A stretch of 64,000 nucleotides of DNA, taken from contig AP018172.1 of assembly GCA_002368175.1 (NCBI GenBank), positions 221,599 to 285,598 of the forward strand. Direction: 5' to 3'. Source of the stretch: Calothrix sp. NIES-2098. Lineage in GTDB: Bacteria > Cyanobacteriota > Cyanobacteriia > Cyanobacteriales > Nostocaceae. The notes below the pieces were generated by a model, which was given only the letters and a program-made list of their open reading frames with translations, was not told the origin of the DNA and ran no database searches. A program made the position numbers and the translations under genes. Positions 1 to 64,000 of the stretch are shown here, piece after piece. Position 1 is the first letter of the stretch. Every line of letters begins with the position of its first letter.

Positions 1-479
1 AGGCCAACAATATTTAAAGCCGTCAAAAGTGCGATCGCAACTGCTGCATAAATAGATGGTGAAAATGTACCTAGCCGCCATATCTGAGAAGCATAATCAC
101 CAAAAACAAATGCTAACAATGCAATGGAACCAGTTTGAATTACTGTCATTCGTGCCCAGGCAAATAAAAAGCCGACTTGCCGCCCAAAAGCACGCTTCAA
201 GTAATAGTAAACACCTCCCACATCAGGGTAAGTTGTTGCTAACTCTGCATAGCATAATGCTCCTACCAGAGACACTAAACCACCGATCAGCCAGAACAGC
301 AAAACAGCAAGATCGCTATTTGCATAATTCGCCACTAAAGCAGGAGTTTCAAAAATCCCCGCCCCAATCACAATTCCGACTATCAATGCTACAGCATCTG
401 GTAATGTGAGCGATTGCTTTGGTGTTGCTACCGACGATCCTAACTCCTCAATTAAATTGTAAGTTTCGCGTCTACTCAC
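1..479 (-). CDS. APC-family amino acid permease, N-terminal part only; the gene runs off the window start
   Basis: Reverse-strand translation from GTG at 479, with AGGAG 7 nt upstream, reads VSRRETYNLIEELGSSVATPKQSLTLPDAVALIVGIVIGAGIFETPALVANYANS.... This is a typical APC-permease TM1 region (GxGIF). The + strand ORF at 56..409 is its antisense shadow. Confidence 0.7.
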   Translation of the reverse strand, partial: MSRRETYNLIEELGSSVATPKQSLTLPDAVALIVGIVIGAGIFETPALVANYANSDLAVLLFWLIGGLVSLVGALCYAELATTYPDVGGVYYYLKRAFGRQVGFLFAWARMTVIQTGSIALLAFVFGDYASQIWRLGTFSPSIYAAVAIALLTALNIVG

Positions 480-1105
480 TGTAACTCCTAATTGATATTG
501 AGTAATCAATGGGGATTCTGCAATTAAATTGCATCATCTTGGCTGCAACAGAAGAATCCTCCTTTTTGATACTCAAGACTTGAGAAAGCTTTTAGGTTCA
601 GTTAAGGCTCATAGTTATCTTCAAACAATTTTGGATCTGGGATTTTTGATTGATTCCACAAGTAAATCTGTGACTGTTTAGCATCCAGCAATTATTGGCC
701 GCGCTCGAAAAATTAGTATTTTAGTACTGATTTTTTGAGATTACATTCATTTTTTCTGACAGAGATTAATTTAATAATTTGTGCAGATGAAATGAACGAC
801 CTTTATATCTAAAAGTATTTATTTTTGCCAATACATCTATAAAAAGATAGATAAATCGTTTATTTCTCAAGATAGAAAGAAGTCATCTAAATTTTTATTA
901 GGCTTTACCCAGTAAGCACAAATTGGAATTATTGCACAGATATACAATATATTCTGATGCGATATTTTTTGAATAATTAAACTCAAAACTTCAGATAAAT
1001 TACTCTCTATCTTCTGGTTGTGACATTTATCTCAAGCGATAGAAACAATTTTGATTTTTTTTAGATAAATTAATTACAAATCGGATGATAGTTTGTGAGG
1101 AAGTT

Positions 1106-1378
1106 ATGAATATTATTGCTTGGGTTATTTTAGGACTTCTAGCTGGTGCGATCGCGAAAGCAATTTATCCAGGTTATCAGGGTGGCGGAATTCTATCAAC
1201 AATAGTTTTAGGAATTATTGGTGCAATCATTGGTGGAAGTCTGTACACGCTTTTACAAACAGGAACTCTACAACTTACTGCTGCTGGTTTTAGTTTGACA
1301 GGTCTATTTATAGCTGTAATTGGTGCAATTATTGCTATTTACCTCTGGGGACTTTTAAGTAGAAGTAGCAGGGTCTAA
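1106..1378 (+). CDS. GlsB/YeaQ/YmgE-family transglycosylase-associated stress membrane protein
   Basis: MNIIAWVILGLLAGAIAKAIYPGYQGGGILSTIVLGIIGAIIGG... is a Gly-rich two-TM small protein. GAGGAAG RBS lies 4 nt before the ATG at 1106. The ORF track begins at 1085, but the internal start is better supported. Confidence 0.8.
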   Translation: MNIIAWVILGLLAGAIAKAIYPGYQGGGILSTIVLGIIGAIIGGSLYTLLQTGTLQLTAAGFSLTGLFIAVIGAIIAIYLWGLLSRSSRV

Positions 1379-1450
1379 TTCCAGGTGGTAGGTCAAAAAG
1401 TAGAGAAGTAAATTAATTTGACCACATCATTGTTTCAGGAAGAACAAGAC

Positions 1451-2143
1451 ATGTTTTTTCATAAAAAAGAACCAATTCATGCAGTAAATGTTGGTGATGC
1501 CAATCCTCGTTTTGCTCAGTTACTTTTAGAACAGTTTGGCGGAGCGACAGGAGAACTTTCAGCTGCTCTACAATACTGGGTACAATCTTTCCATGTCGAA
1601 AATGCAGGCATTAAAGATATGCTGCAAGACATTGCTATCGAGGAATTTAGCCATTTAGAAATGGTGGGTAAACTCATCGAAGCTCATACAAAAAACGTCG
1701 ATCAAACAGAGGCTTATAAGAGTACTCTATTTGCGATTAGAGGAGTAGGCCCTCACTTTCTAGATAGTCAGGGTAACGCTTGGACTGCAAATTACCTCAA
1801 TGAAGGTGGAGATGTAGTGCGCGATTTGAGAGCTAACATTGCAGCTGAAGCTGGCGCGCGTCAGACTTACGAAGAGTTGATTAAGTTAGCAACAGATGAT
1901 GGAACTAAGAAGACTTTGGTGCATCTGTTAACTAGAGAAATTTCTCATACCCAGATGTTTATGAAAGCATTAGATTCTCTAGGCAAATTGACAGATCCAA
2001 TATTTGGTAATATTCAGCCTGACGAAACTGTTGCTCTCTACTACAACTTATCTACAAATGGTAATGGTCATGATGAGCGCGGCCCTTGGAATTCCGAGCC
2101 AACATTCAAATACATTGCCGATCCGCTACAAAAACACTCCTAA
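1451..2143 (+). CDS. Manganese catalase (ferritin-like di-Mn catalase)
   Basis: MFFHKKEPIHAVNVGDANPRFAQLLLEQFGGATGELSAALQYWVQSFH...EEFSHLEMVGKLIE has the characteristic Mn-catalase N-terminus and EExxH metal ligands. AGGAAG lies upstream of the ATG at 1451. Confidence 0.85.
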   Translation: MFFHKKEPIHAVNVGDANPRFAQLLLEQFGGATGELSAALQYWVQSFHVENAGIKDMLQDIAIEEFSHLEMVGKLIEAHTKNVDQTEAYKSTLFAIRGVGPHFLDSQGNAWTANYLNEGGDVVRDLRANIAAEAGARQTYEELIKLATDDGTKKTLVHLLTREISHTQMFMKALDSLGKLTDPIFGNIQPDETVALYYNLSTNGNGHDERGPWNSEPTFKYIADPLQKHS

Positions 2144-2240
2144 TTAATTGAACTAGGAGGATTAAGTGAGCCAGCTAGAAGTAATTCTCTGGCTCATTTT
2201 TCAGGCAAAAATTAGAATTTAAATTATGGAGAATTAACTA

Positions 2241-2969
2241 GTGATTGTCAATGCTACACCCAATGGTTGGGAAATTATTTATCATCGGGCACATGCTTTA
2301 TTAGCAGCTCAATTAGCGGGACAGTGGCGACGCAAAAATGCTCCACCAAGGTTATATGAAACCCTAGCTGCAATTTCCCACCATGATGATTTAGAAAAAG
2401 AGTGGGAAGAAGATATTTTAACTGAAGCTGGAGCGCCAATGGACTTCACCCTAAGTCAAGATACCGATGTAGAAAAAATTGCGAATCTGGTGAAAAATGC
2501 ACGCTATCGAGGAAGGTGGGTAGCTTTATTAATTTCTAAGCATATGAGTCGGCTACATGAGTCAAAACGCGGCCAGATTCCAGAACTAGACAAATTTTTA
2601 GATGCGCAAATAGAGAACCAAGAACTTTGGACGAAGGAATTGGGTATTGAAAAAAAAGACGTAGATGCTGCTTATGCATTTATGCAATGGTGCGATCGCT
2701 TATCTCTCATTCTCTGCCAACAAGAGCTACCTGCTGATGAGCGATGGTTAGAAATTAGCAAAGGCCCTGAGGAACAACGTTACGACATTATGCAGCGTAG
2801 CGATTCTTTAGTGACTGTTAAACCTTGGCCTTTTGAAGATGAAAAATTCACAGTCAATATCGAAGCCTGCGATGTCTCCCAATTGAAATTTAAAAATAGC
2901 GCAGAACTTTCTCAAGCACTCCAAGAAGCCCCGATCAAAATACTGGAGTGGACATTTGTGAAGAGTTAG
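2241..2969 (+). CDS. Conserved hypothetical protein, probably DUF3891 family
   Basis: GTG start (MIVNATPNGWEIIYHRAHALLAAQLAG...) with GGAG 9 nt upstream. Family recalled from memory and not verifiable here. Confidence 0.5.
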   Translation: MIVNATPNGWEIIYHRAHALLAAQLAGQWRRKNAPPRLYETLAAISHHDDLEKEWEEDILTEAGAPMDFTLSQDTDVEKIANLVKNARYRGRWVALLISKHMSRLHESKRGQIPELDKFLDAQIENQELWTKELGIEKKDVDAAYAFMQWCDRLSLILCQQELPADERWLEISKGPEEQRYDIMQRSDSLVTVKPWPFEDEKFTVNIEACDVSQLKFKNSAELSQALQEAPIKILEWTFVKS

Positions 2970-3133
2970 CTAACAAATTAGTCAGAGAGCAGGAGGCTGA
3001 GGAGCAGGGAGCAGGGGGAACAAACGAGTGTGGGGAGAAATGGGACAAGGGCAAGGAAGCAGAGGAGGAAAGAAATAATTACTGCCTTTTAACTTTGGAC
3101 TCTGGACTAATGACACTTGACCCTTGACTCTCT

Positions 3134-4015
3134 TCAAATATTTTTATGGGATAGCTGGGTAATGCACATTGCAATACCCTTTTCATAATAGGCGGCTTCG
3201 TTAATAAAAACTGGATACACAGTTGAATCCCCTTCATAAACAATTTCTTTACCCTCAAAGGTTAAAAAAATTGGCTCTCCCGGATCGAGTGGTTGATAAT
3301 CTTGAAATTGTAGTTGAGGATGAATCATTGCTTGAATTTCTCCTAACTCATTTCTCGGATAATCAATTGTCTGGATGCTGTGATAAACGCTAATTGTCTC
3401 TTTTCCATCTGGGGAATTGCCTTGATTATAAGCTGCTAAATAATCTAAAATTGCGCGAACAATTTCTTCAGTTTCTTGAAATAAAGCAGCATCTAAAACA
3501 TTTTGAGCCACTGCACCAACTTCAAGGGTGCAGCCAAATTCACAAATTGAATCTAGATGAGGTCTTTCTTGATTTCTACTTGTTGAATAAAGGATTTTGA
3601 CTTTGGAATTTATCGTTGTCAAATAAGCTGCTAATTGCAGATTTAATAAATTCTCATTACTTAAGATAATAGACAGCCCCATATTAGCTGTAGAACTGTG
3701 TAAATCAATCACGAAATCTGCTTGCTGGCTACCTTGAGAGCCAAAAGTCTGATAAATTATCTTTGCTTGTTGCGCTTCATAACTAGACAAATTAGGATTT
3801 TCTAAATCTTGGCGAAGAAAACAGCGATTCAGATCGGTATCAACATATCTTTTACCAATCGCATACGCTTTAGGATTGCCAATCATTGTCAGACTTTCAA
3901 AACTTGAGCGCTGAATCAAATGAGGCGATCGCTCAAATTTTTTCACCAAATAAATTCCTGTCAGTTCATTTCCGTGAGTTCCACCGACAATCACAACACG
4001 CTTGATTTTGCTCAT
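3134..4015 (-). CDS. Aspartoacylase / succinylglutamate desuccinylase family zinc hydrolase
   Basis: MSKIKRVVIVGGTHGNELTGIYLV... is the GGTHGNE zinc-binding motif of the AstE/AspA family. It is divergent from a LysR gene. Confidence 0.8.
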   Translation of the reverse strand: MSKIKRVVIVGGTHGNELTGIYLVKKFERSPHLIQRSSFESLTMIGNPKAYAIGKRYVDTDLNRCFLRQDLENPNLSSYEAQQAKIIYQTFGSQGSQQADFVIDLHSSTANMGLSIILSNENLLNLQLAAYLTTINSKVKILYSTSRNQERPHLDSICEFGCTLEVGAVAQNVLDAALFQETEEIVRAILDYLAAYNQGNSPDGKETISVYHSIQTIDYPRNELGEIQAMIHPQLQFQDYQPLDPGEPIFLTFEGKEIVYEGDSTVYPVFINEAAYYEKGIAMCITQLSHKNI

Positions 4016-4162
4016 AGTTATAGCGATCGCCCCGATAAACCTACACGTTCAATAGATCTTGACAATAGTCTTTATGTGTAACTATAAGCGAAAGCAACTA
4101 TATTAAAGATACTTTTTTAACGAGTACACTATATATAAAAAATATAGTAGTCATAGTCAGCA

Positions 4163-5059
4163 ATGGAACTTCGACATTTGCGCTACTTTATTGTTGTGGC
4201 TGAAGAAAAGAATTTTAGCTACGCAGCTCAACGCTTGCACATAGCGCAACCTCCCCTCAGCCAGCAAATTAGCGCCCTCGAAGATGAAATTGGTGTCAAA
4301 CTGTTCGATCGCAAAAAGCGGCCGCTACAACTCACATCTGCGGGAGAAGTATTTTTAGAAGAAGCGCGGTTAGTTTTAACTCAACTCGAACGTGCAATTG
4401 TGCAAACACAACGAGCCAGTCGCGGTGAAATTGGACAATTGGTAGTTGGTACTAACAGTTCGATTGCGAACAGCCTTCTACCCGATATGCTGCGAACATT
4501 CCGCGATCGCTTTCCTCATGTCAAACTAGTGTTGCGCGAACTTACAGCTTCCGAACAGATTCAAGAACTACACAATCGCCGTCTTGATATTGGATTTGAC
4601 CGCTTACCCCATTCTCATCAACAAGATACTAACTTGAATTATCTGCCGATTGGGCGCGAGTCTTTAGTGATTGCATTACCTAAAACCCATCCCCTCACCG
4701 CCCATGCAGAAATTCCTCTCGAAGCAATGGCTAATGAACCTTTTGTTTTACCTTCGCCAGAAATCGTTCCTTCTTACACTGAGATTATTAATCTCTGTCA
4801 GCAGGCTGGCTTTTTTCCCAAAGTAGTTCAAGAAGCAACTTGGACGATCACAGTTCTTAGCTTAGTTGCTGGTGGTGTAGGAGTCGCACTTCTACCTAGC
4901 AATGTTCAAAATCTGCAACGTACAGGCGTTGTTTACAGACCTATCAAAGGTGCAAATTTCACACGAGAGATTGTAGTTGTTTGGCGACAAGGAGATTCAT
5001 CACCTGTTTTGCAGGAATTTCTCAATGTAATTCGAGAATTAACTCCCTCGGATCTCTAA
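4163..5059 (+). CDS. LysR-family transcriptional regulator
   Basis: MELRHLRYFIVVAEEKNFSYAAQRLHIAQPPLSQQISALEDEIGVKLFDR is the canonical LysR HTH N-terminus. The gene is divergent from the aspartoacylase gene. Confidence 0.9.
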   Translation: MELRHLRYFIVVAEEKNFSYAAQRLHIAQPPLSQQISALEDEIGVKLFDRKKRPLQLTSAGEVFLEEARLVLTQLERAIVQTQRASRGEIGQLVVGTNSSIANSLLPDMLRTFRDRFPHVKLVLRELTASEQIQELHNRRLDIGFDRLPHSHQQDTNLNYLPIGRESLVIALPKTHPLTAHAEIPLEAMANEPFVLPSPEIVPSYTEIINLCQQAGFFPKVVQEATWTITVLSLVAGGVGVALLPSNVQNLQRTGVVYRPIKGANFTREIVVVWRQGDSSPVLQEFLNVIRELTPSDL

Positions 5060-5130
5060 ATTTCAGCCTAAAGATATTGACTTTTGTATATACTTAGTAG
5101 AGCAATTATTTATGTGAATGAAACAAAAAA

Positions 5131-5176
5131 CACCTGGGAGTGTTGCCGTGTTTCCACCCCAGGTGCTTTTCGTTTT
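5131..5176 (+). terminator. Rho-independent terminator after the LysR gene
   Basis: CACCTGGG-(19 nt)-CCCAGGTG stem followed by CTTTTCGTTTT. Confidence 0.6.
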
Positions 5177-5280
5177 AACTTGCTCCTCACACACAAATAA
5201 ACAATATCACCAGTTCTGTTAATATTTGGTATTTTAGATAACAATTTTAGAAAATCTTCAAGTTTTTTACTAAGTTATTA

Positions 5281-5400
5281 GTCATTGGTCAAGAGTCAAA
5301 AGTCCAAAGTCCAGAGTCAAAAGGCTATAGTCATTGGTTATTTGTTCTTCTCTCCCACACTCCCCACACTTCCTTTCCTCCCTCATCCCTAAGTCCCAGT
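5281..5400. repeat. Dispersed intergenic repeat (AGTCAA-like tandem hexamers, GTCATTGGT(T/C)ATT, CTCCCCACAC(T)TCC...), copy 1
   Basis: Sequence is agtcattggtcaagagtcaaaagtccaaagtccagagtcaaaagg...agtcattggttatttgttcttctctcccacactccccacacttcc. Related copies occur at 7064-7167, 28510-28610 and 52900-52960. Confidence 0.7.
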
Positions 5401-5429
5401 AAGATAAAAAAGGCGCAATATGAGTTCAG

Positions 5430-6233
5430 ATGCATAGCTTTATACCCCCAGAACGCTTTTTTCCCTATCTCAGTTGGACTGACATCCAGGCAATGCCAGA
5501 TAAAGAAAATGTGGTAATTATTCAACCAGTAGGAGCAATTGAACAACATGGCCCCCATTTACCACTAATTGTCGATGCAGCGATTGGCGTTGGGGTATTA
5601 GGAAAAGCCTTGGCAAAACTTGACTCTAGTATTCCGGCTTATGCTTTGCCGAGTATTAACTATGGTAAATCCAACGAACACTGGCATTTTCCCGGCACGA
5701 TTACCCTGAGTACGGAAACCCTCACGGCAACAATTATGGAGGTGGGAGATAGTATTTACCGCGCTGGGTTTAGAAAATTAGTGTTGATGAACTCCCACGG
5801 CGGACAGCCTCAAGTTATGCAAATGGCAGCGCGGGATTTACACGTTAAGTATGGTGACTTTTCAGTATTTCCATTATTTACATGGCGTGTGCCTAATATT
5901 ACTAAAGAATTGCTAACGCCAAAGGAAGCAAAATTAGGTATGCACGCCGGAGATGCTGAAACTAGTATTATGTTGGCACTTTTACCGGAGCAGGTAAAAC
6001 TAGATAAAGCTGTAGCTGAGTATCCACCAGAACAATCACAAAGTACTTTGCTGAGTTGGGAAGGTCAACTACCTGTGGCTTGGGTAACACGAGATATCAG
6101 TAAAAGCGGAGTCATTGGTGATGCGACAACTGCTACCAAAGAAAAAGGCGATCGCATTCTCGAATCTGTCTCCGATGGCTGGGTACAAGTGATTCATGAT
6201 ATCTATCACTTCCAACCACCTCAAATCGCTTAA
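5430..6233 (+). CDS. Creatininase-family amidohydrolase
   Basis: ...VVIIQPVGAIEQHGPHLPLIVDAAIG...LVLMNSHGGQ... carries the EQHGPHLP and NSHGG motifs of the creatininase fold. Confidence 0.8.
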   Translation: MHSFIPPERFFPYLSWTDIQAMPDKENVVIIQPVGAIEQHGPHLPLIVDAAIGVGVLGKALAKLDSSIPAYALPSINYGKSNEHWHFPGTITLSTETLTATIMEVGDSIYRAGFRKLVLMNSHGGQPQVMQMAARDLHVKYGDFSVFPLFTWRVPNITKELLTPKEAKLGMHAGDAETSIMLALLPEQVKLDKAVAEYPPEQSQSTLLSWEGQLPVAWVTRDISKSGVIGDATTATKEKGDRILESVSDGWVQVIHDIYHFQPPQIA

Positions 6234-6248
6234 TCGCTAAATCTCAGC

Positions 6249-6599
6249 CTAAACTTTCGAGGCTGTTTGTTTATCAGCCGACGCACAAATATTTAGTGGT
6301 TGAGCCGATCGCAAAACTGCATCCAACAATCCCGGAAATAGCGCTTCTAAATCCTCACGCCGCAATTGGTTGATGTGCTGCGTTCCTTCTTTATGAGTCA
6401 ATACAACTCCCGACTCTCGCAAAATCTTAAAATGGTTTGACATTGTGGATTTGGCGATCGCAAAATCAAACCCCGCACAGCATTGTTCTCCCTTAGTCGC
6501 TAACAGCCGCACAATCTCTAGCCTTACTGGGTCGCCTAAAGCATATAGCACCCCCGCTAAAGATATATCTTTTCGATCTGGATGATACAAAAATCTCAT
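6249..6599 (-). CDS. ArsR/SmtB-family (HTH) transcriptional regulator
   Basis: GDPVRLEIVRLLATKGEQCCAGFDFAIAKSTMSNHFKILRESGVV is an ArsR-type winged HTH with a Cys pair. It is divergent from thioredoxin. Confidence 0.75.
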   Translation of the reverse strand: MRFLYHPDRKDISLAGVLYALGDPVRLEIVRLLATKGEQCCAGFDFAIAKSTMSNHFKILRESGVVLTHKEGTQHINQLRREDLEALFPGLLDAVLRSAQPLNICASADKQTASKV

Positions 6600-6636
6600 A
6601 GTTGCACTATCTCATAAAATGGCATATATTTTACTT

Positions 6637-6653
6637 ATTCGATATTATCGAAT
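6637..6653. promoter_or_regulatory. Perfect 17-bp palindrome ATTCGATATTATCGAAT in the shared ArsR/thioredoxin promoter; candidate ArsR operator
   Basis: ATTCGATA-T-TATCGAAT is a perfect inverted repeat about 27 nt upstream of the trx ATG and about 38 nt upstream of the ArsR start. Confidence 0.45.
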
Positions 6654-6679
6654 AATAGAATTAAATTGGGAGGACAATT

Positions 6680-7012
6680 ATGTCATCCGTTACAAATGTC
6701 ACGGAAGCCACATTTAAGCAAGAAGTCCTTGAAAGCCAAGTTCCCGTCTTAGTAGACTTTTGGGCACCTTGGTGTGGCCCTTGCAGAATGGTCGCTCCGG
6801 TTATCGATGAGGTCGCTACCGAATACGATGGCCAGGTGAAAGTGGTGAAACTGAACACAGATCAAAATCCCACCGTTGCCAGTCACTATGGTATTCGGAG
6901 TATTCCTACACTAATGGTATTTAAGGGAGGCCGACAAGTCGATACGGTCGTGGGAGCCGTGCCCAAAACCACTTTAGCTAAGACTTTATCACAGCATATT
7001 TCCCAAAGTTAA
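6680..7012 (+). CDS. trxA: Thioredoxin
   Basis: [22 protein letters not shown] has the WCGPC active site. GGGAGG RBS precedes the start. Length 110 aa. Confidence 0.92.
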
Positions 7013-7063
7013 CCGCCTAGAGTGGGCTAATTATACGACTTGAGATAGGGGAGTCTTTGTTTC

Positions 7064-7167
7064 TTCAAAGTCAAGGGTCAAGGGTCAAAGGTCAATAGTC
7101 ATTGGTCATTTGTCATTGGTTATTTCTCCCTTGTCTCCCTTGCCTCCCCACACTCTCTTCTCTCCCA
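7064..7167. repeat. Dispersed intergenic repeat, copy 2 (same family as 5281-5400)
   Basis: Sequence is caaagtcaagggtcaagggtcaaaggtcaatagtcattggtcatttgtcattggttatttctcccttgtctcccttgcctccccacactc. Confidence 0.7.
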
Positions 7168-7177
7168 GGAGAATCAA

Positions 7178-7972
7178 ATGGACTTAAAATTACAAGGTAA
7201 ATCAGCGCTGGTGAGTGGTTCAACCGCAGGTATTGGTTTAGCCATTGCCCAAGCGTTAGTAAAAGAAGATGCATCAGTCATAGTTAATGGACGATCTGCT
7301 GCACGAGTGACAGAAGCGATCGCCAAAATTCAGCACAGTCATCCAGAAGCAAAAGTTTCGGGTGTAGTTGCGGATTTAGGGACACAAGAAGGAATCAAGC
7401 AACTATTTGCGGAAGTCCCTCACGTCGATATCTTGATTAACAATCTCGGCATTTACGAGCCAAAAGGATTTTTTGATATCGCTGACGAAGACTGGTTGAA
7501 CATATTTGAAGTTAACGTACTCAGTGGTGTTCGTTTAAGTCGGCAATATCTGCAAAAGATGCAGCAGCAGAATTGGGGGCGAATAATTTTTATTTCCAGT
7601 GAGTCTGCGGTGCAGATTCCTGTAGAAATGATTCACTATGGCATGACTAAGACATCTCAGCTAGCGATCGCCAGAGGTCTAGCAGAAATCAGTGTTGGTA
7701 CTGGCGTAACGGTGAACTCTGTATTACCAGGGCCGACTCGCTCAGAAGGTGTGGAAGAATTTATCACCCAGATAGCGCAAGAACGAGGCGTTACTCCCAG
7801 CGAAGCCGAGGCAGAGTTTTTCCGGACTCTGCGCCCCACTTCCCTGCTCAAACGCTTTGCAACTTGTGAAGAAGTCGCTGCGATCGTCGTTTACCTAGCC
7901 AGTCCTCTGGCTTCGGCAACTAATGGCGCAGCTTTGCGGGTAGATGGTGGCGTGATTCGGTCGATTATTTAG
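7178..7972 (+). CDS. SDR-family oxidoreductase
   Basis: MDLKLQGKSALVSGSTAGIGLAIAQAL is the TGxxxGxG Rossmann motif. Length 264 aa. Confidence 0.85.
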   Translation: MDLKLQGKSALVSGSTAGIGLAIAQALVKEDASVIVNGRSAARVTEAIAKIQHSHPEAKVSGVVADLGTQEGIKQLFAEVPHVDILINNLGIYEPKGFFDIADEDWLNIFEVNVLSGVRLSRQYLQKMQQQNWGRIIFISSESAVQIPVEMIHYGMTKTSQLAIARGLAEISVGTGVTVNSVLPGPTRSEGVEEFITQIAQERGVTPSEAEAEFFRTLRPTSLLKRFATCEEVAAIVVYLASPLASATNGAALRVDGGVIRSII

Positions 7973-8006
7973 TCTATTTTTCCCCATTATTTTAGAGATC
8001 TGACCA

Positions 8007-9119
8007 ATGAATAATAGTATTAACTTGTTTTCTCCCTACCAATTAGGTGACTTAGAACTGCCCAACCGCATAGTCATGGCTCCTTTAACTAGACAAAGAG
8101 CAGGTAAGGGAAACGTACCGCACTCACTAAATGCTACATACTACGCTCAACGTGCTTCTGCTGGACTGATTATTGCAGAAGCAACTCAAGTTTCTCCTCA
8201 AGGACAAGGGTATCCTAATACACCAGGTATTTATTCAGCTGAACAAGTAGCGGGCTGGAAATTAGTCACCGATGCCGTGCATCAACAGGGAGGAAGAATT
8301 TTTTTGCAACTGTGGCACGTAGGCAGAATTTCTCACCCTGACTTTCAACCAGATGGAGCATTGCCTGTAGCACCTTCTGCGATCGCACCCAAAGGTGAAG
8401 CATTCACCTACGATGGGCCTAAACCTTTTGTCACTCCCCGCGCTTTGGAAACCTCAGAGATTCCAAAGATTGTCGAACAATACCGTCAAGCAGCAAGCAA
8501 TGCTCTAGCAGCTGGGTTTGATGGCATAGAAATTCACGCAGCTAATGGTTATTTAATTGACCAATTCCTCCGGGATGGTACGAATCAACGTACAGATGAG
8601 TATGGGGGCAGTATTGAGAACCGCGTCCGATTTTTACTAGAAATAATAGAGGCAGTAACTAGCGTCTGGGATGCTAACCGGGTAGGGGTACGCCTTTCTC
8701 CTAGCGGCACATTTAACGATATGCGTGACTCCAATCCCTTGGAGATATTTGGTTACACAGCGCAAGTACTGAACCAATTTAATTTAGCCTATCTACATAT
8801 TGTTGATTCCACAGACGCAGATATCAAATATGGTGGGACAGCAGTACCAACCAAGTATTTGCGAGAAAAGTATACGGGTACGCTGATTGCCAGTGCTGGT
8901 TATACCCGTGAGAAGGGTAATGCTGTCTTAGCTAACAAACAAGCCGATTTAGTAGCCTTTGGCACGCTATTTATAGCAAATCCGGATTTACCCCGACGCT
9001 TTGCTTTAAATGCACCGTTGAATCAACCAGATCCAGAAACTTTTTATGGTGGTGGCGAACAAGGATATACAGACTATCCGTTTTGGTCGGCTACTGGCGA
9101 ACAAGTAGTTAGTCTATAA
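8007..9119 (+). CDS. Old Yellow Enzyme family NADH:flavin oxidoreductase (alkene reductase, NemA/OPR-like)
   Basis: LFSPYQLGDLELPNRIVMAPLTRQRA...HAANGYLIDQFL is the OYE TIM-barrel signature. Confidence 0.88.
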   Translation: MNNSINLFSPYQLGDLELPNRIVMAPLTRQRAGKGNVPHSLNATYYAQRASAGLIIAEATQVSPQGQGYPNTPGIYSAEQVAGWKLVTDAVHQQGGRIFLQLWHVGRISHPDFQPDGALPVAPSAIAPKGEAFTYDGPKPFVTPRALETSEIPKIVEQYRQAASNALAAGFDGIEIHAANGYLIDQFLRDGTNQRTDEYGGSIENRVRFLLEIIEAVTSVWDANRVGVRLSPSGTFNDMRDSNPLEIFGYTAQVLNQFNLAYLHIVDSTDADIKYGGTAVPTKYLREKYTGTLIASAGYTREKGNAVLANKQADLVAFGTLFIANPDLPRRFALNAPLNQPDPETFYGGGEQGYTDYPFWSATGEQVVSL

Positions 9120-9224
9120 TGACTGCGATGTAATGGGAAGCAACCTTTTACACCGAAAAAGTATTTAGTCCGAGAACAAAAAGCGCTATAACAGCGTAGG
9201 AACCTAAACAATTCGGAGAATCTC

Positions 9225-9890
9225 ATGAGTGTAATTACACAAACTCAAGCCTTAGATGTACCTACCGCCATTCTCAAGCGTCGGTCGATTAAAACTTTCA
9301 AATCAGATCCCATAGCCCCAGAACTACTCAAGCAACTAGTAGAGTTAACCGTAGCCGCACCCAGCAGTTTTAATATCCAAGATTGGCAAATTATCCTCGT
9401 GCAAGATGAGGGACAAAAGGCAGCATTATCAGCAGCATCTTGGAATCAACAACAAATTATCCAAGCACCTGTAACATTTGTGTTTGCTGCCAATCCCAAA
9501 GCTGGAGAACAAGACTTAACTCCAATTTATGAAAAGGCGCTGGAAACTGGTGCATGGAATGAAGGTACAATCAACTACTTTAAGAATGCCATACCGCAAT
9601 TTCAAGCTTCTCTAGGAGACAAGCAACGCGAATATGCAATCAAAGATGCAATTATTGCTGCCACTCATTTGGTACTTGCAGCCGAAAGTTTAGGTTTATC
9701 TACCTGCTTTATGAATGGTTGGATTGAGGAGCAAGTGAAGGCGGTAATTGGTGCAGCAGACGATCCAGATTTAGCGATCGCAGTTGTAGTACCTGTTGGT
9801 TATGCCGCAGAACCACGCCTCAATCCCGGTCGCTTGCCGTTATCTGCTAACGTTTCTGTAGATAGAATAGGCAACCCATATCAGGGGTAA
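9225..9890 (+). CDS. Nitroreductase-family protein
   Basis: ILKRRSIKTFKSDPIAPELLKQLVELTVAAPSSFNIQDWQIILV is the nitroreductase N-terminal motif. Confidence 0.8.
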   Translation: MSVITQTQALDVPTAILKRRSIKTFKSDPIAPELLKQLVELTVAAPSSFNIQDWQIILVQDEGQKAALSAASWNQQQIIQAPVTFVFAANPKAGEQDLTPIYEKALETGAWNEGTINYFKNAIPQFQASLGDKQREYAIKDAIIAATHLVLAAESLGLSTCFMNGWIEEQVKAVIGAADDPDLAIAVVVPVGYAAEPRLNPGRLPLSANVSVDRIGNPYQG

Positions 9891-9975
9891 TTCTTAGTTG
9901 TAGAAATTCAACGACAGATAAACACCGATAAACATTTCTGTGTTTATCTGCTCCCTTCCCAAATCCCTTAAAACC

Positions 9976-11274
9976 ATGTCCCTAGCCTCGTTTTTAGCAC
10001 GTCGTTCGCTTCACTATGGCTGGCTTGTCGCAGGTTTAACATTCTTAGCGTTATTAGTAGCAGCCGGAATTCGTTCTGCACCAGGAGTTCTGATTGTACC
10101 CTTAGAGCAGGAGTTTGGCTGGAGCAGAGCTACTATCTCCTTGGCAATTTCCCTGAATTTAGTACTGTATGGACTGATTGGCCCGTTTGCGGCTGCGGTT
10201 ATGGAACGCATCGGTATTCGCCGGACGATGGTATTTGCGCTGGCTTTTATCGCTCTTGGTGTTGGTTTAACCACTTTCATGTCAGCTTCCTGGCAGTTAG
10301 TCTTGCTTTGGGGAATCATTGTCGGTAGTGGTAGCGGAGTCATCGCCTTAGTATTAGGTGCGGTTGTTGTCAATCGTTGGTTTGTGGAACGGCGGGGTTT
10401 GGTTCTGGGAATTCTGACGGCCAGCACAGCTACCGGACAACTAGTGTTTCTGCCGATATTGGCGTCGGTCGTGGAAAGGTTGGGATGGCGAACAGCTACC
10501 TTAGCTTTAGCTGGTATTGCACTTGTAGTTACTCCCGCGATCGCCTTATTCATGCGCGATCGCCCTGCGGAAGTTGGCTTGCGGCCTTTTGGCGATTACA
10601 GCGAAACTGTGGAAGTAATACCGCCAAAAGTCAATTCCATCACTTCAACACTCAGTAAAATTTGGCAGGGCTTCAAATCTCGTGACTTTTGGTTGTTATG
10701 TAGCAGTTTTTTTATCTGTGGTGCCAGCACTAACGGACTCATTGGTACTCATCTAATTCCCGCTTGTATCGATCATGGTATCCCTGAAGTTAAGGCTGCG
10801 GGACTGTTGGCGATTATGGGAATTTTTGATTTTATCGGCACAACTATTTCCGGTTGGTTGTCCGATCGCTGGAACAATCGCTACTTGCTTTGCTGGTACT
10901 ACGGTCTGCGGGGTATATCCCTAATTTTTCTACCCTTCAGTTTTCACTTCTCATTCTACGGACTTTCAATCTTTGCAATCTTCTACGGACTCGACTGGAT
11001 TGCCACAGTACCGCCCACAGTTCGTCTTGTAGCTAACGTCTTCGGCAAAGAGAATGTCGGCGTCATGTTCGGCTGGATTGTCGCCGGACATCAACTCGGC
11101 GCAGCTACAGCCGCCTTCGGAGCCGGAGCGCTGAGAACCTGGCAGGGTAGTTACCTTCAGGCGTTTATTTTTTCGGGTGTTCTGTGTCTGATAGCCGCAG
11201 TCTTAGTGCTACGAATTGGTCAAAGCCCTACTAAGAATAATTCTCAGCTTTCTTCAGCCACCATTAATCCCTAG
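9976..11274 (+). CDS. MFS transporter
   Basis: About 12 predicted TM segments; GxxxDRxGRR-like motif (MERIGIRRTM). Start chosen at MSLASFLARR; the ORF track begins at 9940. Confidence 0.8.
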   Translation: MSLASFLARRSLHYGWLVAGLTFLALLVAAGIRSAPGVLIVPLEQEFGWSRATISLAISLNLVLYGLIGPFAAAVMERIGIRRTMVFALAFIALGVGLTTFMSASWQLVLLWGIIVGSGSGVIALVLGAVVVNRWFVERRGLVLGILTASTATGQLVFLPILASVVERLGWRTATLALAGIALVVTPAIALFMRDRPAEVGLRPFGDYSETVEVIPPKVNSITSTLSKIWQGFKSRDFWLLCSSFFICGASTNGLIGTHLIPACIDHGIPEVKAAGLLAIMGIFDFIGTTISGWLSDRWNNRYLLCWYYGLRGISLIFLPFSFHFSFYGLSIFAIFYGLDWIATVPPTVRLVANVFGKENVGVMFGWIVAGHQLGAATAAFGAGALRTWQGSYLQAFIFSGVLCLIAAVLVLRIGQSPTKNNSQLSSATINP

Positions 11275-11296
11275 TCAGCAAAAGGAAATCGCACCT

Positions 11297-11986
11297 ATGC
11301 CAAAAACAGCTTTAATAGTTGGAGCAGGTAATGGATTAAGTGCCTCTATCGCTCGTTTATTTGCCAAAGAAGGACTGAACATAGCCTTAGCTGCTCGCAG
11401 CATTGAGAAACTGACTCAGCTGAGTAGTGAAATTGGAGCGGTTAGCTTTGCTGCTGATGCTTCCAAACCAGAGGAGGTAGATCGGTTATTTGTCGATGTC
11501 GAAAATAAACTCAGTGCCCCGACAGTTGTTGTTTACAATCCTAGTTTTCGAGTCCGCGGGGCTTTAATTGATTTAGATCCTAATGAAGTTGCAAAAACTT
11601 TAGACATCACTGCCTACGGAGGCTTTCTGGTTGCCCAAGCTGCCGCTAGAAGGATGTTACAGCAGGGAGGCGGTGCTATCTTTTTTACTGGAGCCTCAGC
11701 AAGCGTTAAAGGTTATGCACAATCTGCACCTTTTGCGATGGGAAAATTTGCACTCAGGGGTTTAGCTCAAAGCATCGCCAGGGAACTAGCACCCAAGAAT
11801 ATCCATGTGGCGCATTTTGTAATCGATGGAGCCATTCGTTCCACAGAACGCCAAGATCCAAAAGACAACCCTGATAGTACTCTCGATCCTGATGCGATCG
11901 CCCAAACTTATCTCAACATCTTAAATCAACCCCGCAGCGCTTGGACTTGGGAAGTAGAATTGCGCCCTTGGGTCGAGCGTTTTTAA
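11297..11986 (+). CDS. SDR-family oxidoreductase
   Basis: MPKTALIVGAGNGLSASIARLFAKEGLNIALAARS with AAGGAAA RBS upstream. The ORF track begins at 11216 and overlaps the MFS gene; the internal start is preferred. Confidence 0.8.
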   Translation: MPKTALIVGAGNGLSASIARLFAKEGLNIALAARSIEKLTQLSSEIGAVSFAADASKPEEVDRLFVDVENKLSAPTVVVYNPSFRVRGALIDLDPNEVAKTLDITAYGGFLVAQAAARRMLQQGGGAIFFTGASASVKGYAQSAPFAMGKFALRGLAQSIARELAPKNIHVAHFVIDGAIRSTERQDPKDNPDSTLDPDAIAQTYLNILNQPRSAWTWEVELRPWVERF

Positions 11987-12020
11987 TCAAGTTTCCCAGA
12001 TTTTTACCGAGCTACTAAAG

Positions 12021-12791
12021 ATGAAAATAGATTTCGGTATAACTGCCAATGATTACGCCAAACACCGCGCTGGTTTTCCTAATTCCTTATTTGACAGACT
12101 ATCTAAATACGGTATTGGTTTACCAGGGCAAAACATTGTTGACCTCGGTACAGGAACAGGAACCTTAGCACGAGGCTTTGCTACTAGAGGGGCGAAGGTG
12201 ATTGGCATAGACCCATCAGTATCACTTGTAGAACAAGCGAAGCAATTAGACCAAGCCGCCCAGGTTCAGGTAGAGTATCGCATAGCAACTGCGGAAAATA
12301 CTGGCTTACCAGATGCTAGCGTTGATGTGGTGACTGCTGGGCAATGCTGGCATTGGTTCGACCGTCCCCGCGCTGTGCAGGAAGTCAAGCGGATTTTGAG
12401 AGCTGATGGTTACATTGCGATCGCTCATTTTGATTGGATACCTTTAAAAGCTAATGTAGTTGAAGCTACAGAAAAACTGATAGAAGCTCACAATCCCCAA
12501 TGGAAAATGGGCGGCGGAAGTGGTTTGCATCCCCAGTGGTTACAAGACACTGCCGAGGGAGGATTCCAAGAAATTCAAACCTTCTCCTATGATATCTTTG
12601 TACCTTACACTCACGAAGATTGGCGCGGACGGATACGTGCTAGCGCTGGTGTAGGAGCCAGTCTCACTACAGAACAAGTAGAAGTATTTGACCAGGAATT
12701 AGCAACATTATTGCAAGAAAAATATCCTACACCAATTTTGCAGGTTCACCATAGAGTTTGGGCTGCAATTGCTAAATTACCACATTCATAA
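12021..12791 (+). CDS. Class I SAM-dependent methyltransferase
   Basis: NIVDLGTGTGTLARGFATRGAKVIGIDPS is SAM-binding motif I. Confidence 0.8.
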   Translation: MKIDFGITANDYAKHRAGFPNSLFDRLSKYGIGLPGQNIVDLGTGTGTLARGFATRGAKVIGIDPSVSLVEQAKQLDQAAQVQVEYRIATAENTGLPDASVDVVTAGQCWHWFDRPRAVQEVKRILRADGYIAIAHFDWIPLKANVVEATEKLIEAHNPQWKMGGGSGLHPQWLQDTAEGGFQEIQTFSYDIFVPYTHEDWRGRIRASAGVGASLTTEQVEVFDQELATLLQEKYPTPILQVHHRVWAAIAKLPHS

Positions 12792-12915
12792 ACTACATCA
12801 GTTGGCAGCACGAGATACGTCAGACTAAGTAGAGATAATTCAAATTGCTCAAAAATTAAATTTTTCCTTCCGCCTTCTGCCTTTTACTTAATCACAAAAT
12901 TCAGGAGAAATAAGC

Positions 12916-13614
12916 ATGATTGACCTTTACTATTGGACAACTCCGAACGGTCATAAAATCACAATTTTCTTAGAAGAAGTTGGGCTTCCATACAACATTA
13001 TTCCAGTAAATATTGGTGCTGGCGATCAATTCAAGCCAGAGTTTCTCAAGATTGCGCCTAACAATCGCATTCCAGCAATTGTTGATAACGAACCTGTTGG
13101 TGGAGGTGAACCAATCTCGGTTTTTGAGTCTGGTGCAATTCTGCTGTATTTAGCAGAAAAAACCGGGAAGTTAATTCCGCAAGATGTGCGTAAACGCGTA
13201 GAGGTTTTACAATGGCTATTCTGGCAGATGGCAGGTTTAGGGCCAATGGCGGGACAGAACCACCACTTTAGCCAATACGCACCAGAAAAAATTGACTATG
13301 CTATTAACCGCTACGTCAAAGAAACAGGACGCTTGTATGCAGTCTTAAATAAGAGACTAGCAGATAGAGAATTTGTGGCTGGCGAATATTCGATTGCTGA
13401 TATTGCCGCTTATCCCTGGATTGTACCTTATGAAAATCAACGTCAAAACTTAGAAGATTTTCCTAATTTAAAGCGCTGGTTTGAGGCAATAAAAGCACGT
13501 CCGGCAACAATTCGCGCTTACGAAAAAGCAGAAGCATTTAAAAATCAGGCATTAGATATTGAAAAGTCACAGGATTTATTATTTAATCAATCTGCCCAGA
13601 CTATTCAACGTTGA
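12916..13614 (+). CDS. yfcG: YfcG-like glutathione S-transferase / GSH-dependent disulfide-bond oxidoreductase
   Basis: MIDLYYWTTPNGHKITIFLEEVGLPYNIIPVNIGAGDQFKPEFLKIAPNNRIPAIVD...ESGAILLYLAEKTG aligns nearly colinearly with E. coli YfcG, recalled from memory. AGGAGA RBS upstream. Confidence 0.8.
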   Translation: MIDLYYWTTPNGHKITIFLEEVGLPYNIIPVNIGAGDQFKPEFLKIAPNNRIPAIVDNEPVGGGEPISVFESGAILLYLAEKTGKLIPQDVRKRVEVLQWLFWQMAGLGPMAGQNHHFSQYAPEKIDYAINRYVKETGRLYAVLNKRLADREFVAGEYSIADIAAYPWIVPYENQRQNLEDFPNLKRWFEAIKARPATIRAYEKAEAFKNQALDIEKSQDLLFNQSAQTIQR

Positions 13615-13663
13615 ACCTGATACCTTAATCCCAATTATTCGCAATTAATAATTGTGTAGGGTG

Positions 13664-13864
13664 GGCATTGCCTAAGCTGTTGACTCTGTGCCTTTTTAGG
13701 AGTTAAAAAATCATGCAAAATCTGTGCCGTCATTGCGAGGAGGAACGACGAAGCAATCCCAGAATATTTGCGATTGCGTCGCTTCGCTCGCAATGACAGT
13801 AGACAAAAATAGCATGAACCAAAAACGCCGAAATTCCATCAAAGTGAACAGCCTAGGCATTGCC
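13664..13864. mobile_element. MITE-like insertion (about 183-bp body with a 9-bp direct repeat GGCATTGCC) inside a palindromic repeat
   Basis: Left junction is GTAGGGTG|GGCATTGCC|TAAGCTGTTGACTCTGTG.... Right junction is ...CAAAGTGAACAGCCTA|GGCATTGCC|CACCTA. Removing the body and one TSD restores GTAGGGTGGGCATTGCCCACCTA, whose intact relative is at 36071-36093. Imperfect terminal inverted repeats are TAAGCTGTTGACTCTG / CAAAGTGAACAGCCTA. Internal hairpin GTCATTGCGAG...CTCGCAATGAC. No coding capacity. Confidence 0.65.
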
Positions 13865-13883
13865 CACCTATAAATTTTAGCTA

Positions 13884-14381
13884 CTACGTAGAAACATCAC
13901 CAGTAGGAATAAGAATCTGGATACCGTACTTAGGAGCAACTGTGATAATTTTCTCAATAGCTTCAGGAGTAATAGGTGGAGGAGGAGCCAGGGGACTCGC
14001 TACTTTAGTACCCACTTCTGCAAAGAATTTTTCAATACCTGCTGGTGTTGTCCAACATAACAATTTCCCGGTTGTTGAACCAATATTTTTAAAGTAGTGA
14101 AGTTGACCTTTGGGGGAGTGAAGAAAAGTGCCAACATTAGCAACAATCGTTTCTTCGTCTAGGTGAAATTCAAACGTGCCTTCTTGAATATAAAAAGCTT
14201 CGTCTTCCTGAGTATGAATGTGTGGTGGCGGCCCTATCTGTGGCTCTACAAAAATTTCAAACAAGGCATATTTCCCATCTGTATCTTCGCTGACTGCTTT
14301 AAAAGTAACTACATCACCAGCTACTGAGTAAGCATCACCTTGACCGGGTTGCATTAATAAACCATTTTGATTGATAGTCAT
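13884..14381 (-). CDS. Cupin-domain protein
   Basis: PPPHIHTQEDEAFYIQEGTFEFHLDEE is the cupin motif G(X)5HXH(X)3,4E(X)6G-like core. Confidence 0.7.
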   Translation of the reverse strand: MTINQNGLLMQPGQGDAYSVAGDVVTFKAVSEDTDGKYALFEIFVEPQIGPPPHIHTQEDEAFYIQEGTFEFHLDEETIVANVGTFLHSPKGQLHYFKNIGSTTGKLLCWTTPAGIEKFFAEVGTKVASPLAPPPPITPEAIEKIITVAPKYGIQILIPTGDVST

Positions 14382-14598
14382 GTTGATAATATTGCTTGAA
14401 TTGAATAGTCATAATATTGACTTGATTTAAGTTAATAAACAAGTGAAAACATCTGTCTATTACAGAGCTTGAAAAATTTTTGTATAACTTATAGATTTGA
14501 AATAAAACTCAAGATGGCTACGAATATATTTCGTTAGTTATGTTTCTAATTATTATTCATCTGCTGCTCCAATGATGTTAAAGAACTTCATTTCAAAC

Positions 14599-15742
14599 TA
14601 ATACCAATTCACGAAAAGCCTGATACAAATAAAGCATCCAGAATAAAACCCCAACCTGTAATAGAAGCAACAATGAAGTTGTTTAATTGCTCAAGGCGTT
14701 GCCAGATAGCTGTTCTTAACTCGTCTAAATTGGCAAAGCATTCCCAACTTAAATTTCTTTTAACTTCTTCCCATAACCTTTCAATGGGATTGACCTGGGG
14801 AGTATGTGGAGGTTGAAATAAGAAAATAATATTTTCGGGAATTTGAAGTGTCTGGCTTAAATGAAAAGCACCATTATCTAATTGAAGAATATGTATATCG
14901 TCTGGATATGTAGCCGCAAATTGTTCTAGAAAGATATTGAAACAAGCTGTGTTGAGATGAGAAAATTCCCAAATATAATACTCCCCAGTTAATGGTTCTA
15001 CTAAACCGTATAAATAGAAATTTTCTCTTCTCCATTGCATGATGCCGATAGGTTTAATGCCACAAAGCGTAATCAGTCTTCCTAATTCTGTTTTTAATCC
15101 TACACGGCTTTCATCACCACACCAGTATCTAATTCTTTTGTGTTTATCCTTTGGCTCTATAACGTGTTTTTTAATGACTTCTAGGTATTGTGGCAGTTTT
15201 TTTTAAATTCTGATTCTGCTTCTTCGTGATGTTTTATCCCTACTGCTCTTGGCACTTTTAATTTGGCTTTCATTCGATAACGTACTGTATCATGTACTAC
15301 TTTATATGATGCTTCTATTCCCTCCACTGCTTTTAGCCATGTTCGGATTTCTTCATAACTTTTAAATCCTTCTGGTTGTTCTAGTTCTTTTAAAAGTTGC
15401 TCTTTTGCTTCTGACTTAATAATTGGCGGTCGTCCTGTACTTTTTTTTATTACTAACAGACCTGTAATTCCTGATTGTGTATAAGCCTTTAACCATCGCT
15501 GTACTGTTACTCTTCCTCTGCCCAGAACAACACCTACATCCTGTATTGTTTTTACTTGTCCCATTTTCAGCAAATACAAAGCTTGTATTCTTTCACGGCT
15601 TGATGCGGTTTTTTGTTTTAACAGCAGTTCATGTAACTCTTCGACTGACTCTTTTATTTCAACTTTAGTTACTCCAGCCATTTTTATTGTTCATATTTAT
15701 TCCTTAATTATTTGTATCATACTTTTAGTTAATTGGTATAAC
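14599..15742 (-). mobile_element. IS630-family insertion sequence, about 1.14 kb
   Basis: Terminal inverted repeats: left TAATACCAATTCACGAAAAGCCTGATACAAAT, and right (reverse complement) TTATACCAATTAACTAAAAGTATGATACAAAT. A TA lies at the left junction. Encodes orfA (HTH) and orfB (DDE) in a -1 relationship. Confidence 0.8.
14609..15681 (-). CDS. IS630-family transposase. orfA (15181..15681, HTH) and orfB (14609..about 15211, DDE) are joined by a putative programmed -1 ribosomal frameshift at A_AAA_AAC
   Basis: orfA ends ...ESEFKKNCHNT*. The heptamer A AAA AAC (minus-strand, complement of 15197..15205) sits 12 nt before the orfA stop. The -1 frame is open from exactly this point and reads KLPQYLEVIKKH...CGDESRVGL...LQLDNGAFH...NPIERLWEE, a DD(~32)E motif. 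Confidence 0.75.
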
Positions 15743-15838
15743 TTTAATCAAACCTAATGTTAAAAAATCTCCGCGTCATCAATTCGATGACACGAAGTTG
15801 GACAAGCGACATCAATTTGCAAATGTAGAGTTCAGAAA

Positions 15839-18025
15839 TTAACTGACTGTAATCACAGTTGCTAAACTCTCGTTCGCTAACCTGTTAATTGCGGAGACTG
15901 CATAGGTTCCCGTCCCTACAGTGGCAAAGTTTGTCCCAGCAGATAAAACTCGTTGAATTACCCAGTTATCCCCAGTTTGGCGATAAAGCGCCCAAGAACG
16001 AACTGGTTGGTTATCACCAGGTTGCCAATTGAGTTTACCGTTAACATATTGCAATCCTGTGGGGGGTGCTGGTGGTGTTGTATCATGCCAAGGCAAAATA
16101 GGAGTTAGGGCGGGTTTGTTATAAAGCAGACTTTGGAATTTATCAGCAATTCCCTGGCTATTTTCCATCAATACACCCAAATTAAAGAAAATATTCCCCA
16201 AAGATAAAAGTCCAGCTTGGCTACGACTAATTATTACCTGCTTTTCAATCTCTTCACTCTCCCGACTCTTGTTGCTGGGTTCCGTTAAATTGTTACCAGC
16301 GTAAACGTGTTTTTGTTTTGTGTTTACTTGTGTCCACCACTTGAGTAAGGCAGAATAACTTTGTTGTGTTTGGTCGGTACGCCAGTAAAGTTGAGGTGCA
16401 ATGTAATCAATCCAACCTTGTTCTAGCCATTTTTTCGAGTCAGCGTAGAGTACATCGTAAGCATCTAAGCCAGTAATTCCTGATGGTTGTCCGGGGCGAT
16501 AAATACCAAAGGGACTAATGCCAAATTTAACGTAGGGTTTTGCAGCTTTAATTCCTTCAGCTAGACGCACCACCATGAGATTGACATTTTCTCTACGCCA
16601 GTCACCCAAGCTGAGTCCGCCACCAGCGTTTTTATAAGCTGCGTAGGTTTTGTTATCGGGGAAAGTTTGACCTGATATGGGATAGGGATAAAAATAATCA
16701 TCTAAGTGTACGCCATCGATGTCATAACGGCGCACAACATCAAGAATAACGTTGTAAGCCCGATCTTGAACAACTTTCAATCCTGGGTCCATCCACAGCT
16801 GATTACCCCATTTATAAACAACTTCGGGATTAGTTACAGCTATATGGGGGCTGACATTTGAACCTTGCTGGATTGAAGTTTTAGCGCGATAGGGGTTGAA
16901 CCAAGCATGAAGTTCAATATTGCGCTTGTGACATTCTACGATCGCAAACTCTAAGGGGTCATAAAATGGTTCTGGTGCTTTACCCTGAGTTCCTGTCAGC
17001 CAAGCACTCCAAGGTTCTAATGATGAAGCATACAAAGCATCGCCTTCTGGCCGTACCTGCAAAATTAAAGCATTAAAGTTCAGCTGCTGTAATTTGGTGA
17101 TAATTGCCAGTAGTTCCGATTTCTGCTGTGCAGCAGGTAGTCCAGCTTTGGAAGGCCAGTCACTATTCCAGACTGATGCTACCCAAGCCCCGCGAAACTC
17201 CCGTTGATGGCTTACCCTGACTGTATTAGATGGTACTGGGGTTGGTGTTGGCGTCGGCGTCGGTGTTGGCGTTGGTACTGGAATGGGTATAGGTGTTGGT
17301 GTTGGAATGGGAGTGGGTGTCGGCGTTGGGGTTGGTATTGGAATCGGTATCGGCGTTGGTGTAGGTGTCGGTGTTGGACTCGGTGTTGGAGTGGGTGCTG
17401 GCGTCGGTGGAATCACTAAGTAGGCAGAGGAAATTTTATCTGCTTGCCCTAGATACACCAAAGCTTGATAGACTATTACTGCGACATCAGCACGAGTCGC
17501 TGCGATATTTGGGTTAAGTAATTTAATATTTGGATAGCTAGCGACTAAACCTGCACTTGTGGCAATAGCTACCTGATTTTTAGCATAGTCTGCGATCGCA
17601 TTTGCATCTTGATAGAATTGCGACAATTTACTAACCAAGTCAGGTTTGATTTTAGTAGCAAGATCCAAGCCGTTGACTATCGCAACAAAAACATCTCCTC
17701 TAGAAATTCTATTGTCAGGACGAAAAGTGCGATCGGGATATCCACTAATAAATCCTGTCTCATAAGTTTTTTGAATAGCATTAAAAGCCCAGTGTTTAGC
17801 AGGTACATCGCTAAAAGGGACATATTGCCGCTTTGGAGGTACTGTAAAGACTGCCCCAATAATGGCAGCAAATTCCGCACGAGTTACTGAGTTATCTGGG
17901 CGAAAAGTCCCGTTAGGATATCCATTTATAATGCGACGCGCTGATAAAGCTTGAATAAATAAGCGTGCCCAATGGTTTTTAATATCCGAGAAAGGTGTAG
18001 AACTAGATACCATTGTGGATTGCAC
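15839..18025 (-). CDS. SLH-domain cell-surface protein with a GHL10 (DUF187/YddW-DigH-like) glycoside-hydrolase-like domain
   Basis: N-terminal region has three SLH-like repeats ([20 protein letters not shown]; [20 protein letters not shown]; ...). A Pro/Thr/Ile linker ([11 protein letters not shown]...) is encoded by tandem DNA repeats at about 17225-17410. Then [18 protein letters not shown]... and an (alpha/beta)8-like region typical of PF02638. Confidence 0.75.
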
Positions 18026-18230
18026 CTAGATGTGATTTTGATTGTCCTATGTTAATTTAGCAACATAAGTGCGATCGCTGCCGACATATAAGCCCACAGC
18101 TAGAAACTAGTTGCTCAAACACACAGAGGAGAGGAGTTTTGAGGCTTTTATAGTAGTCAAACAAGGGAGTTGATGACTATCCTTTGTATTTATATCAGTT
18201 GATTTGATAAAAGTTATGCTTTTAACTGGT

Positions 18231-19340
18231 TTACTTTTCTTTTAAGATTTGAGTACCAGATATACTAGAGCATCCCCACACCTCAACGGTATTTTCTCCA
18301 CTCCAAATGAATAGTTTCTGCCCATCTGAGCTAATTGCAAGACCAGTAATTAACGATGAATGACTGGTGAGACTACAAAGTTCATGTCCTGTCCGAACGT
18401 TCCCCACTTTAATGCTTCCATTTTCTCGACTACCACTAAGTAAAAATTGTCGATCGCGGCTGACCGTAATTACAGGCATATACCCTGAAAGGCTGAAGGT
18501 GCAAATTATTTGTTCTGTTTGCCAATCCCATATTTTATATTTTTGGTCAAAATTTTTATCTTCAGTTACTAAAACTTGGGAATTTGAATAGATAAAATTA
18601 TGACCTCGATCCGACATATAAATATAGGAAATTACTCCTTGTACTTGTATATTCCATAATTCAAAAATTTCTCCGTCAACAGCATTTAAAAATGATTGAC
18701 CATCTAAACTCAAGGCAACATAGCAAAACCAATCTGAGCGTCGATGGGTAGTGAAGATTTTTTCCTTTGTTTTTAGATTCCACACTTCAGCATAATCGTT
18801 ACAATTCCAAAGCCTTAAAACACAATTGTCGGGTGTGATAGCGATTTGATCGAATTTCTTCGTTGCTTCTGATTGGAATGTGCATATTACTTGTTGTGTT
18901 CGCATATTCCAAACTTGAATTGTGTTGTTATAGTTACAAGTAACTAAGGTTTGCCAGTCTGAGCTTACATCTACACAAGTTATCTTGCGAACTTCATCTG
19001 TGTACCTCTCAATAGTAAAAAGATACTCCAACAATAAATAGGAGTTATATTGTTGTAATGCCAATTTAGCTTTTGGCTCTGTACTTTCCTGAAGTAGCCA
19101 ATAAGCTGCTTCTTGAACATCAACTTCTGAGTTCTGTAAAGCTTGAATAATCAAGTCTAAGCCAGCTTCTCCATACTCAAAAGCATCTAGAAGGGCATCA
19201 ATTTTTTGTTCAACCCTTCCATCTGCTAGCAATTGCTTAACTCTTTCAATCTCTCCCAAAACTGCATTATTTGCTGGGAGATTAGAACTATTACTTATAA
19301 AAACATCGGAGTTTCCGGGCTGATACGAATTTGTGGTCAT
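18231..19340 (-). CDS. Degenerate WD40-repeat protein (hypothetical)
   Basis: Repeated ...TIQVWN..., ...LRLWN..., ...YKIWDW..., ...TVEVWG... beta-propeller blades. Start is uncertain between MTTNSYQ at 19340 and 19364. Confidence 0.55.
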   Translation of the reverse strand: MTTNSYQPGNSDVFISNSSNLPANNAVLGEIERVKQLLADGRVEQKIDALLDAFEYGEAGLDLIIQALQNSEVDVQEAAYWLLQESTEPKAKLALQQYNSYLLLEYLFTIERYTDEVRKITCVDVSSDWQTLVTCNYNNTIQVWNMRTQQVICTFQSEATKKFDQIAITPDNCVLRLWNCNDYAEVWNLKTKEKIFTTHRRSDWFCYVALSLDGQSFLNAVDGEIFELWNIQVQGVISYIYMSDRGHNFIYSNSQVLVTEDKNFDQKYKIWDWQTEQIICTFSLSGYMPVITVSRDRQFLLSGSRENGSIKVGNVRTGHELCSLTSHSSLITGLAISSDGQKLFIWSGENTVEVWGCSSISGTQILKEK

Positions 19341-19356
19341 AAGGAATCTGATATAT

Positions 19357-20196
19357 ATGAGCAAAATACTAGAAACTAAAATTCTTAACTATCTCTCATA
19401 CTTAGGCGATTCAGAGTACATGGTTGAGATTGTTACATCACCTGGTGCAGTTGATAGCCTCATTAAGTTACTTCATAGCGATAATCCAGAAATTGTTAGC
19501 TACGCTTCTCTTTTTATTACAGATTTTGTTCTTAGCGGTTCTCGGAACAATATTTGCAAAGAATCCTGGGAAACTCAGCTACGGTCGAAAATTATTGCGG
19601 AACTAGAGCATCTTGTACTTATAAATAACCACTTCATACGTAAACAAGTAATCTATACCCTAGGAAAAATATGCAGTTATGATAGCGTACCTGTTCTGCT
19701 TCAAGCATTTCATGAACTACGCGATCGCGATCCAATTTTATTACCCCGACTTGTAGGAGAGTTATTTTGGCTGGGAGTAGAAAATCGTTTTGATATACTT
19801 GAGATTGCGATCGCCAGCAAACACTACACAACTCGCTGGGCTGTCTTAGAACTTTTAGGTGAATTTATTTATCGCGTTCCAGATGAAGAGGATGAAACGT
19901 TTTTAATGCAGTACAAGTTTTATGAACAGCTACGTCATGACTCACATAGATTTGTGAAGACGGAGGCAGAGTATAAATATCAAATTTCAGAATTGAATCA
20001 TCGTAAACATCAAGAAAATATGTCTAAATCCGAGTACAAAAAATTATACAGGGAATTAAATAAATTAAAACCCTCGCTGACTTTTTTTGGAATTAGTCTT
20101 CAATTTTGTAATTATATGTCGAGGAATAATCTATCTATATACACCATAGAAGAGCTAGAAAATTTTATTGATAACAAACTTAAACAAGAACTGTGA
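19357..20196 (+). CDS. Hypothetical alpha-helical (HEAT/ARM-like) protein
   Basis: Predicted helical repeats (...LIKLLHSDNPEIVSYASLFI..., ...VPVLLQAFHELRDRDPILLPRLV...). Divergent from the WD40 gene with near-overlapping 5' ends. Start is uncertain (19333, 19357 or 19420). Confidence 0.45.
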   Translation: MSKILETKILNYLSYLGDSEYMVEIVTSPGAVDSLIKLLHSDNPEIVSYASLFITDFVLSGSRNNICKESWETQLRSKIIAELEHLVLINNHFIRKQVIYTLGKICSYDSVPVLLQAFHELRDRDPILLPRLVGELFWLGVENRFDILEIAIASKHYTTRWAVLELLGEFIYRVPDEEDETFLMQYKFYEQLRHDSHRFVKTEAEYKYQISELNHRKHQENMSKSEYKKLYRELNKLKPSLTFFGISLQFCNYMSRNNLSIYTIEELENFIDNKLKQEL

Positions 20197-20293
20197 CCAG
20201 AACTAGCCAAGATTTGTTGTTGGGGTTACGTTGTCGAAATTGTCTTAGATATAATTTATCAACATTTTCATCAAGAATAAATTTGAGAGTCAT
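20177..20293 (-). pseudogene. Truncated remnant (38 codons) of a DUF5615 (Mut7-C/PIN-like) toxin gene
   Basis: The minus-strand ATG overlaps the DUF433 stop in another frame: MTLKFILDENVDKLYLRQFRQRNPNNKSWLVLVTVLV*. The N-terminal M.K..LDEN motif is typical of DUF5615, but the gene stops after 38 aa where about 110 aa are expected. Confidence 0.45.
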
Positions 20294-20621
20294 CTGTTTT
20301 GTTCATGGCTTCTCTTTCAGCTTTGAATTTTATCAGCTTGGCAACAACTGGCGGGGGGTTGCGGCGCTGTTCTTCCCGCACTTTATGACTCCACTCTAAC
20401 CAATCAGTCAGGTAGGCGCTGACAGCTTCTTTGTTATGCAGGTAATAAAGAATAGTTGCATATACTTGCTCTAAAGTCACCGAGGGATAGCTTTCAGCAA
20501 TTTCTTCTGGAGTACGACTGCGATGGATAAATTCATAAAGAATAGTTTCAATGCCTACTCTTGTACCTTTGAGTCGAATATCATCAGGACGCTGAAAATC
20601 AAAGTAATCTTCTAGAAGCAT
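20271..20621 (-). CDS. DUF433-family protein (antitoxin-like partner of DUF5615)
   Basis: MLLEDYFDFQRPDDIRLKGTRVGIETILYEFIHRSRTPEEIAESYPSVTLEQVYATILYY fits the characteristic DUF433 pattern. Confidence 0.7.
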   Translation of the reverse strand: MLLEDYFDFQRPDDIRLKGTRVGIETILYEFIHRSRTPEEIAESYPSVTLEQVYATILYYLHNKEAVSAYLTDWLEWSHKVREEQRRNPPPVVAKLIKFKAEREAMNKTDDSQIYS

Positions 20622-20961
20622 AATTTACCTTATTATTTATTGGGCTAAATATAATTTTACAGAGTTGCAAAATGTGTCTATAACATTCTGTTGAAAATTA
20701 GTTTATAAAATTTCATTGCTGCTAACACTTATTTTTCAAACATGATATAAGTAAGACTGCTATATTGACGCTAGTACAAATGTTCGGCACAAGCATCAAG
20801 AGAATGGCTAAGAATTACCAATTCCCCATAACCCATGCTATTTACCTGATTTCTCTGCGCTGGGAGTTGTTGGATAAATCCGAAATTCTCTGGCTGAACT
20901 AGTAGACAATCTATATTTCCTTGCTACACTTTTACTTCATTAGCCCAGCAAAAGAGCGCCT

Positions 20962-23900
20962 ATGGTTCATGTAAAGCGCGTCGAACTTACCAATTTTAAG
21001 TCCTTCGGTGGTACTACCCAAGTTCCTTTGCTGGGGGGGTTTACTGTCATATCTGGGCCGAATGGTTCTGGTAAATCGAATATTCTTGATGCGCTGCTGT
21101 TTTGTCTCGGACTCGCCAGTTCTAAGGGAATGCGAGCCGATCGCTTACCAGATTTGGTAAATAATACTCAAACAGCTAAAAGTCGTGCGACTGTGGAAGC
21201 TAGCGTCACGGTGACATTTGATATTACTGATGCAGTCTCCCTTAACGATACTAAGGCGCAAATTCAAGACAGCCTGGAAGAAATAGAAGTAATAGAAGTT
21301 GAGGAAACCGAGGAAACTGAGGAAGACAAGTCAAACTCAAAACTTCCTAATCCCGAAACGTCGAATGAGTGGAGTGTCACCAGAAAGCTGCGGGTGACGC
21401 ACCAGGGAACTTATACGTCAAATTACTATATCAATGGCGCATCTTGCACTCTCACAGAATTACATGAAGCCTTGGAGTCGCTGCGGATTTATCCCGAAGG
21501 CTACAACGTTGTCCTTCAAGGGGATGTCACCAGCATTATCTCGATGAACGCCAGAGAACGGCGGGAAATTATTGATGAATTGGCGGGGGTAGCAGCGTTC
21601 GATCGCAAGATTAACCAAGCCAAGGATACTTTAGATGAGGTGAAGGAGAAGGAAGATAGTTGTCGGATTATTGAGACAGAATTAACTGTACAACGCGATC
21701 GCCTTTCTCAAGACCGAGCCAAAGCCGAAAAATATCAAAAACTCCGCGCAGAATATCTATCTAAACAATCCTGGGAAGCTGTGTTATCGTGGCGTTCTCT
21801 ACAAGCACAGCAAGAAAAATTAGCTAACCAAATTCAAAATGGCGATCGCAAATCTCAAGAACTTTCGGCGGAACTGACAACTCTTAACACTACAATCGAG
21901 CAAACAACCGTTGAACTCGATCAACTCAATGCTCATGTGAAAGCTTTAGGGGAAGAAGAACTTTTAGCCGTACAATCTAACCTCGCCACCCAAGAAGCCG
22001 AACACAAACAACTCCAGCGTCAGCGCAGCGAATTAGAAACAGCTACCCAAGAAACTGCGAAACGTCAGGCGCAAAACCAGCAAGAAATTCAACAGCACCA
22101 ACGTTCCTTAGAACAAATTGCGGAAACCCAGGTTGTCGAAAAGCAATCGATTGTTTACTGTCAGCAACAAAGAGATGAAGCACAACAAGCTTTAGAAACT
22201 TCTCGCCAAGCAGCAGCAGAAATTGCTTCGGCTTCGGAAGCTTGGGTACAGCAACAAACGGCGTTAAACCGTCAAATAGAAACTCTGCTGCAAACTCTCG
22301 AACCGCAACGCACCGAACAAGCACAGCTAAGAGAACGTAACGATCAGCTACAGCAGCAAATTCAAGAGCAAACCCAGCTAGTTGCCACTTTAGAACCAGA
22401 ATTAGCCACAAAACAAGCTGAGTGTAGTCGTTTAGAAACAGAATTTAACACCTCTAGCGAACCAATCCAAAACTTAGCGCAAAATCTCGCCGCTACCGAA
22501 CAAGAACTGCAAATTCAACAAGATACGCAAAAGCGGCTTTTACAAGAACAACGGGAAAAACAACGACAATTAGATAAACTAGAAGCGCAAGCGCAAGCAC
22601 AGCAAGAAGTTCAAGGAACGCAAGCTAGCAAAGTCATCATGCAATCGGGAATGCCGGGACTTTGTGGCTTAGTGGTACAGTTAGGCAGAGTCGAACCCCG
22701 CTTTCAACTGGCTTTGGAAATTGCTGCGGGTGGACGTTTGGGACATATAGTGGTGGAAGATGATGGGGTCGCCGCTGCGGGAATTGAACTTTTAAAGCAG
22801 AAACGCGCCGGGAGAGCTACCTTTTTACCCTTAAATAAAATTAACGCTCCCAGATTTACCCAAGATGCCACACTGCGTTTAGCTGGTGGTTTCGTTAACT
22901 ATGCTGTTAACTTAGTTGAATGCGATCGCCGTTATAAAGATGTCTTTAGCTATGTTTTTGGTAACACCGTAGTATTTTCCACCCTCGAACAGGCGCGGAA
23001 AAACTTAGGCTTATACCGCATCGTCACTCTCGACGGGGAATTATTAGAAACTAGTGGCGCAATGACTGGTGGTAGTAACAACCAGCGTTCATCGTTGCGG
23101 TTTGGGAACGTGGAAGCCGCAGAACCGGAGGAAGTAGCCGCTTTAAGAAACCGCTTAGGGGAAATTGAACGAGTTTTAGAACGTTGTACTGAAGCCATCA
23201 ATAAGCTGTCAATCAAAACCAAAGCCTTGGCGCAAGAAGTCACAGAAGCACGTCAAGCACGGCGAGAACAGCAGTTGCAATTAGAACAATTGCAAAAAGA
23301 AATTAAAACTTTGACAGCGCAGTTAGAAAATACGCGATCGCAATTAGCGCAAAATAGTGAAAAATTCGCCACTGCGCAATCGCGCTTGGAGGTTCTGGCT
23401 CGGGAATTACCAGGACAAGAAACGCAGTTGCAACAATTGCGACAAACTTTAGCAGAATTAGAAGCATCGCAAACCCCCAGCGAATGGCAACAAATTCAAG
23501 CAACTATTAAAAACCAAGAGCAACAATTACAACAAAGAGAAACAGCATTACGCGAAGCCGAACAAAGATTAAAAAATCTCGAAAATCAGCAACAGCGCTT
23601 GCAAGAAAAAATCCAAGAAGCAGAGGAACGAATTACTCAATACCAGCAAGAACAAGAGACACAACAAAATCAATTAACAGCACTCAGCACTCAGCACTCA
23701 GCACTCAGCACGCAAATTGCTGAAACCCGTGTAAGGTTGAGTCAGATGGAACTTAATTTAGGCGAAGAAAAACAAAAACGCGATCGCACCGAACAAGAAT
23801 TGCGATCGCATCTCCTGCGTCAGCAACAATTAGAATGGGAATTGCAAAAACTCCAAGAAACTCTCGTAGCACGGCGAGAGGAATTAGTTAACGTCAAAGA

Positions 23901-24624
23901 GCAACTGCAAACCTTAGCACCAGAACTGCCCGATCCCTTACCAGAAGTCCCAGATCAAGTAGACTTAGAAGAATTGCAGAAAGAATTGCGATCGCTTGCC
24001 AAACGCCTGCAAGCAATGGAACCAGTAAATATGCTGGCTTTGGAAGAATACGAACGCACCCAAAACCGCCTGCAAGAACTGACACAAAAACTGGAAACCC
24101 TAGAAGCAGAGCGCACAGAATTACTTTTGCGGATTGAAAACTTTACTACCTTACGTCAACGCGCCTTTAAAGAAGCCTTCGACGCAGTTAACGAAAACTT
24201 CCAATCAATTTTCGCCACCCTTTCCGACGGTGACGGCTACCTGCAACTAGACGATCCCGAAGATCCCTTTAGCAGTGGGTTGAATTTAGTTGCACACCCC
24301 AAAGGTAAACCAGTGCAGCGATTAGCTTCCATGTCTGGGGGTGAAAAATCTCTGACAGCTTTAAGCTTTATCTTTTCCCTGCAACGCTATCGCCCTTCAC
24401 CCTTCTATGCCTTTGACGAAGTAGATATGTTTTTGGATGGGGCAAACGTAGAGCGATTAGCTAAAATGATTAAACAACAGGCAAAGCAAGCACAATTTAT
24501 AGTTGTGAGTTTGCGCCGCCCGATGATAGAATCAGCCGAACGCACAATTGGCGTTACTCAAGCACGGGGAGCGTATACCCAAGTTTTGGGAATTAAATTG
24601 CAAACCGACCATACATCTGCTTGA
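20962..24624 (+). CDS. smc: Chromosome segregation protein SMC
   Basis: Walker A in the N-terminal head (FTVISGPNGSGKSNILDALLFCLG). About 900 aa of coiled coil with a hinge (GMPGLCGLVVQLGRVEPRFQLALEIAAGGRLGHIVVED). C-terminal signature and Walker B (LSGGEKSLTALSFIFSLQRYRPSPFYAFDEVDMFLD). Length 1220 aa. Confidence 0.95.
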   Translation: MVHVKRVELTNFKSFGGTTQVPLLGGFTVISGPNGSGKSNILDALLFCLGLASSKGMRADRLPDLVNNTQTAKSRATVEASVTVTFDITDAVSLNDTKAQIQDSLEEIEVIEVEETEETEEDKSNSKLPNPETSNEWSVTRKLRVTHQGTYTSNYYINGASCTLTELHEALESLRIYPEGYNVVLQGDVTSIISMNARERREIIDELAGVAAFDRKINQAKDTLDEVKEKEDSCRIIETELTVQRDRLSQDRAKAEKYQKLRAEYLSKQSWEAVLSWRSLQAQQEKLANQIQNGDRKSQELSAELTTLNTTIEQTTVELDQLNAHVKALGEEELLAVQSNLATQEAEHKQLQRQRSELETATQETAKRQAQNQQEIQQHQRSLEQIAETQVVEKQSIVYCQQQRDEAQQALETSRQAAAEIASASEAWVQQQTALNRQIETLLQTLEPQRTEQAQLRERNDQLQQQIQEQTQLVATLEPELATKQAECSRLETEFNTSSEPIQNLAQNLAATEQELQIQQDTQKRLLQEQREKQRQLDKLEAQAQAQQEVQGTQASKVIMQSGMPGLCGLVVQLGRVEPRFQLALEIAAGGRLGHIVVEDDGVAAAGIELLKQKRAGRATFLPLNKINAPRFTQDATLRLAGGFVNYAVNLVECDRRYKDVFSYVFGNTVVFSTLEQARKNLGLYRIVTLDGELLETSGAMTGGSNNQRSSLRFGNVEAAEPEEVAALRNRLGEIERVLERCTEAINKLSIKTKALAQEVTEARQARREQQLQLEQLQKEIKTLTAQLENTRSQLAQNSEKFATAQSRLEVLARELPGQETQLQQLRQTLAELEASQTPSEWQQIQATIKNQEQQLQQRETALREAEQRLKNLENQQQRLQEKIQEAEERITQYQQEQETQQNQLTALSTQHSALSTQIAETRVRLSQMELNLGEEKQKRDRTEQELRSHLLRQQQLEWELQKLQETLVARREELVNVKEQLQTLAPELPDPLPEVPDQVDLEELQKELRSLAKRLQAMEPVNMLALEEYERTQNRLQELTQKLETLEAERTELLLRIENFTTLRQRAFKEAFDAVNENFQSIFATLSDGDGYLQLDDPEDPFSSGLNLVAHPKGKPVQRLASMSGGEKSLTALSFIFSLQRYRPSPFYAFDEVDMFLDGANVERLAKMIKQQAKQAQFIVVSLRRPMIESAERTIGVTQARGAYTQVLGIKLQTDHTSA

Positions 24625-24682
24625 GTTTTTGTTAATAATAGTGTATAGATTAACCGGATTCGAGATCAGGACTCGGTATAGA

Positions 24683-25669
24683 ATGACCTCTGAACAGATA
24701 ATTAGGCGTTCCGACATATTAAATACTCAGGTGATTACCCGCGATAACGGTAAGCGAGTAGGCATCGTCAGTCAAGTCTGGGTGGATATTGACCAGCGAG
24801 AGGTTGTGGCTCTTGGCTTGAGAGACAGCCTGATCTCTATTTCTGGTATACCGCGCAATATGTACCTTAGCAGTATCAGCCAGATTGGTGATGTCATCCT
24901 GGTAGATAACGAGGACGTAATTGAAGATATTGAAGTTGAAACTTTAAGCAACCTGATTAACTGGGAAGTAATTACAGAAACCGGCGAAGTACTAGGTAGA
25001 GTGCGGGGCTTCAAATTCAATGGTGAAAATGGCAAACTTCATTCCATAGTCATCGCTTCTTTGGGATTGCCACAAATACCTGAGCAAGTCTTGAGTACTT
25101 ACGAACTATCAATTGAAGAAATCGTCAGCACAGGCCCCAGCAGATTAATTGTATTTGAAGGAGCCGAAGAACGCGCCAACCAGTTGACAGTTGGCTTGCT
25201 AGAACGCTTAGGTATTGGTAAAGCACCTTGGGAACGCGATGTTGATGAAGAATACGGCTATAGCGCCCCTCGCACCGTCGCACCCGCGAATCAACTACCC
25301 AGCGGTGTACCATTACAACCACCCAAGCCCAAAGTTCGCACCCCCGAACCCGTAGCACGGGAAGAATGGGATGAGGACTATGTGGAAGAAGAAAGACCCC
25401 AGCGCCAAGTAATGCAGGCGCGTCAATACGAATCGATTCAATACGAAGAAGACGACGAAGAAGACAATTGGAGTGAGGCGACAGATAAAGACAGGTATCA
25501 ACAACCTGCTAAATTTGAAGCTCAACCCTACAAAAAACCATACGCCGACGAATACGACAATTATGACGATGTAGATGGCGATGCTTGGGACGATGCACCA
25601 AAGCCCGTCAACATTCCGAAGAAAGTCAAAGAAAAACAACCCGAATACGAAGAAGAAGGCGGATATTAA
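24683..25669 (+). CDS. PRC-barrel domain protein with an acidic C-terminal tail (hypothetical)
   Basis: MTSEQIIRRSDILNTQVITRDNGKRVGIVSQVWVDIDQREVVALGL contains two PRC-barrel-like segments, then a Glu/Asp/Tyr-rich tail. It lies directly downstream of smc and starts at the ATG at 24683. Confidence 0.65.
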   Translation: MTSEQIIRRSDILNTQVITRDNGKRVGIVSQVWVDIDQREVVALGLRDSLISISGIPRNMYLSSISQIGDVILVDNEDVIEDIEVETLSNLINWEVITETGEVLGRVRGFKFNGENGKLHSIVIASLGLPQIPEQVLSTYELSIEEIVSTGPSRLIVFEGAEERANQLTVGLLERLGIGKAPWERDVDEEYGYSAPRTVAPANQLPSGVPLQPPKPKVRTPEPVAREEWDEDYVEEERPQRQVMQARQYESIQYEEDDEEDNWSEATDKDRYQQPAKFEAQPYKKPYADEYDNYDDVDGDAWDDAPKPVNIPKKVKEKQPEYEEEGGY

Positions 25670-25685
25670 ACTTATCCCTAACTCC

Positions 25686-25725
25686 AAACCCCTCCTTGCT
25701 CACGAGTAAGGAGGGGTTTTATTTT
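25686..25725 (+). terminator. Rho-independent terminator of the smc/PRC-barrel operon
   Basis: AAACCCCTCCTT-(10 nt loop)-AAGGAGGGGTTT followed by TATTTT. Confidence 0.85.
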
Positions 25726-25790
25726 GACTTGATTTTAAAATTTGCCGACTACACTACAAAAACCTTATTTCTCGGTCTTCTTCATCTCAA

Positions 25791-26549
25791 TTAACTACAG
25801 GTAGGTGCTGAAGCCGAGTTCATCTTTGTTAAATCGCCAGTAAATACAGCTGTGTATTGATAAGGTGATGAACCAGAACAATTCATTGCACTTGTATTAG
25901 TGCGGCGGGGAGTCCACCAGGATTTTGCCCCTACAGTTAAATTTGCACCATTCCATAATAAACTGTTGACTAGTAAAGAATTAGTTTTACCATCATTTGG
26001 TCTTTTAGCAGTTAGAAATGTGGCATATCTAACGTTACCATTGGTTGGATCGATCCGGGCGATAATTGCTACTTTGGGCCCGCCACCACTACCATAACTA
26101 GTTAGCCAACGACCAATAGCAAAGCGCCCAAAATTATTTCCTGATTGGGTTCCGGTGGAGGAGAAAACACCATATAAAACGCTTCCTCCATCCCAAAGCA
26201 AGCCATAGCCTGAACCATCATCACCAGTTGTTTCATAATCGCTACGACACCATCTTTTAACACCATTATCAAAACGGACGATGCGAGGATCTTTGTTACT
26301 AGATGATACTTGCTGATAACCTATGTAGATTGTTGTCGAGCCAATAGTTACTTTGGGGCCATTTTTAGCTTTGATTGTTGCTTCACTGTCATTACAAGTA
26401 AATGTCACTGCACTACCAACAGATGACTGTACAGCAGTAGTTTGAGCAACTGCGAAAGGAGCTATTCCTGCGATCGCTAAATCAGCTCCTAATATCACTG
26501 ATAGAGATAGGAAAGCCAAATTTTTTGGCAATTTGTGATTATAACTCAT
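25791..26549 (-). CDS. Secreted hypothetical protein (signal peptide, Gly/Ser/Thr-rich)
   Basis: N-terminus MSYNHKLPKNLAFLSLSVILGADLAIAGIAPFAVAQ is a signal peptide. No recognisable catalytic motif. Confidence 0.5.
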   Translation of the reverse strand: MSYNHKLPKNLAFLSLSVILGADLAIAGIAPFAVAQTTAVQSSVGSAVTFTCNDSEATIKAKNGPKVTIGSTTIYIGYQQVSSSNKDPRIVRFDNGVKRWCRSDYETTGDDGSGYGLLWDGGSVLYGVFSSTGTQSGNNFGRFAIGRWLTSYGSGGGPKVAIIARIDPTNGNVRYATFLTAKRPNDGKTNSLLVNSLLWNGANLTVGAKSWWTPRRTNTSAMNCSGSSPYQYTAVFTGDLTKMNSASAPTCS

Positions 26550-26821
26550 TGAATTGAGTTGATTAGATTACTTGATGTTTAAAAAATTAAAATACCATAA
26601 AGTTTAAGAAATATTTCAGTAAAGCTAAATTTTTGTTAGATTTTTTGAGCGTGTGTTGTTATTAAGCATCAAGTTGAATGTTAAAATCCTAGCTTCTTTG
26701 TATTTTTCTAGTTACAGATTTCTTACTAAAAAGACACAAAGTATTTTCAAGTTAGTTCTTCACTGAAAAATCCTACAACCCTCTTCTCCGTTTCCTATTG
26801 TTAAGATAGAGATTTTACTTC

Positions 26822-28453
26822 TTAGAAATTTAAAATGTCTAAAGACTTTTCAATTTCCAAATCTAGAATTCTTTCCCTTGCATCATTGTGTTCTGCTATC
26901 TTGCCTTCTTTCCAATAAATCTCGGCTGCTTTTTGAAAATCCTCAAGTGCGCCTTGCTTATCTCCTAAACTGAAACGAGCATGACCGCGGTTATAATAAG
27001 CATCTACATAATTAGTGTTAAGCTTAATTGCCTGAGTGTAATCTATGATTGCAGCCTGATAATTTCCTAAGTCAAAATGAGTGTTACCTCGGCTGTAATA
27101 AGCATCAACATAGTTAGGATTAATTTTGATTGCCTGAGTATAATCGGCAATTGTTCCTTCATAATCTCCTAAGTCTGCACGCGCTTGACCGCGGTTATAG
27201 TAAGCAACAGCATCATGAGGATCTATCTTAATTGCTTGCGTAAATTTTTGCTGTTCTAATAATAAATAACGAGAAATATTACTGTTTTTATTAGTAATGG
27301 CATAATGAGGATTAATTTTGATTGCCTGCGTGTAATCTTCAATTGCTCCTTGAGCATCTCCTAGATGGGAACGAGCATCAGCACGGTTTTTATAAGTAAC
27401 AGCAACATGGGGATTAATTCTGATAGCTTGCGTATAATCTTCAATTGCTGCTTGATATTCTCCAAGCTGATAACGAGCTAAACCACGCTGATTATAAGCT
27501 TTGCTGTGATTAAGATTAATTTGGATAACTTGAGTATAGTCTGCGATCGCACCTTCGTAATCTCCTAGGTGATAGCGCACCATACCGCGTTTGTAATATA
27601 CCTCAGCATTATGCGGATTCAGTTGCAAGGCTTGATTATAGTTAACAATCGCTGTATCAGATTCACCTTGCTCGAAAGATTTATCGCCTAGATTCTCATA
27701 AAACTGATTTAAGTCGGGTTCATACTCAAAGAAAATCTCTTCTTTTGCCGGATATTCTAATAGCTTGGTTAGTTGATTATTATTTTGATTACTTGGTATA
27801 ACTTGCTGGCGATCGTAAGTATAAATTGCAGATTCTTTTTGATTAGGTGTAGCAGCCAGTAACTGTTCCAAATAACACTGCAAACCCCCACCATACAGCA
27901 ATTGATTAATACCAAAGGAAATTCTTCCAGTTTTTAACTTAATCATTTTTGTAGGCAAAAAGCCAGCCAAAAAAAGGTGATATTCGCTCTGCGCTTCATG
28001 CACTTCTTCTTGAATGAGAACACAGACTACAACTGCATTTTTCTCAACTTCTTCGGAACTCACAGACCATCTAACTTTATCAAGACTGCCATGACGGGAT
28101 TTGACCTCAACACCAATTGATGGGTCAGAAGTTAGGGTGAAATCAATTTTTCCATCCCCACCAAATCGCTTTTCATAATCTACTTCTGTAATAAAATCAG
28201 CTAACCGTTCTTTAACAACTTCTTCGCCAAGTTTGCCTTTTAAGTTGCTAATAAAAACGTCACGAACTAGCGAAGTACGTTTATATTTTTCTGCCATCTG
28301 CCAGCAAAATTCTCTGAGTGCTTTTAACCTCTCTCCAGAGATTATAGTTAGTTCGCTATATTGACCTTCTGTTTCACAATGAAGCAGACAACCAGTTGTT
28401 AACCTCTTAATAAAATCAGACTGTAGCGATCGCAGTAAGGTAATCCAATCCAT
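26822..28453 (-). CDS. Two-domain protein: N-terminal PD-(D/E)xK nuclease-like domain plus C-terminal TPR repeats
   Basis: N-terminal about 230 aa contain ...EEVVKERLADFITEV...GDGKIDFTLTSDPSIGVEVKSR, a D-x12-E-x-K arrangement. The C-terminus has about 7 tandem 34-aa TPR units (A..Y..AI.DYTQAI.INP...AY.NRG.AR..LGDY.GAI). One unit is degenerate (YAITNKNSNISRYLLLEQQKFTQAIKIDPHD). Confidence 0.6.
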   Translation of the reverse strand: MDWITLLRSLQSDFIKRLTTGCLLHCETEGQYSELTIISGERLKALREFCWQMAEKYKRTSLVRDVFISNLKGKLGEEVVKERLADFITEVDYEKRFGGDGKIDFTLTSDPSIGVEVKSRHGSLDKVRWSVSSEEVEKNAVVVCVLIQEEVHEAQSEYHLFLAGFLPTKMIKLKTGRISFGINQLLYGGGLQCYLEQLLAATPNQKESAIYTYDRQQVIPSNQNNNQLTKLLEYPAKEEIFFEYEPDLNQFYENLGDKSFEQGESDTAIVNYNQALQLNPHNAEVYYKRGMVRYHLGDYEGAIADYTQVIQINLNHSKAYNQRGLARYQLGEYQAAIEDYTQAIRINPHVAVTYKNRADARSHLGDAQGAIEDYTQAIKINPHYAITNKNSNISRYLLLEQQKFTQAIKIDPHDAVAYYNRGQARADLGDYEGTIADYTQAIKINPNYVDAYYSRGNTHFDLGNYQAAIIDYTQAIKLNTNYVDAYYNRGHARFSLGDKQGALEDFQKAAEIYWKEGKIAEHNDARERILDLEIEKSLDILNF

Positions 28454-28509
28454 TGATATTTCTGCGAGTCTTTTGATGAGATTATTTTATAAAAATATCG
28501 AATTGGCGT

Positions 28510-28610
28510 AAACCAATGTCATTGGTCATTATTCATTAGTTATTAGCCATTTCTCCCCACACCCCCCACACTTCCCACACTTCCCACACTCCCTCATCCT
28601 TTGCCTAATT
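28510..28610. repeat. Dispersed intergenic repeat, copy 3 (GTCATTGGTCATT...CCCCACACTTCCCACACTTCCCACAC)
   Basis: Sequence is caatgtcattggtcattattcattagttattagccatttctccccacaccccccacacttcccacacttcccacactccctcatcc. Confidence 0.7.
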
Positions 28611-28777
28611 ACAATCGATCCTCCCCGGCCAGCCTGAACAAGGTAAGCTAGGGAGGATCTGTGAGAGATGAAACAACAAAATGCGATCGCAAGGGCAATT
28701 CGCTAAGCTAGGGTGTACTCTCATCCCTCAAGAGTACGCCTCACTGCTAACTCTGGGATATCTTGACGATTAAGTAA

Positions 28778-29035
28778 TTAAAACACCTCATCTTCAATAC
28801 CGCGCCACCATTCTCCCAACTTCATCAAATCTTCGTGAATATCTTGTAATTCGGTGTCGTATTCATTGTCCGAAAGCATGGCGCGACGTTCTTGAAGTTT
28901 TTTGAGGCGTAGTTGCACTAATAGCCAAGGTTTCGAGATGCTATTGGTTGCTTCCATGTATTGAGCCAACTGTTTACTATTCATAATATTTATATTTTCA
29001 ATGCCATTACTTTTTAAGATACATGAGACAGCCAC
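28778..29035 (-). CDS. Small hypothetical protein (68-85 aa)
   Basis: ORF only. Internal candidate start MNSKQLAQYMEATNS at 28984. No recognisable domain. Confidence 0.3.
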   Translation of the reverse strand: MAVSCILKSNGIENINIMNSKQLAQYMEATNSISKPWLLVQLRLKKLQERRAMLSDNEYDTELQDIHEDLMKLGEWWRGIEDEVF

Positions 29036-29177
29036 GAGTGGCCACTTTTCTTCAACAGAACTACTGTGTTAATTTCTCCGGCAAATCAAAAGCAGCCACG
29101 ATGCAATATCTGTGACTGCTAGCAAGATTAATAAACCCAATTAATTTTTCTGGCTTTACTAGCTATTTTTCAGCCAG

Positions 29178-29780
29178 TTAGGCTTTAGCTAAATTTTCAG
29201 CAGCAAAGTCCCAGTTAACTAATTGATCGAGGAAGTTTTTGATAAATGCAGGACGGGCATTTCTGTAATCAATGTAGTAGGCGTGTTCCCAAACATCTAG
29301 GGTTAATAATGCCTTTTGTCCATGAGCTAGAGGGTTCTCTGCATTTGGTGTCTTGATGACTTTCAAAGTACCACCATCATCAATCAGCCAAGCCCATCCA
29401 CTGCCAAACTGAGTTGCTGCGGCGTTAGAGAACTCTTCTTTAAATTTATCGAAGCTACCAAAAGCTTGATCGATTTTATTGGCTAGTTCGCCCGAAGGTT
29501 GACCGCCACCTGCTGGTTTCAGCGAATTCCAGAAGAAGGTGTGGTTCCAAACTTGAGCAGCATTGTTAAAGATTCCAACTTTAGAGGCATCTTTAAAAGA
29601 AGCTTTGATTACTTCTTCTAGTGACTTATCAGCAAGTTCTGTACCATCGACTAGCTTGTTAAGGTTGTCTACATAAGCTTTGTGGTGCTTGCCATAGTGA
29701 TACTCGAAAGTCTCACCTTTCATGCCATACGGCTCTAGAGCATTAAAGTCGTAGGGTAGGGGGGGCTGTTGAAATGCCAT
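29178..29780 (-). CDS. sodB: Fe superoxide dismutase
   Basis: MAFQQPPLPYDFNALEPYGMKGETFEYHYGKHHKAYVDNLN...DVWEHAYYIDYRN has the Fe/Mn-SOD metal ligands H, H, D, H and the AxxQ... pattern of Fe-SOD. Confidence 0.92.
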   Translation of the reverse strand: MAFQQPPLPYDFNALEPYGMKGETFEYHYGKHHKAYVDNLNKLVDGTELADKSLEEVIKASFKDASKVGIFNNAAQVWNHTFFWNSLKPAGGGQPSGELANKIDQAFGSFDKFKEEFSNAAATQFGSGWAWLIDDGGTLKVIKTPNAENPLAHGQKALLTLDVWEHAYYIDYRNARPAFIKNFLDQLVNWDFAAENLAKA

Positions 29781-30492
29781 TGTGTGAAATCCTCTCTTTA
29801 CCGTTTTCCAGTTTAAAGCTATTCAGTAGCTTAGGAAATTACAGCTTTCGTTTTGACAAGTTTTATGACCTTCTTAGTGAAACATAAAACTTAACATCGT
29901 CATTTTACTACCAAAGTGAAAATTAAAACACAGGATTTTTAAAATTAGTTAAATCCCCAGTAGCGTTATGGGAATTGCAAAATTTCTCTAGAAAATTTTA
30001 TTAACTTAGGAAAGCATCTCGGCAAGTTTTCGCCAAATTCAAAACCTTCTTAATTTGCATCAGATCTGTATGCCGATCTCATTTTGGAGCATGAAAATTT
30101 TATCTATGCCTCCAGCTTTTAACCTAGTCTTAACTTAGGTTTTTTTAGCTAGTCATAGTAGTCGCAGCGATGAGTTGCCTAGGTGAAGGCGACGGATGCA
30201 GGCGAATAGTTTGGTCAATTATCTAAATTTTAAATTTTATTTCTGATTATATATATAGCTAAATGCCATACCTGCAAAACTTCTAACCCAGGTAGGAGCA
30301 ATTAAATTATTTAAAATCAGTCTTTAGCTAGATGAATTAATTACACAATCAGTTATTATTCACATACATAAAAGCTGGCTGCAAATTTATTTTCAGTCAA
30401 TTATTTAATTTTTAAATTTTCAGAGAGGTGAGTGAGTGGTAGATCGCTCACCTCTGTATATCCAGTCTGTCATTAATAGGAAACTATTCAAA

Positions 30493-32097
30493 TTACCATT
30501 GCAATAACTGCTCTTGGCAATAGCTAACGATTTTGGCTGTGACTTCAGATACGCTGAGACCATCAGTTTGAATTTCAATCGCATCTGTTGCTTTTTGTAA
30601 GGGTGAAACTTTGCGCGTGCTATCTTTCCAGTCACGTTCGGCAATATCTCGTTCTAGCTGCTCAAGACTCACTTCAGGTTGATTTTGTTTTTTAAAGTCT
30701 TGCTGTCGGCGACGCGCGCGTTCGCTGACTGAGGCTGTTAAGAAGATTTTGACTTCAGCATCAGGAAATACATGGGTGCCAATGTCTCTGCCTTCAGCGA
30801 CTAAACCACCTCTTTTGCCCCAGCTTTGCTGTTGTTTTACCAAAGCTTTACGTACAGCGCTTTGGGCTGCGATCGCCGATACGTTAGATGTGACTTCAAG
30901 AGTCCGAATTTCTTGAGTGACATTAGTATTATTAATCCAAACTTGCACAGGAGATTGTAAATCCTGACTGGGAGTTAGTTGGATTTCACAAGAATTGGCT
31001 AATTCAGCGATCGCACACTCATCATCAATGGCAATACCCTTTTGCAGCACCAGCCATGTAACAGCACGATACATAGATCCGGTGTCTAAATACACTAGAC
31101 CTAGCTTGTCTGCTACTTGACGAGCTACTGTAGATTTTCCAGCGCCGGCTGGGCCATCAATAGCGATGATTGGTAAGCGATCGCTCAAGAGAATATTGTC
31201 AATCAAACGTGTAGAACCAAGACGAGCTGCGATCGCGAGCATTCCTTCCTCCTGAACTTGTACTAAAGACATTAATGTAGTCGGCTCAACCAATTCAATA
31301 TATTCCACTAAGACAGTACTGACCATTGCTACTTCTTGCCGTACCGCCGCAATCAGCTCTTTGCTGTCGCGAACCCCTGACTTGAAAATAGCCTCAGCTT
31401 GCTGCAAGCCGCGATATAACACCGCGGCCTGTTCTTTTTCCGTTGCAGTCAAATATTGATTGCGAGAACTTAAGGCTAGACCAGACGCTTCCCGCACCGT
31501 TGGACAAGCAACAATCTCTACGGGAAAATTCAAATCAGCTACCAAGCGTTTAATAATTGCTAGTTGCTGACCATCCTTTTGCCCGAAGTAGGCTCGGTCA
31601 GGCTGTACCAAGTTGAAAAGCTTGGTCACAATCGTGGCCACACCTTGGAAGTGCCCTTGCCGAGTCCCACCACACAAGCCTGTTATCATAGCAGATGGAG
31701 GGATTACTTGTGTAACCTTCGCTTCTTGTATACTCTTCTGCGGAACTCCCATTTCTTCCGGAGTGGGCGCGAAAATTAGGTCTACCCCAGCTTGTTCGCA
31801 AAGTTGCATATCTAGCTCTAAAGTCCGGGGGTAGCGTTGAAAATCTTCATTTGGCGAAAATTGTAGCGGATTGACGAAAATACTGACAATAACCGTAGAA
31901 TTTTCTTGCCTAGCTCGTTGAATCAAGCTTAAATGACCTTCATGTAATCCTCCCATTGTGGGGACTAGACCGACAGCCGTTCGATCCCAGCTAGTCATCT
32001 CATCTAGTACCACGTCTTCTAGAACCGCACACTTGTTTTCCGCGCGGCGTTTAGTTAAATAGCAGCTTAAAGCTGCGACTGTTGTGAGCAGGCGCAC
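30493..32097 (-). CDS. panC/cmk: Bifunctional pantoate--beta-alanine ligase / cytidylate kinase (PanC-Cmk fusion)
   Basis: N-terminal half has VGLVPTMGGLHEGHLSLIQRAR (PanC HIGH motif). C-terminal half has IIAIDGPAGAGKSTVARQVADKLGLVYLDTGSMYRA (Cmk P-loop). This fusion is characteristic of cyanobacteria. Confidence 0.9.
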   Translation of the reverse strand: MRLLTTVAALSCYLTKRRAENKCAVLEDVVLDEMTSWDRTAVGLVPTMGGLHEGHLSLIQRARQENSTVIVSIFVNPLQFSPNEDFQRYPRTLELDMQLCEQAGVDLIFAPTPEEMGVPQKSIQEAKVTQVIPPSAMITGLCGGTRQGHFQGVATIVTKLFNLVQPDRAYFGQKDGQQLAIIKRLVADLNFPVEIVACPTVREASGLALSSRNQYLTATEKEQAAVLYRGLQQAEAIFKSGVRDSKELIAAVRQEVAMVSTVLVEYIELVEPTTLMSLVQVQEEGMLAIAARLGSTRLIDNILLSDRLPIIAIDGPAGAGKSTVARQVADKLGLVYLDTGSMYRAVTWLVLQKGIAIDDECAIAELANSCEIQLTPSQDLQSPVQVWINNTNVTQEIRTLEVTSNVSAIAAQSAVRKALVKQQQSWGKRGGLVAEGRDIGTHVFPDAEVKIFLTASVSERARRRQQDFKKQNQPEVSLEQLERDIAERDWKDSTRKVSPLQKATDAIEIQTDGLSVSEVTAKIVSYCQEQLLQW

Positions 32098-32311
32098 AAA
32101 ATACCCCTAGTTTTTCTTGATCCCTCCCCCGTTAGTTTATATCTGAAATAGGGGGAAGAAATGTTTAACTAGGGGAATTTAAGTGATAACTAATGAAAAC
32201 TAAAGAGTAGGGAGTCGAAAGCGGATAGGAAATTGGCTAAAGAAGTGTTAAGGATGAATTATGAAGTAATTTCATACCTCAGCCTTAAGTTGTCAGCCAT
32301 GAAGATTATGT

Positions 32312-33413
32312 TTATCTGCCTAAAACCTCAATCTTCACGGGTGCAACGCCACTACCCATCATGCCTAAAATTCGAGCTGCGCCAGCAGAAAGGTCAAGAA
32401 TTCGACCTCGAATGTACGGGCCGCGATCGGTAATCGACACCACTACAGAACGACCATTGCGGGTGTTAGTTACACGAACTCTTGTACCAAAAGGTAGGCT
32501 CCTATGGGCAGCAGTCATTCCTTCTGGATGAAATCTCTTACCGCTAGCAGTACGGCTGTCAGAACCATCATAACCGTACCAAGAGGCTATACCACGGAGT
32601 GTAATTTTTACCGGGCCAATGGCAACTTCTTGTGGCAACTTTGGTATCGATAATGGGGAACGAACTGGTAAATTAGCAATCTCCTTAACAGGGGCTGCAT
32701 TGCCGATGAGTCTGCGCATCCGATTAGTGGCTTGCAATGCATCTTGTGCCAGATCGTTGGTGGGATTTGCTAATCGTGTATTTTCGTTGATTTCCACCAG
32801 TTCTTCGCCGTTTACCTTGATGGTATAGCGATCGCCTTTTTGCTGGGTGGAAGCGGCTTTATTTTGGTCTTGATTGGCAACTTTCGCTTCGCCGCCTCCC
32901 TTCCAACTGACACTAATCTTGCTGGCGTCTACATTGTCCCGATACAACTGGTTAATTTTTGCTGCTATTACACCAGCTTTTTGTACTGGGTCGTTTTGAG
33001 CCGCAGTAATTTGGTTACTTACATCCGAGATATTTCCAATGCTGGCTACCTTAGTAGCGTTGTTAGCAATAGGGGCGTACATTTGCACGCCCCCAGAATT
33101 TCCAATTACGCCGACCTTACTATCAGCACTAGCTGATGGTAAAGAACTCAAAAAGGTAAGAACAGGAATATTTCGGATAAAAAGGGTTGCCGCCTGACGA
33201 CCTTGAATGCTGTGCGAATGAATTTCTGCGATCGCAACATCAGAGGTCGGTTTCCCTGCTGGGGATTGATACTCTCCTACCTTAACCACATCACCTGCTG
33301 GTGATGCTTGGGAAGCTAGCGCAGTTCCCTTGGTAGTTTGAGTGCGACCGACTGAGGGCATCCCTAAAACAGTCAGAAACAGGGCGACAATAGTCCACAA
33401 ATGTCTTTGATTC
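32312..33413 (-). CDS. rlpA: Septal ring lytic transglycosylase RlpA-family protein (DPBB domain)
   Basis: C-terminal IASWYGYDGSDSRTASGKRFHPEGMTAAHRSLPFGTRVRVTNTRNGRSVVVSITDRGPYIRGRILDLSAGAARIL is the double-psi beta-barrel. N-terminal signal peptide MNQRHLWTIVALFLTVLGMPSVG. The ORF track extends to 33553; the internal start at 33413 is preferred. Confidence 0.8.
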
Positions 33414-34181
33414 ATGCGTCCGATTTTAAAGCGACTGTAGAACAGAAGTTTTACGGTTCGTGGGATTTTGCACCACTGAAATAAAGTGACGACCCCTACA
33501 ACTTGAACTCGTTCCGCTTTCACTTTTTGTTCATAACTGCAACAGACTAACACGAACCTTTGAGCTTGGGGATCAGGGTTTTAGCGTAAGTCTTGGTAAC
33601 TTTAGCAAATTTTAAATCGGTTTTCAAGCCTCAAACCTTTCTCAAATGCGGATTTCAACTGTGTAACGTTTTTTTTGGGAAGTAGGGCTTTTCTTATGAA
33701 AAATTAACATTTTCGCAGTCTTAAATTGACTCAGCCAACTGCAAATTTTTCCCTTAATATTAACACTGTTGGTAAATTTATATGCCCAATAATTATCTAT
33801 ATAAATTTAAAAAAAATAATAACTTGTTAAACTAAATCTTGCGAATATATACTGATAAAGACTCATTTTATCAAAGCTTTGTATTTCATTTTAACTATTT
33901 TGTAGCAAGAGTTACAGCTTTAGTGCCTGAAATATAAAATAAATTAGTTGAAAAGCTATAATGTAAAAAATAATACATTTATTGTATGAATCTTGCGCTT
34001 GTAAGCGTTACATAAGTTACTGATTTCAACAGTATTACTAAGGAATAAAAATTAAATTAACAATATGTAATATTTTTTACAAGTAGAGAAAATATATCAA
34101 GATTAATAGCACAAAAGTCATCAGTATATGTAGATTAATTTGCCAACTGAGAAAATAGAATCACATTTCTGCTTACAGTAA

Positions 34182-35228
34182 TTGAACGAGTATGATTTTT
34201 TAGAGCAAGCTGTAAGCCTCATGGTCACTCAAGGAGATTTAGAAACAGTTCCATTGCCTTATCTAGATGTTCTCAAGGACTTGCATTCCAGGTACAAGTC
34301 ACTTAGAGATGGTGCAGTAGCAAACTACATTCCAGAATTGGCAAAGGTAAATCCCGACTTGTTTAGCATCTGCATTGTCACTGTAGATGGTCAGATTTAT
34401 GAAGTTGGGGATTTTGAGCAACTATTTACCATTCAGTCGATTTCTAAAGTATTTGCCTACGGACTGGCACTTGAGGATCATGGAAGAGATTATGTTTTGA
34501 CCAGAGTTGGCGTAGAACCGACAGGAGATGCATTCAATGCCATTATCCTTGATGAACAATCAAATCGACCATTAAACCCAATGGTAAATGCCGGGGCGAT
34601 CGCTACCACTAGTTTAATCAAAGGTGCGGGTGCAACCGAACGCCTCAACCGGATGCTGGATATGTTTAAACGATACATCGGTCATGATGTATTCGTTGAT
34701 ATTTCTGTATTCACCTCAGAACGCAGCACGGGACATCGCAACCGTGCAATGGCGCATCTCATGCTCAACTTTGGCATGATTGACCAGAACATTGAGGAGT
34801 CCTTAGATCTATACTTTCAGCAGTGTGCGGTCATGGTCAATTGTCGTGACTTAGCAGTCATGGCGGCGACTTTAGCCAACAAAGGTATCAATCCTATTAC
34901 TCAGGAACAAGCGGTAAAGAAAAGTTACATTAAAGACATTTTGAGCGTAATGTACACTTGCGGGATGTATAACTTTGCTGGCGAATGGGCTTATAAAGTC
35001 GGTATTCCTGCGAAAAGCGGTGTTTGTGGCGGAATTATGGCTGTTGTCCCCCATCAGATGGGAATTGCTGTATTTTCGCCACCCTTGGATAAACGGGGTA
35101 ACAGCGTGCGGGGGGTTAAAGTATGCGAAGAACTTTCCCAGCAGCTTGGTTTACATCTATTTGAGTGTTCTGGGAAAGGGTCAAAGTTTGGATGTCAGGA
35201 AACTGAGGGGAATTTGAAAATTATTTAA
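34182..35228 (+). CDS. glsA: Glutaminase A
   Basis: [29 protein letters not shown]...[12 protein letters not shown]... has the serine-dependent glutaminase signature. Apparent TTG start. Confidence 0.88.
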
Positions 35229-35477
35229 AGGATGGGGCGCTCGCACAGTTTAGGACTCACACAACTAACTATATTATTTACTTTTTGAGTGGGCAGAGGC
35301 TAGTAGTGATCCGCCTACTTCAGACTTTATTTTTTATATGTCACATAATTTACATATTTTTAAATTTGTCATAGACAGTGGAAGTGATTGTTTATGTATA
35401 AATTTATAGATTCTATTTAGTAGGAATTTTTTGAATTTTATTCCCCAATACATTTTCTTTGTAGCAGTTTTAAAATT

Positions 35478-36020
35478 ATGCCCCAGCAAACAGAAGTATT
35501 AGTTCAGCAGGGAGTAATCAAGGCTTCTAGGAACAATTTACTTAGTTCTATTGATGAAGCCATAGAGCATTTTGAAGATTATGAAACGCAGATAATCCTC
35601 AAAAAATATGGTTTTGATGTAAACTCTCTGCTTGACGATTTGAATGATTCTAAGGATTGGATATCTCAACTAATCAACGATCAGCAAAGCTGTCATGCTG
35701 CTGTAGCAGAATACATACATAGCAACAGGAGTTTGGGTTGGATGTCAGAAGATTGTGAAGCAATCATTCAGCAATGTCGAGAAGAAATTATTGCCTCAAT
35801 AGAATTCGGCGGTGAATATAATTCTAAACTAGAAAATTTTGCTTTTGAATTAAAATCTCATCTATCTAAATATCCGGAAAAGCACAAACAAGTTATTCAG
35901 GAATTAAAAAATGATAAACAAAAAGAGATAAATGCAGAAAATGAGTATTCAGACAAAGTACTTTTGTATGAAAAATATGATGTTATACTCCGAAGAATAG
36001 ATGATATTCCTGAAAAATAG
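35478..36020 (+). CDS. Hypothetical acidic cytoplasmic protein (AT-rich island)
   Basis: 180 aa with no recognisable motif. Lies at the edge of a low-GC region. Confidence 0.4.
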   Translation: MPQQTEVLVQQGVIKASRNNLLSSIDEAIEHFEDYETQIILKKYGFDVNSLLDDLNDSKDWISQLINDQQSCHAAVAEYIHSNRSLGWMSEDCEAIIQQCREEIIASIEFGGEYNSKLENFAFELKSHLSKYPEKHKQVIQELKNDKQKEINAENEYSDKVLLYEKYDVILRRIDDIPEK

Positions 36021-36070
36021 TTTTCGGGAGTTGCTCTAAAAGTTTAAGCCATTTGATTTTTGAAATATAG

Positions 36071-36093
36071 GTAGGGTGGGCAATGCCCACCTA
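36071..36093. repeat. Intact copy of the palindromic repeat GTAGGGTGGGCAATGCCCACCTA
   Basis: Near-perfect palindrome (GGTGGGCA A TGCCCACC) in the convergent intergenic gap. It is the same sequence that is split by the MITE at 13656-13870. Confidence 0.8.
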
Positions 36094-36181
36094 AACTTCA
36101 GCTTCAATCATAAGAAAATTTTTGATCAAAAAACACACGTAATTACTATACTTCGTCTAAGTATACTAAGGACAAACTAAG

Positions 36182-36763
36182 CTATTGAGAAATTAAGGGT
36201 TTCCGATTTCTATCACGCATACGTTTTGCTAGTTGAGGGTTAGGTCTGGTAAATTGTTCACCTGTAAAAATTTCAATGCTTGCCAGGATTTCTTTTAATT
36301 TTTTTGTTGACAATTCAATTTTTTCTATTTCTTTACTAAGATTGTTAATTTCTTCACTTAGTAATTGATATGTCGTACTCTGGGAATTCAAATTTACTAG
36401 TTCATGTTCTATTTGTTTTTTTCTATGTCTACTTTGTTCTAATTGGTTTTCTAATCTGTGAATATCTCTACTAAACCTGAGAATTTTTCTAGGCAGATTT
36501 CTATTAATAATATCTTGTTTTATACGTTTTTCTTCTTCCAAAATATCCTGTGACTTTTTATGTAATTGCTCTGTTTCCCTGTCTGTAATCTGTGTTAACC
36601 CTTGAAGTAATTCTGGTTTTGGATTTTTTGTGATTTCATTTGTGTGTTTATTCAAGGTTTGTTGATCTAAATAAAAAACTTTATGTTTTGTCACAAGCAA
36701 AGCAGCAAAAATACCACTAACAAAGGCTATTACTATAAATAATACTTGACTAATAATTATCAT
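36182..36763 (-). CDS. Hypothetical membrane-anchored coiled-coil protein
   Basis: N-terminal TM helix (IIISQVLFIVIAFVSGIFAALLV), then a charged heptad-rich region (EEEKRIKQDIINRNLP...LENQLEQSRHRKKQIEHELVNL). Very AT-rich coding sequence. Confidence 0.5.
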   Translation of the reverse strand: MIIISQVLFIVIAFVSGIFAALLVTKHKVFYLDQQTLNKHTNEITKNPKPELLQGLTQITDRETEQLHKKSQDILEEEKRIKQDIINRNLPRKILRFSRDIHRLENQLEQSRHRKKQIEHELVNLNSQSTTYQLLSEEINNLSKEIEKIELSTKKLKEILASIEIFTGEQFTRPNPQLAKRMRDRNRKPLISQ

Positions 36764-36943
36764 ATTTTATTTATTTTAATACTAAAAAATATCTTTGGGA
36801 TTTACAGATCAATACATGAACATATACAGCATTCTATCTTTTAAGTTATGTGCAACTAGATACTTGCATACCTGCTAAATAAATAATTCTAAACTTTATA
36901 ATTATTAAATCTCATGATCTTAAATCACTCTATACATAACTTG

Positions 36944-37816
36944 TTAAGAGTTTTCTAACAAATGTATTCGCTCTTCAATCTCTTGCATTTGTTCGCTATC
37001 ATAGTTACTATGAAGTTCTCGTAATATATTTTTCATTTGTTCTAATTGTATCTTCAAATTTGGATTTGCATTTAAGCTATGATTGTTTAAACTATAAAAA
37101 ATATATTTAATTGCTCCTAATTCTTCCTCTAAACACTCTAGAATTGCACTTCCTTGATAATCATATTGTAAATTTTGCAGAATCCGAATTGCTCTAAGAC
37201 GTTCTTGCAAAGCAATTGGCTGATTAAACGTCTGGTATTCTTTAAAATAAAAAGGTTGTTGAACTTGCTGTTGTATATCTATCTGTTCTGCAGATAGAAC
37301 AGAAACTTGATATTCTAGCCATTTAAGCTTTACCTCAATTCTATATAGTTTTTCCTCTGTTGCAGTCCACAAATTTTCCTGTAAGTTATTCTGAATTTTA
37401 ACTAATTCTTCTTTTTCTAGCCAATCTTGTAATTTTCTTGTAATAGCCTCTTTATCTTGTTCACGAGATAAAACACTTGTGAACCATTGATATCCAAAAA
37501 AAGTTAGTGAGATAGTTACTACCGTACCTACAAGTGATAAAAAAATCGTATCCAAAAGGCTCTTGTTGTACTCTTTCATCAACTCTAAAGCATCTTGGGT
37601 ATCCTCTTTAGGAGAATTTGAACTTTGAGGGAGTGGGGTATTAATTTTACTGTTAGTCGATGGGATAGCGATCGCAGTTAAAGGTTCTTGAGCATAAAGC
37701 GGTTTATTAAGACTTTGCGTACCTAAAAAATATCCGATGGATAAAGATAAACAAATTAAGAAAATTAATATAAGATTATGTTTGTGAAAAAATAATCGAT
37801 AATTATGTTTTTGCAT
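36944..37816 (-). CDS. Hypothetical membrane coiled-coil protein (2 TM)
   Basis: TM1 LILIFLICLSLSIGYFL and TM2 IFLSLVGTVVTISLTFFGY, then a long coiled-coil/Gln-rich C-terminal region. Very AT-rich. Confidence 0.5.
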   Translation of the reverse strand: MQKHNYRLFFHKHNLILIFLICLSLSIGYFLGTQSLNKPLYAQEPLTAIAIPSTNSKINTPLPQSSNSPKEDTQDALELMKEYNKSLLDTIFLSLVGTVVTISLTFFGYQWFTSVLSREQDKEAITRKLQDWLEKEELVKIQNNLQENLWTATEEKLYRIEVKLKWLEYQVSVLSAEQIDIQQQVQQPFYFKEYQTFNQPIALQERLRAIRILQNLQYDYQGSAILECLEEELGAIKYIFYSLNNHSLNANPNLKIQLEQMKNILRELHSNYDSEQMQEIEERIHLLENS

Positions 37817-37985
37817 GAGTCTACGTAATTGTTAAACTTCAGAAATATTAGTCTGAAATTGCAATAACACTTGAAAATCAGTCCGAGAGCCGTTCAAATT
37901 ATGACAATAAACTTGGGATGCTTGATGCATTTTACATTAGTATCAAACATCTCAAGCCATTTTGAAAACTAAAGTTACTTCTGCT

Positions 37986-38396
37986 TTACAAGCGATCGCA
38001 CTCCACAATACTCTGCAATAGTTTCTGCTCTTCAATCATGGCGCGACGGATACGATTAATCATATAGCAAGCTGTATTTCTATTTACCTCTATTTTGGAA
38101 GCTAGAGCGCGTACTGTGATTGTGTTTGGTGACTTTATCACAAGCTCAATCGCCAAAAACCACTTATGTAAATCTACATAAGTTTTATGAAAGAGAGTTC
38201 CAACTGTAACGCTATAGGAATTAAAGCATGTGTTGCAATGATACCTGCGTTCTCGCTTGATTGCTGTAGAATTAATTGACTCGCAATAGGGGCATTTTGG
38301 TGTTCCACTCCAGCGGATTTTTTCTAAGTAAGCTAGGCAATCTTCGTGAGTGCGTGTCATTTTTAAACCCAGAGTTACTGAGTTAAAAAGACGCAC
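37986..38396 (-). pseudogene. Fragment of an IS1595/ISXO2-like transposase: N-terminal zinc-ribbon/HTH only, DDE domain absent
   Basis: EDCLAYLEKIRWSGTPKCPYCESINSTAIKRERRYHCNTCFNSYSVTVGTLFHKTYVDLHKWFLAIELVIKSPNTITVRALASKIEVNRNTACYMINRIRRAM matches the N-terminal Zn-ribbon of IS1595-family transposases. Length is 136 aa against about 300 aa for a full transposase. Confidence 0.6.
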
Positions 38397-38669
38397 AGTT
38401 TGACTGTATAAGTTACGTAAAGCTTAATTTAGCCAATAACAGCGAAAATTCAAGGCTGTTTGCCTAGGAATATAAGTTTTTATAAAAAAGCTACAGTTAA
38501 TTTATGCTACCAATACTCAATGCCACGATCGCTTTTAATACAGCAATACATACTGATACCTCTGGATTGTAATTCAAAGCGATCGCCATTATTCGACATT
38601 TAACCAAGGTAGCAGTTAGAACAAAGTAAGAATTGTTACTTTTAAATTTTGTTTTAACGAGAAAATATT

Positions 38670-40091
38670 ATGACTGAAGAAAAGACATACTTAGAGCTTT
38701 CAGAAGCTAGTGGCGGCTCCCATAAATTTTATGAAGTTATCGTCAAAGATACGCAAGTGACCATACGCTATGGTCGCATTGGTGACACAGGACAAACCCA
38801 GACTAAAACTTACCCCACCCCAGACAAAGCTAAAGCAGACGCTAACAAAAAGATCAAAGAAAAACTGGCGAAAGGTTACGAACACGCCGTTATGGGCGTG
38901 CGCCAGAAGCGTCCTGTTACCCGACGTGCAGTTACGAGTACCCAATCGACAGCCCAACAAGCGCCAATTTTGTGGAAATTTAATTCTAATTCTGCCGCCT
39001 TTGGCATTTTTGTTGACAGTAATCGCTGTTGGGTGGGTAATCAAGCAGGTCAAGTTTTTGCGCTAAATCACCAAGGTCAAGTTATCAATCAGTTTAAGCT
39101 TCCCGATGGCGTTAAATGTTTAGTTGCTGATGATATTTGGATTTATGCTGGCTGCGATAACGGCAACGTCTACGACCTCACAGGCAAATTACCACGTATT
39201 GCCTATGAAATTGATGAAAATGTTGATATTTTCTGGCTGGATATCAAAAACGGTTTATTAGCAGTCTCCGATGCCAACGGTGGTGTCACCACCATCGATC
39301 ATGATGATGAGTCACAATGGACTCGTTTAAGTCAAGGTGATTCTGGCTGGATGGTACGTTGCGACGAAGTTGGTGTTTATCACGGTCATAGTCAAGGCGT
39401 GACTATGTACGATAACAAAGAAGGTCGGATGCTTTGGCATCAAAAGACTGCTGGCGGTGTACTATTTGGTTGGCAAGAAGCATCAGCTGTTTATGCGGGT
39501 GCAAGCGATCAAAAGATTTACTGCTTTAGCAAGAAGGGTGAGGCTGGCGCAGTTTACAAATGTGATGCTGCTGTCTACTCTTGCGCTACAGCCTTAGATG
39601 GAAAGTATGTTTTTGCTGGTGACAATAGTTCTTCGATTTACTGCTTCAACAAATCAGGAGAACGCCTTTGGAAACTTGGAACTGGTTGCGGTTCTGCTTT
39701 ATCTATGCAATTTTTTGAGCATCGCATTTATATTGTCACCACCGATGGTTCTCTGGCTTGTATAGATACTAGTGAAGCTGCTATCCAAGCCGCCCAAGTG
39801 GGTACAATTCCGCAAGCAGCTATTATTAAAGCACCAGCCGGAGAAGGTGCAGCACCTTCCGCAGTGGTGGAAACTACAACAGATACCAGCCAAGGAGTAA
39901 TTGTTGAGTGCTTCCGGGAAGGGAGTAAACTCAGGGTGCGGGTTGTCTCGCTAGGATATAACCCTAACTGGAAAGTACAGTTTCCTAAAGATATCCGCCA
40001 AGAAGGACAGCGTTATCTTGTCCAAGAAATACGCGAATCAGCTAGTGGAGGTTTTTACCGCGCTTATGGTGATATTAAAAAGTTAGTCTAG
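38670..40091 (+). CDS. WGR-domain protein fused to a PQQ/BamB-like beta-propeller
   Basis: N-terminal SHKFYEVIVKDTQVTIRYGRIGDTGQTQTKTYPTPDKAKADANKKIKEKLAKGYE is the WGR fold. Repeated ...G.VYA..../...IYCF... blades follow. Hypothetical function. Confidence 0.6.
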   Translation: MTEEKTYLELSEASGGSHKFYEVIVKDTQVTIRYGRIGDTGQTQTKTYPTPDKAKADANKKIKEKLAKGYEHAVMGVRQKRPVTRRAVTSTQSTAQQAPILWKFNSNSAAFGIFVDSNRCWVGNQAGQVFALNHQGQVINQFKLPDGVKCLVADDIWIYAGCDNGNVYDLTGKLPRIAYEIDENVDIFWLDIKNGLLAVSDANGGVTTIDHDDESQWTRLSQGDSGWMVRCDEVGVYHGHSQGVTMYDNKEGRMLWHQKTAGGVLFGWQEASAVYAGASDQKIYCFSKKGEAGAVYKCDAAVYSCATALDGKYVFAGDNSSSIYCFNKSGERLWKLGTGCGSALSMQFFEHRIYIVTTDGSLACIDTSEAAIQAAQVGTIPQAAIIKAPAGEGAAPSAVVETTTDTSQGVIVECFREGSKLRVRVVSLGYNPNWKVQFPKDIRQEGQRYLVQEIRESASGGFYRAYGDIKKLV

Positions 40092-40493
40092 CAATTTGAA
40101 TAAGTTCGTAGTTATTTGTAATTCGTAATTACGAATTAACTAAGTCGGTGAGAAAAAACCAAACTATGTAAGGAAAAGTAAAATCTATGTATTTTGCTCG
40201 TAGTTGCGCTTTAGCGCTATAAACGCAACGCAGCTTCTCGCAGAGTAGCGTGACTACAAACAAGTGATGATTATTGCACCAACTTATACCGATTCTCTAT
40301 GAAGATGCATAGAATAAAGCTTCATAGAGAATTGGTATTATGCTTGCTAATTTTAGTATAGGACTCTTATTTGTAGGAATTATGCATTAAGAGGAAATAT
40401 TGTATGTCTATGATTAAAAAATTATATTTTTCCTAGGGGTTTCGCAATGCGAAACCCCTACTTGCTCTCAGGACAAATTACGCTCAAAAAATG

Positions 40494-42404
40494 CTAACGA
40501 GTATATTTAAGACTTTCCATCTTCCCTAAAAACTTATCTGTGAAGATACTTATAACAGTGCGTTTGCGAACGTTAATATTAGCACTTAAAGACATTCCAG
40601 ATTGTAGTGGTACTTCTGCACCATTAATATTCATTGATTGCTTTGTTAGCCGAATTTCTGCTGGGAAACGATAGTATTGATGGGTTTGATCGGGTGGTAA
40701 AGCATCAGAACCGACACGAATTAATTCTCCTTTAATATCGCTAAATTCAGTGTAAGGAAAAGAATCAAGTCTGACATCAACAGGCATTCCCGCTTTGACA
40801 AAGCCAATATCATTATTGGTGATGAAAACTTGTGCAACTAAATTTTCTGGAGGCACAATTTTGAGAATAGATTCGCTGCTGTTATAAACGTATCCCGGAC
40901 TACGAGGCTTTAAATCAAAAACAATACCATCATTTGCAGCTCGCAGTTCTTGGTATTTCATATTTAACTGGAGTTCGCTGATTTGACTGTTAATTTCTTG
41001 GATTTTTTTATTGTTTTCGACAATAACTTTGGTAAGTTGACTATCTATTTCAGTGATGCGCTTTTCGTTATCGGCGATTTTGCTAAGTAATTCTTCTTTA
41101 GAAAGGGCGATCGCATTTTGTAATTTCTTTTGTCCTTGGGCGATCGCTAATCTTAAACGTTCTTCTTCTTGCACCAAGCGGTTTACCTCAGCTTGGCTAG
41201 CATCTGCTGCTTGTCTTCGTTCTAGATAAGGTAAGCGCGCAAATGCTCCCTTTTGCACGAGAGTTTCTAAGTTATTGGCAATCTCTAAATTTGTCTTCAG
41301 ACTACTTCTAGCGTTAATCAGTTGGACTTGCACCTGATTTAGCTGCCGAGTTAACTGTTCTCTATCCAACCTGACTGACTCAATGCGAGACTCTCTTTCT
41401 AATTGCCTAGTTAGTAAGCGTTGGCGAAATCTTGGATTTAAGTCGCGTATTCCCTGCCCTTCGTTTAATTCTGCCTGAAACAGTTGATTTTCCTGCACCA
41501 ATGCTGCACGATTTTCTGTTAGCGCTGCTAATTCGGGTAAATTCTGTAACTGCTTGGGACTAGAATTAGCTGTGAGCGATCGCATCTGCGTTTTGTAAAA
41601 CTCATTTTCTGCCATTAAGCTGGCGCGAACTGCTTGCAAAGAAGCTAATTTCGCCTGACTGGTGGTGCGATCGAAGCTAACTAACAAATCGCCTTTTTTG
41701 ACTCTTTGCCCTTCCTGCACGTGAATTTGGGCAATTACCCCGCCAACTGGTGCTTGAACTTCTTTCACAAAACCTTTCGGTTCGAGTTTACCTTGCACGG
41801 CAACAGATTCGTCAATCTTGGCATTACAAGCCCAGATGACTGCAAAAGTTGTGACTCCAACTATGCTCCAGACAATAGCATGAGACCAAGCACGAGATTG
41901 TTTGAGGATGACAGGCTGATCGAATTCCTCTTTCTCCTCAGGTAAAGTCAGTCCGGAACCACCGAAAACACCTACATCTCCTTGTAGAAGCAGTTGCCAT
42001 TGACGCTGGGCTTGTGGGAACCGCTTCCAGATTAAAAATATTCCTCCAACGGCAAACAAGAATAAAAATCCGCCCGTAGGTAGAAGCATTTCCAGATGAA
42101 AAGGGCGATATTCAACAGCATCAACATAATTTTTCTGATAATCGCTCTTTTGTTGTAAAAACGGTTGATTTTGGGATTGGGCTTGCGCCACCGTTGAGTC
42201 GATTTTACGCTCGCTTCGCGAATCTTCACGAGCGATAGGTGATGAAAGTGCTAACTCCATGCTTTCTGGTTGACTAACACAAGCACTTGGATCGGATGTT
42301 ACTGGAGTTTTATCATCAGCACGAATTTCTTGGCAAGAATTAGCAGGTGTTTGAGAGATTTTGGAACATTGTGTGCAAGCTAGCAGCAAAGATAAATCTG
42401 GCAT
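40494..42404 (-). CDS. HlyD-family membrane fusion protein of a type I secretion system, with a long N-terminal extension
   Basis: TM anchor (FLFLFAVGGIFLIW), long coiled coils, and the C-terminal beta-barrel/lipoyl region (VQGKLEPKGFVKEVQAPVGGVIAQIHVQEGQRVKKGDLLVSFD ... VRLDSFPYTEFSDIKGELIRVGSDA). N-terminal 120 aa are Ser/Gln-rich. The true start is uncertain. Confidence 0.8.
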   Translation of the reverse strand: MPDLSLLLACTQCSKISQTPANSCQEIRADDKTPVTSDPSACVSQPESMELALSSPIAREDSRSERKIDSTVAQAQSQNQPFLQQKSDYQKNYVDAVEYRPFHLEMLLPTGGFLFLFAVGGIFLIWKRFPQAQRQWQLLLQGDVGVFGGSGLTLPEEKEEFDQPVILKQSRAWSHAIVWSIVGVTTFAVIWACNAKIDESVAVQGKLEPKGFVKEVQAPVGGVIAQIHVQEGQRVKKGDLLVSFDRTTSQAKLASLQAVRASLMAENEFYKTQMRSLTANSSPKQLQNLPELAALTENRAALVQENQLFQAELNEGQGIRDLNPRFRQRLLTRQLERESRIESVRLDREQLTRQLNQVQVQLINARSSLKTNLEIANNLETLVQKGAFARLPYLERRQAADASQAEVNRLVQEEERLRLAIAQGQKKLQNAIALSKEELLSKIADNEKRITEIDSQLTKVIVENNKKIQEINSQISELQLNMKYQELRAANDGIVFDLKPRSPGYVYNSSESILKIVPPENLVAQVFITNNDIGFVKAGMPVDVRLDSFPYTEFSDIKGELIRVGSDALPPDQTHQYYRFPAEIRLTKQSMNINGAEVPLQSGMSLSANINVRKRTVISIFTDKFLGKMESLKYTR

Positions 42405-42506
42405 AGTTCTACTGGGTCGTTGTCCTTTGTCAGTTGTCAGTTGTCAGCCATTTATTTGTCCTTTGTCCTTCGTCAGTTGTCCTCCGCGTCTCTGCGTCTC
42501 AGTTAT

Positions 42507-45428
42507 TCATAACTGTGATTCCTGTTGTTGAAACAGACAGTAATAGCGTCCTTTCATTGCCATGAGTTCGGCGTGGGTTCCTTGCTCGGCAATTACACCC
42601 CGATCCATAATGATGATGGTGTCGGCATTTCTAACAGTGTTGAGTCGGTGGGTAATAAATAAAACAGTACGACCTTGAAAAAACTCCATCAGATTGCGAC
42701 AGACTTGTTGTTCTAATTCGTAATCTAAAGCACTAGTAGCTTCATCAAGAATCAGTAATCTAGGATTTTGCAAAACGGTACGAGCGATCGCAATGCGTTG
42801 GCGTTGTCCTCCAGAAAGGGCAGAACCTCGTTCCCCAACAATGGTGTTGTAGCCGTTGGGTAAGGCCATGATGAAATCGTGCGCTGCTGCAACTTTGGCG
42901 GCGGCGATGATTTCCTCGGTAGTGGCATCCGGACGAATTAAAGCAATATTATCTTGAATTGTCCCTTCAAATAAAAGGGTATCTTGTAACACTATCCCAA
43001 TTTGGCGGCGTAAGGAGTTTAACTCTACTTTCCTTATATCATAACCATCTATTTGGATGTGTCCGGCTACAGGTTCGTACAGACGCGGTAATAATTTTGT
43101 CAAAGTGCTTTTACCAGAGCCGCTTTGACCGACAATACCAACAAAAGTTCCTGGGGCAATTTCTAAATTGATATTGATCAGTTTTAAACTATCTTCTGGG
43201 TTAAATCCAAAGGAAACTCCATTGTATTTAATTGCACCTGCAATTTCTGGTAGTGCAATATTGTTGCGATCGCTTGGCTGAACTTCTGGTGCTGTATCTA
43301 AAATGTCACTAAGGCGTTCGATAGACAATGCTACTTCTTGGAAATTCTGTGATAGTTGAATTAACCGCAGCAAGGGACTAGTAACATAACCAGCAATGAT
43401 CCGAAAGGCAATCAATTGTCCTAAAGTGAGTTGATTGGAGATGACTAAATGCGCGCCTACCCACAACAACACAAAACTCGAAAATTGATTTAAAAATCCA
43501 CTGATAGAATTAGCAGTACTGGAAGTTAGGACATTTTTAAAGCCAGCACTGATGTAACGAGTATAGCGATCGCGCCATTGCCAACGAGATTTTAATTCAA
43601 TATTCTGTGCCTTGACTGTTTGAATGCCAGTGAGAATCTCCACTAAATAGGATTGAGTATCGGCGTGGCGTTCGGCTTTTGTGCGTAACTGTCTCTGCAC
43701 AATCGGCACCACAAAGGTTGTCAAGATGGCAAACAATGGCACAGTAGCTAAGGCAACGAGGGTGAGCATCCAGCTGTAAAACAGCATAATGCCGATATAA
43801 ATCACAGAGAACACAGCATCTAGTACCACTGTCAATGCTGTTCCTGTGAGAAAAGAACGAATATTTTCTAGTTCGTTAATTCGTCCTGCTAATTCTCCGA
43901 CGCGACGACGTTCAAAATAACTCAGAGGTAATTTGAGTAAATGCTCAATAACTTCTGAACCCAAACGGATATCAATACGGTTGGTAGTGTCGGCAAATAG
44001 ATAAATCCGCAGGCTCGTTAAAGCCGCCTCAAACACTCCAATTACCAACAAGAAAATGCCCAAAATATCGAGGGTATCCAGACTTTTCTGAATTAATACA
44101 GTGTCGATGATGATTTGGGTAACGATCGGATTTGCCAAACCAAATATCTGCACAAAAAAGGAAGCCACCAGGACTTCAACCAACACCAGACGATATTTAT
44201 AGATGGAAGGTAGGAACCAACGCAGACTAAATTTTTCGGGGCGATCGCCTTCTGCCTTTTCCACCGTCAATACTTGTCCAGACTCTCCCCAAATTTGGGC
44301 AAATTCCGCAGGAGAATATTGGCATACTCCTGTTTCAGGAGCCGCAACAACCAATTCCCGTTCGGTAATTTTGTATAGCAAAGCAAGATTGTCTCGCCAA
44401 TAAATCAAGGCTGGCGCAGTCAACCGATTAATTACATGAGCCGGAACTGTAACTAACTGGGCTTGCAAACCCATCATTTCGATAACTGCACCAGCCACTG
44501 GTAAGGAAATCTGCTTGTGCGTTTTTAGTTGATTGGTTAAGACTTTGCGAATTAAATCGCGGCGGAAAGAACCCCCCAATATCTGATTCAACATCTGGAA
44601 ACAGGCTAAAGGAGCATCAATAACTCCGTTTCCCGATACAAATATCGTTTGTGCTGGTGCTAGATTTTCGACAATGGGGTCTGGGGGATATTCTGGAGCC
44701 GGAGTAATAGTTAAACTAGCACCATATTCATTAGGAGACTGCCAGGGAATACCAATTAATCGGACTGCGGCTGTATTTTCCCAAATCTCTTGAGAGCCAT
44801 CCAACGCTAATCTATAGCCAACAGTCATACCCTCTATACTGCCAGCACTAACTAGCCACAAATGCCGTTTGTTAAACTGCTGGGAATTAACTGGCCCCGG
44901 AACTAAATTTACTACCTGCGTTTGTTGCCAAACTTCACGTGCTAAATCTTTAATATCGGTGGTTGCATCTGCATGACGCTGAATTTCCAGACTTAAGAGT
45001 TCAAAAACTTCGCTAATGTGGGGACGCGATCGCACTGCTTCGGCAAACTCTGGTTCTGTATCCATCAATTGTAGAAATTCTGCGGCTTCTAGAGTTATCG
45101 CGATCGCATCTGTGGAGGCCATAACAGCCTCGCAACTGAATCCCCGCAACAATCCCAACCAACCAAGAAACTCTCCTTCTTCTACTACAGCCAAACTAAT
45201 TTGTGAGTTTGTCCATTGGTCGTAACCTAATACCCGCGCCTGTCCTTGATAAATCACCATGACTTGTGCTGGCATTCTTTCTTTAACCAACATCCATTGT
45301 CCGGTGCGATATTGCAATAGTTGGCAGTTAAAGGCGATGTTTTTTAAGGTATTAAATGGCAGTGTATTAAACGGGGGAGTGTCAATAAGGAAGGCTAAAA
45401 TTTCGGTCTGGGTGATAGCTGGCTTCAT
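42507..45428 (-). CDS. T1SS ABC exporter with an N-terminal cyclic-nucleotide-binding domain and a degenerate C39-like peptidase domain
   Basis: The cNMP-binding-like region is FNCQLLQYRTGQWMLVKERMPAQVMVIYQGQARVL...EEGEFLGWLGLL. The C39-like region DAPLACFQMLNQILG has Ala where the catalytic Cys is expected. Six TM helices follow. NBD has Walker A GQSGSGKST, signature LSGGQRQRIAIAR and Walker B LLILDEATSALD. Confidence 0.85.
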   Translation of the reverse strand: MKPAITQTEILAFLIDTPPFNTLPFNTLKNIAFNCQLLQYRTGQWMLVKERMPAQVMVIYQGQARVLGYDQWTNSQISLAVVEEGEFLGWLGLLRGFSCEAVMASTDAIAITLEAAEFLQLMDTEPEFAEAVRSRPHISEVFELLSLEIQRHADATTDIKDLAREVWQQTQVVNLVPGPVNSQQFNKRHLWLVSAGSIEGMTVGYRLALDGSQEIWENTAAVRLIGIPWQSPNEYGASLTITPAPEYPPDPIVENLAPAQTIFVSGNGVIDAPLACFQMLNQILGGSFRRDLIRKVLTNQLKTHKQISLPVAGAVIEMMGLQAQLVTVPAHVINRLTAPALIYWRDNLALLYKITERELVVAAPETGVCQYSPAEFAQIWGESGQVLTVEKAEGDRPEKFSLRWFLPSIYKYRLVLVEVLVASFFVQIFGLANPIVTQIIIDTVLIQKSLDTLDILGIFLLVIGVFEAALTSLRIYLFADTTNRIDIRLGSEVIEHLLKLPLSYFERRRVGELAGRINELENIRSFLTGTALTVVLDAVFSVIYIGIMLFYSWMLTLVALATVPLFAILTTFVVPIVQRQLRTKAERHADTQSYLVEILTGIQTVKAQNIELKSRWQWRDRYTRYISAGFKNVLTSSTANSISGFLNQFSSFVLLWVGAHLVISNQLTLGQLIAFRIIAGYVTSPLLRLIQLSQNFQEVALSIERLSDILDTAPEVQPSDRNNIALPEIAGAIKYNGVSFGFNPEDSLKLININLEIAPGTFVGIVGQSGSGKSTLTKLLPRLYEPVAGHIQIDGYDIRKVELNSLRRQIGIVLQDTLLFEGTIQDNIALIRPDATTEEIIAAAKVAAAHDFIMALPNGYNTIVGERGSALSGGQRQRIAIARTVLQNPRLLILDEATSALDYELEQQVCRNLMEFFQGRTVLFITHRLNTVRNADTIIIMDRGVIAEQGTHAELMAMKGRYYCLFQQQESQL

Positions 45429-46177
45429 GCCAAGAGATACTCCACACAATGGTTAGCAGATGGTAAATGAGTTTGAATTTGTGTTTGTATCCAAGCTTCA
45501 AAAAGTTCGTCTAGCAAGTACTGCTGCATATTTTCATCTAACTGAGCAGGTAGTAATTGCTCTAAGCGAATAATTACATACCAATCGGCTATTAAATGCG
45601 GTTTCCAGATTTGACCTGGTTGACTGACATATAGAATTTGCTGAATTATCGGATGTGGTTGAGATAGAGGAACAGGCCCAATTACCCCACCTGTCTGTGC
45701 TTCGCCACCTTGGGAATATTGCTGCGCTATGGTTGCAAAAGGATGTTCTCCCTCTACAATCCGAAAATATAGCTCTTGGGCTAACCCTTCATCTTGGGTA
45801 CGAATCATGGAATATATTACCCGGTCTAAATCTGCTTTGCGGTGCAGAAAGTAAGACTCTAGTTTATTGCCCCAGATTGCAAGCTGAAATTTTCGGATTA
45901 ATAGAGGACGGATGGCTATTTCCTGCATAGTTTCTTGAGTTAGCTGATTCTTTTGCAACCATGCTTGTTCTAACTCTGGTGAAGTCAGTTGGTGACGTTC
46001 GCGAAACTTGGCGATCGCTGTTTGATGTTCTGCTTCCGTGCATGAAAAAGATGCGATCGCCTCTTCGATCGCTTTAGCACGTAATACCTGTGGTAACAAC
46101 TGATAACGATTTAGCAAAGACAGTAATTTTTCTGCCTGAAGAATTTCGTTACCCACTTGTAATGTTTGTGTCGTCAT
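45425..46177 (-). CDS. Cytoplasmic parvulin-like (PpiC-type) peptidyl-prolyl isomerase domain protein, co-transcribed with the T1SS ABC
   Basis: RVIYSMIRTQDEGLAQELYFRIVEGEHPFATIAQQYSQGGEAQTGGVIGPVPLSQ...GQIWKPHLIADWYVIIRLEQ has the rotamase motif. No signal peptide. Its stop overlaps the ABC start (ATGA). Confidence 0.65.
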   Translation of the reverse strand: MTTQTLQVGNEILQAEKLLSLLNRYQLLPQVLRAKAIEEAIASFSCTEAEHQTAIAKFRERHQLTSPELEQAWLQKNQLTQETMQEIAIRPLLIRKFQLAIWGNKLESYFLHRKADLDRVIYSMIRTQDEGLAQELYFRIVEGEHPFATIAQQYSQGGEAQTGGVIGPVPLSQPHPIIQQILYVSQPGQIWKPHLIADWYVIIRLEQLLPAQLDENMQQYLLDELFEAWIQTQIQTHLPSANHCVEYLLA

Positions 46178-46961
46178 AATTCCTGACTAGCACGTTTGGC
46201 ATTCTAAGATTTGGGCAGAAATCTGTACATCTCACGCCGTGAGAGTGTTGAAAGAGACTAGGGAATAAAAAGCCTATCTCTATTTTCTGTTCAGGCATTT
46301 TCTAGCGTATCCGGATTTTTTTCAATAAGCCTTTGTAAAATTTTTTCGCCTCAATTTTTGCCAACTTCGCGAAAACTTTACATTATATCCGGTTTTTAGA
46401 GTAATTTGTTACTAGTTAATATTGATAATACTGATTTTTGTATAAAATTTTAGTATTATTTTACACTTTAAAAAATTAAATCATTAGTTCTGTTTTGCAT
46501 ATAAATAGAGACTTTTATTAGTATAAAGAGGCAATATATACAGAAAATTAGAATTTATAATTTTGGTATAAATTGTATTTTGGCTGCTATGTGACGGTTT
46601 ATCGACCGCCACAAGGCAAGGGTGAAAAAAGCTACTGAATCTTTTATCCTGAGGGGAAGCGATTGATGTATTACTACTTACATCGTTTTCCTTTTAATCT
46701 ACGGGGTCGTCATTCAACTGCCAGAAGCTCAGGCAGATAAAAACCCCTAAATCTGGAAGTCGCATCATCAGGAGAAATATTTCTCTCATACGTAACTTTG
46801 ATGTATCGAACATAAGACTTCACAGTACTTATAAGCTTGTGACAGCTTTACTCTAACTACTCTTTATTTACCCCTCTCCAGGTTTGCTTCTACCAATAAG
46901 TTGCAGCAGAATTTTTCTTGCTGCTGAGTTCATGTGAAGAAATCTTTAAGAGGACGGATCG

Positions 46962-48395
46962 ATGGCAACAACTACTACCCCGACATTTGAACAACAGGTT
47001 CTAGATTTAACCAATCAACAACGAATTAAGAATGGTCTTCAACCACTGCAAGCAAATGCAGAACTCAATTATGCTGCTGACAGCTATGCAGAATTTATGG
47101 CGCAGAACAACTATTTTAGCCATACAGGAAAAGATGGTTCTACTCCCAGAACTAGAGTTAATGCCGTGGGCTTTGATGCTCAAATAGTTGGAGAGAACAT
47201 CGCTTTTGGTCAACAAACACCAAAAGATGTTGTGGATGCTTGGATGAAAAGCCCAGGACATAGAGCTAATATCCTCAATGCCAAATATACTCAAATTGGT
47301 ATAGGTTTTGATAACAAGAATCCGAATAATAGACCGTATTGGGTTCAAGACTTTGGCAGCAATGATACCAACCCAGCGACTAAGATTCCCACTTCAGGTT
47401 CGCAACCAACCCCAACACCAACCCCAACCCCAACCCCAACACCAACCCCAACCCCAACCCCAACCCCAACACCAACCCCAACGCCTACTGGCACATTTGA
47501 ACAGCAAGTTCTGCAACTCACTAATCAAAAACGCGCCGAGAAGGGACTTGCGCCACTCAAAGCTAATGCAGAACTCAATTATGCTGCTGACCGATATGCA
47601 GAATTTATGGCGCAGAACAGCTATTTTAGTCATACAGGGAAAGATGGTTCTACTCCCAGAACTAGAGCTAACGCCGTGGGCTTTGATGCTCAAATAATTG
47701 GAGAGAACATCGCTTTTGGTCAAAAAACACCAAAAGATGTTGTGGATGCTTGGATGAATAGTCCAGGACATAGAGCTAATATCCTCAATGCCAAATTTAC
47801 TCAAATTGGTATAGGTTTTGATAACAAGAATCCGAATAATAGACCATATTGGGTTCAAGACTTTGGCAGCAATGATACCGACCCCACGACCAAGATACCA
47901 ACCGGTGTAAAGGGTTCAGTTTCTGAACTTCCACCTTCAACTACTCCTATCCCTGGTAAAGAACTCAAAGGTAGGAATGGCAATGATATCCTCACTGGCG
48001 GCGCAGGTGATGACACATTGTGGGGTGGTAGAGGTAAAGATACCCTGAATGGAGGCGATGGTAACGATCGCTTGATTGGTGGGTTAGGCAAAGATAAGTT
48101 AACTGGTGGTGGTAACAGCGATACCTTCGTTTATGAAAAACTCCAAGATAGAGGAGATACCATCACTGATTTTGCCGTTAATCAAGATAAAATCGACCTG
48201 CAAAAGATTTTGGCAGGCCCTTCTTACACTGGCACAAATAAATTCGCTGATTACCTAAAGTTTGAACAACTTGGTAGCGATACTGTTGTTCGTCTTGATG
48301 TCGACGGAAAAGCAAAAGCTGGTGGCTTTGAGAAGTTTGTGCTGTTGGAAAATGTCAAGGCCTCTAGCCTAACCGCTAACAACTTTGTTGTCTAA
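46962..48395 (+). CDS. Secreted T1SS substrate: two tandem CAP (SCP/PR-1-like) domains, a PT linker, RTX calcium-binding repeats and a C-terminal secretion signal
   Basis: No N-terminal signal peptide. CAP domain 1 (about 46983-47400) and CAP domain 2 (about 47490-47904) are about 90% identical (HTGKDGSTPRTR...SPGHRANILN...YWVQDFG). Linker is (PT)n. Five nonapeptide repeats: LTGGAGDDT LWGGRGKDT LNGGDGNDR LIGGLGKDK LTGGGNSDT. AAGAGGA RBS upstream. Confidence 0.8.
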   Translation: MATTTTPTFEQQVLDLTNQQRIKNGLQPLQANAELNYAADSYAEFMAQNNYFSHTGKDGSTPRTRVNAVGFDAQIVGENIAFGQQTPKDVVDAWMKSPGHRANILNAKYTQIGIGFDNKNPNNRPYWVQDFGSNDTNPATKIPTSGSQPTPTPTPTPTPTPTPTPTPTPTPTPTPTGTFEQQVLQLTNQKRAEKGLAPLKANAELNYAADRYAEFMAQNSYFSHTGKDGSTPRTRANAVGFDAQIIGENIAFGQKTPKDVVDAWMNSPGHRANILNAKFTQIGIGFDNKNPNNRPYWVQDFGSNDTDPTTKIPTGVKGSVSELPPSTTPIPGKELKGRNGNDILTGGAGDDTLWGGRGKDTLNGGDGNDRLIGGLGKDKLTGGGNSDTFVYEKLQDRGDTITDFAVNQDKIDLQKILAGPSYTGTNKFADYLKFEQLGSDTVVRLDVDGKAKAGGFEKFVLLENVKASSLTANNFVV

Positions 48396-48428
48396 TTAAT
48401 TGAGTTTCCCATCTCCGCTTTGCCATTA

Positions 48429-48455
48429 GGGCGCGATCGCCGCGCCCTTTCTTAA
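48429..48455 (+). terminator. Hairpin terminator after the CAP-RTX gene
   Basis: GGGCGCG-ATCGC-CGCGCCC followed by TTTCTT. The loop contains a HIP1 site. Confidence 0.6.
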
Positions 48456-48458
48456 ATA

Positions 48459-50036
48459 TTATTGAGCAGTACTGGCAATCTGATTCCAAGCTTGCACAAC
48501 TTGCTGTAAGTTTTTCGGCAATTTATTTTGCGAAATATCGTTATATCTCACCGTACCCTCTTTGCTAGTCAGAGTGTAGGTAATATAATCAGCCGAGCCT
48601 TGTGGTGCTGGGTAACTCAAATTTTTGAATTCACCAAATCGCGATCGCTCTACTAACCTCTCAAATTGTTGCACTTGTTGGCGGGAAATCCGGCGAACAC
48701 TCCGTTCCGAATCATTAGCATCGCCAACTCGCACCCGAATCAAAGTGCCATCATTAAGTAAAACAGTTTCATAGGTTCTGCCAATAAAGCCACCACTAGA
48801 AATCTGCCGAAATACCACATTTCTATCTAAAGGTAATGGCATTTCATTTGCGGGAATGGGTACTGCACCAGTGGTATTTCTATCAGAAACTTGGTTACTA
48901 CGCAGTCGGTTCCAAGCTTTGACTACAGTTCGCAAATTGCTTGGTAGTTGAGCTTGAGAAATATTGTTGTACTTAACTGTACCTTCTGGGCTGGTGAGAG
49001 TGTAGGTAATGTAATCAGCTGCTCCCCTAGGTGCTGGGTAATTTAAATTCTTAAATTGTGCAAATCTGGTGCTGGCTAACAATTGTTGAAATTGTTGGAC
49101 TTGTTGGGGAGAAACTTGCCAAACTCTTCTTTCCGAATCGTTAGCATCGCCAACTTTAACTCGAATCAAGCTGCCATCATTGAGTAGAACAGTTTCATAA
49201 GTAGTCCCAGCCAAGCCACCACTAGATATTTGCCGAAACACCACATTTCGATCTAAAGATGGCGGTAATTCATTACTAGGAATTGGAACTGGTCTAAGAT
49301 TGCTAGGGTTACGATTAGGTCTGTCACTATTAGCAAGCTGGATTTGAGAACCACTTTCATCACTGAGAAAAACCCAAGGACTAATCCTATTAGTCGCTCT
49401 CACAAATACTTCCCAACCCTGTACTAATATTTGGTCGCAAGCATTGGGTAAAGTGGAACTTTCGCAACCTCTGGCGAATTTTTTCTGTTTAAATGCAACG
49501 ATATTTAGGGTGCTAATTGGTAATCCTGAAACTTGGGAAGCTTGACGTAAAACTCCATCCCTAACGTTTTGAGGCAATGTCTGACTATTAGTTTGGTTAG
49601 CTCTTTCATTTAATCTGATTGCGGAACCTGTTTGATCGGTGTGATAAACCAAGGTTTGTCCAACTGCACCCACAACTATTCGCCAACCTGGTACTATTGC
49701 TCTCAGACAACTTTCATTAGCATTACCTAATTCTAAACAGCCATCTGCCCAATTTTGTTGTTGAGCTTGAATAATATTTAGCCGAGAAATTGGCTGCTGC
49801 AAACGTGTAGACGCAGCTTGTAAAACCCGATTTCTCAAAGATTGTGGTAATTGGTTTTGTTTAAAATTTTGTTTCAGAACTTCGTTTGTTGTCTCTGGCG
49901 AAGGCCTAAGAGAAGCAGCACTACTGCTTTTGATTAATGTTAACCCACTACCAACAGATAAAATGCCAGTTAAAACTAAGGCAGTGAAAATCCGTCCTTG
50001 ATTGCTGGTAGAATAATTACCCAAAGAGCCTTTCAT
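48459..50036 (-). CDS. Secreted hypothetical protein built from two pairs of tandem repeat domains
   Basis: Signal peptide MKGSLGNYSTSNQGRIFTALVLTGILSVGSGLTLIKSSSAAS. Repeat A occurs twice, about 100 aa each (..LPQ.(L/V)R..VL..AS.....PIS.LNI......(W/F)A.GC......C...V.GW...V.A......). Repeat B occurs twice, about 115 aa each (DRNVVFRQISSGG..G.TYETVLLNDG.LIRV.VGDANDSER.V...S.QQVQQF..L......F.EFKNL.YPAP.G.ADYITYTLTS.EGTV.YN.ISQ..LP.NL..VV.AWN). Confidence 0.6.
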   Translation of the reverse strand: MKGSLGNYSTSNQGRIFTALVLTGILSVGSGLTLIKSSSAASLRPSPETTNEVLKQNFKQNQLPQSLRNRVLQAASTRLQQPISRLNIIQAQQQNWADGCLELGNANESCLRAIVPGWRIVVGAVGQTLVYHTDQTGSAIRLNERANQTNSQTLPQNVRDGVLRQASQVSGLPISTLNIVAFKQKKFARGCESSTLPNACDQILVQGWEVFVRATNRISPWVFLSDESGSQIQLANSDRPNRNPSNLRPVPIPSNELPPSLDRNVVFRQISSGGLAGTTYETVLLNDGSLIRVKVGDANDSERRVWQVSPQQVQQFQQLLASTRFAQFKNLNYPAPRGAADYITYTLTSPEGTVKYNNISQAQLPSNLRTVVKAWNRLRSNQVSDRNTTGAVPIPANEMPLPLDRNVVFRQISSGGFIGRTYETVLLNDGTLIRVRVGDANDSERSVRRISRQQVQQFERLVERSRFGEFKNLSYPAPQGSADYITYTLTSKEGTVRYNDISQNKLPKNLQQVVQAWNQIASTAQ

Positions 50037-50429
50037 ATTAATAGTAATAGTTTAGTTACTAGTCAAATAATTGCTACTCTGCAAATAAATACCAAAGAGT
50101 ATAAAATCCTAAAGTTAAACAGCTTGAAATTAAACAAGCGTCAATCTTCTGATGCAGATGTGAAGATAGACGCCTATATGTTTATTATTTGTTCCTGAAT
50201 CTTTACAGCTAGATTGATACAAGATGAAATACTTCAACCTATTAGCTTTGCTGAGTGGCTTTAGGTATACCCTACCATTAGCCTCAGCCTCTATAAAACA
50301 GAAAATCCAAAATAGTATTAAGCACTGAATGTTTATCGATCGTTTGGTGCATCAAATCTAGGAGTATAAGTTTTCCAACCTTTGAAAACTGGTGCAAACA
50401 AGGCATTTATATCGCTATGGGCAATAGTC

Positions 50430-50927
50430 TCAAGCACTGAGAGCCTGCTGTTCAATCGACTGATTTGGCAAATCAAATCTAATAGTACTAGCTGCCCAAT
50501 CTTTTAGATCGGGTGCTAGCCAAACTAGCTTGCGAAGAATTTCATCATTTACCCACAATACTAAAGGGCAATGGAACTGTTTGCGGAACTCATCGCGCAT
50601 CAAATTGGTACTAATGATGAGTTCGTTGATATCGATTACAGATTCTAAACCTCTGATCATCAAAACATCAGGTTGGTCAACACCAACTGTAGTTGAGATG
50701 GTTGTATACAGGGTTTCAGTCCCAGGGGGTAGCACAATCTCTTGGATATGCACTGATGAGAATTCTGTTAGCAGATTCAGTACCTGCTGTTGCCTATTAG
50801 CAGAGTTACAAGATGCCAAAATTAATGAAAATGCACCAGCAGAGACCATCATCGCTCTTGCGAGTCGTTTGGTGGCTGCAACGGTATTCCCCATACCGTC
50901 TTGTGAATTGTTTAAGCTGCTGATCAT
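50430..50927 (-). CDS. Hypothetical protein
   Basis: 165-aa ORF with plausible codon usage. The opposite-strand ORF at 50530..50964 looks unnatural (Cys/Ser-rich). No motif recognised. Confidence 0.35.
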   Translation of the reverse strand: MISSLNNSQDGMGNTVAATKRLARAMMVSAGAFSLILASCNSANRQQQVLNLLTEFSSVHIQEIVLPPGTETLYTTISTTVGVDQPDVLMIRGLESVIDINELIISTNLMRDEFRKQFHCPLVLWVNDEILRKLVWLAPDLKDWAASTIRFDLPNQSIEQQALSA

Positions 50928-51552
50928 TATAGAGTCCTGCCTTTGGTCTTTAAAAGTACCTTAGCCTTTTCAGTTTAATTCGTTCATCAACTCGTTATCC
51001 AAAGTATTTTTGGGTAAAATTTGATAACACTTTATTTGATGACCTACAGTAATCTTACGCATGATTTAATAATTGAGGATGCAGTGTTTGACCCCGCATT
51101 TCCGAGAATATAGATAGTAGGCAGTGTAATCCAAATAACAAACAAGTGAAATTTACAAATTTGTTGAGTTGCGTGTACCTAATATTTAGGTTTAGAAGAT
51201 TAGCTGCTGATTATTAAGTGATGGGAAGTTTGGGAATAAGGAAAGGCTATATTCCTAAATTAACATTATCAACGTAAATTAATAACAAAAATCGGTATAA
51301 ATGTTTAGCCAGCAGGCGATAATGCAACTTCTGTCTGGCTATATCAGTCAAGATTCATATTTAACGATGCTTGTAACAAATGATGAAAAAGCTAGTCGGT
51401 CTTTCGGGTCAGCGAGGGGTCACACCCTTTGCTAATTTGCTAACAGCATCACTGATGGAGATGATTAATTTTGAGTTTTGAATTCGGAGCGAAGTGACGT
51501 GACTTTTTTGAGATGGAATTTTTACCAGAGCAGAAAGCGGGCATTCTTTGCA

Positions 51553-52725
51553 ATGATGGTTGCCTTGAGCTTGATAGCTACTGTGATGTTTTCATTACCT
51601 TTAAACGCACAAAATCCACCTTTGCGATCGCCTGTATCGGAATTAAGAGGTGTATGGTTAACAAATATTGATAGCGATATGCTATTTGAGCAGAATCGTC
51701 TTAAACAATCTTTACAACGATTGAGCGAACTTAACTTTAATACTGTATATCCCACAGTTTGGAATTGGGGCTATACTCTGTATCCTAGCAAAGTTGCAGC
51801 CAAAGAAATTGGGCGATCGCTCGACCCCACACCCGGACTGCAAGGACGAGATATGCTCAAAGAAGTTGTCGACGAAGGGCATAAAAAAGGTTTAACAGTT
51901 ATTCCTTGGTTTGAATTTGGCTTTATGGCTCCTGCTGATTCCCAATTAGCTAAACGTCATCCCCAATGGCTAACTAATCGTAGTAACGGTACGCGAATTG
52001 TCAAAGAAGGTACACATGACCGAGTGTGGCTGAGTCCCTTTCGCCCAGATGTCCAAAAATTTATCCAAGATTTAATAGTTGAAATTGTTAAAAACTATAA
52101 TATCGACGGTATTCAATTTGATGACCATTTTGGTTTACCCTCAGAATTAGGCTACGATCCTTACACAGTAGCGCTCTATAGAAAAGAACATGGCGGTCGT
52201 GCACCTTCTGCTAACTTTAAAGATCCAGAGTGGGTGGCTTGGAGAGCAAATAAAATTACTGACTACATGAAGCGGGTATTTACAGCTATCAAAGCTGTGA
52301 AAAAAGACTGTATTGTATCCGTTGCACCTAATCCTCAACGTTTTTCCTACGATTTCTTTTTAGCAGATTGGCAAAAATGGGAACGTATGGGACTGGTAGA
52401 AGACTTAGTTTTGCAGATCTATCGCGATGACCTGAGCGTTTTTCTCAGCGAATTAGAGTACCCAGAAGTGAAAGCCGCAAAGAGCCATATTCCTGTAAGT
52501 ATTGGCATTTTATCCGGGCTAAAAGGCAAATCTATACCCATGCAACAAATTCAAACACAAGTGCAAAAAGTACGCGATCGCAATTTTGCCGGAGTAGCGT
52601 TCTTTTTCTACGAAACTCTATGGAACCTTAGCAAAGAAAAACCCTTAGACCGTCAAACCAGCTTTCAGCAAATCTTCCCCATACGCACCGCGTATCCAAA
52701 TTTATTAACAGGCTGGAAACCTTAG
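51553..52725 (+). CDS. GHL10 (DUF187/YddW-like) glycoside-hydrolase-like family protein, secreted
   Basis: Signal peptide MMVALSLIATVMFSLPLNAQ, then LRGVWLTNIDSDMLFEQNRLKQSLQRLSELNFNTVYPTVWNWGYTLYPS...GIQFDDHFG. It is a paralogue of the catalytic region of the 15839..18025 gene. An alternative TTG start lies at 51478. Confidence 0.7.
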   Translation: MMVALSLIATVMFSLPLNAQNPPLRSPVSELRGVWLTNIDSDMLFEQNRLKQSLQRLSELNFNTVYPTVWNWGYTLYPSKVAAKEIGRSLDPTPGLQGRDMLKEVVDEGHKKGLTVIPWFEFGFMAPADSQLAKRHPQWLTNRSNGTRIVKEGTHDRVWLSPFRPDVQKFIQDLIVEIVKNYNIDGIQFDDHFGLPSELGYDPYTVALYRKEHGGRAPSANFKDPEWVAWRANKITDYMKRVFTAIKAVKKDCIVSVAPNPQRFSYDFFLADWQKWERMGLVEDLVLQIYRDDLSVFLSELEYPEVKAAKSHIPVSIGILSGLKGKSIPMQQIQTQVQKVRDRNFAGVAFFFYETLWNLSKEKPLDRQTSFQQIFPIRTAYPNLLTGWKP

Positions 52726-52960
52726 GGAAGCAGAGGGGCAGGGAGCAGGTGAGACCAGCCCCCGTCTACAGCCCTTCGGGCATCCTTCGGCGAGCGGTCT
52801 CCGTCACGATGGGGGACTGGCGAACTCGTTCGACGAAGTTGTTCCCGTTCCCTCGAAGAGGGTTCCCGCAGGGTAGGGTAGGGGAGCAAATTAACAATGA
52901 TTCCTCCTTGTCTCCTTTCTCCCCACACTTCCCACACTCCCCACACTCCCTTACTCTTAC
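52726..52960. repeat. GC-rich intergenic insert (about 60% GC) carrying a GGGCAGGGAGCAGG motif, then dispersed-repeat copy 4 (CTCCCCACACTTCCCACACTCCCCACACTCCC)
   Basis: Sequence is gggaagcagaggggcagggagcaggtgagacc...cgaactcgttcgacgaagttgttcccgttccc...tctccccacacttcccacactccccacactccc. Related G-rich motifs are at 2990-3060 and, as reverse complement, at 55595-55625. Confidence 0.6.
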
Positions 52961-54462
52961 CCGCCGATTCCCAAACGCCCAGCCAAAGCGGGAGTTAAAG
53001 GTAGGAGAGTAGCGATCGTTAAAAAGAGTGCTAAAAGACCTAAACCAGCCCTAGCATCATCCGGTTCAGTAATTTCATTCAAGCTAGGGCGTTCTAAGTC
53101 CCGTTGTAAAAACAGAATCAAAATTGCCCAGTACATAGCTAAAGGATTAGCTAGGGATACAATACCCAGCAAAATTAAAGTGGCAAAGGTTGCTCTGCCT
53201 GCGGTTTTGCGTCCATAAATCGCTTGCACAATCCGACCACCATCTAATTGTCCGGCTGGCATTAAATTCAAGGCAGTAATTACTAACCCCAGCCAACCAA
53301 TCACTACTAGGGGATGAACATTGACTAAAGGTGACTGTAAGGCGGAACCGAGAACAACTCGCGCCAAGCTACCGACCAAAATCGATCCTTGGAAAAACTG
53401 ATTTGGGATTTGAAATAAACTGCCTGGATGAGAAAGCAACAAACCCACAATCAGCATCAATAAAGAAACTATACCGCCAGCCGCCGGCCCTGCCAAAGCT
53501 ATATCAAATAGTACGGTGCGGTTAGGCAATAATGACTCAAAGCGAGTAATAGCACCAAAAGAACCAATTTGCACAGCAGGTAGGAAGAAAGGCCAGCTCA
53601 GACGAACTTGGTGACGTTTAGCCAGTAACCAATGACCGATTTCATGTGCTACCAAAATCGTCAATATCCCCAAACCGATAGGCAAAGTTTCTGCCAACCT
53701 TTGTGGTTGGGCAAATAAATCAAAACTCAGCAGTAACCCCGCAGCTTCTAAACTCGTAGCAATCGTGGCGATGAGTAGGATACCCGCAAATGCTTTTTGG
53801 GGTAACGACATGGGGCGCGGGTCATTGCGACTCGGTAGGACAATTACTACAGGTTTACCGTCTGTATTCTCTACTAAGAATAAACGATAGCGATCGCTCA
53901 GACGTTCCTGTAAACTTGCACTCAAACGAGTGTGAACTTCCTGCGCTTCTCCCCGCAGATTGCCTTTAAAAATTACGCCTTCTTGGTAGGGTATCGTTTC
54001 TGTAGTAAAAAATGTGTCAATTCCAAAAATACCTTTAATGGCATTCAAATCATCTTCTGGAATCGACATTACCGCAATTTTTTGCTCTGCCACTCCTGTG
54101 GAAGCATTAGCATCTGGTGCGGTATTTAGTTCAGTTGAAGCATTAGCAGCCAGCCTTTGGGTTGCTTTTTGCTTGAGTAGCGCATCTTGTCCAGCGGAGC
54201 GTAGCTGCTTGCCTAAGAATATATATAAGCCAGCGGATGCTACTACTAAAAACAATATACCCACTATGTTGATGTAAATTCCGGCTGCAAACAAACCAAA
54301 GAACAACAGCCAAGGAGCCATCAACACCACCGACTGTAACCAGGCCAAGACTCCCAGTTTACCAAAAGGTCTGGCGCGATAAAAGCCCCAGCCCAAAATG
54401 GCAAAAGCTACCAGCACAATTGTTGCAACGATAGAAGTTTCCGATAGAGTAAACATCTCCAA
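52957..54462 (-). CDS. Site-2 protease (M50) family metalloprotease
   Basis: Multiple TM helices; HEXXH as LVAHEIGHWLLAKRH; a second conserved region LNLMPAGQLDGGRIV. Length 501 aa. Confidence 0.85.
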   Translation of the reverse strand: MEMFTLSETSIVATIVLVAFAILGWGFYRARPFGKLGVLAWLQSVVLMAPWLLFFGLFAAGIYINIVGILFLVVASAGLYIFLGKQLRSAGQDALLKQKATQRLAANASTELNTAPDANASTGVAEQKIAVMSIPEDDLNAIKGIFGIDTFFTTETIPYQEGVIFKGNLRGEAQEVHTRLSASLQERLSDRYRLFLVENTDGKPVVIVLPSRNDPRPMSLPQKAFAGILLIATIATSLEAAGLLLSFDLFAQPQRLAETLPIGLGILTILVAHEIGHWLLAKRHQVRLSWPFFLPAVQIGSFGAITRFESLLPNRTVLFDIALAGPAAGGIVSLLMLIVGLLLSHPGSLFQIPNQFFQGSILVGSLARVVLGSALQSPLVNVHPLVVIGWLGLVITALNLMPAGQLDGGRIVQAIYGRKTAGRATFATLILLGIVSLANPLAMYWAILILFLQRDLERPSLNEITEPDDARAGLGLLALFLTIATLLPLTPALAGRLGIGG

Positions 54463-54851
54463 ACCTTTGCTTTTGAGGCCGAGCTAGTACAAGTCCGGCA
54501 TTGCAGATACATTATTTAATCTATAACGTCGCCTGTAGCTTACCCAAATTTTAGTCATAATTTCTGGAGTGGCAGAAAATCGGGATAAAATTATCAACTA
54601 CCAGACTTGACGTTTTACGCAACCTATCGTTACGACTATTGAAACTTTGCGTTCTTTGCTGACTAAGATCTTAAGTAAATTGGGTTACGAGGAACACACC
54701 CTAATGGTGTGGCAATAATAGCAAAAAATGTAAATTTAAGAAAAACTAAAATACAAAAAAAGGCAAAAATCAAAAGATATTATTTTGATTTTGCCTTCTA
54801 TTTTTAGGTAATAGATGTGTTAGTTAATCTAAAAATATTCTTTATACAAAT

Positions 54852-55235
54852 CTAGACTGGTAATCCTGGTAGTCCTCGCAAATTGCGTAAAGCGCTAACG
54901 CAAGCCGGGCAATCGCAACCAAATAATTGGATGGCAGCATTACTTTCTTCATCAGTAAATTCTAGTTTGGCAGGATCGCTGGGTGTGCCTTGATTTGAGG
55001 CAACAACTTGTGTTGAATTAGAAGCAATAGGAGTACTCTTGCTCCGCCGAATACAGACTAAAGGTGTGGGATACGCGCCGTGTGGAGAATGTACGCAAGC
55101 ACGACCATCTGGAGTATAAATTACTTCAGTTGAGCGCAGAGATGCATGAGCAGGCTGTGTCAGCATCACCATAGACAGCATAGATGTAAATACTGTTGGG
55201 GTGGAGAGCAAATGCAACAGAAATTTTTTGTTCAT
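54852..55235 (-). CDS. Small secreted hypothetical protein with a C-terminal CxCPxC motif
   Basis: MNKKFLLHLLSTPTVFTSMLSMVMLTQPAHA is a signal peptide. ...AAIQLFGCDCPACVSALRNLRGLPGLPV. Confidence 0.45.
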   Translation of the reverse strand: MNKKFLLHLLSTPTVFTSMLSMVMLTQPAHASLRSTEVIYTPDGRACVHSPHGAYPTPLVCIRRSKSTPIASNSTQVVASNQGTPSDPAKLEFTDEESNAAIQLFGCDCPACVSALRNLRGLPGLPV

Positions 55236-55705
55236 ATTATCGAGAGCCTTTTTCAATTAAGTAAAACTAAACGAGTAAGTTTGTAGCATCATTTTTGATA
55301 AATCTTTTAGGTTTTTATCCAAGACTTTTTAACACTTGGCAGTTAAACCTAAAAGATTTAAGAAGGATTTTACCAGAAGCAATTTATCAAATATATATCT
55401 GTGGAAGTATTATCTATATGAAATTGGTATGTCATTTGTGTGTCGCTCATGACACATAGTTAAAACAATGAATTCAGGTAGGGTTATTGGGTTTGGGAAA
55501 ACATACAGTTCTCATTAAATAATGACTTTAATAAGTTAAATTTCAAAATCTGAGAAATTATCCCATTTCTCTAAATTCTGAGTCCAGATAATTCTCCGCC
55601 CTGCTCCCTGCCCCCTATGTGTAGCCTTATTTTGGAGAATCGGTATTATCCACCCCTAATCTCTTGCTATTTGGTAGTAAGAGTTGAGGTGGGTTGGATT
55701 TGATA

Positions 55706-56773
55706 TTACAGCCAAGCGCGGTCATATTGAACTGGCCAGAGTTTCTCGTATCCTAACTGTTTAGCTGCCATGTGCGGCCAGTAAGGATTGCGAAGCAACT
55801 CACGTCCCAACAATACTATGTCAGCGCTTCCTGAACTAATAATTTGGTCTGCTTGTTCGGGAGAGGTAATTAAGCCTACGGCTCCTGTGTCAATATTCGC
55901 TTCACGACGGATGCGTTCGGCAAACTGAGTTTGATAACCTGGCTTGAGTGGTATGTTAATGCCTGGGATAATGCCACCGGAAGAGCAGTCAATCAAATCT
56001 ACACCTAAAGACTTAAGTTTGTCACTTAAAGCGATACTTTGCTCAATATCCCAACCCTTGTCTACCCAATCTGTAGCAGAGAGGCGTACAAATAATGGAT
56101 GTGTTTGTGGCCAAACTTCTCGCACGCCTTGAACGACTTCCCTCAGCAGCCGAGTACGGTTTTCAAAGCTACCACCATAATCATCTGTACGAGTGTTAGC
56201 TAGCGGTGAGAGGAACTGGTGCAGCAGATAACCGTGAGCAGCATGGATTTCAATTACTTTGAATCCAGCTTTTAAAGAACGTTGAGCAGCTTGGACAAAA
56301 GCATCGGTAACTTGTTGAATACCTTCAATGGTGAGGGCTTCTGGTATGGGGCTATCTTTGCTAAAAGCGATCGCACTACTGGAAACTAGAGGACGCCAAC
56401 CTTCTTGAGATTCATCTAAGAACTTTCCGCCCTTGCTTGGTTTGGCTGTGCTGGCTTTTCTTCCTGCGTGAGCGAGTTGAATACCAGCAACCGCACCAAA
56501 GTTATGAATTAATTCCACAATCTGGGCTAAATTCTCAACGTGTTCGTCTAACCAAATTCCTAAATCTTGGGGGCTAATGCGTCCCCGCGGCTCTACGGCT
56601 GCTGCTTCTGTTAACACTAAACCAGAACCACCAACTGCACGCGAAGCTAGATGAACCTTGTGCCAGTCATTAGCATAACCATCGGTACTGGAATATTGAC
56701 ACATTGGTGAAACGGCAATGCGGTTGCGAAAGCTGACTTCACGAATACTATATGGTTCAAACAGGTGTGCCAT
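55706..56773 (-). CDS. YqjM-type Old Yellow Enzyme NADH:flavin oxidoreductase
   Basis: MAHLFEPYSIREVSFRNRIAVSPMCQYSS...HAAHGYLLHQFLSPLANTRTDDYGGS. Second OYE paralogue in the window. Confidence 0.88.
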   Translation of the reverse strand: MAHLFEPYSIREVSFRNRIAVSPMCQYSSTDGYANDWHKVHLASRAVGGSGLVLTEAAAVEPRGRISPQDLGIWLDEHVENLAQIVELIHNFGAVAGIQLAHAGRKASTAKPSKGGKFLDESQEGWRPLVSSSAIAFSKDSPIPEALTIEGIQQVTDAFVQAAQRSLKAGFKVIEIHAAHGYLLHQFLSPLANTRTDDYGGSFENRTRLLREVVQGVREVWPQTHPLFVRLSATDWVDKGWDIEQSIALSDKLKSLGVDLIDCSSGGIIPGINIPLKPGYQTQFAERIRREANIDTGAVGLITSPEQADQIISSGSADIVLLGRELLRNPYWPHMAAKQLGYEKLWPVQYDRAWL

Positions 56774-57273
56774 TGGTATTGATTCCTTCTCTTGCTAGGT
56801 GAAAGAAATAAGTCAAAAAGTTACGCAGTAGACTTCGGTTACTGAAACATTTGTAGATGTTTTCCTAAACACACTTAATTTAGGCAGGAAAGCAACAATC
56901 ACCAGGAATAATTTGAAAGCATAAACATGAATACACAGCTACACTCCACATCTATAAGTATCAGTAAAACAGTTAAGTTCGCCACAGATGAAGTTAGCCG
57001 TTATCCAAGACTTAGCCAATCAGCTTTTGACATTTGATACCCATCTGAAAATGTGGATTTAGTTTCAGAGTTCAGCTGTATGCATCTCTAAATCAATAAT
57101 CAGCACTCCAGCTACTAACTCATGAAATGAGTCCCATATCATCAAAGTATGATAAAAGCTGAGAGTCAGAGAGAAATAGAGTATGTAACTGGAATACCCA
57201 CCTTTTGTAGGGGTGATTCCTGAGAGGCAAGGCAATAGTAATTGCTCTAAATATTACTATAAATTATAAGCTA

Positions 57274-57507
57274 TTACTGACTAGAATAAATCCAGCGATC
57301 GCTAGCTTTTCGATAGCTGGGTTTTTTACTACAATTATAATTATTTTGTTCTTCCCAAATATCGCCTTGTTCCATCTCTCGATTCACCAATAACTGTAAT
57401 TTCTCTGGTAATCTAGCCCTGTAATCTAGCGACCAAAGTTCTATATCTAGTAATTCTCTCTCAATTTTCCCAAAAATCATTTGCTGACCCTTCCTTAGTC
57501 TTAGCAT
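57274..57507 (-). CDS. Small hypothetical ORF (77 aa)
   Basis: ORF only, no motif. Confidence 0.2.
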   Translation of the reverse strand: MLRLRKGQQMIFGKIERELLDIELWSLDYRARLPEKLQLLVNREMEQGDIWEEQNNYNCSKKPSYRKASDRWIYSSQ

Positions 57508-57843
57508 TTCTTCCTACTAGTTTTGTAAGTAGAATTTGTCCAAGTTTCATAGCTCAAGACATGGATGAATACCAAGAATTCAAGTCTTGCATATTCGTAA
57601 TCTGTTCATAACTTATTTATAATTGCTATAATTTTTGAATTAACTTAAAACTTTTGGAAGTTTGAAATTATTAAAAAAATAAGTATTTGGATATGTAATG
57701 ATATCAGTATGCTTGCAGTATGAAAAAATACAAATTCACCAAGGAAGCGATCGCATTTAAATTACAATCCTTTTATAGGGTTTTCTCGCAAACTTTATTA
57801 CATCTAAGCCAGTAGCAATATATCTTCAGAGAAATAGTTATTT

Positions 57844-58206
57844 ATGATTGGTAAGAAAATTCTTGTAGTTGACGACGATCCGCCAGTAAGGAACCTAATC
57901 CAACGGTTTTTAACTAAACTAAATTATCAAGTAGAAGCTGCCGCCGATGGAAAAACGGCAAGAGCTATATTCCAAAATTTTCATCCAGATCTAGTGATTT
58001 TAGATGTAACTTTACCAAACGAGAATATCTCCGATATCTGCGAAGAAATACAAGTTATCGGTGAAGCCTTTGTACTTCTGCTAACTAAAAATTTAGATGC
58101 AGGTATAAAGGCTGATGACTATCTCGCCAAGCCATTTGATTTAGGACAACTGGAAGCTAAAGTAACAAAGATTTTGCAGGGCAGAAATGATAATAACTGG
58201 GGTTAA
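57844..58206 (+). CDS. Single-domain response regulator (CheY-like receiver)
   Basis: ILVVDDDPPVRNLI...DLVILDVTLP...LLLTKN...YLAKPF carries the D-D / D / T / K receiver residues. There is no output domain. Confidence 0.75.
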   Translation: MIGKKILVVDDDPPVRNLIQRFLTKLNYQVEAAADGKTARAIFQNFHPDLVILDVTLPNENISDICEEIQVIGEAFVLLLTKNLDAGIKADDYLAKPFDLGQLEAKVTKILQGRNDNNWG

Positions 58207-58412
58207 GATGATATTTAGAGTATTTCGTTACTCTAGACAGATCTAACGCTAAAATATTTGATTTAAGCACGCATCAGCAGAATAAACTTAATCTTAAGTA
58301 ATTTGAGTGGGCACTTCAGCAAAGTTAAATACGTCATCATGACACATGATAGATAAATCTAAATTTTCTATCAAACTAATTAAAATGTGACAAGTAATTT
58401 TAGGAGAATAAC

Positions 58413-58802
58413 GTGAAAACATCTGTAATTGCTAAAACACTCATAGCATCACTGGGATTTTTAACTTTGTTTAGCCCAAATCAGGCTTCAGCGCAGCTAG
58501 TACCCCAACCTTGGGTGTCGGTGGGTGGAAATGATGGTGATGTCACCTATGCTGTGGGAGCTAGAGCTTTGAATTTGGGCGTTGAACTCGGAGCAGGCCC
58601 GGACGGATCTACTGGAGTTGATGTTTTAAAATTTTTCAGTCTACCAGTAATTTCACCTTATGTAGGACTGGGATATTATTCAGAAGATAAGGGTGTTGCG
58701 GTCTCTGGAGGCGTTCAGGTAGGTGCTACAGACCACATTTTTGTAGGTGCTGGTTACAACTCTGTTCGCGGCTTTAATGGGCAACTGGGAGTAAGATTTT
58801 AA
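58413..58802 (+). CDS. Small secreted Gly/Val-rich hypothetical protein
   Basis: Signal peptide MKTSVIAKTLIASLGFLTLFSPNQASAQ. Beta-rich composition and a C-terminal aromatic F. Confidence 0.45.
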   Translation: MKTSVIAKTLIASLGFLTLFSPNQASAQLVPQPWVSVGGNDGDVTYAVGARALNLGVELGAGPDGSTGVDVLKFFSLPVISPYVGLGYYSEDKGVAVSGGVQVGATDHIFVGAGYNSVRGFNGQLGVRF

Positions 58803-59046
58803 TTGTGATTCTGCAATTCAAATTTAGGAATAACAATCAACACGGCTAGTTGGTGTAAGTAATTTGGTATATATAAATATTGAATAGCCTGGAATTTTGA
58901 TGTATTGTACAACCTTGTGTAGGTGCTTTCTGTTTGTATAGCTGCACTCTGGAATCGCCAGCTACTTATTTTAACTTAATTAATGGCAGCAATAGTGAAA
59001 GAATTAAATTAGCTTTTACTATTATGGGTTGAACAGGAAACTCCTT

Positions 59047-61380
59047 ATGGAGCAAGGAATCCGATTACTTATACAGTTAGTCATAGAGTTTGCACCCGTT
59101 ATTGTATCTTTCATCCAAAAGCGGATGGAGACCAGTGTAAATGCTACTAATTACGAAATTCCCCTGACAATTTCTGAATCAGATCCATCCTTAAATATAG
59201 TCGCGTCAAATTTTAACTATGAAGTAGGATTGGCGCAAGGAAAACGTCTGCAACATCAATTAGCTGTTTATCAACATCAAACTTTATTAGAAATAACTCA
59301 AAAAGAGCGAGAAACTGCACTTAAGTTACCAGAAGTTCACAAAATTCTAGAAAGCTGGCCTTTAAGGTTATATCCTTCTCAGATTTTAGAATCTTACAGT
59401 AATTATGGACGTGTCCCGTTAAAAATTTTTATTGCTCCTCCACAACTGGAATATGACAGATTTGCTAAAAAAAATGAAGTAATTCCAGAAGTTGAGTTAA
59501 TGTTAGCTGAAGGTTTAAGAGACTTTATTACCAAGCATTACTCGCTCCACAATTCAGTTAGACCAACAGAATTTTTAGCAGGTGCATGGGATAGTAAACG
59601 TTTTCATAGTGAGTCCAGTATTAAGGCTCTGTTTAGTATGTTGAAAACAGAGCCTATTTTAATATTAGAATCAGAGCATGATGGAGATTATCTGAATTGT
59701 CGGATTGCTTATTGGGGATTAGGACAAGGCAATTATTACTATAAAACTATTTCAAGATTGCCTTATAAGCAAATTTTAGAAGATTCTGCGAAAAGCCGAG
59801 CTTTAGAATGGCAGAAAATTAGAGATGAATTGTTATTGCTTGGAGAAGATTTAGAGGAAATCAATAATATTGGTAGAGATAACGTCAGAAATTTAGCAAT
59901 TTTAGAAAAAGCAGAAAAATGGCAAAAACAAGGTATTGATATTAATAAATTATCGCTGGAATATGAAATCAATCATCAGGATTTTGAAAGACTTTGCCAA
60001 GTATTAATCAAATGTCATTGTTTGATTGCTAGCTGGGTGGCGGATATTTATCATCTAATTCATCACGATGTACCTCCCCTACTACCAGGATTACTGATGA
60101 ATTTGGTTGACGATACTTTGGATTTACAATCGGTAGCAACAATAGCTACAGGCTATCAACAAGTTTACCAAGCACTAGAGCAGGAGCGACGTTACTGGAT
60201 TCCAGAGTTAGCTTTGCAATTAGCTGTAAGTTTATCTTACTTAAGCGATCGCTCTTGGGCAAAGGAACAGGTTGAGTATTCGATCGAGACATGGTTGCAA
60301 CTGCGCCAAGTTTCACTACCAGAGGGAAAACATCCCTTAGAGGTAATGCAATCTGCACTGAGAATCGAAGATCGGGAATATTTGACCAAGTTAAAAGAAT
60401 ATTTTACAGCTGTTGACGATCGCCAAAGTCTTCTGGAAGTTGAAAAGATGTTACAAGCGATCGCTAATCTCAATTCCCAACCTAGCCTAGAATCTGCAAC
60501 TCTTCTTCATACCCTCACCGGACATACAGGGGATATATCATCAATTGCCATCGCTCCAGATGGAGAAATGTTAGTCAGTGGTGGTGCAGATAAAACTATC
60601 AAGGTATGGAATCTTCAGAAAGGCGAACTTATTCGCACTCTCACAGAGAATTTAGGAGAAATTTCCTCTGTAGCTGTGAGTTGTGATGGTAATTACTTGG
60701 CTGTCGGTAGCTGTCAACATCCTAAAAGTAATGTCAAAGTATGGCATTTAAAAACAGGTAAACTACTGCATACGCTTTTAGGGCATCAAAAACCTGTTAA
60801 AGTTGTAGTCATTAGCCCAGATGGCCAGCTGCTTGCTAGTGGCAGTCATAAAATCAAGATTTGGCATTTGCATAAAGGCGATCGCATTTGTACTCTTTGG
60901 CATTCATCCGCAGTTGATGCTGCTGCTATCAGCCCTGATGGTACTATCCTTGCGAGTGGCAGTTCTGATAGTAAAATCAGGCTATGGAATCCACGTACTG
61001 GCGATCCATTACGCACGCTCATCGGTCACAGTGGTGGGATAAAATCTTTAGCTATCAGCCCTGATGGTACAATGCTCTTTAGCGGTAGTGTGGATACAAC
61101 CATCAAAATTTGGCATTTGATTACCGGGAAATTATTAGATACCTTGGCTGGACACTCCGATGAGGTAAAATCCATCGCTGTTAGTTCTGATGGAGAAATA
61201 CTTTGGAGTAGTAGTGCAGATACAACTATTAAAATGTGGCGACTTTCCACAGGCGAACTGCTGTATACACTTACCGGACATTCACAAGAAGTCAATTCTA
61301 TTGCTTTAAGTGCAAATGGTAAATTTCTAGCTAGTGGTAGTGCCGATCGCACAATTAAAATCTGGCAGATAACTGCGTGA
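59047..61380 (+). CDS. WD40-repeat protein (7 blades) with an uncharacterised N-terminal domain of about 480 aa
   Basis: C-terminal LHTLTGHTGDISSIAIAPDGEMLVSGGADKTIKVWNL... x7 are canonical WD40 units. The N-terminal region has no P-loop or other recognisable motif. AGGAAA RBS before the ATG at 59047. The ORF track starts at TTG 59029. Confidence 0.7.
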   Translation: MEQGIRLLIQLVIEFAPVIVSFIQKRMETSVNATNYEIPLTISESDPSLNIVASNFNYEVGLAQGKRLQHQLAVYQHQTLLEITQKERETALKLPEVHKILESWPLRLYPSQILESYSNYGRVPLKIFIAPPQLEYDRFAKKNEVIPEVELMLAEGLRDFITKHYSLHNSVRPTEFLAGAWDSKRFHSESSIKALFSMLKTEPILILESEHDGDYLNCRIAYWGLGQGNYYYKTISRLPYKQILEDSAKSRALEWQKIRDELLLLGEDLEEINNIGRDNVRNLAILEKAEKWQKQGIDINKLSLEYEINHQDFERLCQVLIKCHCLIASWVADIYHLIHHDVPPLLPGLLMNLVDDTLDLQSVATIATGYQQVYQALEQERRYWIPELALQLAVSLSYLSDRSWAKEQVEYSIETWLQLRQVSLPEGKHPLEVMQSALRIEDREYLTKLKEYFTAVDDRQSLLEVEKMLQAIANLNSQPSLESATLLHTLTGHTGDISSIAIAPDGEMLVSGGADKTIKVWNLQKGELIRTLTENLGEISSVAVSCDGNYLAVGSCQHPKSNVKVWHLKTGKLLHTLLGHQKPVKVVVISPDGQLLASGSHKIKIWHLHKGDRICTLWHSSAVDAAAISPDGTILASGSSDSKIRLWNPRTGDPLRTLIGHSGGIKSLAISPDGTMLFSGSVDTTIKIWHLITGKLLDTLAGHSDEVKSIAVSSDGEILWSSSADTTIKMWRLSTGELLYTLTGHSQEVNSIALSANGKFLASGSADRTIKIWQITA

Positions 61381-61395
61381 AGCAATAAATTAATA

Positions 61396-61641
61396 TTATT
61401 GTAGATTTTCAATGCCAATAATCTCGCGATCGCCTGAAATCTCGTTGCGAGTGTGAAAAGTGAAATGTCGTTGCTGTTGTAATTGTTGCCACTCTTGTTG
61501 CAATTCTGCATGAGGATACGTACCAGCATTGAGCATTTCTAGCATTGGCGGCCATACTACTTTAAGAATGTGTAAATCGCCAACAAAGAGTTTAAAACGA
61601 CCGATGTTAGCGATCGCATAAATTCTATAACTCATAAACAA
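61396..61641 (-). CDS. Small hypothetical ORF (81 aa)
   Basis: ORF only. Confidence 0.2.
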   Translation of the reverse strand: MFMSYRIYAIANIGRFKLFVGDLHILKVVWPPMLEMLNAGTYPHAELQQEWQQLQQQRHFTFHTRNEISGDREIIGIENLQ

Positions 61642-61790
61642 GGCAAAATTAATAACTCTTGTTTTGGCTGAAAAATATTCATAAATATGATAATTTTTGG
61701 CTAAAAATAAAACTCAGTAGTTAATTGCAAACATCCATATCTATATTAATTTGTAGGGTAAGGCAATACCTACCCTACTGCTGACGATGC

Positions 61791-63827
61791 TTACCCTTCA
61801 AGCGTTCGCGAATATACTGGTTTACCTTGAGAATCGTAGACAAACAAAGATAGTTGAGCATTATCACTAATTACTCCCAGCGCTTGCTGTAACATTTGTA
61901 GGTGTTGATTACCATCAGCAATTACATTTGATTTTGGAGGATTAGCATTAGCTGAAGTACTTTGTCGTGCTAGGTCATATTCACGAGTTAACTGCACAGT
62001 AATTCCGCGATTATCTATAGTAAAAGTACAAATCCGCATTCCATTAGTACAAAGTTTATTGAGATCGGTGCGGGTTTGCTGCAAACTATTGACAGTTTCT
62101 AATTTTGCTTGTGCTTGTTTCAGGGCAGCAGAGTAGGGTTCGATTAGAGGTTGAGTCAAACGATATTGAAAGCTATCTTCAGAAATTTGTTTAGCAGACT
62201 GCACAGCTTGTTCCCATTGAAGTACAGCTGGTTGCCATTGTTGCTTTTGCTCGTAAGCCTTAGCTTGCTTGGCAGCGTTAATAGCTTGTTGGTAAGTTTT
62301 AAAAGCTAATTGTTCTTTTGTAGCGCGATCGCGTGCTGCTGCTAATTTTGGTTTATATTCTCCTAATAGAGCTTGTGCTTCTTGGTATGCTGAACTGGTA
62401 CGGGGAATAATATTCAATGCATTAACCGCTACCTGCCAAGTAGCCTGCAACTTTTGTAAATCACGCAAGGATTTTATATTGGCTTCTTGCTGGCTAGCTG
62501 CATTAGCTACAGCTTTAGAAGCATTCAGTTTTTTTAACCATTTTTCTGCCCCTAGCAATTGCTGGTTCACAGCGTTTAACTCAGCACGATAGCCAAGTAA
62601 TCTTACTTGAGCCAAATTGTATAATTCGCTATTAGTACCAATAGCTTCTAATGGTGTAATCGCTTGTCGCCAAAGTTTTTGTCTAGCTTGTAATTCCTCT
62701 AGGCTGTTGCTAGGGGTTTTACCTTTACTCATCGCCAAGGATGCTGCTTGTAAAGCTTTTACCACTCGATCGATTTTTTCTGATGACCCAGATAAACTTG
62801 CTTTTAGTTCCTCGGCTTTTTGGTATTGAGGAGACCAAGAAGGAATCTGTTCTAAGTCTAAGCTAGACGCTTCTAATTGCTGTTGCACTGTTACTAATTC
62901 TTTTTCAGATTTAGCCTTGCGCATCAATTGTCTAGATTCCGTTTTTAATTGCTCGGCAGTTTGGATTGCTTTACACTCTGAGAGGACACAAGGAGTAGCC
63001 AAAAGGTAAGCTCCGCCAGCTAACACGACAATTCCGACACAAGCTGCACCAATCAACATTGCTTTGATTGGTTTTGCTGGTTTAGTAGTTAATAAATCTG
63101 GTGAGCCAGCAAAGGGATCGAACGGTTCTTCATGCTCAGTTTCATCAGATGAAGCAGCTGATTTAGAAGATGCGAAGGGTGACTCAGCTTCATCCATAAA
63201 AGAAGTAGCTGATTTAGAAGATGCGAATGGTGACTCAGCCTCATCCATGAACGAAGTAGCTGATTTAGAAGATGCGAATGGTGATTCAGCCTCATCGATT
63301 GATACTTCTGAGAAAGGACGCGCGAATGGCGAATCAAGCTCATTGCTTGATGGAGTTGCTGGGATGCTTTGTGCAAATGCTGACTCAGCCTCGTTGCTTG
63401 ATGCTGCTGAGGTAGGGAGAGAGAAGGGAGGAAAAATTAATTTTTTACCAGAGGATTTATCGGTAGATTCTTCTAAGTCAGGCGCTTGTAAAGTCGGGTA
63501 GAGATTAATTTCATCGATTTCTACCCTCTGACTAATATAGAGGGAACGTTTGGTATAAGGACGTTTTTCACCCAATACTCTTAGAAAGCATTCTACAGTT
63601 TGCTCTCCTTGAGTTGACAGCGACCGGATTGTGTCTTCAATTACTTGAAAGACTATTTGTGTGTCAACTGTTAAACCTACTGGATGTTGAATTAGTACCA
63701 TTAGTCCGTCATTATTGACGGCACACTTCACTTGGAAGACTCCGCCAGATGGAACTTCGGCCAGGAATATTTCCTGCAAAGTTTTGGTTAACAGCTGTAA
63801 GTCTTCCTGCTGAACTGCTACTGTCAT
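61791..63827 (-). CDS. Hypothetical membrane protein: cytoplasmic N-domain, Ser/Ala/Glu-rich tandem 17-aa repeats, one TM, and a large extracytoplasmic coiled-coil/helical domain
   Basis: MTVAVQQEDLQLLTKTLQEIF.... FMDEAESPFASSKSATS occurs three times. TM is AMLIGAACVGIVVLAGGAYLLA. About 400 aa of Ala/Gln/Lys-rich helical repeats follow. Start assumed at 63827; the ORF track extends to 63914. Confidence 0.5.
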   Translation of the reverse strand: MTVAVQQEDLQLLTKTLQEIFLAEVPSGGVFQVKCAVNNDGLMVLIQHPVGLTVDTQIVFQVIEDTIRSLSTQGEQTVECFLRVLGEKRPYTKRSLYISQRVEIDEINLYPTLQAPDLEESTDKSSGKKLIFPPFSLPTSAASSNEAESAFAQSIPATPSSNELDSPFARPFSEVSIDEAESPFASSKSATSFMDEAESPFASSKSATSFMDEAESPFASSKSAASSDETEHEEPFDPFAGSPDLLTTKPAKPIKAMLIGAACVGIVVLAGGAYLLATPCVLSECKAIQTAEQLKTESRQLMRKAKSEKELVTVQQQLEASSLDLEQIPSWSPQYQKAEELKASLSGSSEKIDRVVKALQAASLAMSKGKTPSNSLEELQARQKLWRQAITPLEAIGTNSELYNLAQVRLLGYRAELNAVNQQLLGAEKWLKKLNASKAVANAASQQEANIKSLRDLQKLQATWQVAVNALNIIPRTSSAYQEAQALLGEYKPKLAAARDRATKEQLAFKTYQQAINAAKQAKAYEQKQQWQPAVLQWEQAVQSAKQISEDSFQYRLTQPLIEPYSAALKQAQAKLETVNSLQQTRTDLNKLCTNGMRICTFTIDNRGITVQLTREYDLARQSTSANANPPKSNVIADGNQHLQMLQQALGVISDNAQLSLFVYDSQGKPVYSRTLEG

Positions 63828-64000
63828 AGAGCGTTCCCGCTGTTCTTCTATATTGTTTTTCTTATCTTCGAGACTGGGAAAGGTAGGACTTTCGTTTGTT
63901 GAATGCAGATGCACAGTTTAACCAACCAGAGCCAGATAATCAGATTGACCAACTTTCTAACACAAATTCTGAGTTTTCACCAAAAATCAAAAAAGCAGAG

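Follow-up and report, generated by a model that had tools for sequence, protein, structure and literature searches.

Which domains make up a 525-aa protein of Calothrix sp. NIES-2098, and what might such a protein do? Its open reading frame (48459..50036, minus strand) lies in a window of 64,000 nt (the whole stretch analysed; AP018172.1 positions 221,599 to 285,598), starts with ATG, and encodes an export signal or membrane anchor followed by four modules (A1, A2, B1, and B2). A preliminary description had reported a secreted protein composed of two different tandemly duplicated domains, neither of which was recognised. The reading frame is a real gene. Its N-terminus (MKGSLGNYSTSNQ.RIFTALVLTGILSVGSGLT) is common to the Calothrix protein and its homologues, which supports the assigned start codon, and an identical 525-aa protein is also encoded by an independent Logan contig. 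A promoter and terminator scan of the gene yielded nothing informative.

Two tandemly duplicated modules behind an export signal

Because a plain self-BLASTP of the protein returned only the trivial diagonal, internal repeats were scored by Smith-Waterman alignment against 500 shuffles. A1 (aa ~60-146; 49599..49859, minus strand) and A2 (aa ~151-238; 49323..49586, minus strand) align with a score of 124, which is reached by none of the 500 shuffles (27 ± 5.5; z = 17.6). B1 (aa ~246-383, including a proline-rich linker of ~19 aa; 48888..49301, minus strand) and B2 (aa ~388-525; 48462..48875, minus strand) align with a score of 496 (shuffles 30 ± 4.9; z = 94). Global identity is 36% between the A units and 68% between the B units, and all four comparisons of an A with a B unit remain below z = 2 against the same number of shuffles. 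The A-A-B-B architecture of two unrelated domain types, both tandemly duplicated, is well supported, as the preliminary description had proposed.

The B pair is also visible in the DNA as a repeat of 300 nt, with copies that are 72% identical and 426 nt (142 codons) apart. Repeats of about 300 bp had been noted before, but they were placed at about 48640-48900 and 48960-49260; the copies are located at 48484..48783 (the reference copy, within B2) and 48910..49209 (within B1). The A units have diverged so far that no DNA repeat is visible for them, and Tandem Repeats Finder, for which the units are too long and too diverged, detected only a 27-nt microrepeat. It is practically inconceivable that the repeats arose by chance or composition or that the reading frame is not a gene. 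Nothing speaks for this view except the diagonal-only self-BLASTP, and it is refuted by the z-scores of both pairs, by more than 450 homologues and the presence of B in 267 species genomes, and by confident AF2 models for the A unit and the B unit.

The N-terminus has a single hydrophobic stretch (aa 16-35, Kyte-Doolittle maximum 1.9), which is preceded by K2 and R15 and followed by SSSAAS. This N-terminal export signal (aa 1-42; 49911..50036, minus strand) has features that would suit a signal anchor as well as a signal peptide of the Sec type; in B-only relatives, the signal peptides are short and classic (e.g., MKNIIILTTILSLCSLTTIPAIA|NP). The only cysteines of the whole protein are C100, C110, C191, and C200, which amounts to one pair per A unit and agrees with the Cys pair assigned earlier to the first domain type. 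Together with the hydrophobic N-terminus, this confinement of the cysteines to the A units supports the prediction that the protein is exported, in line with the secretion originally suggested. The mature protein is strongly basic (pI about 10). A signal of the pilin type (G|LTLIK) was also considered and rejected, since the Gly comes after the hydrophobic segment and not before it.

Folds and relatives of the modules

Module A (~87 aa) is predicted to consist of a helix and a four-stranded sheet (pLDDT 94.6), with the C100-C110 pair of A1 in the loop that joins strands 1 and 2. There was no consistent Pfam match among 63 A units at E ≤ 10, and a PDB search with the A profile found nothing; NCBIfam, searched with the whole protein, held no relevant family and PHROGs no meaningful match. 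Module A is absent from Pfam and unrecognised by sequence, so that this half of the earlier claim stands. Its predicted fold is PepSY/cystatin-like. The helix and the antiparallel sheet can be superposed on solved PepSY domains; the closest known systems of this kind are YpmB (2gu3), YpeB (5boi), UipA (7atk), FoxB (7abw), and the propeptides of M4 and M36 peptidases. Two homologues bear the UniRef name 'PepSY domain-containing protein', and PF03413 (PepSY) was matched at E ≤ 10 by none of the 63 A units or six full-length A-containing homologues. The match to the PepSY fold is not specific, because cystatins and NTF2/VirB8-like proteins score as well with the A model. Unlike PepSY domains, module A has an additional disulfide-closed loop of 9-10 residues between strands 1 and 2. 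Hypervariability of this loop was tested and rejected; among orthologues, its entropy is only marginally higher than that of the rest of the unit (1.65 vs 1.28, and 1.14 vs 0.95), which provides no clear signature of an arms race.

Module B has a core of ~115 aa with the predicted topology beta4-alpha-beta3-alpha2 (pLDDT 92.2). In this case, the domain does not go unrecognised, since Pfam assigns Emfourin (PF20242; cut-off 27 bits) to the whole protein with 40.2 bits, a sum of two units that individually remain below the cut-off (25.5 bits for B1 and 23.2 bits for B2). DUF6438 (PF20033; cut-off 30 bits) scores 29.2 bits with the whole protein and 16-18 bits (16.5-18.1) per unit. Among the B units of relatives, 29 of 33 match Emfourin and 18 of 33 match DUF6438, all below the cut-offs; in a wider set of B units, the matches to DUF6438 number 21 of 26, and divergent B units favour DUF6438 over Emfourin. 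Precomputed PF20242 annotations are present on many homologues. These profile matches suggest that module B is distantly related to both DUF6438 and emfourin.

Peptidase inhibition is a known use of each of the PepSY, cystatin, and emfourin folds. Emfourin is a protein inhibitor of thermolysin-family (M4) metalloproteases; the emfourin of Serratia proteamaculans (M4in) inhibits protealysin and thermolysin. Bozin et al. are said to have reported in J Biol Chem in 2023 that inhibition proceeds via two flexible loops, one of which supplies a zinc-binding Asp. The gene shares an operon with that of its target protealysin, an intracellular protease of which emfourin is described as a small partner (PMC9505478). 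Like emfourin, module B is a small alpha+beta domain, and the ~67 C-terminal residues of each unit can be aligned with the Emfourin model, which has 91 positions, over positions 21-88. The two blocks of lowest confidence in the B model (residues 51-60 and 91-100) contain the conserved Asp motifs GDANDSER, which is near-invariant among Nostocales, and GAADY, whose A-D-Y is still near-invariant in the wider set; this location recalls the reported loop-based mechanism of emfourin. By contrast, single B units score only 12-26 bits, with a match that spans just the C-terminal two thirds of B, and module B is longer by ~35 residues at its N-terminus (three strands) and carries a long helix at its C-terminus. 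It is also exported, arranged in tandem, and fused to A modules, and its gene has no adjoining M4 protease gene.

DUF6438 is, to our knowledge, an uncharacterised bacterial domain without a known function. It belongs to the same length class as module B (116 model positions vs a core of ~115 aa), and positions 41-112 of the model are matched by B residues ~55-130, although every match falls below the 30-bit cut-off. PDB searches with the profiles of B and of the widened B set found nothing, and neither the sequence profile nor the fold of B led to an emfourin chain in the PDB. When a word index was searched with the B profile, it returned only cyanobacterial B proteins and no emfourin. A tblastn search against plasmids yielded one Leptolyngbya homologue, and the follow-up from this sequence led to a divergent A-B subfamily and provided no bridge to emfourin.

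Structural alignments indicate that the B model shares the fold of Mago nashi, at a sequence identity of 9-14%; B has no match to the Pfam model of Mago nashi (PF02792). The resemblance is confined to the fold, and any common ancestry would be hypothetical. Mago is a nuclear, eukaryotic protein of the exon-junction complex, whereas module B is bacterial and exported. The Mago fold is a platform for protein-protein interaction.

A cyanobacterial family and its gene neighbourhood

Searches with profiles of the repeat units, which the preliminary description had proposed as a check besides the self-alignment and structure prediction that bear out the modules above, uncovered a large cyanobacterial family with variable unit numbers, built from a signal, A(0-8), and B(1-3). 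With its export signal, A units, and C-terminal B units, the Calothrix protein is one member of this very large family and not the product of a one-off duplication. HMMs built here show A units followed by C-terminal B units in the best 120 homologues, except for one A-only protein; 19 of the 120 have the AABB architecture, and the remainder differ in unit number alone. Exported B-only proteins of 174-198 aa exist, and some A-containing proteins possess SLH cell-wall-binding domains. Leptolyngbya and Nodosilinea encode A1B1 and A2B1 proteins whose B units are only about 32% identical, suggesting that the pairing of A and B is old. At E ≤ 0.001, the A profile matches 5,159 cluster representatives, of which 1,587 remain at E ≤ 1e-10. 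Named sources are nearly all filamentous (Nostocales, Oscillatoria, Laspinema, Limnospira, Leptolyngbya, and Pseudanabaena, with one Caldilineaceae). All named members encountered are 'hypothetical', apart from a few with automatic labels at odds with their domains, and a literature search with guessed locus tags found nothing on the orthologues of Anabaena and Nostoc; the orthologue of Anabaena PCC 7120 is BAB73816.1. The definition of A as a domain family and the placement of B beside DUF6438 and emfourin would make thousands of cyanobacterial envelope proteins annotatable.

The closest relative, a protein of Aulosira sp. ZfuVER01, is 90% identical and has one A unit more. The two proteins align at 90% identity, with Calothrix residues 1-61 opposite Aulosira residues 1-61 and Calothrix residues 62-525 opposite Aulosira residues 155-618, and the units are positional orthologues (A2 is 90% identical to unit 3 of Aulosira). 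By this alignment, the A unit that comes first in the nearest relatives is missing from the Calothrix protein, and unit number shifts by gain and loss of whole units.

As described previously, the gene has a convergent neighbour; it encodes a CAP-CAP-RTX protein (46962..48395, plus strand) and lies 63 nt away. Upstream, after a gap of 393 nt and on the same strand, lies a gene for a 165-aa protein of unknown family (50430..50927, minus strand), which is the sole consistent neighbour. Of 80 related genome loci, 50 have it immediately upstream in the same orientation, and it stays together with the AABB-type gene through an inversion. The 165-aa protein has no match in Pfam or the PDB; a lipoprotein signal (LASC) was rejected because it lies in a conserved FSLILACCN core without a preceding signal-peptide-like hydrophobic segment. 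A gene for GHL10, a DigH/YddW-like glycosidase (51478..52725 in the window), is present within a few kb in 51 of the 80 loci. It occurs in two arrangements, which differ by a simple inversion of a two-gene segment; in the commoner one, GHL10 is on the opposite strand. M4 peptidases were absent near the gene in the window, in five other contexts, and among the recurrent neighbours of the 80 loci, and the only protease found near the gene in the window and the surveyed related loci was a membrane protease of family M50, which is syntenic. Judged by eye from their sequences, the other recurrent neighbours (arginase-like, acylphosphatase, GGACT, FeoB, CoaBC, and PAS/GAF cyclase) look like housekeeping genes; they were not treated as partners.

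Candidate functions

We tentatively favour, at somewhat less than even confidence, that the protein is an exported modular binder, and probably an inhibitor, of extracytoplasmic hydrolases, in which AABB is one build of a cyanobacterial A(n)B(m) family. Its N-terminus, a Sec signal or else a membrane anchor, would place it in the periplasm or envelope, where it may bind hydrolases stoichiometrically and probably inhibit them; proteases would be the foremost candidates. The B modules, which are strongly conserved, would act as the heads that bind, and the more variable A modules might serve as extra PepSY-like inhibitory or regulatory units or as a spacer from the membrane. Multi-headed protease inhibitors such as plant multicystatin and ovomucoid differ in that they have no sequence relationship to the AABB protein, whose loops are not hypervariable. 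Counting against an inhibitor are the lack of any M4 or other non-M50 protease gene nearby, an Emfourin match that is below the cut-off per unit and restricted to part of B, and the small excess of variability in the disulfide loop of A.

It is conceivable, if rather doubtful, that the protein instead is a structural or scaffolding component of the envelope of filamentous cyanobacteria and inhibits no enzyme. In this reading, a membrane-anchored A stalk of variable length would present a C-terminal B head, whose binding partner in the envelope might be peptidoglycan, polysaccharide, or another protein. The A number of 0 to 8 and the invariably C-terminal B resemble stalk-plus-head surface proteins, and the fusion of SLH domains to some A arrays, the almost exclusively filamentous sources, the basic pI, the neighbourhood without a protease partner, and the interaction platform offered by the Mago fold are in agreement with such a role. 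However, the B-only proteins (~175 aa) with plain signal peptides resemble small soluble periplasmic binders or inhibitors, the basic pI seems unconserved (the B sequences of Leptolyngbya appear, by eye, to be rich in Asp and Glu), and any ligand would be hypothetical.

In Bacillus spores, the PepSY-containing YpeB stabilises, restrains, or positions the hydrolase SleB. An analogous partnership, in which a membrane-anchored array of PepSY-like modules would stabilise, restrain, or position the neighbouring peptidoglycan glycan hydrolase GHL10, would fit the frequent linkage of the two genes in both arrangements, including the window, and the N-terminal export or anchor sequences of both proteins. 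We nevertheless regard it as unlikely. The simple inversion that separates the arrangements means that the linkage may be inherited Nostocales gene order, and it is missing in Calothrix PCC 6303, Coleofasciculus, Pseudanabaena, Leptolyngbya, and a second Nostoc paralogue; moreover, in the commoner arrangement GHL10 is on the opposite strand, and B would be left without a role. Less likely still, the protein could be a true immunity or inhibitor protein of the emfourin type, directed against an M4 protease that resembles protealysin and has its gene elsewhere in the genome. Although the whole-protein Emfourin score exceeds the cut-off and many homologues carry PF20242, each unit alone falls short of it, divergent B units favour DUF6438, no emfourin family of NCBIfam was matched, and no M4 gene was found nearby. 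The protein is also exported and has multiple domains, whereas emfourin is described as small and as the partner of an intracellular protease (PMC9505478).

If the favoured reading of a hydrolase inhibitor is true, it would provide a first handle on the control of extracytoplasmic proteases or cell-wall hydrolases in cyanobacteria and a source of new protein inhibitor scaffolds. In its most far-reaching form, which is improbable as a whole, A(n)B(m) proteins would constitute a novel class of hydrolase inhibitors, multi-headed and periplasmic, that is specific to mostly filamentous cyanobacteria. This version would join an undescribed disulfide-bearing PepSY-like module to an exported branch of emfourin/DUF6438, a superfamily that would share the Mago-nashi fold, so that a fold known from RNA processing in eukaryotes would gain a relative among bacterial inhibitors, and would include the conserved upstream 165-aa gene in one functional unit. 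The function is one that we infer, and no major picture is altered by the findings on the AABB protein; structurally, the resemblance of B to Mago is a modest curiosity.

Duplicated modules of the A-A-B-B protein

The gene at 48459..50036 (minus strand, ATG start in the ORF list, 525 aa) has exactly the coordinates of the preliminary description. Because a plain self-BLASTP of the protein returned the trivial diagonal alone, its segments were compared by Smith-Waterman alignment with 500 shuffles, which confirmed the A-A-B-B plan of two distinct duplicated domains. A1 (aa ~60-146) and A2 (~151-238) score 124 against 27±5.5 for shuffled sequences (z = 17.6), B1 (~246-383) and B2 (~388-525) score 496 against 30±4.9 (z = 94), and all comparisons of A with B remain at background (z < 2). 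Internal repeats are thus evident on self-alignment, and a chance or non-gene origin is excluded. In global alignments, the A copies are 36% and the B copies 68% identical. The only cysteines, C100/C110 and C191/C200, constitute one pair in each A unit, as had been proposed. A repeat at the DNA level also exists, but it involves the B pair only (48484-48783 versus 48910-49209; 72% identical, spacing 426 nt), and the positions first assigned to it (~48640-48900 and ~48960-49260) were offset.

The N-terminus contains a single hydrophobic stretch at aa 16-35, with K2/R15 ahead of it and SSSAAS behind it, which indicates a putative Sec signal peptide, as described earlier, or a signal anchor. With a calculated pI of about 10 (B1 10.1, B2 9.7), the mature protein is strongly basic, and it contains much Gln, Asn, and Ser. 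By eye, B units of the Leptolyngbya type seem acidic, and the charge is therefore probably not a constant of the family.

Fold and kinship of domains A and B

Both domains had been regarded as unrecognised, which holds for A as a new sequence family but not for B, which gives weak, consistent matches to Emfourin (PF20242) and DUF6438 (PF20033). No Pfam family consistently matched 63 A units at E ≤ 10 (the PepSY model included), NCBIfam yielded no relevant family for the whole protein, and an A profile retrieved nothing from PDB sequences. Structure prediction gave confident AF2 models for both domains. That of A, which is very confident (pLDDT 94.6), comprises a helix (6-20) and strands at 28-37, 56-65, 68-75, and 81-83. 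Strands 1 and 2 are joined by a long loop that holds both cysteines; these close a loop of 9-10 residues that is variable in sequence and length; among orthologous units, its variability is just slightly above that of the scaffold. The model resembles the PepSY proteins YpmB (5.6), YpeB (5.4), UipA (5.4), and FoxB (4.4), but also fungalysin chain 4k90_B (5.0), several cystatins (4.3-5.4), and VirB8/NTF2-like proteins, so the predicted fold is of a generic PepSY/cystatin type. The UniRef label "PepSY domain-containing protein" on two homologues is consistent with a PepSY-like A.

The whole protein matches Emfourin in two stretches (40.2 bits, cut-off 27, E 4.6e-10) and DUF6438 just below threshold (29.2 bits, cut-off 30), whereas the single B units reach only 25.5 and 23.2 bits against Emfourin (cut-off 27). 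Among B units of relatives, 29 of 33 match Emfourin (best E 2e-6) and 18 of 33 DUF6438; in a wider set with Leptolyngbya-type units, DUF6438 is matched by 21 of 26 and Emfourin by 12 of 26. The aligned span covers B residues ~58-128, corresponding to Emfourin 21-88 of 91 and DUF6438 41-112 of 116. As these matches are recurrent yet below cut-off per unit, B is a consistent, sub-threshold relative of both families rather than a clear member of either.

The B model, built from 33 units (pLDDT 92.2, pTM 0.87), runs through four strands, one helix, three further strands, and a final pair of helices; in a Foldseek search of the PDB, only Mago nashi chains matched at E < 0.001 (TM 0.41-0.50). Emfourin was neither among the listed top Foldseek matches nor retrieved from PDB sequences by B profiles, although the library may not contain its NMR structure. 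Invariant or near-invariant positions in a broad alignment are F22, G28, L39, D42, G43, F71, L75, Y88, A95, D96, Y111, D113, L119, P120, and W130. Nostocales units carry two near-invariant Asp-containing motifs, GDANDSER (51-58) and YPAPxGAADY (88-97), which lie within the two internal blocks where the model's confidence is lowest (88 and 84). The assignment of A as a new PepSY/cystatin-like module and of B as a Mago-fold module distantly akin to DUF6438 and emfourin is firmly supported.

Literature searches returned no mention of DUF6438, only three papers that name emfourin, and, with guessed locus tags, nothing on A-A-B-B orthologues. Neither the A family nor the A-B architecture seems to have been described, and B adds to a known superfamily. 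The whole combines parts of recognisable kinds into an unannotated variant, which helps annotation and offers biochemistry a reasonable lead but is no surprise of principle.

Conserved neighbours and possible function

Directly upstream, across 393 nt, lies p165 (50430..50927, minus strand), encoding 165 aa, followed by genes for a GHL10 (DigH/YddW-like) glycosidase and an M50 (EGY3-like) membrane protease (51478..54462). Clustering of ORFs across 80 related genome loci showed that no neighbour accompanies the family gene (AB) as faithfully as p165: it is directly upstream in 50 loci, always on the same strand (median gap 458 nt), with GHL10 nearby in 51 of the 80 and M50 in 40. The two arrangements, M50> GHL10< p165> AB> and p165> AB> GHL10> M50<, differ by an inversion of the p165-AB pair, which is kept together. 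All three neighbours are absent beside a second Nostoc paralogue and in Calothrix PCC 6303, Coleofasciculus, Pseudanabaena, and Leptolyngbya; the remaining recurrent neighbours look housekeeping-like by eye. The p165 protein is strongly conserved, with a mean column identity of 75% and the motifs FSLILACCN, GLESV, and PLVLWVNDEIL.KLVWLAPD; it lacks a signal peptide and matches nothing in Pfam or PDB.

Downstream, a type I secretion cluster (40494..48395) converges on the A-A-B-B gene. It comprises genes for HlyD (40494..42404, minus), an ABC exporter with cNMP-binding and C39-like domains (42507..45449, minus, 980 aa), a PPIase-like protein (45425..46177, minus), and a CAP-CAP-RTX protein (46962..48395, plus, 477 aa), in which a (TP)n linker joins two CAP domains ahead of RTX repeats. 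The convergence with this last gene, noted previously, leaves 63 nt between the stop codons; its (TP)n region gives rise to spurious overlapping ORFs (47308..47858). The block is common only to roughly ten closest relatives (loci L009-L018).

Emfourin inhibits proteases, and the folds of PepSY domains and cystatins likewise serve to inhibit peptidases. On that basis, the favoured though tentative reading is that the A-A-B-B protein would bind or inhibit proteases or other hydrolases in the periplasm or envelope, its highly conserved B units serving as the active heads. As a protein inhibitor, emfourin is described as binding protealysin and thermolysin tightly, and its gene is part of the protealysin operon (PMC9505478 and its reference 13). 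Against an inhibitor stand the lack of any protease linked to the A-A-B-B gene other than the syntenic M50, the sub-threshold match of B to Emfourin, and the absence of emfourin from the structural matches listed.

A purely structural role, with A units as stalk and B units as head of an envelope protein, is conceivable though somewhat doubtful. A YpeB-like partner of the neighbouring glycosidase, which the recurrence of GHL10 would suit, seems unlikely; GHL10 is missing beside the members that lack p165 and M50. Least probable is genuine inhibition, of the emfourin type, of an M4 protease that is not linked to the gene; no M4 peptidase occurs among the 20 larger window ORFs scanned.

Several other ORFs of the window have no Pfam match: 54852..55256 (minus, 134 aa), whose product has several cysteines and a hydrophobic stretch at its N-terminus, and, at E ≤ 1e-4, 61791..63914 (minus, 707 aa), 36944..37816 (minus, 290 aa), 36182..36763 (minus, 193 aa), and 35478..36020 (plus, 180 aa).

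Loci of a second type, A(1-2)B1 without p165, have a different, conserved context in Nostoc spp. and related Nostocales (L024, L029, L031, L035, L036, L038-L040, L042, L046, L048, L053, L058, L073), usually with acylphosphatase-like and arginase-like genes upstream and PAS/GAF cyclase and deoxyhypusine-synthase-like genes downstream.

Architectures and distribution

That the A-A-B-B protein is a real, exported, modular member of a large cyanobacterial family is firmly supported. In the whole-protein search, scoring of 8,000 candidates gave at least 456 matches at E ≤ 0.001; those with names come almost entirely from Nostocales and are nearly all called "hypothetical protein". HMMs of the A and B units, iterated on the 120 best matches, revealed that the family is large and that its members differ in unit number; an N-terminal signal precedes A units and C-terminal B units in all but one, A-only match (AAAAAAAB 34, AABB 19, AAABB 16, AAAAB 15, AAAAAAB 10, ABB 7, and others).

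The closest relative, an AAABB protein of Aulosira sp. ZfuVER01 (618 aa), aligns at 90% identity (aa 1-61 with 1-61, aa 62-525 with 155-618), so that the window protein is short of exactly one 93-aa unit (junction NQLP|QS); an independent Logan contig encodes an identical 525-aa protein. A1 is 89% identical to Aulosira unit 2, A2 90% to unit 3, and B1 and B2 93% and 88% to their counterparts. The units are therefore positional orthologues, which implies that the duplications are old and that arrays change as whole units are lost and gained.

An exhaustive profile search found 5,159 cluster representatives matching A at E ≤ 0.001 (1,587 at E ≤ 1e-10). Family members with names belong to Nostocales, Oscillatoria, Laspinema, Limnospira, Chrysosporum, and one Caldilineaceae. 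B occurs in 267 of 185,579 species genomes; among the best 80, every taxon-named one is cyanobacterial, and a single "uncultured bacterium" MAG is unclassified. There are also A-only arrays, A units fused to SLH cell-wall-binding domains, and B-only proteins with a classic signal peptide (174-198 aa; Anabaena, Cylindrospermum, Pseudanabaena). In a divergent A1B1/A2B1 subfamily of Leptolyngbya and Nodosilinea, B is only about 32% identical, and one copy is plasmid-borne (Leptolyngbya sp. BL0902, NZ_CP046157.1, 93.5 kb; L089:7524-8408, A1B1, 294 aa). The plasmid gene is flanked by a GUN4-domain gene and an NB-ARC gene, and its protein has about 90 relatives in Nodosilinea, Leptolyngbya, and Phormidium.
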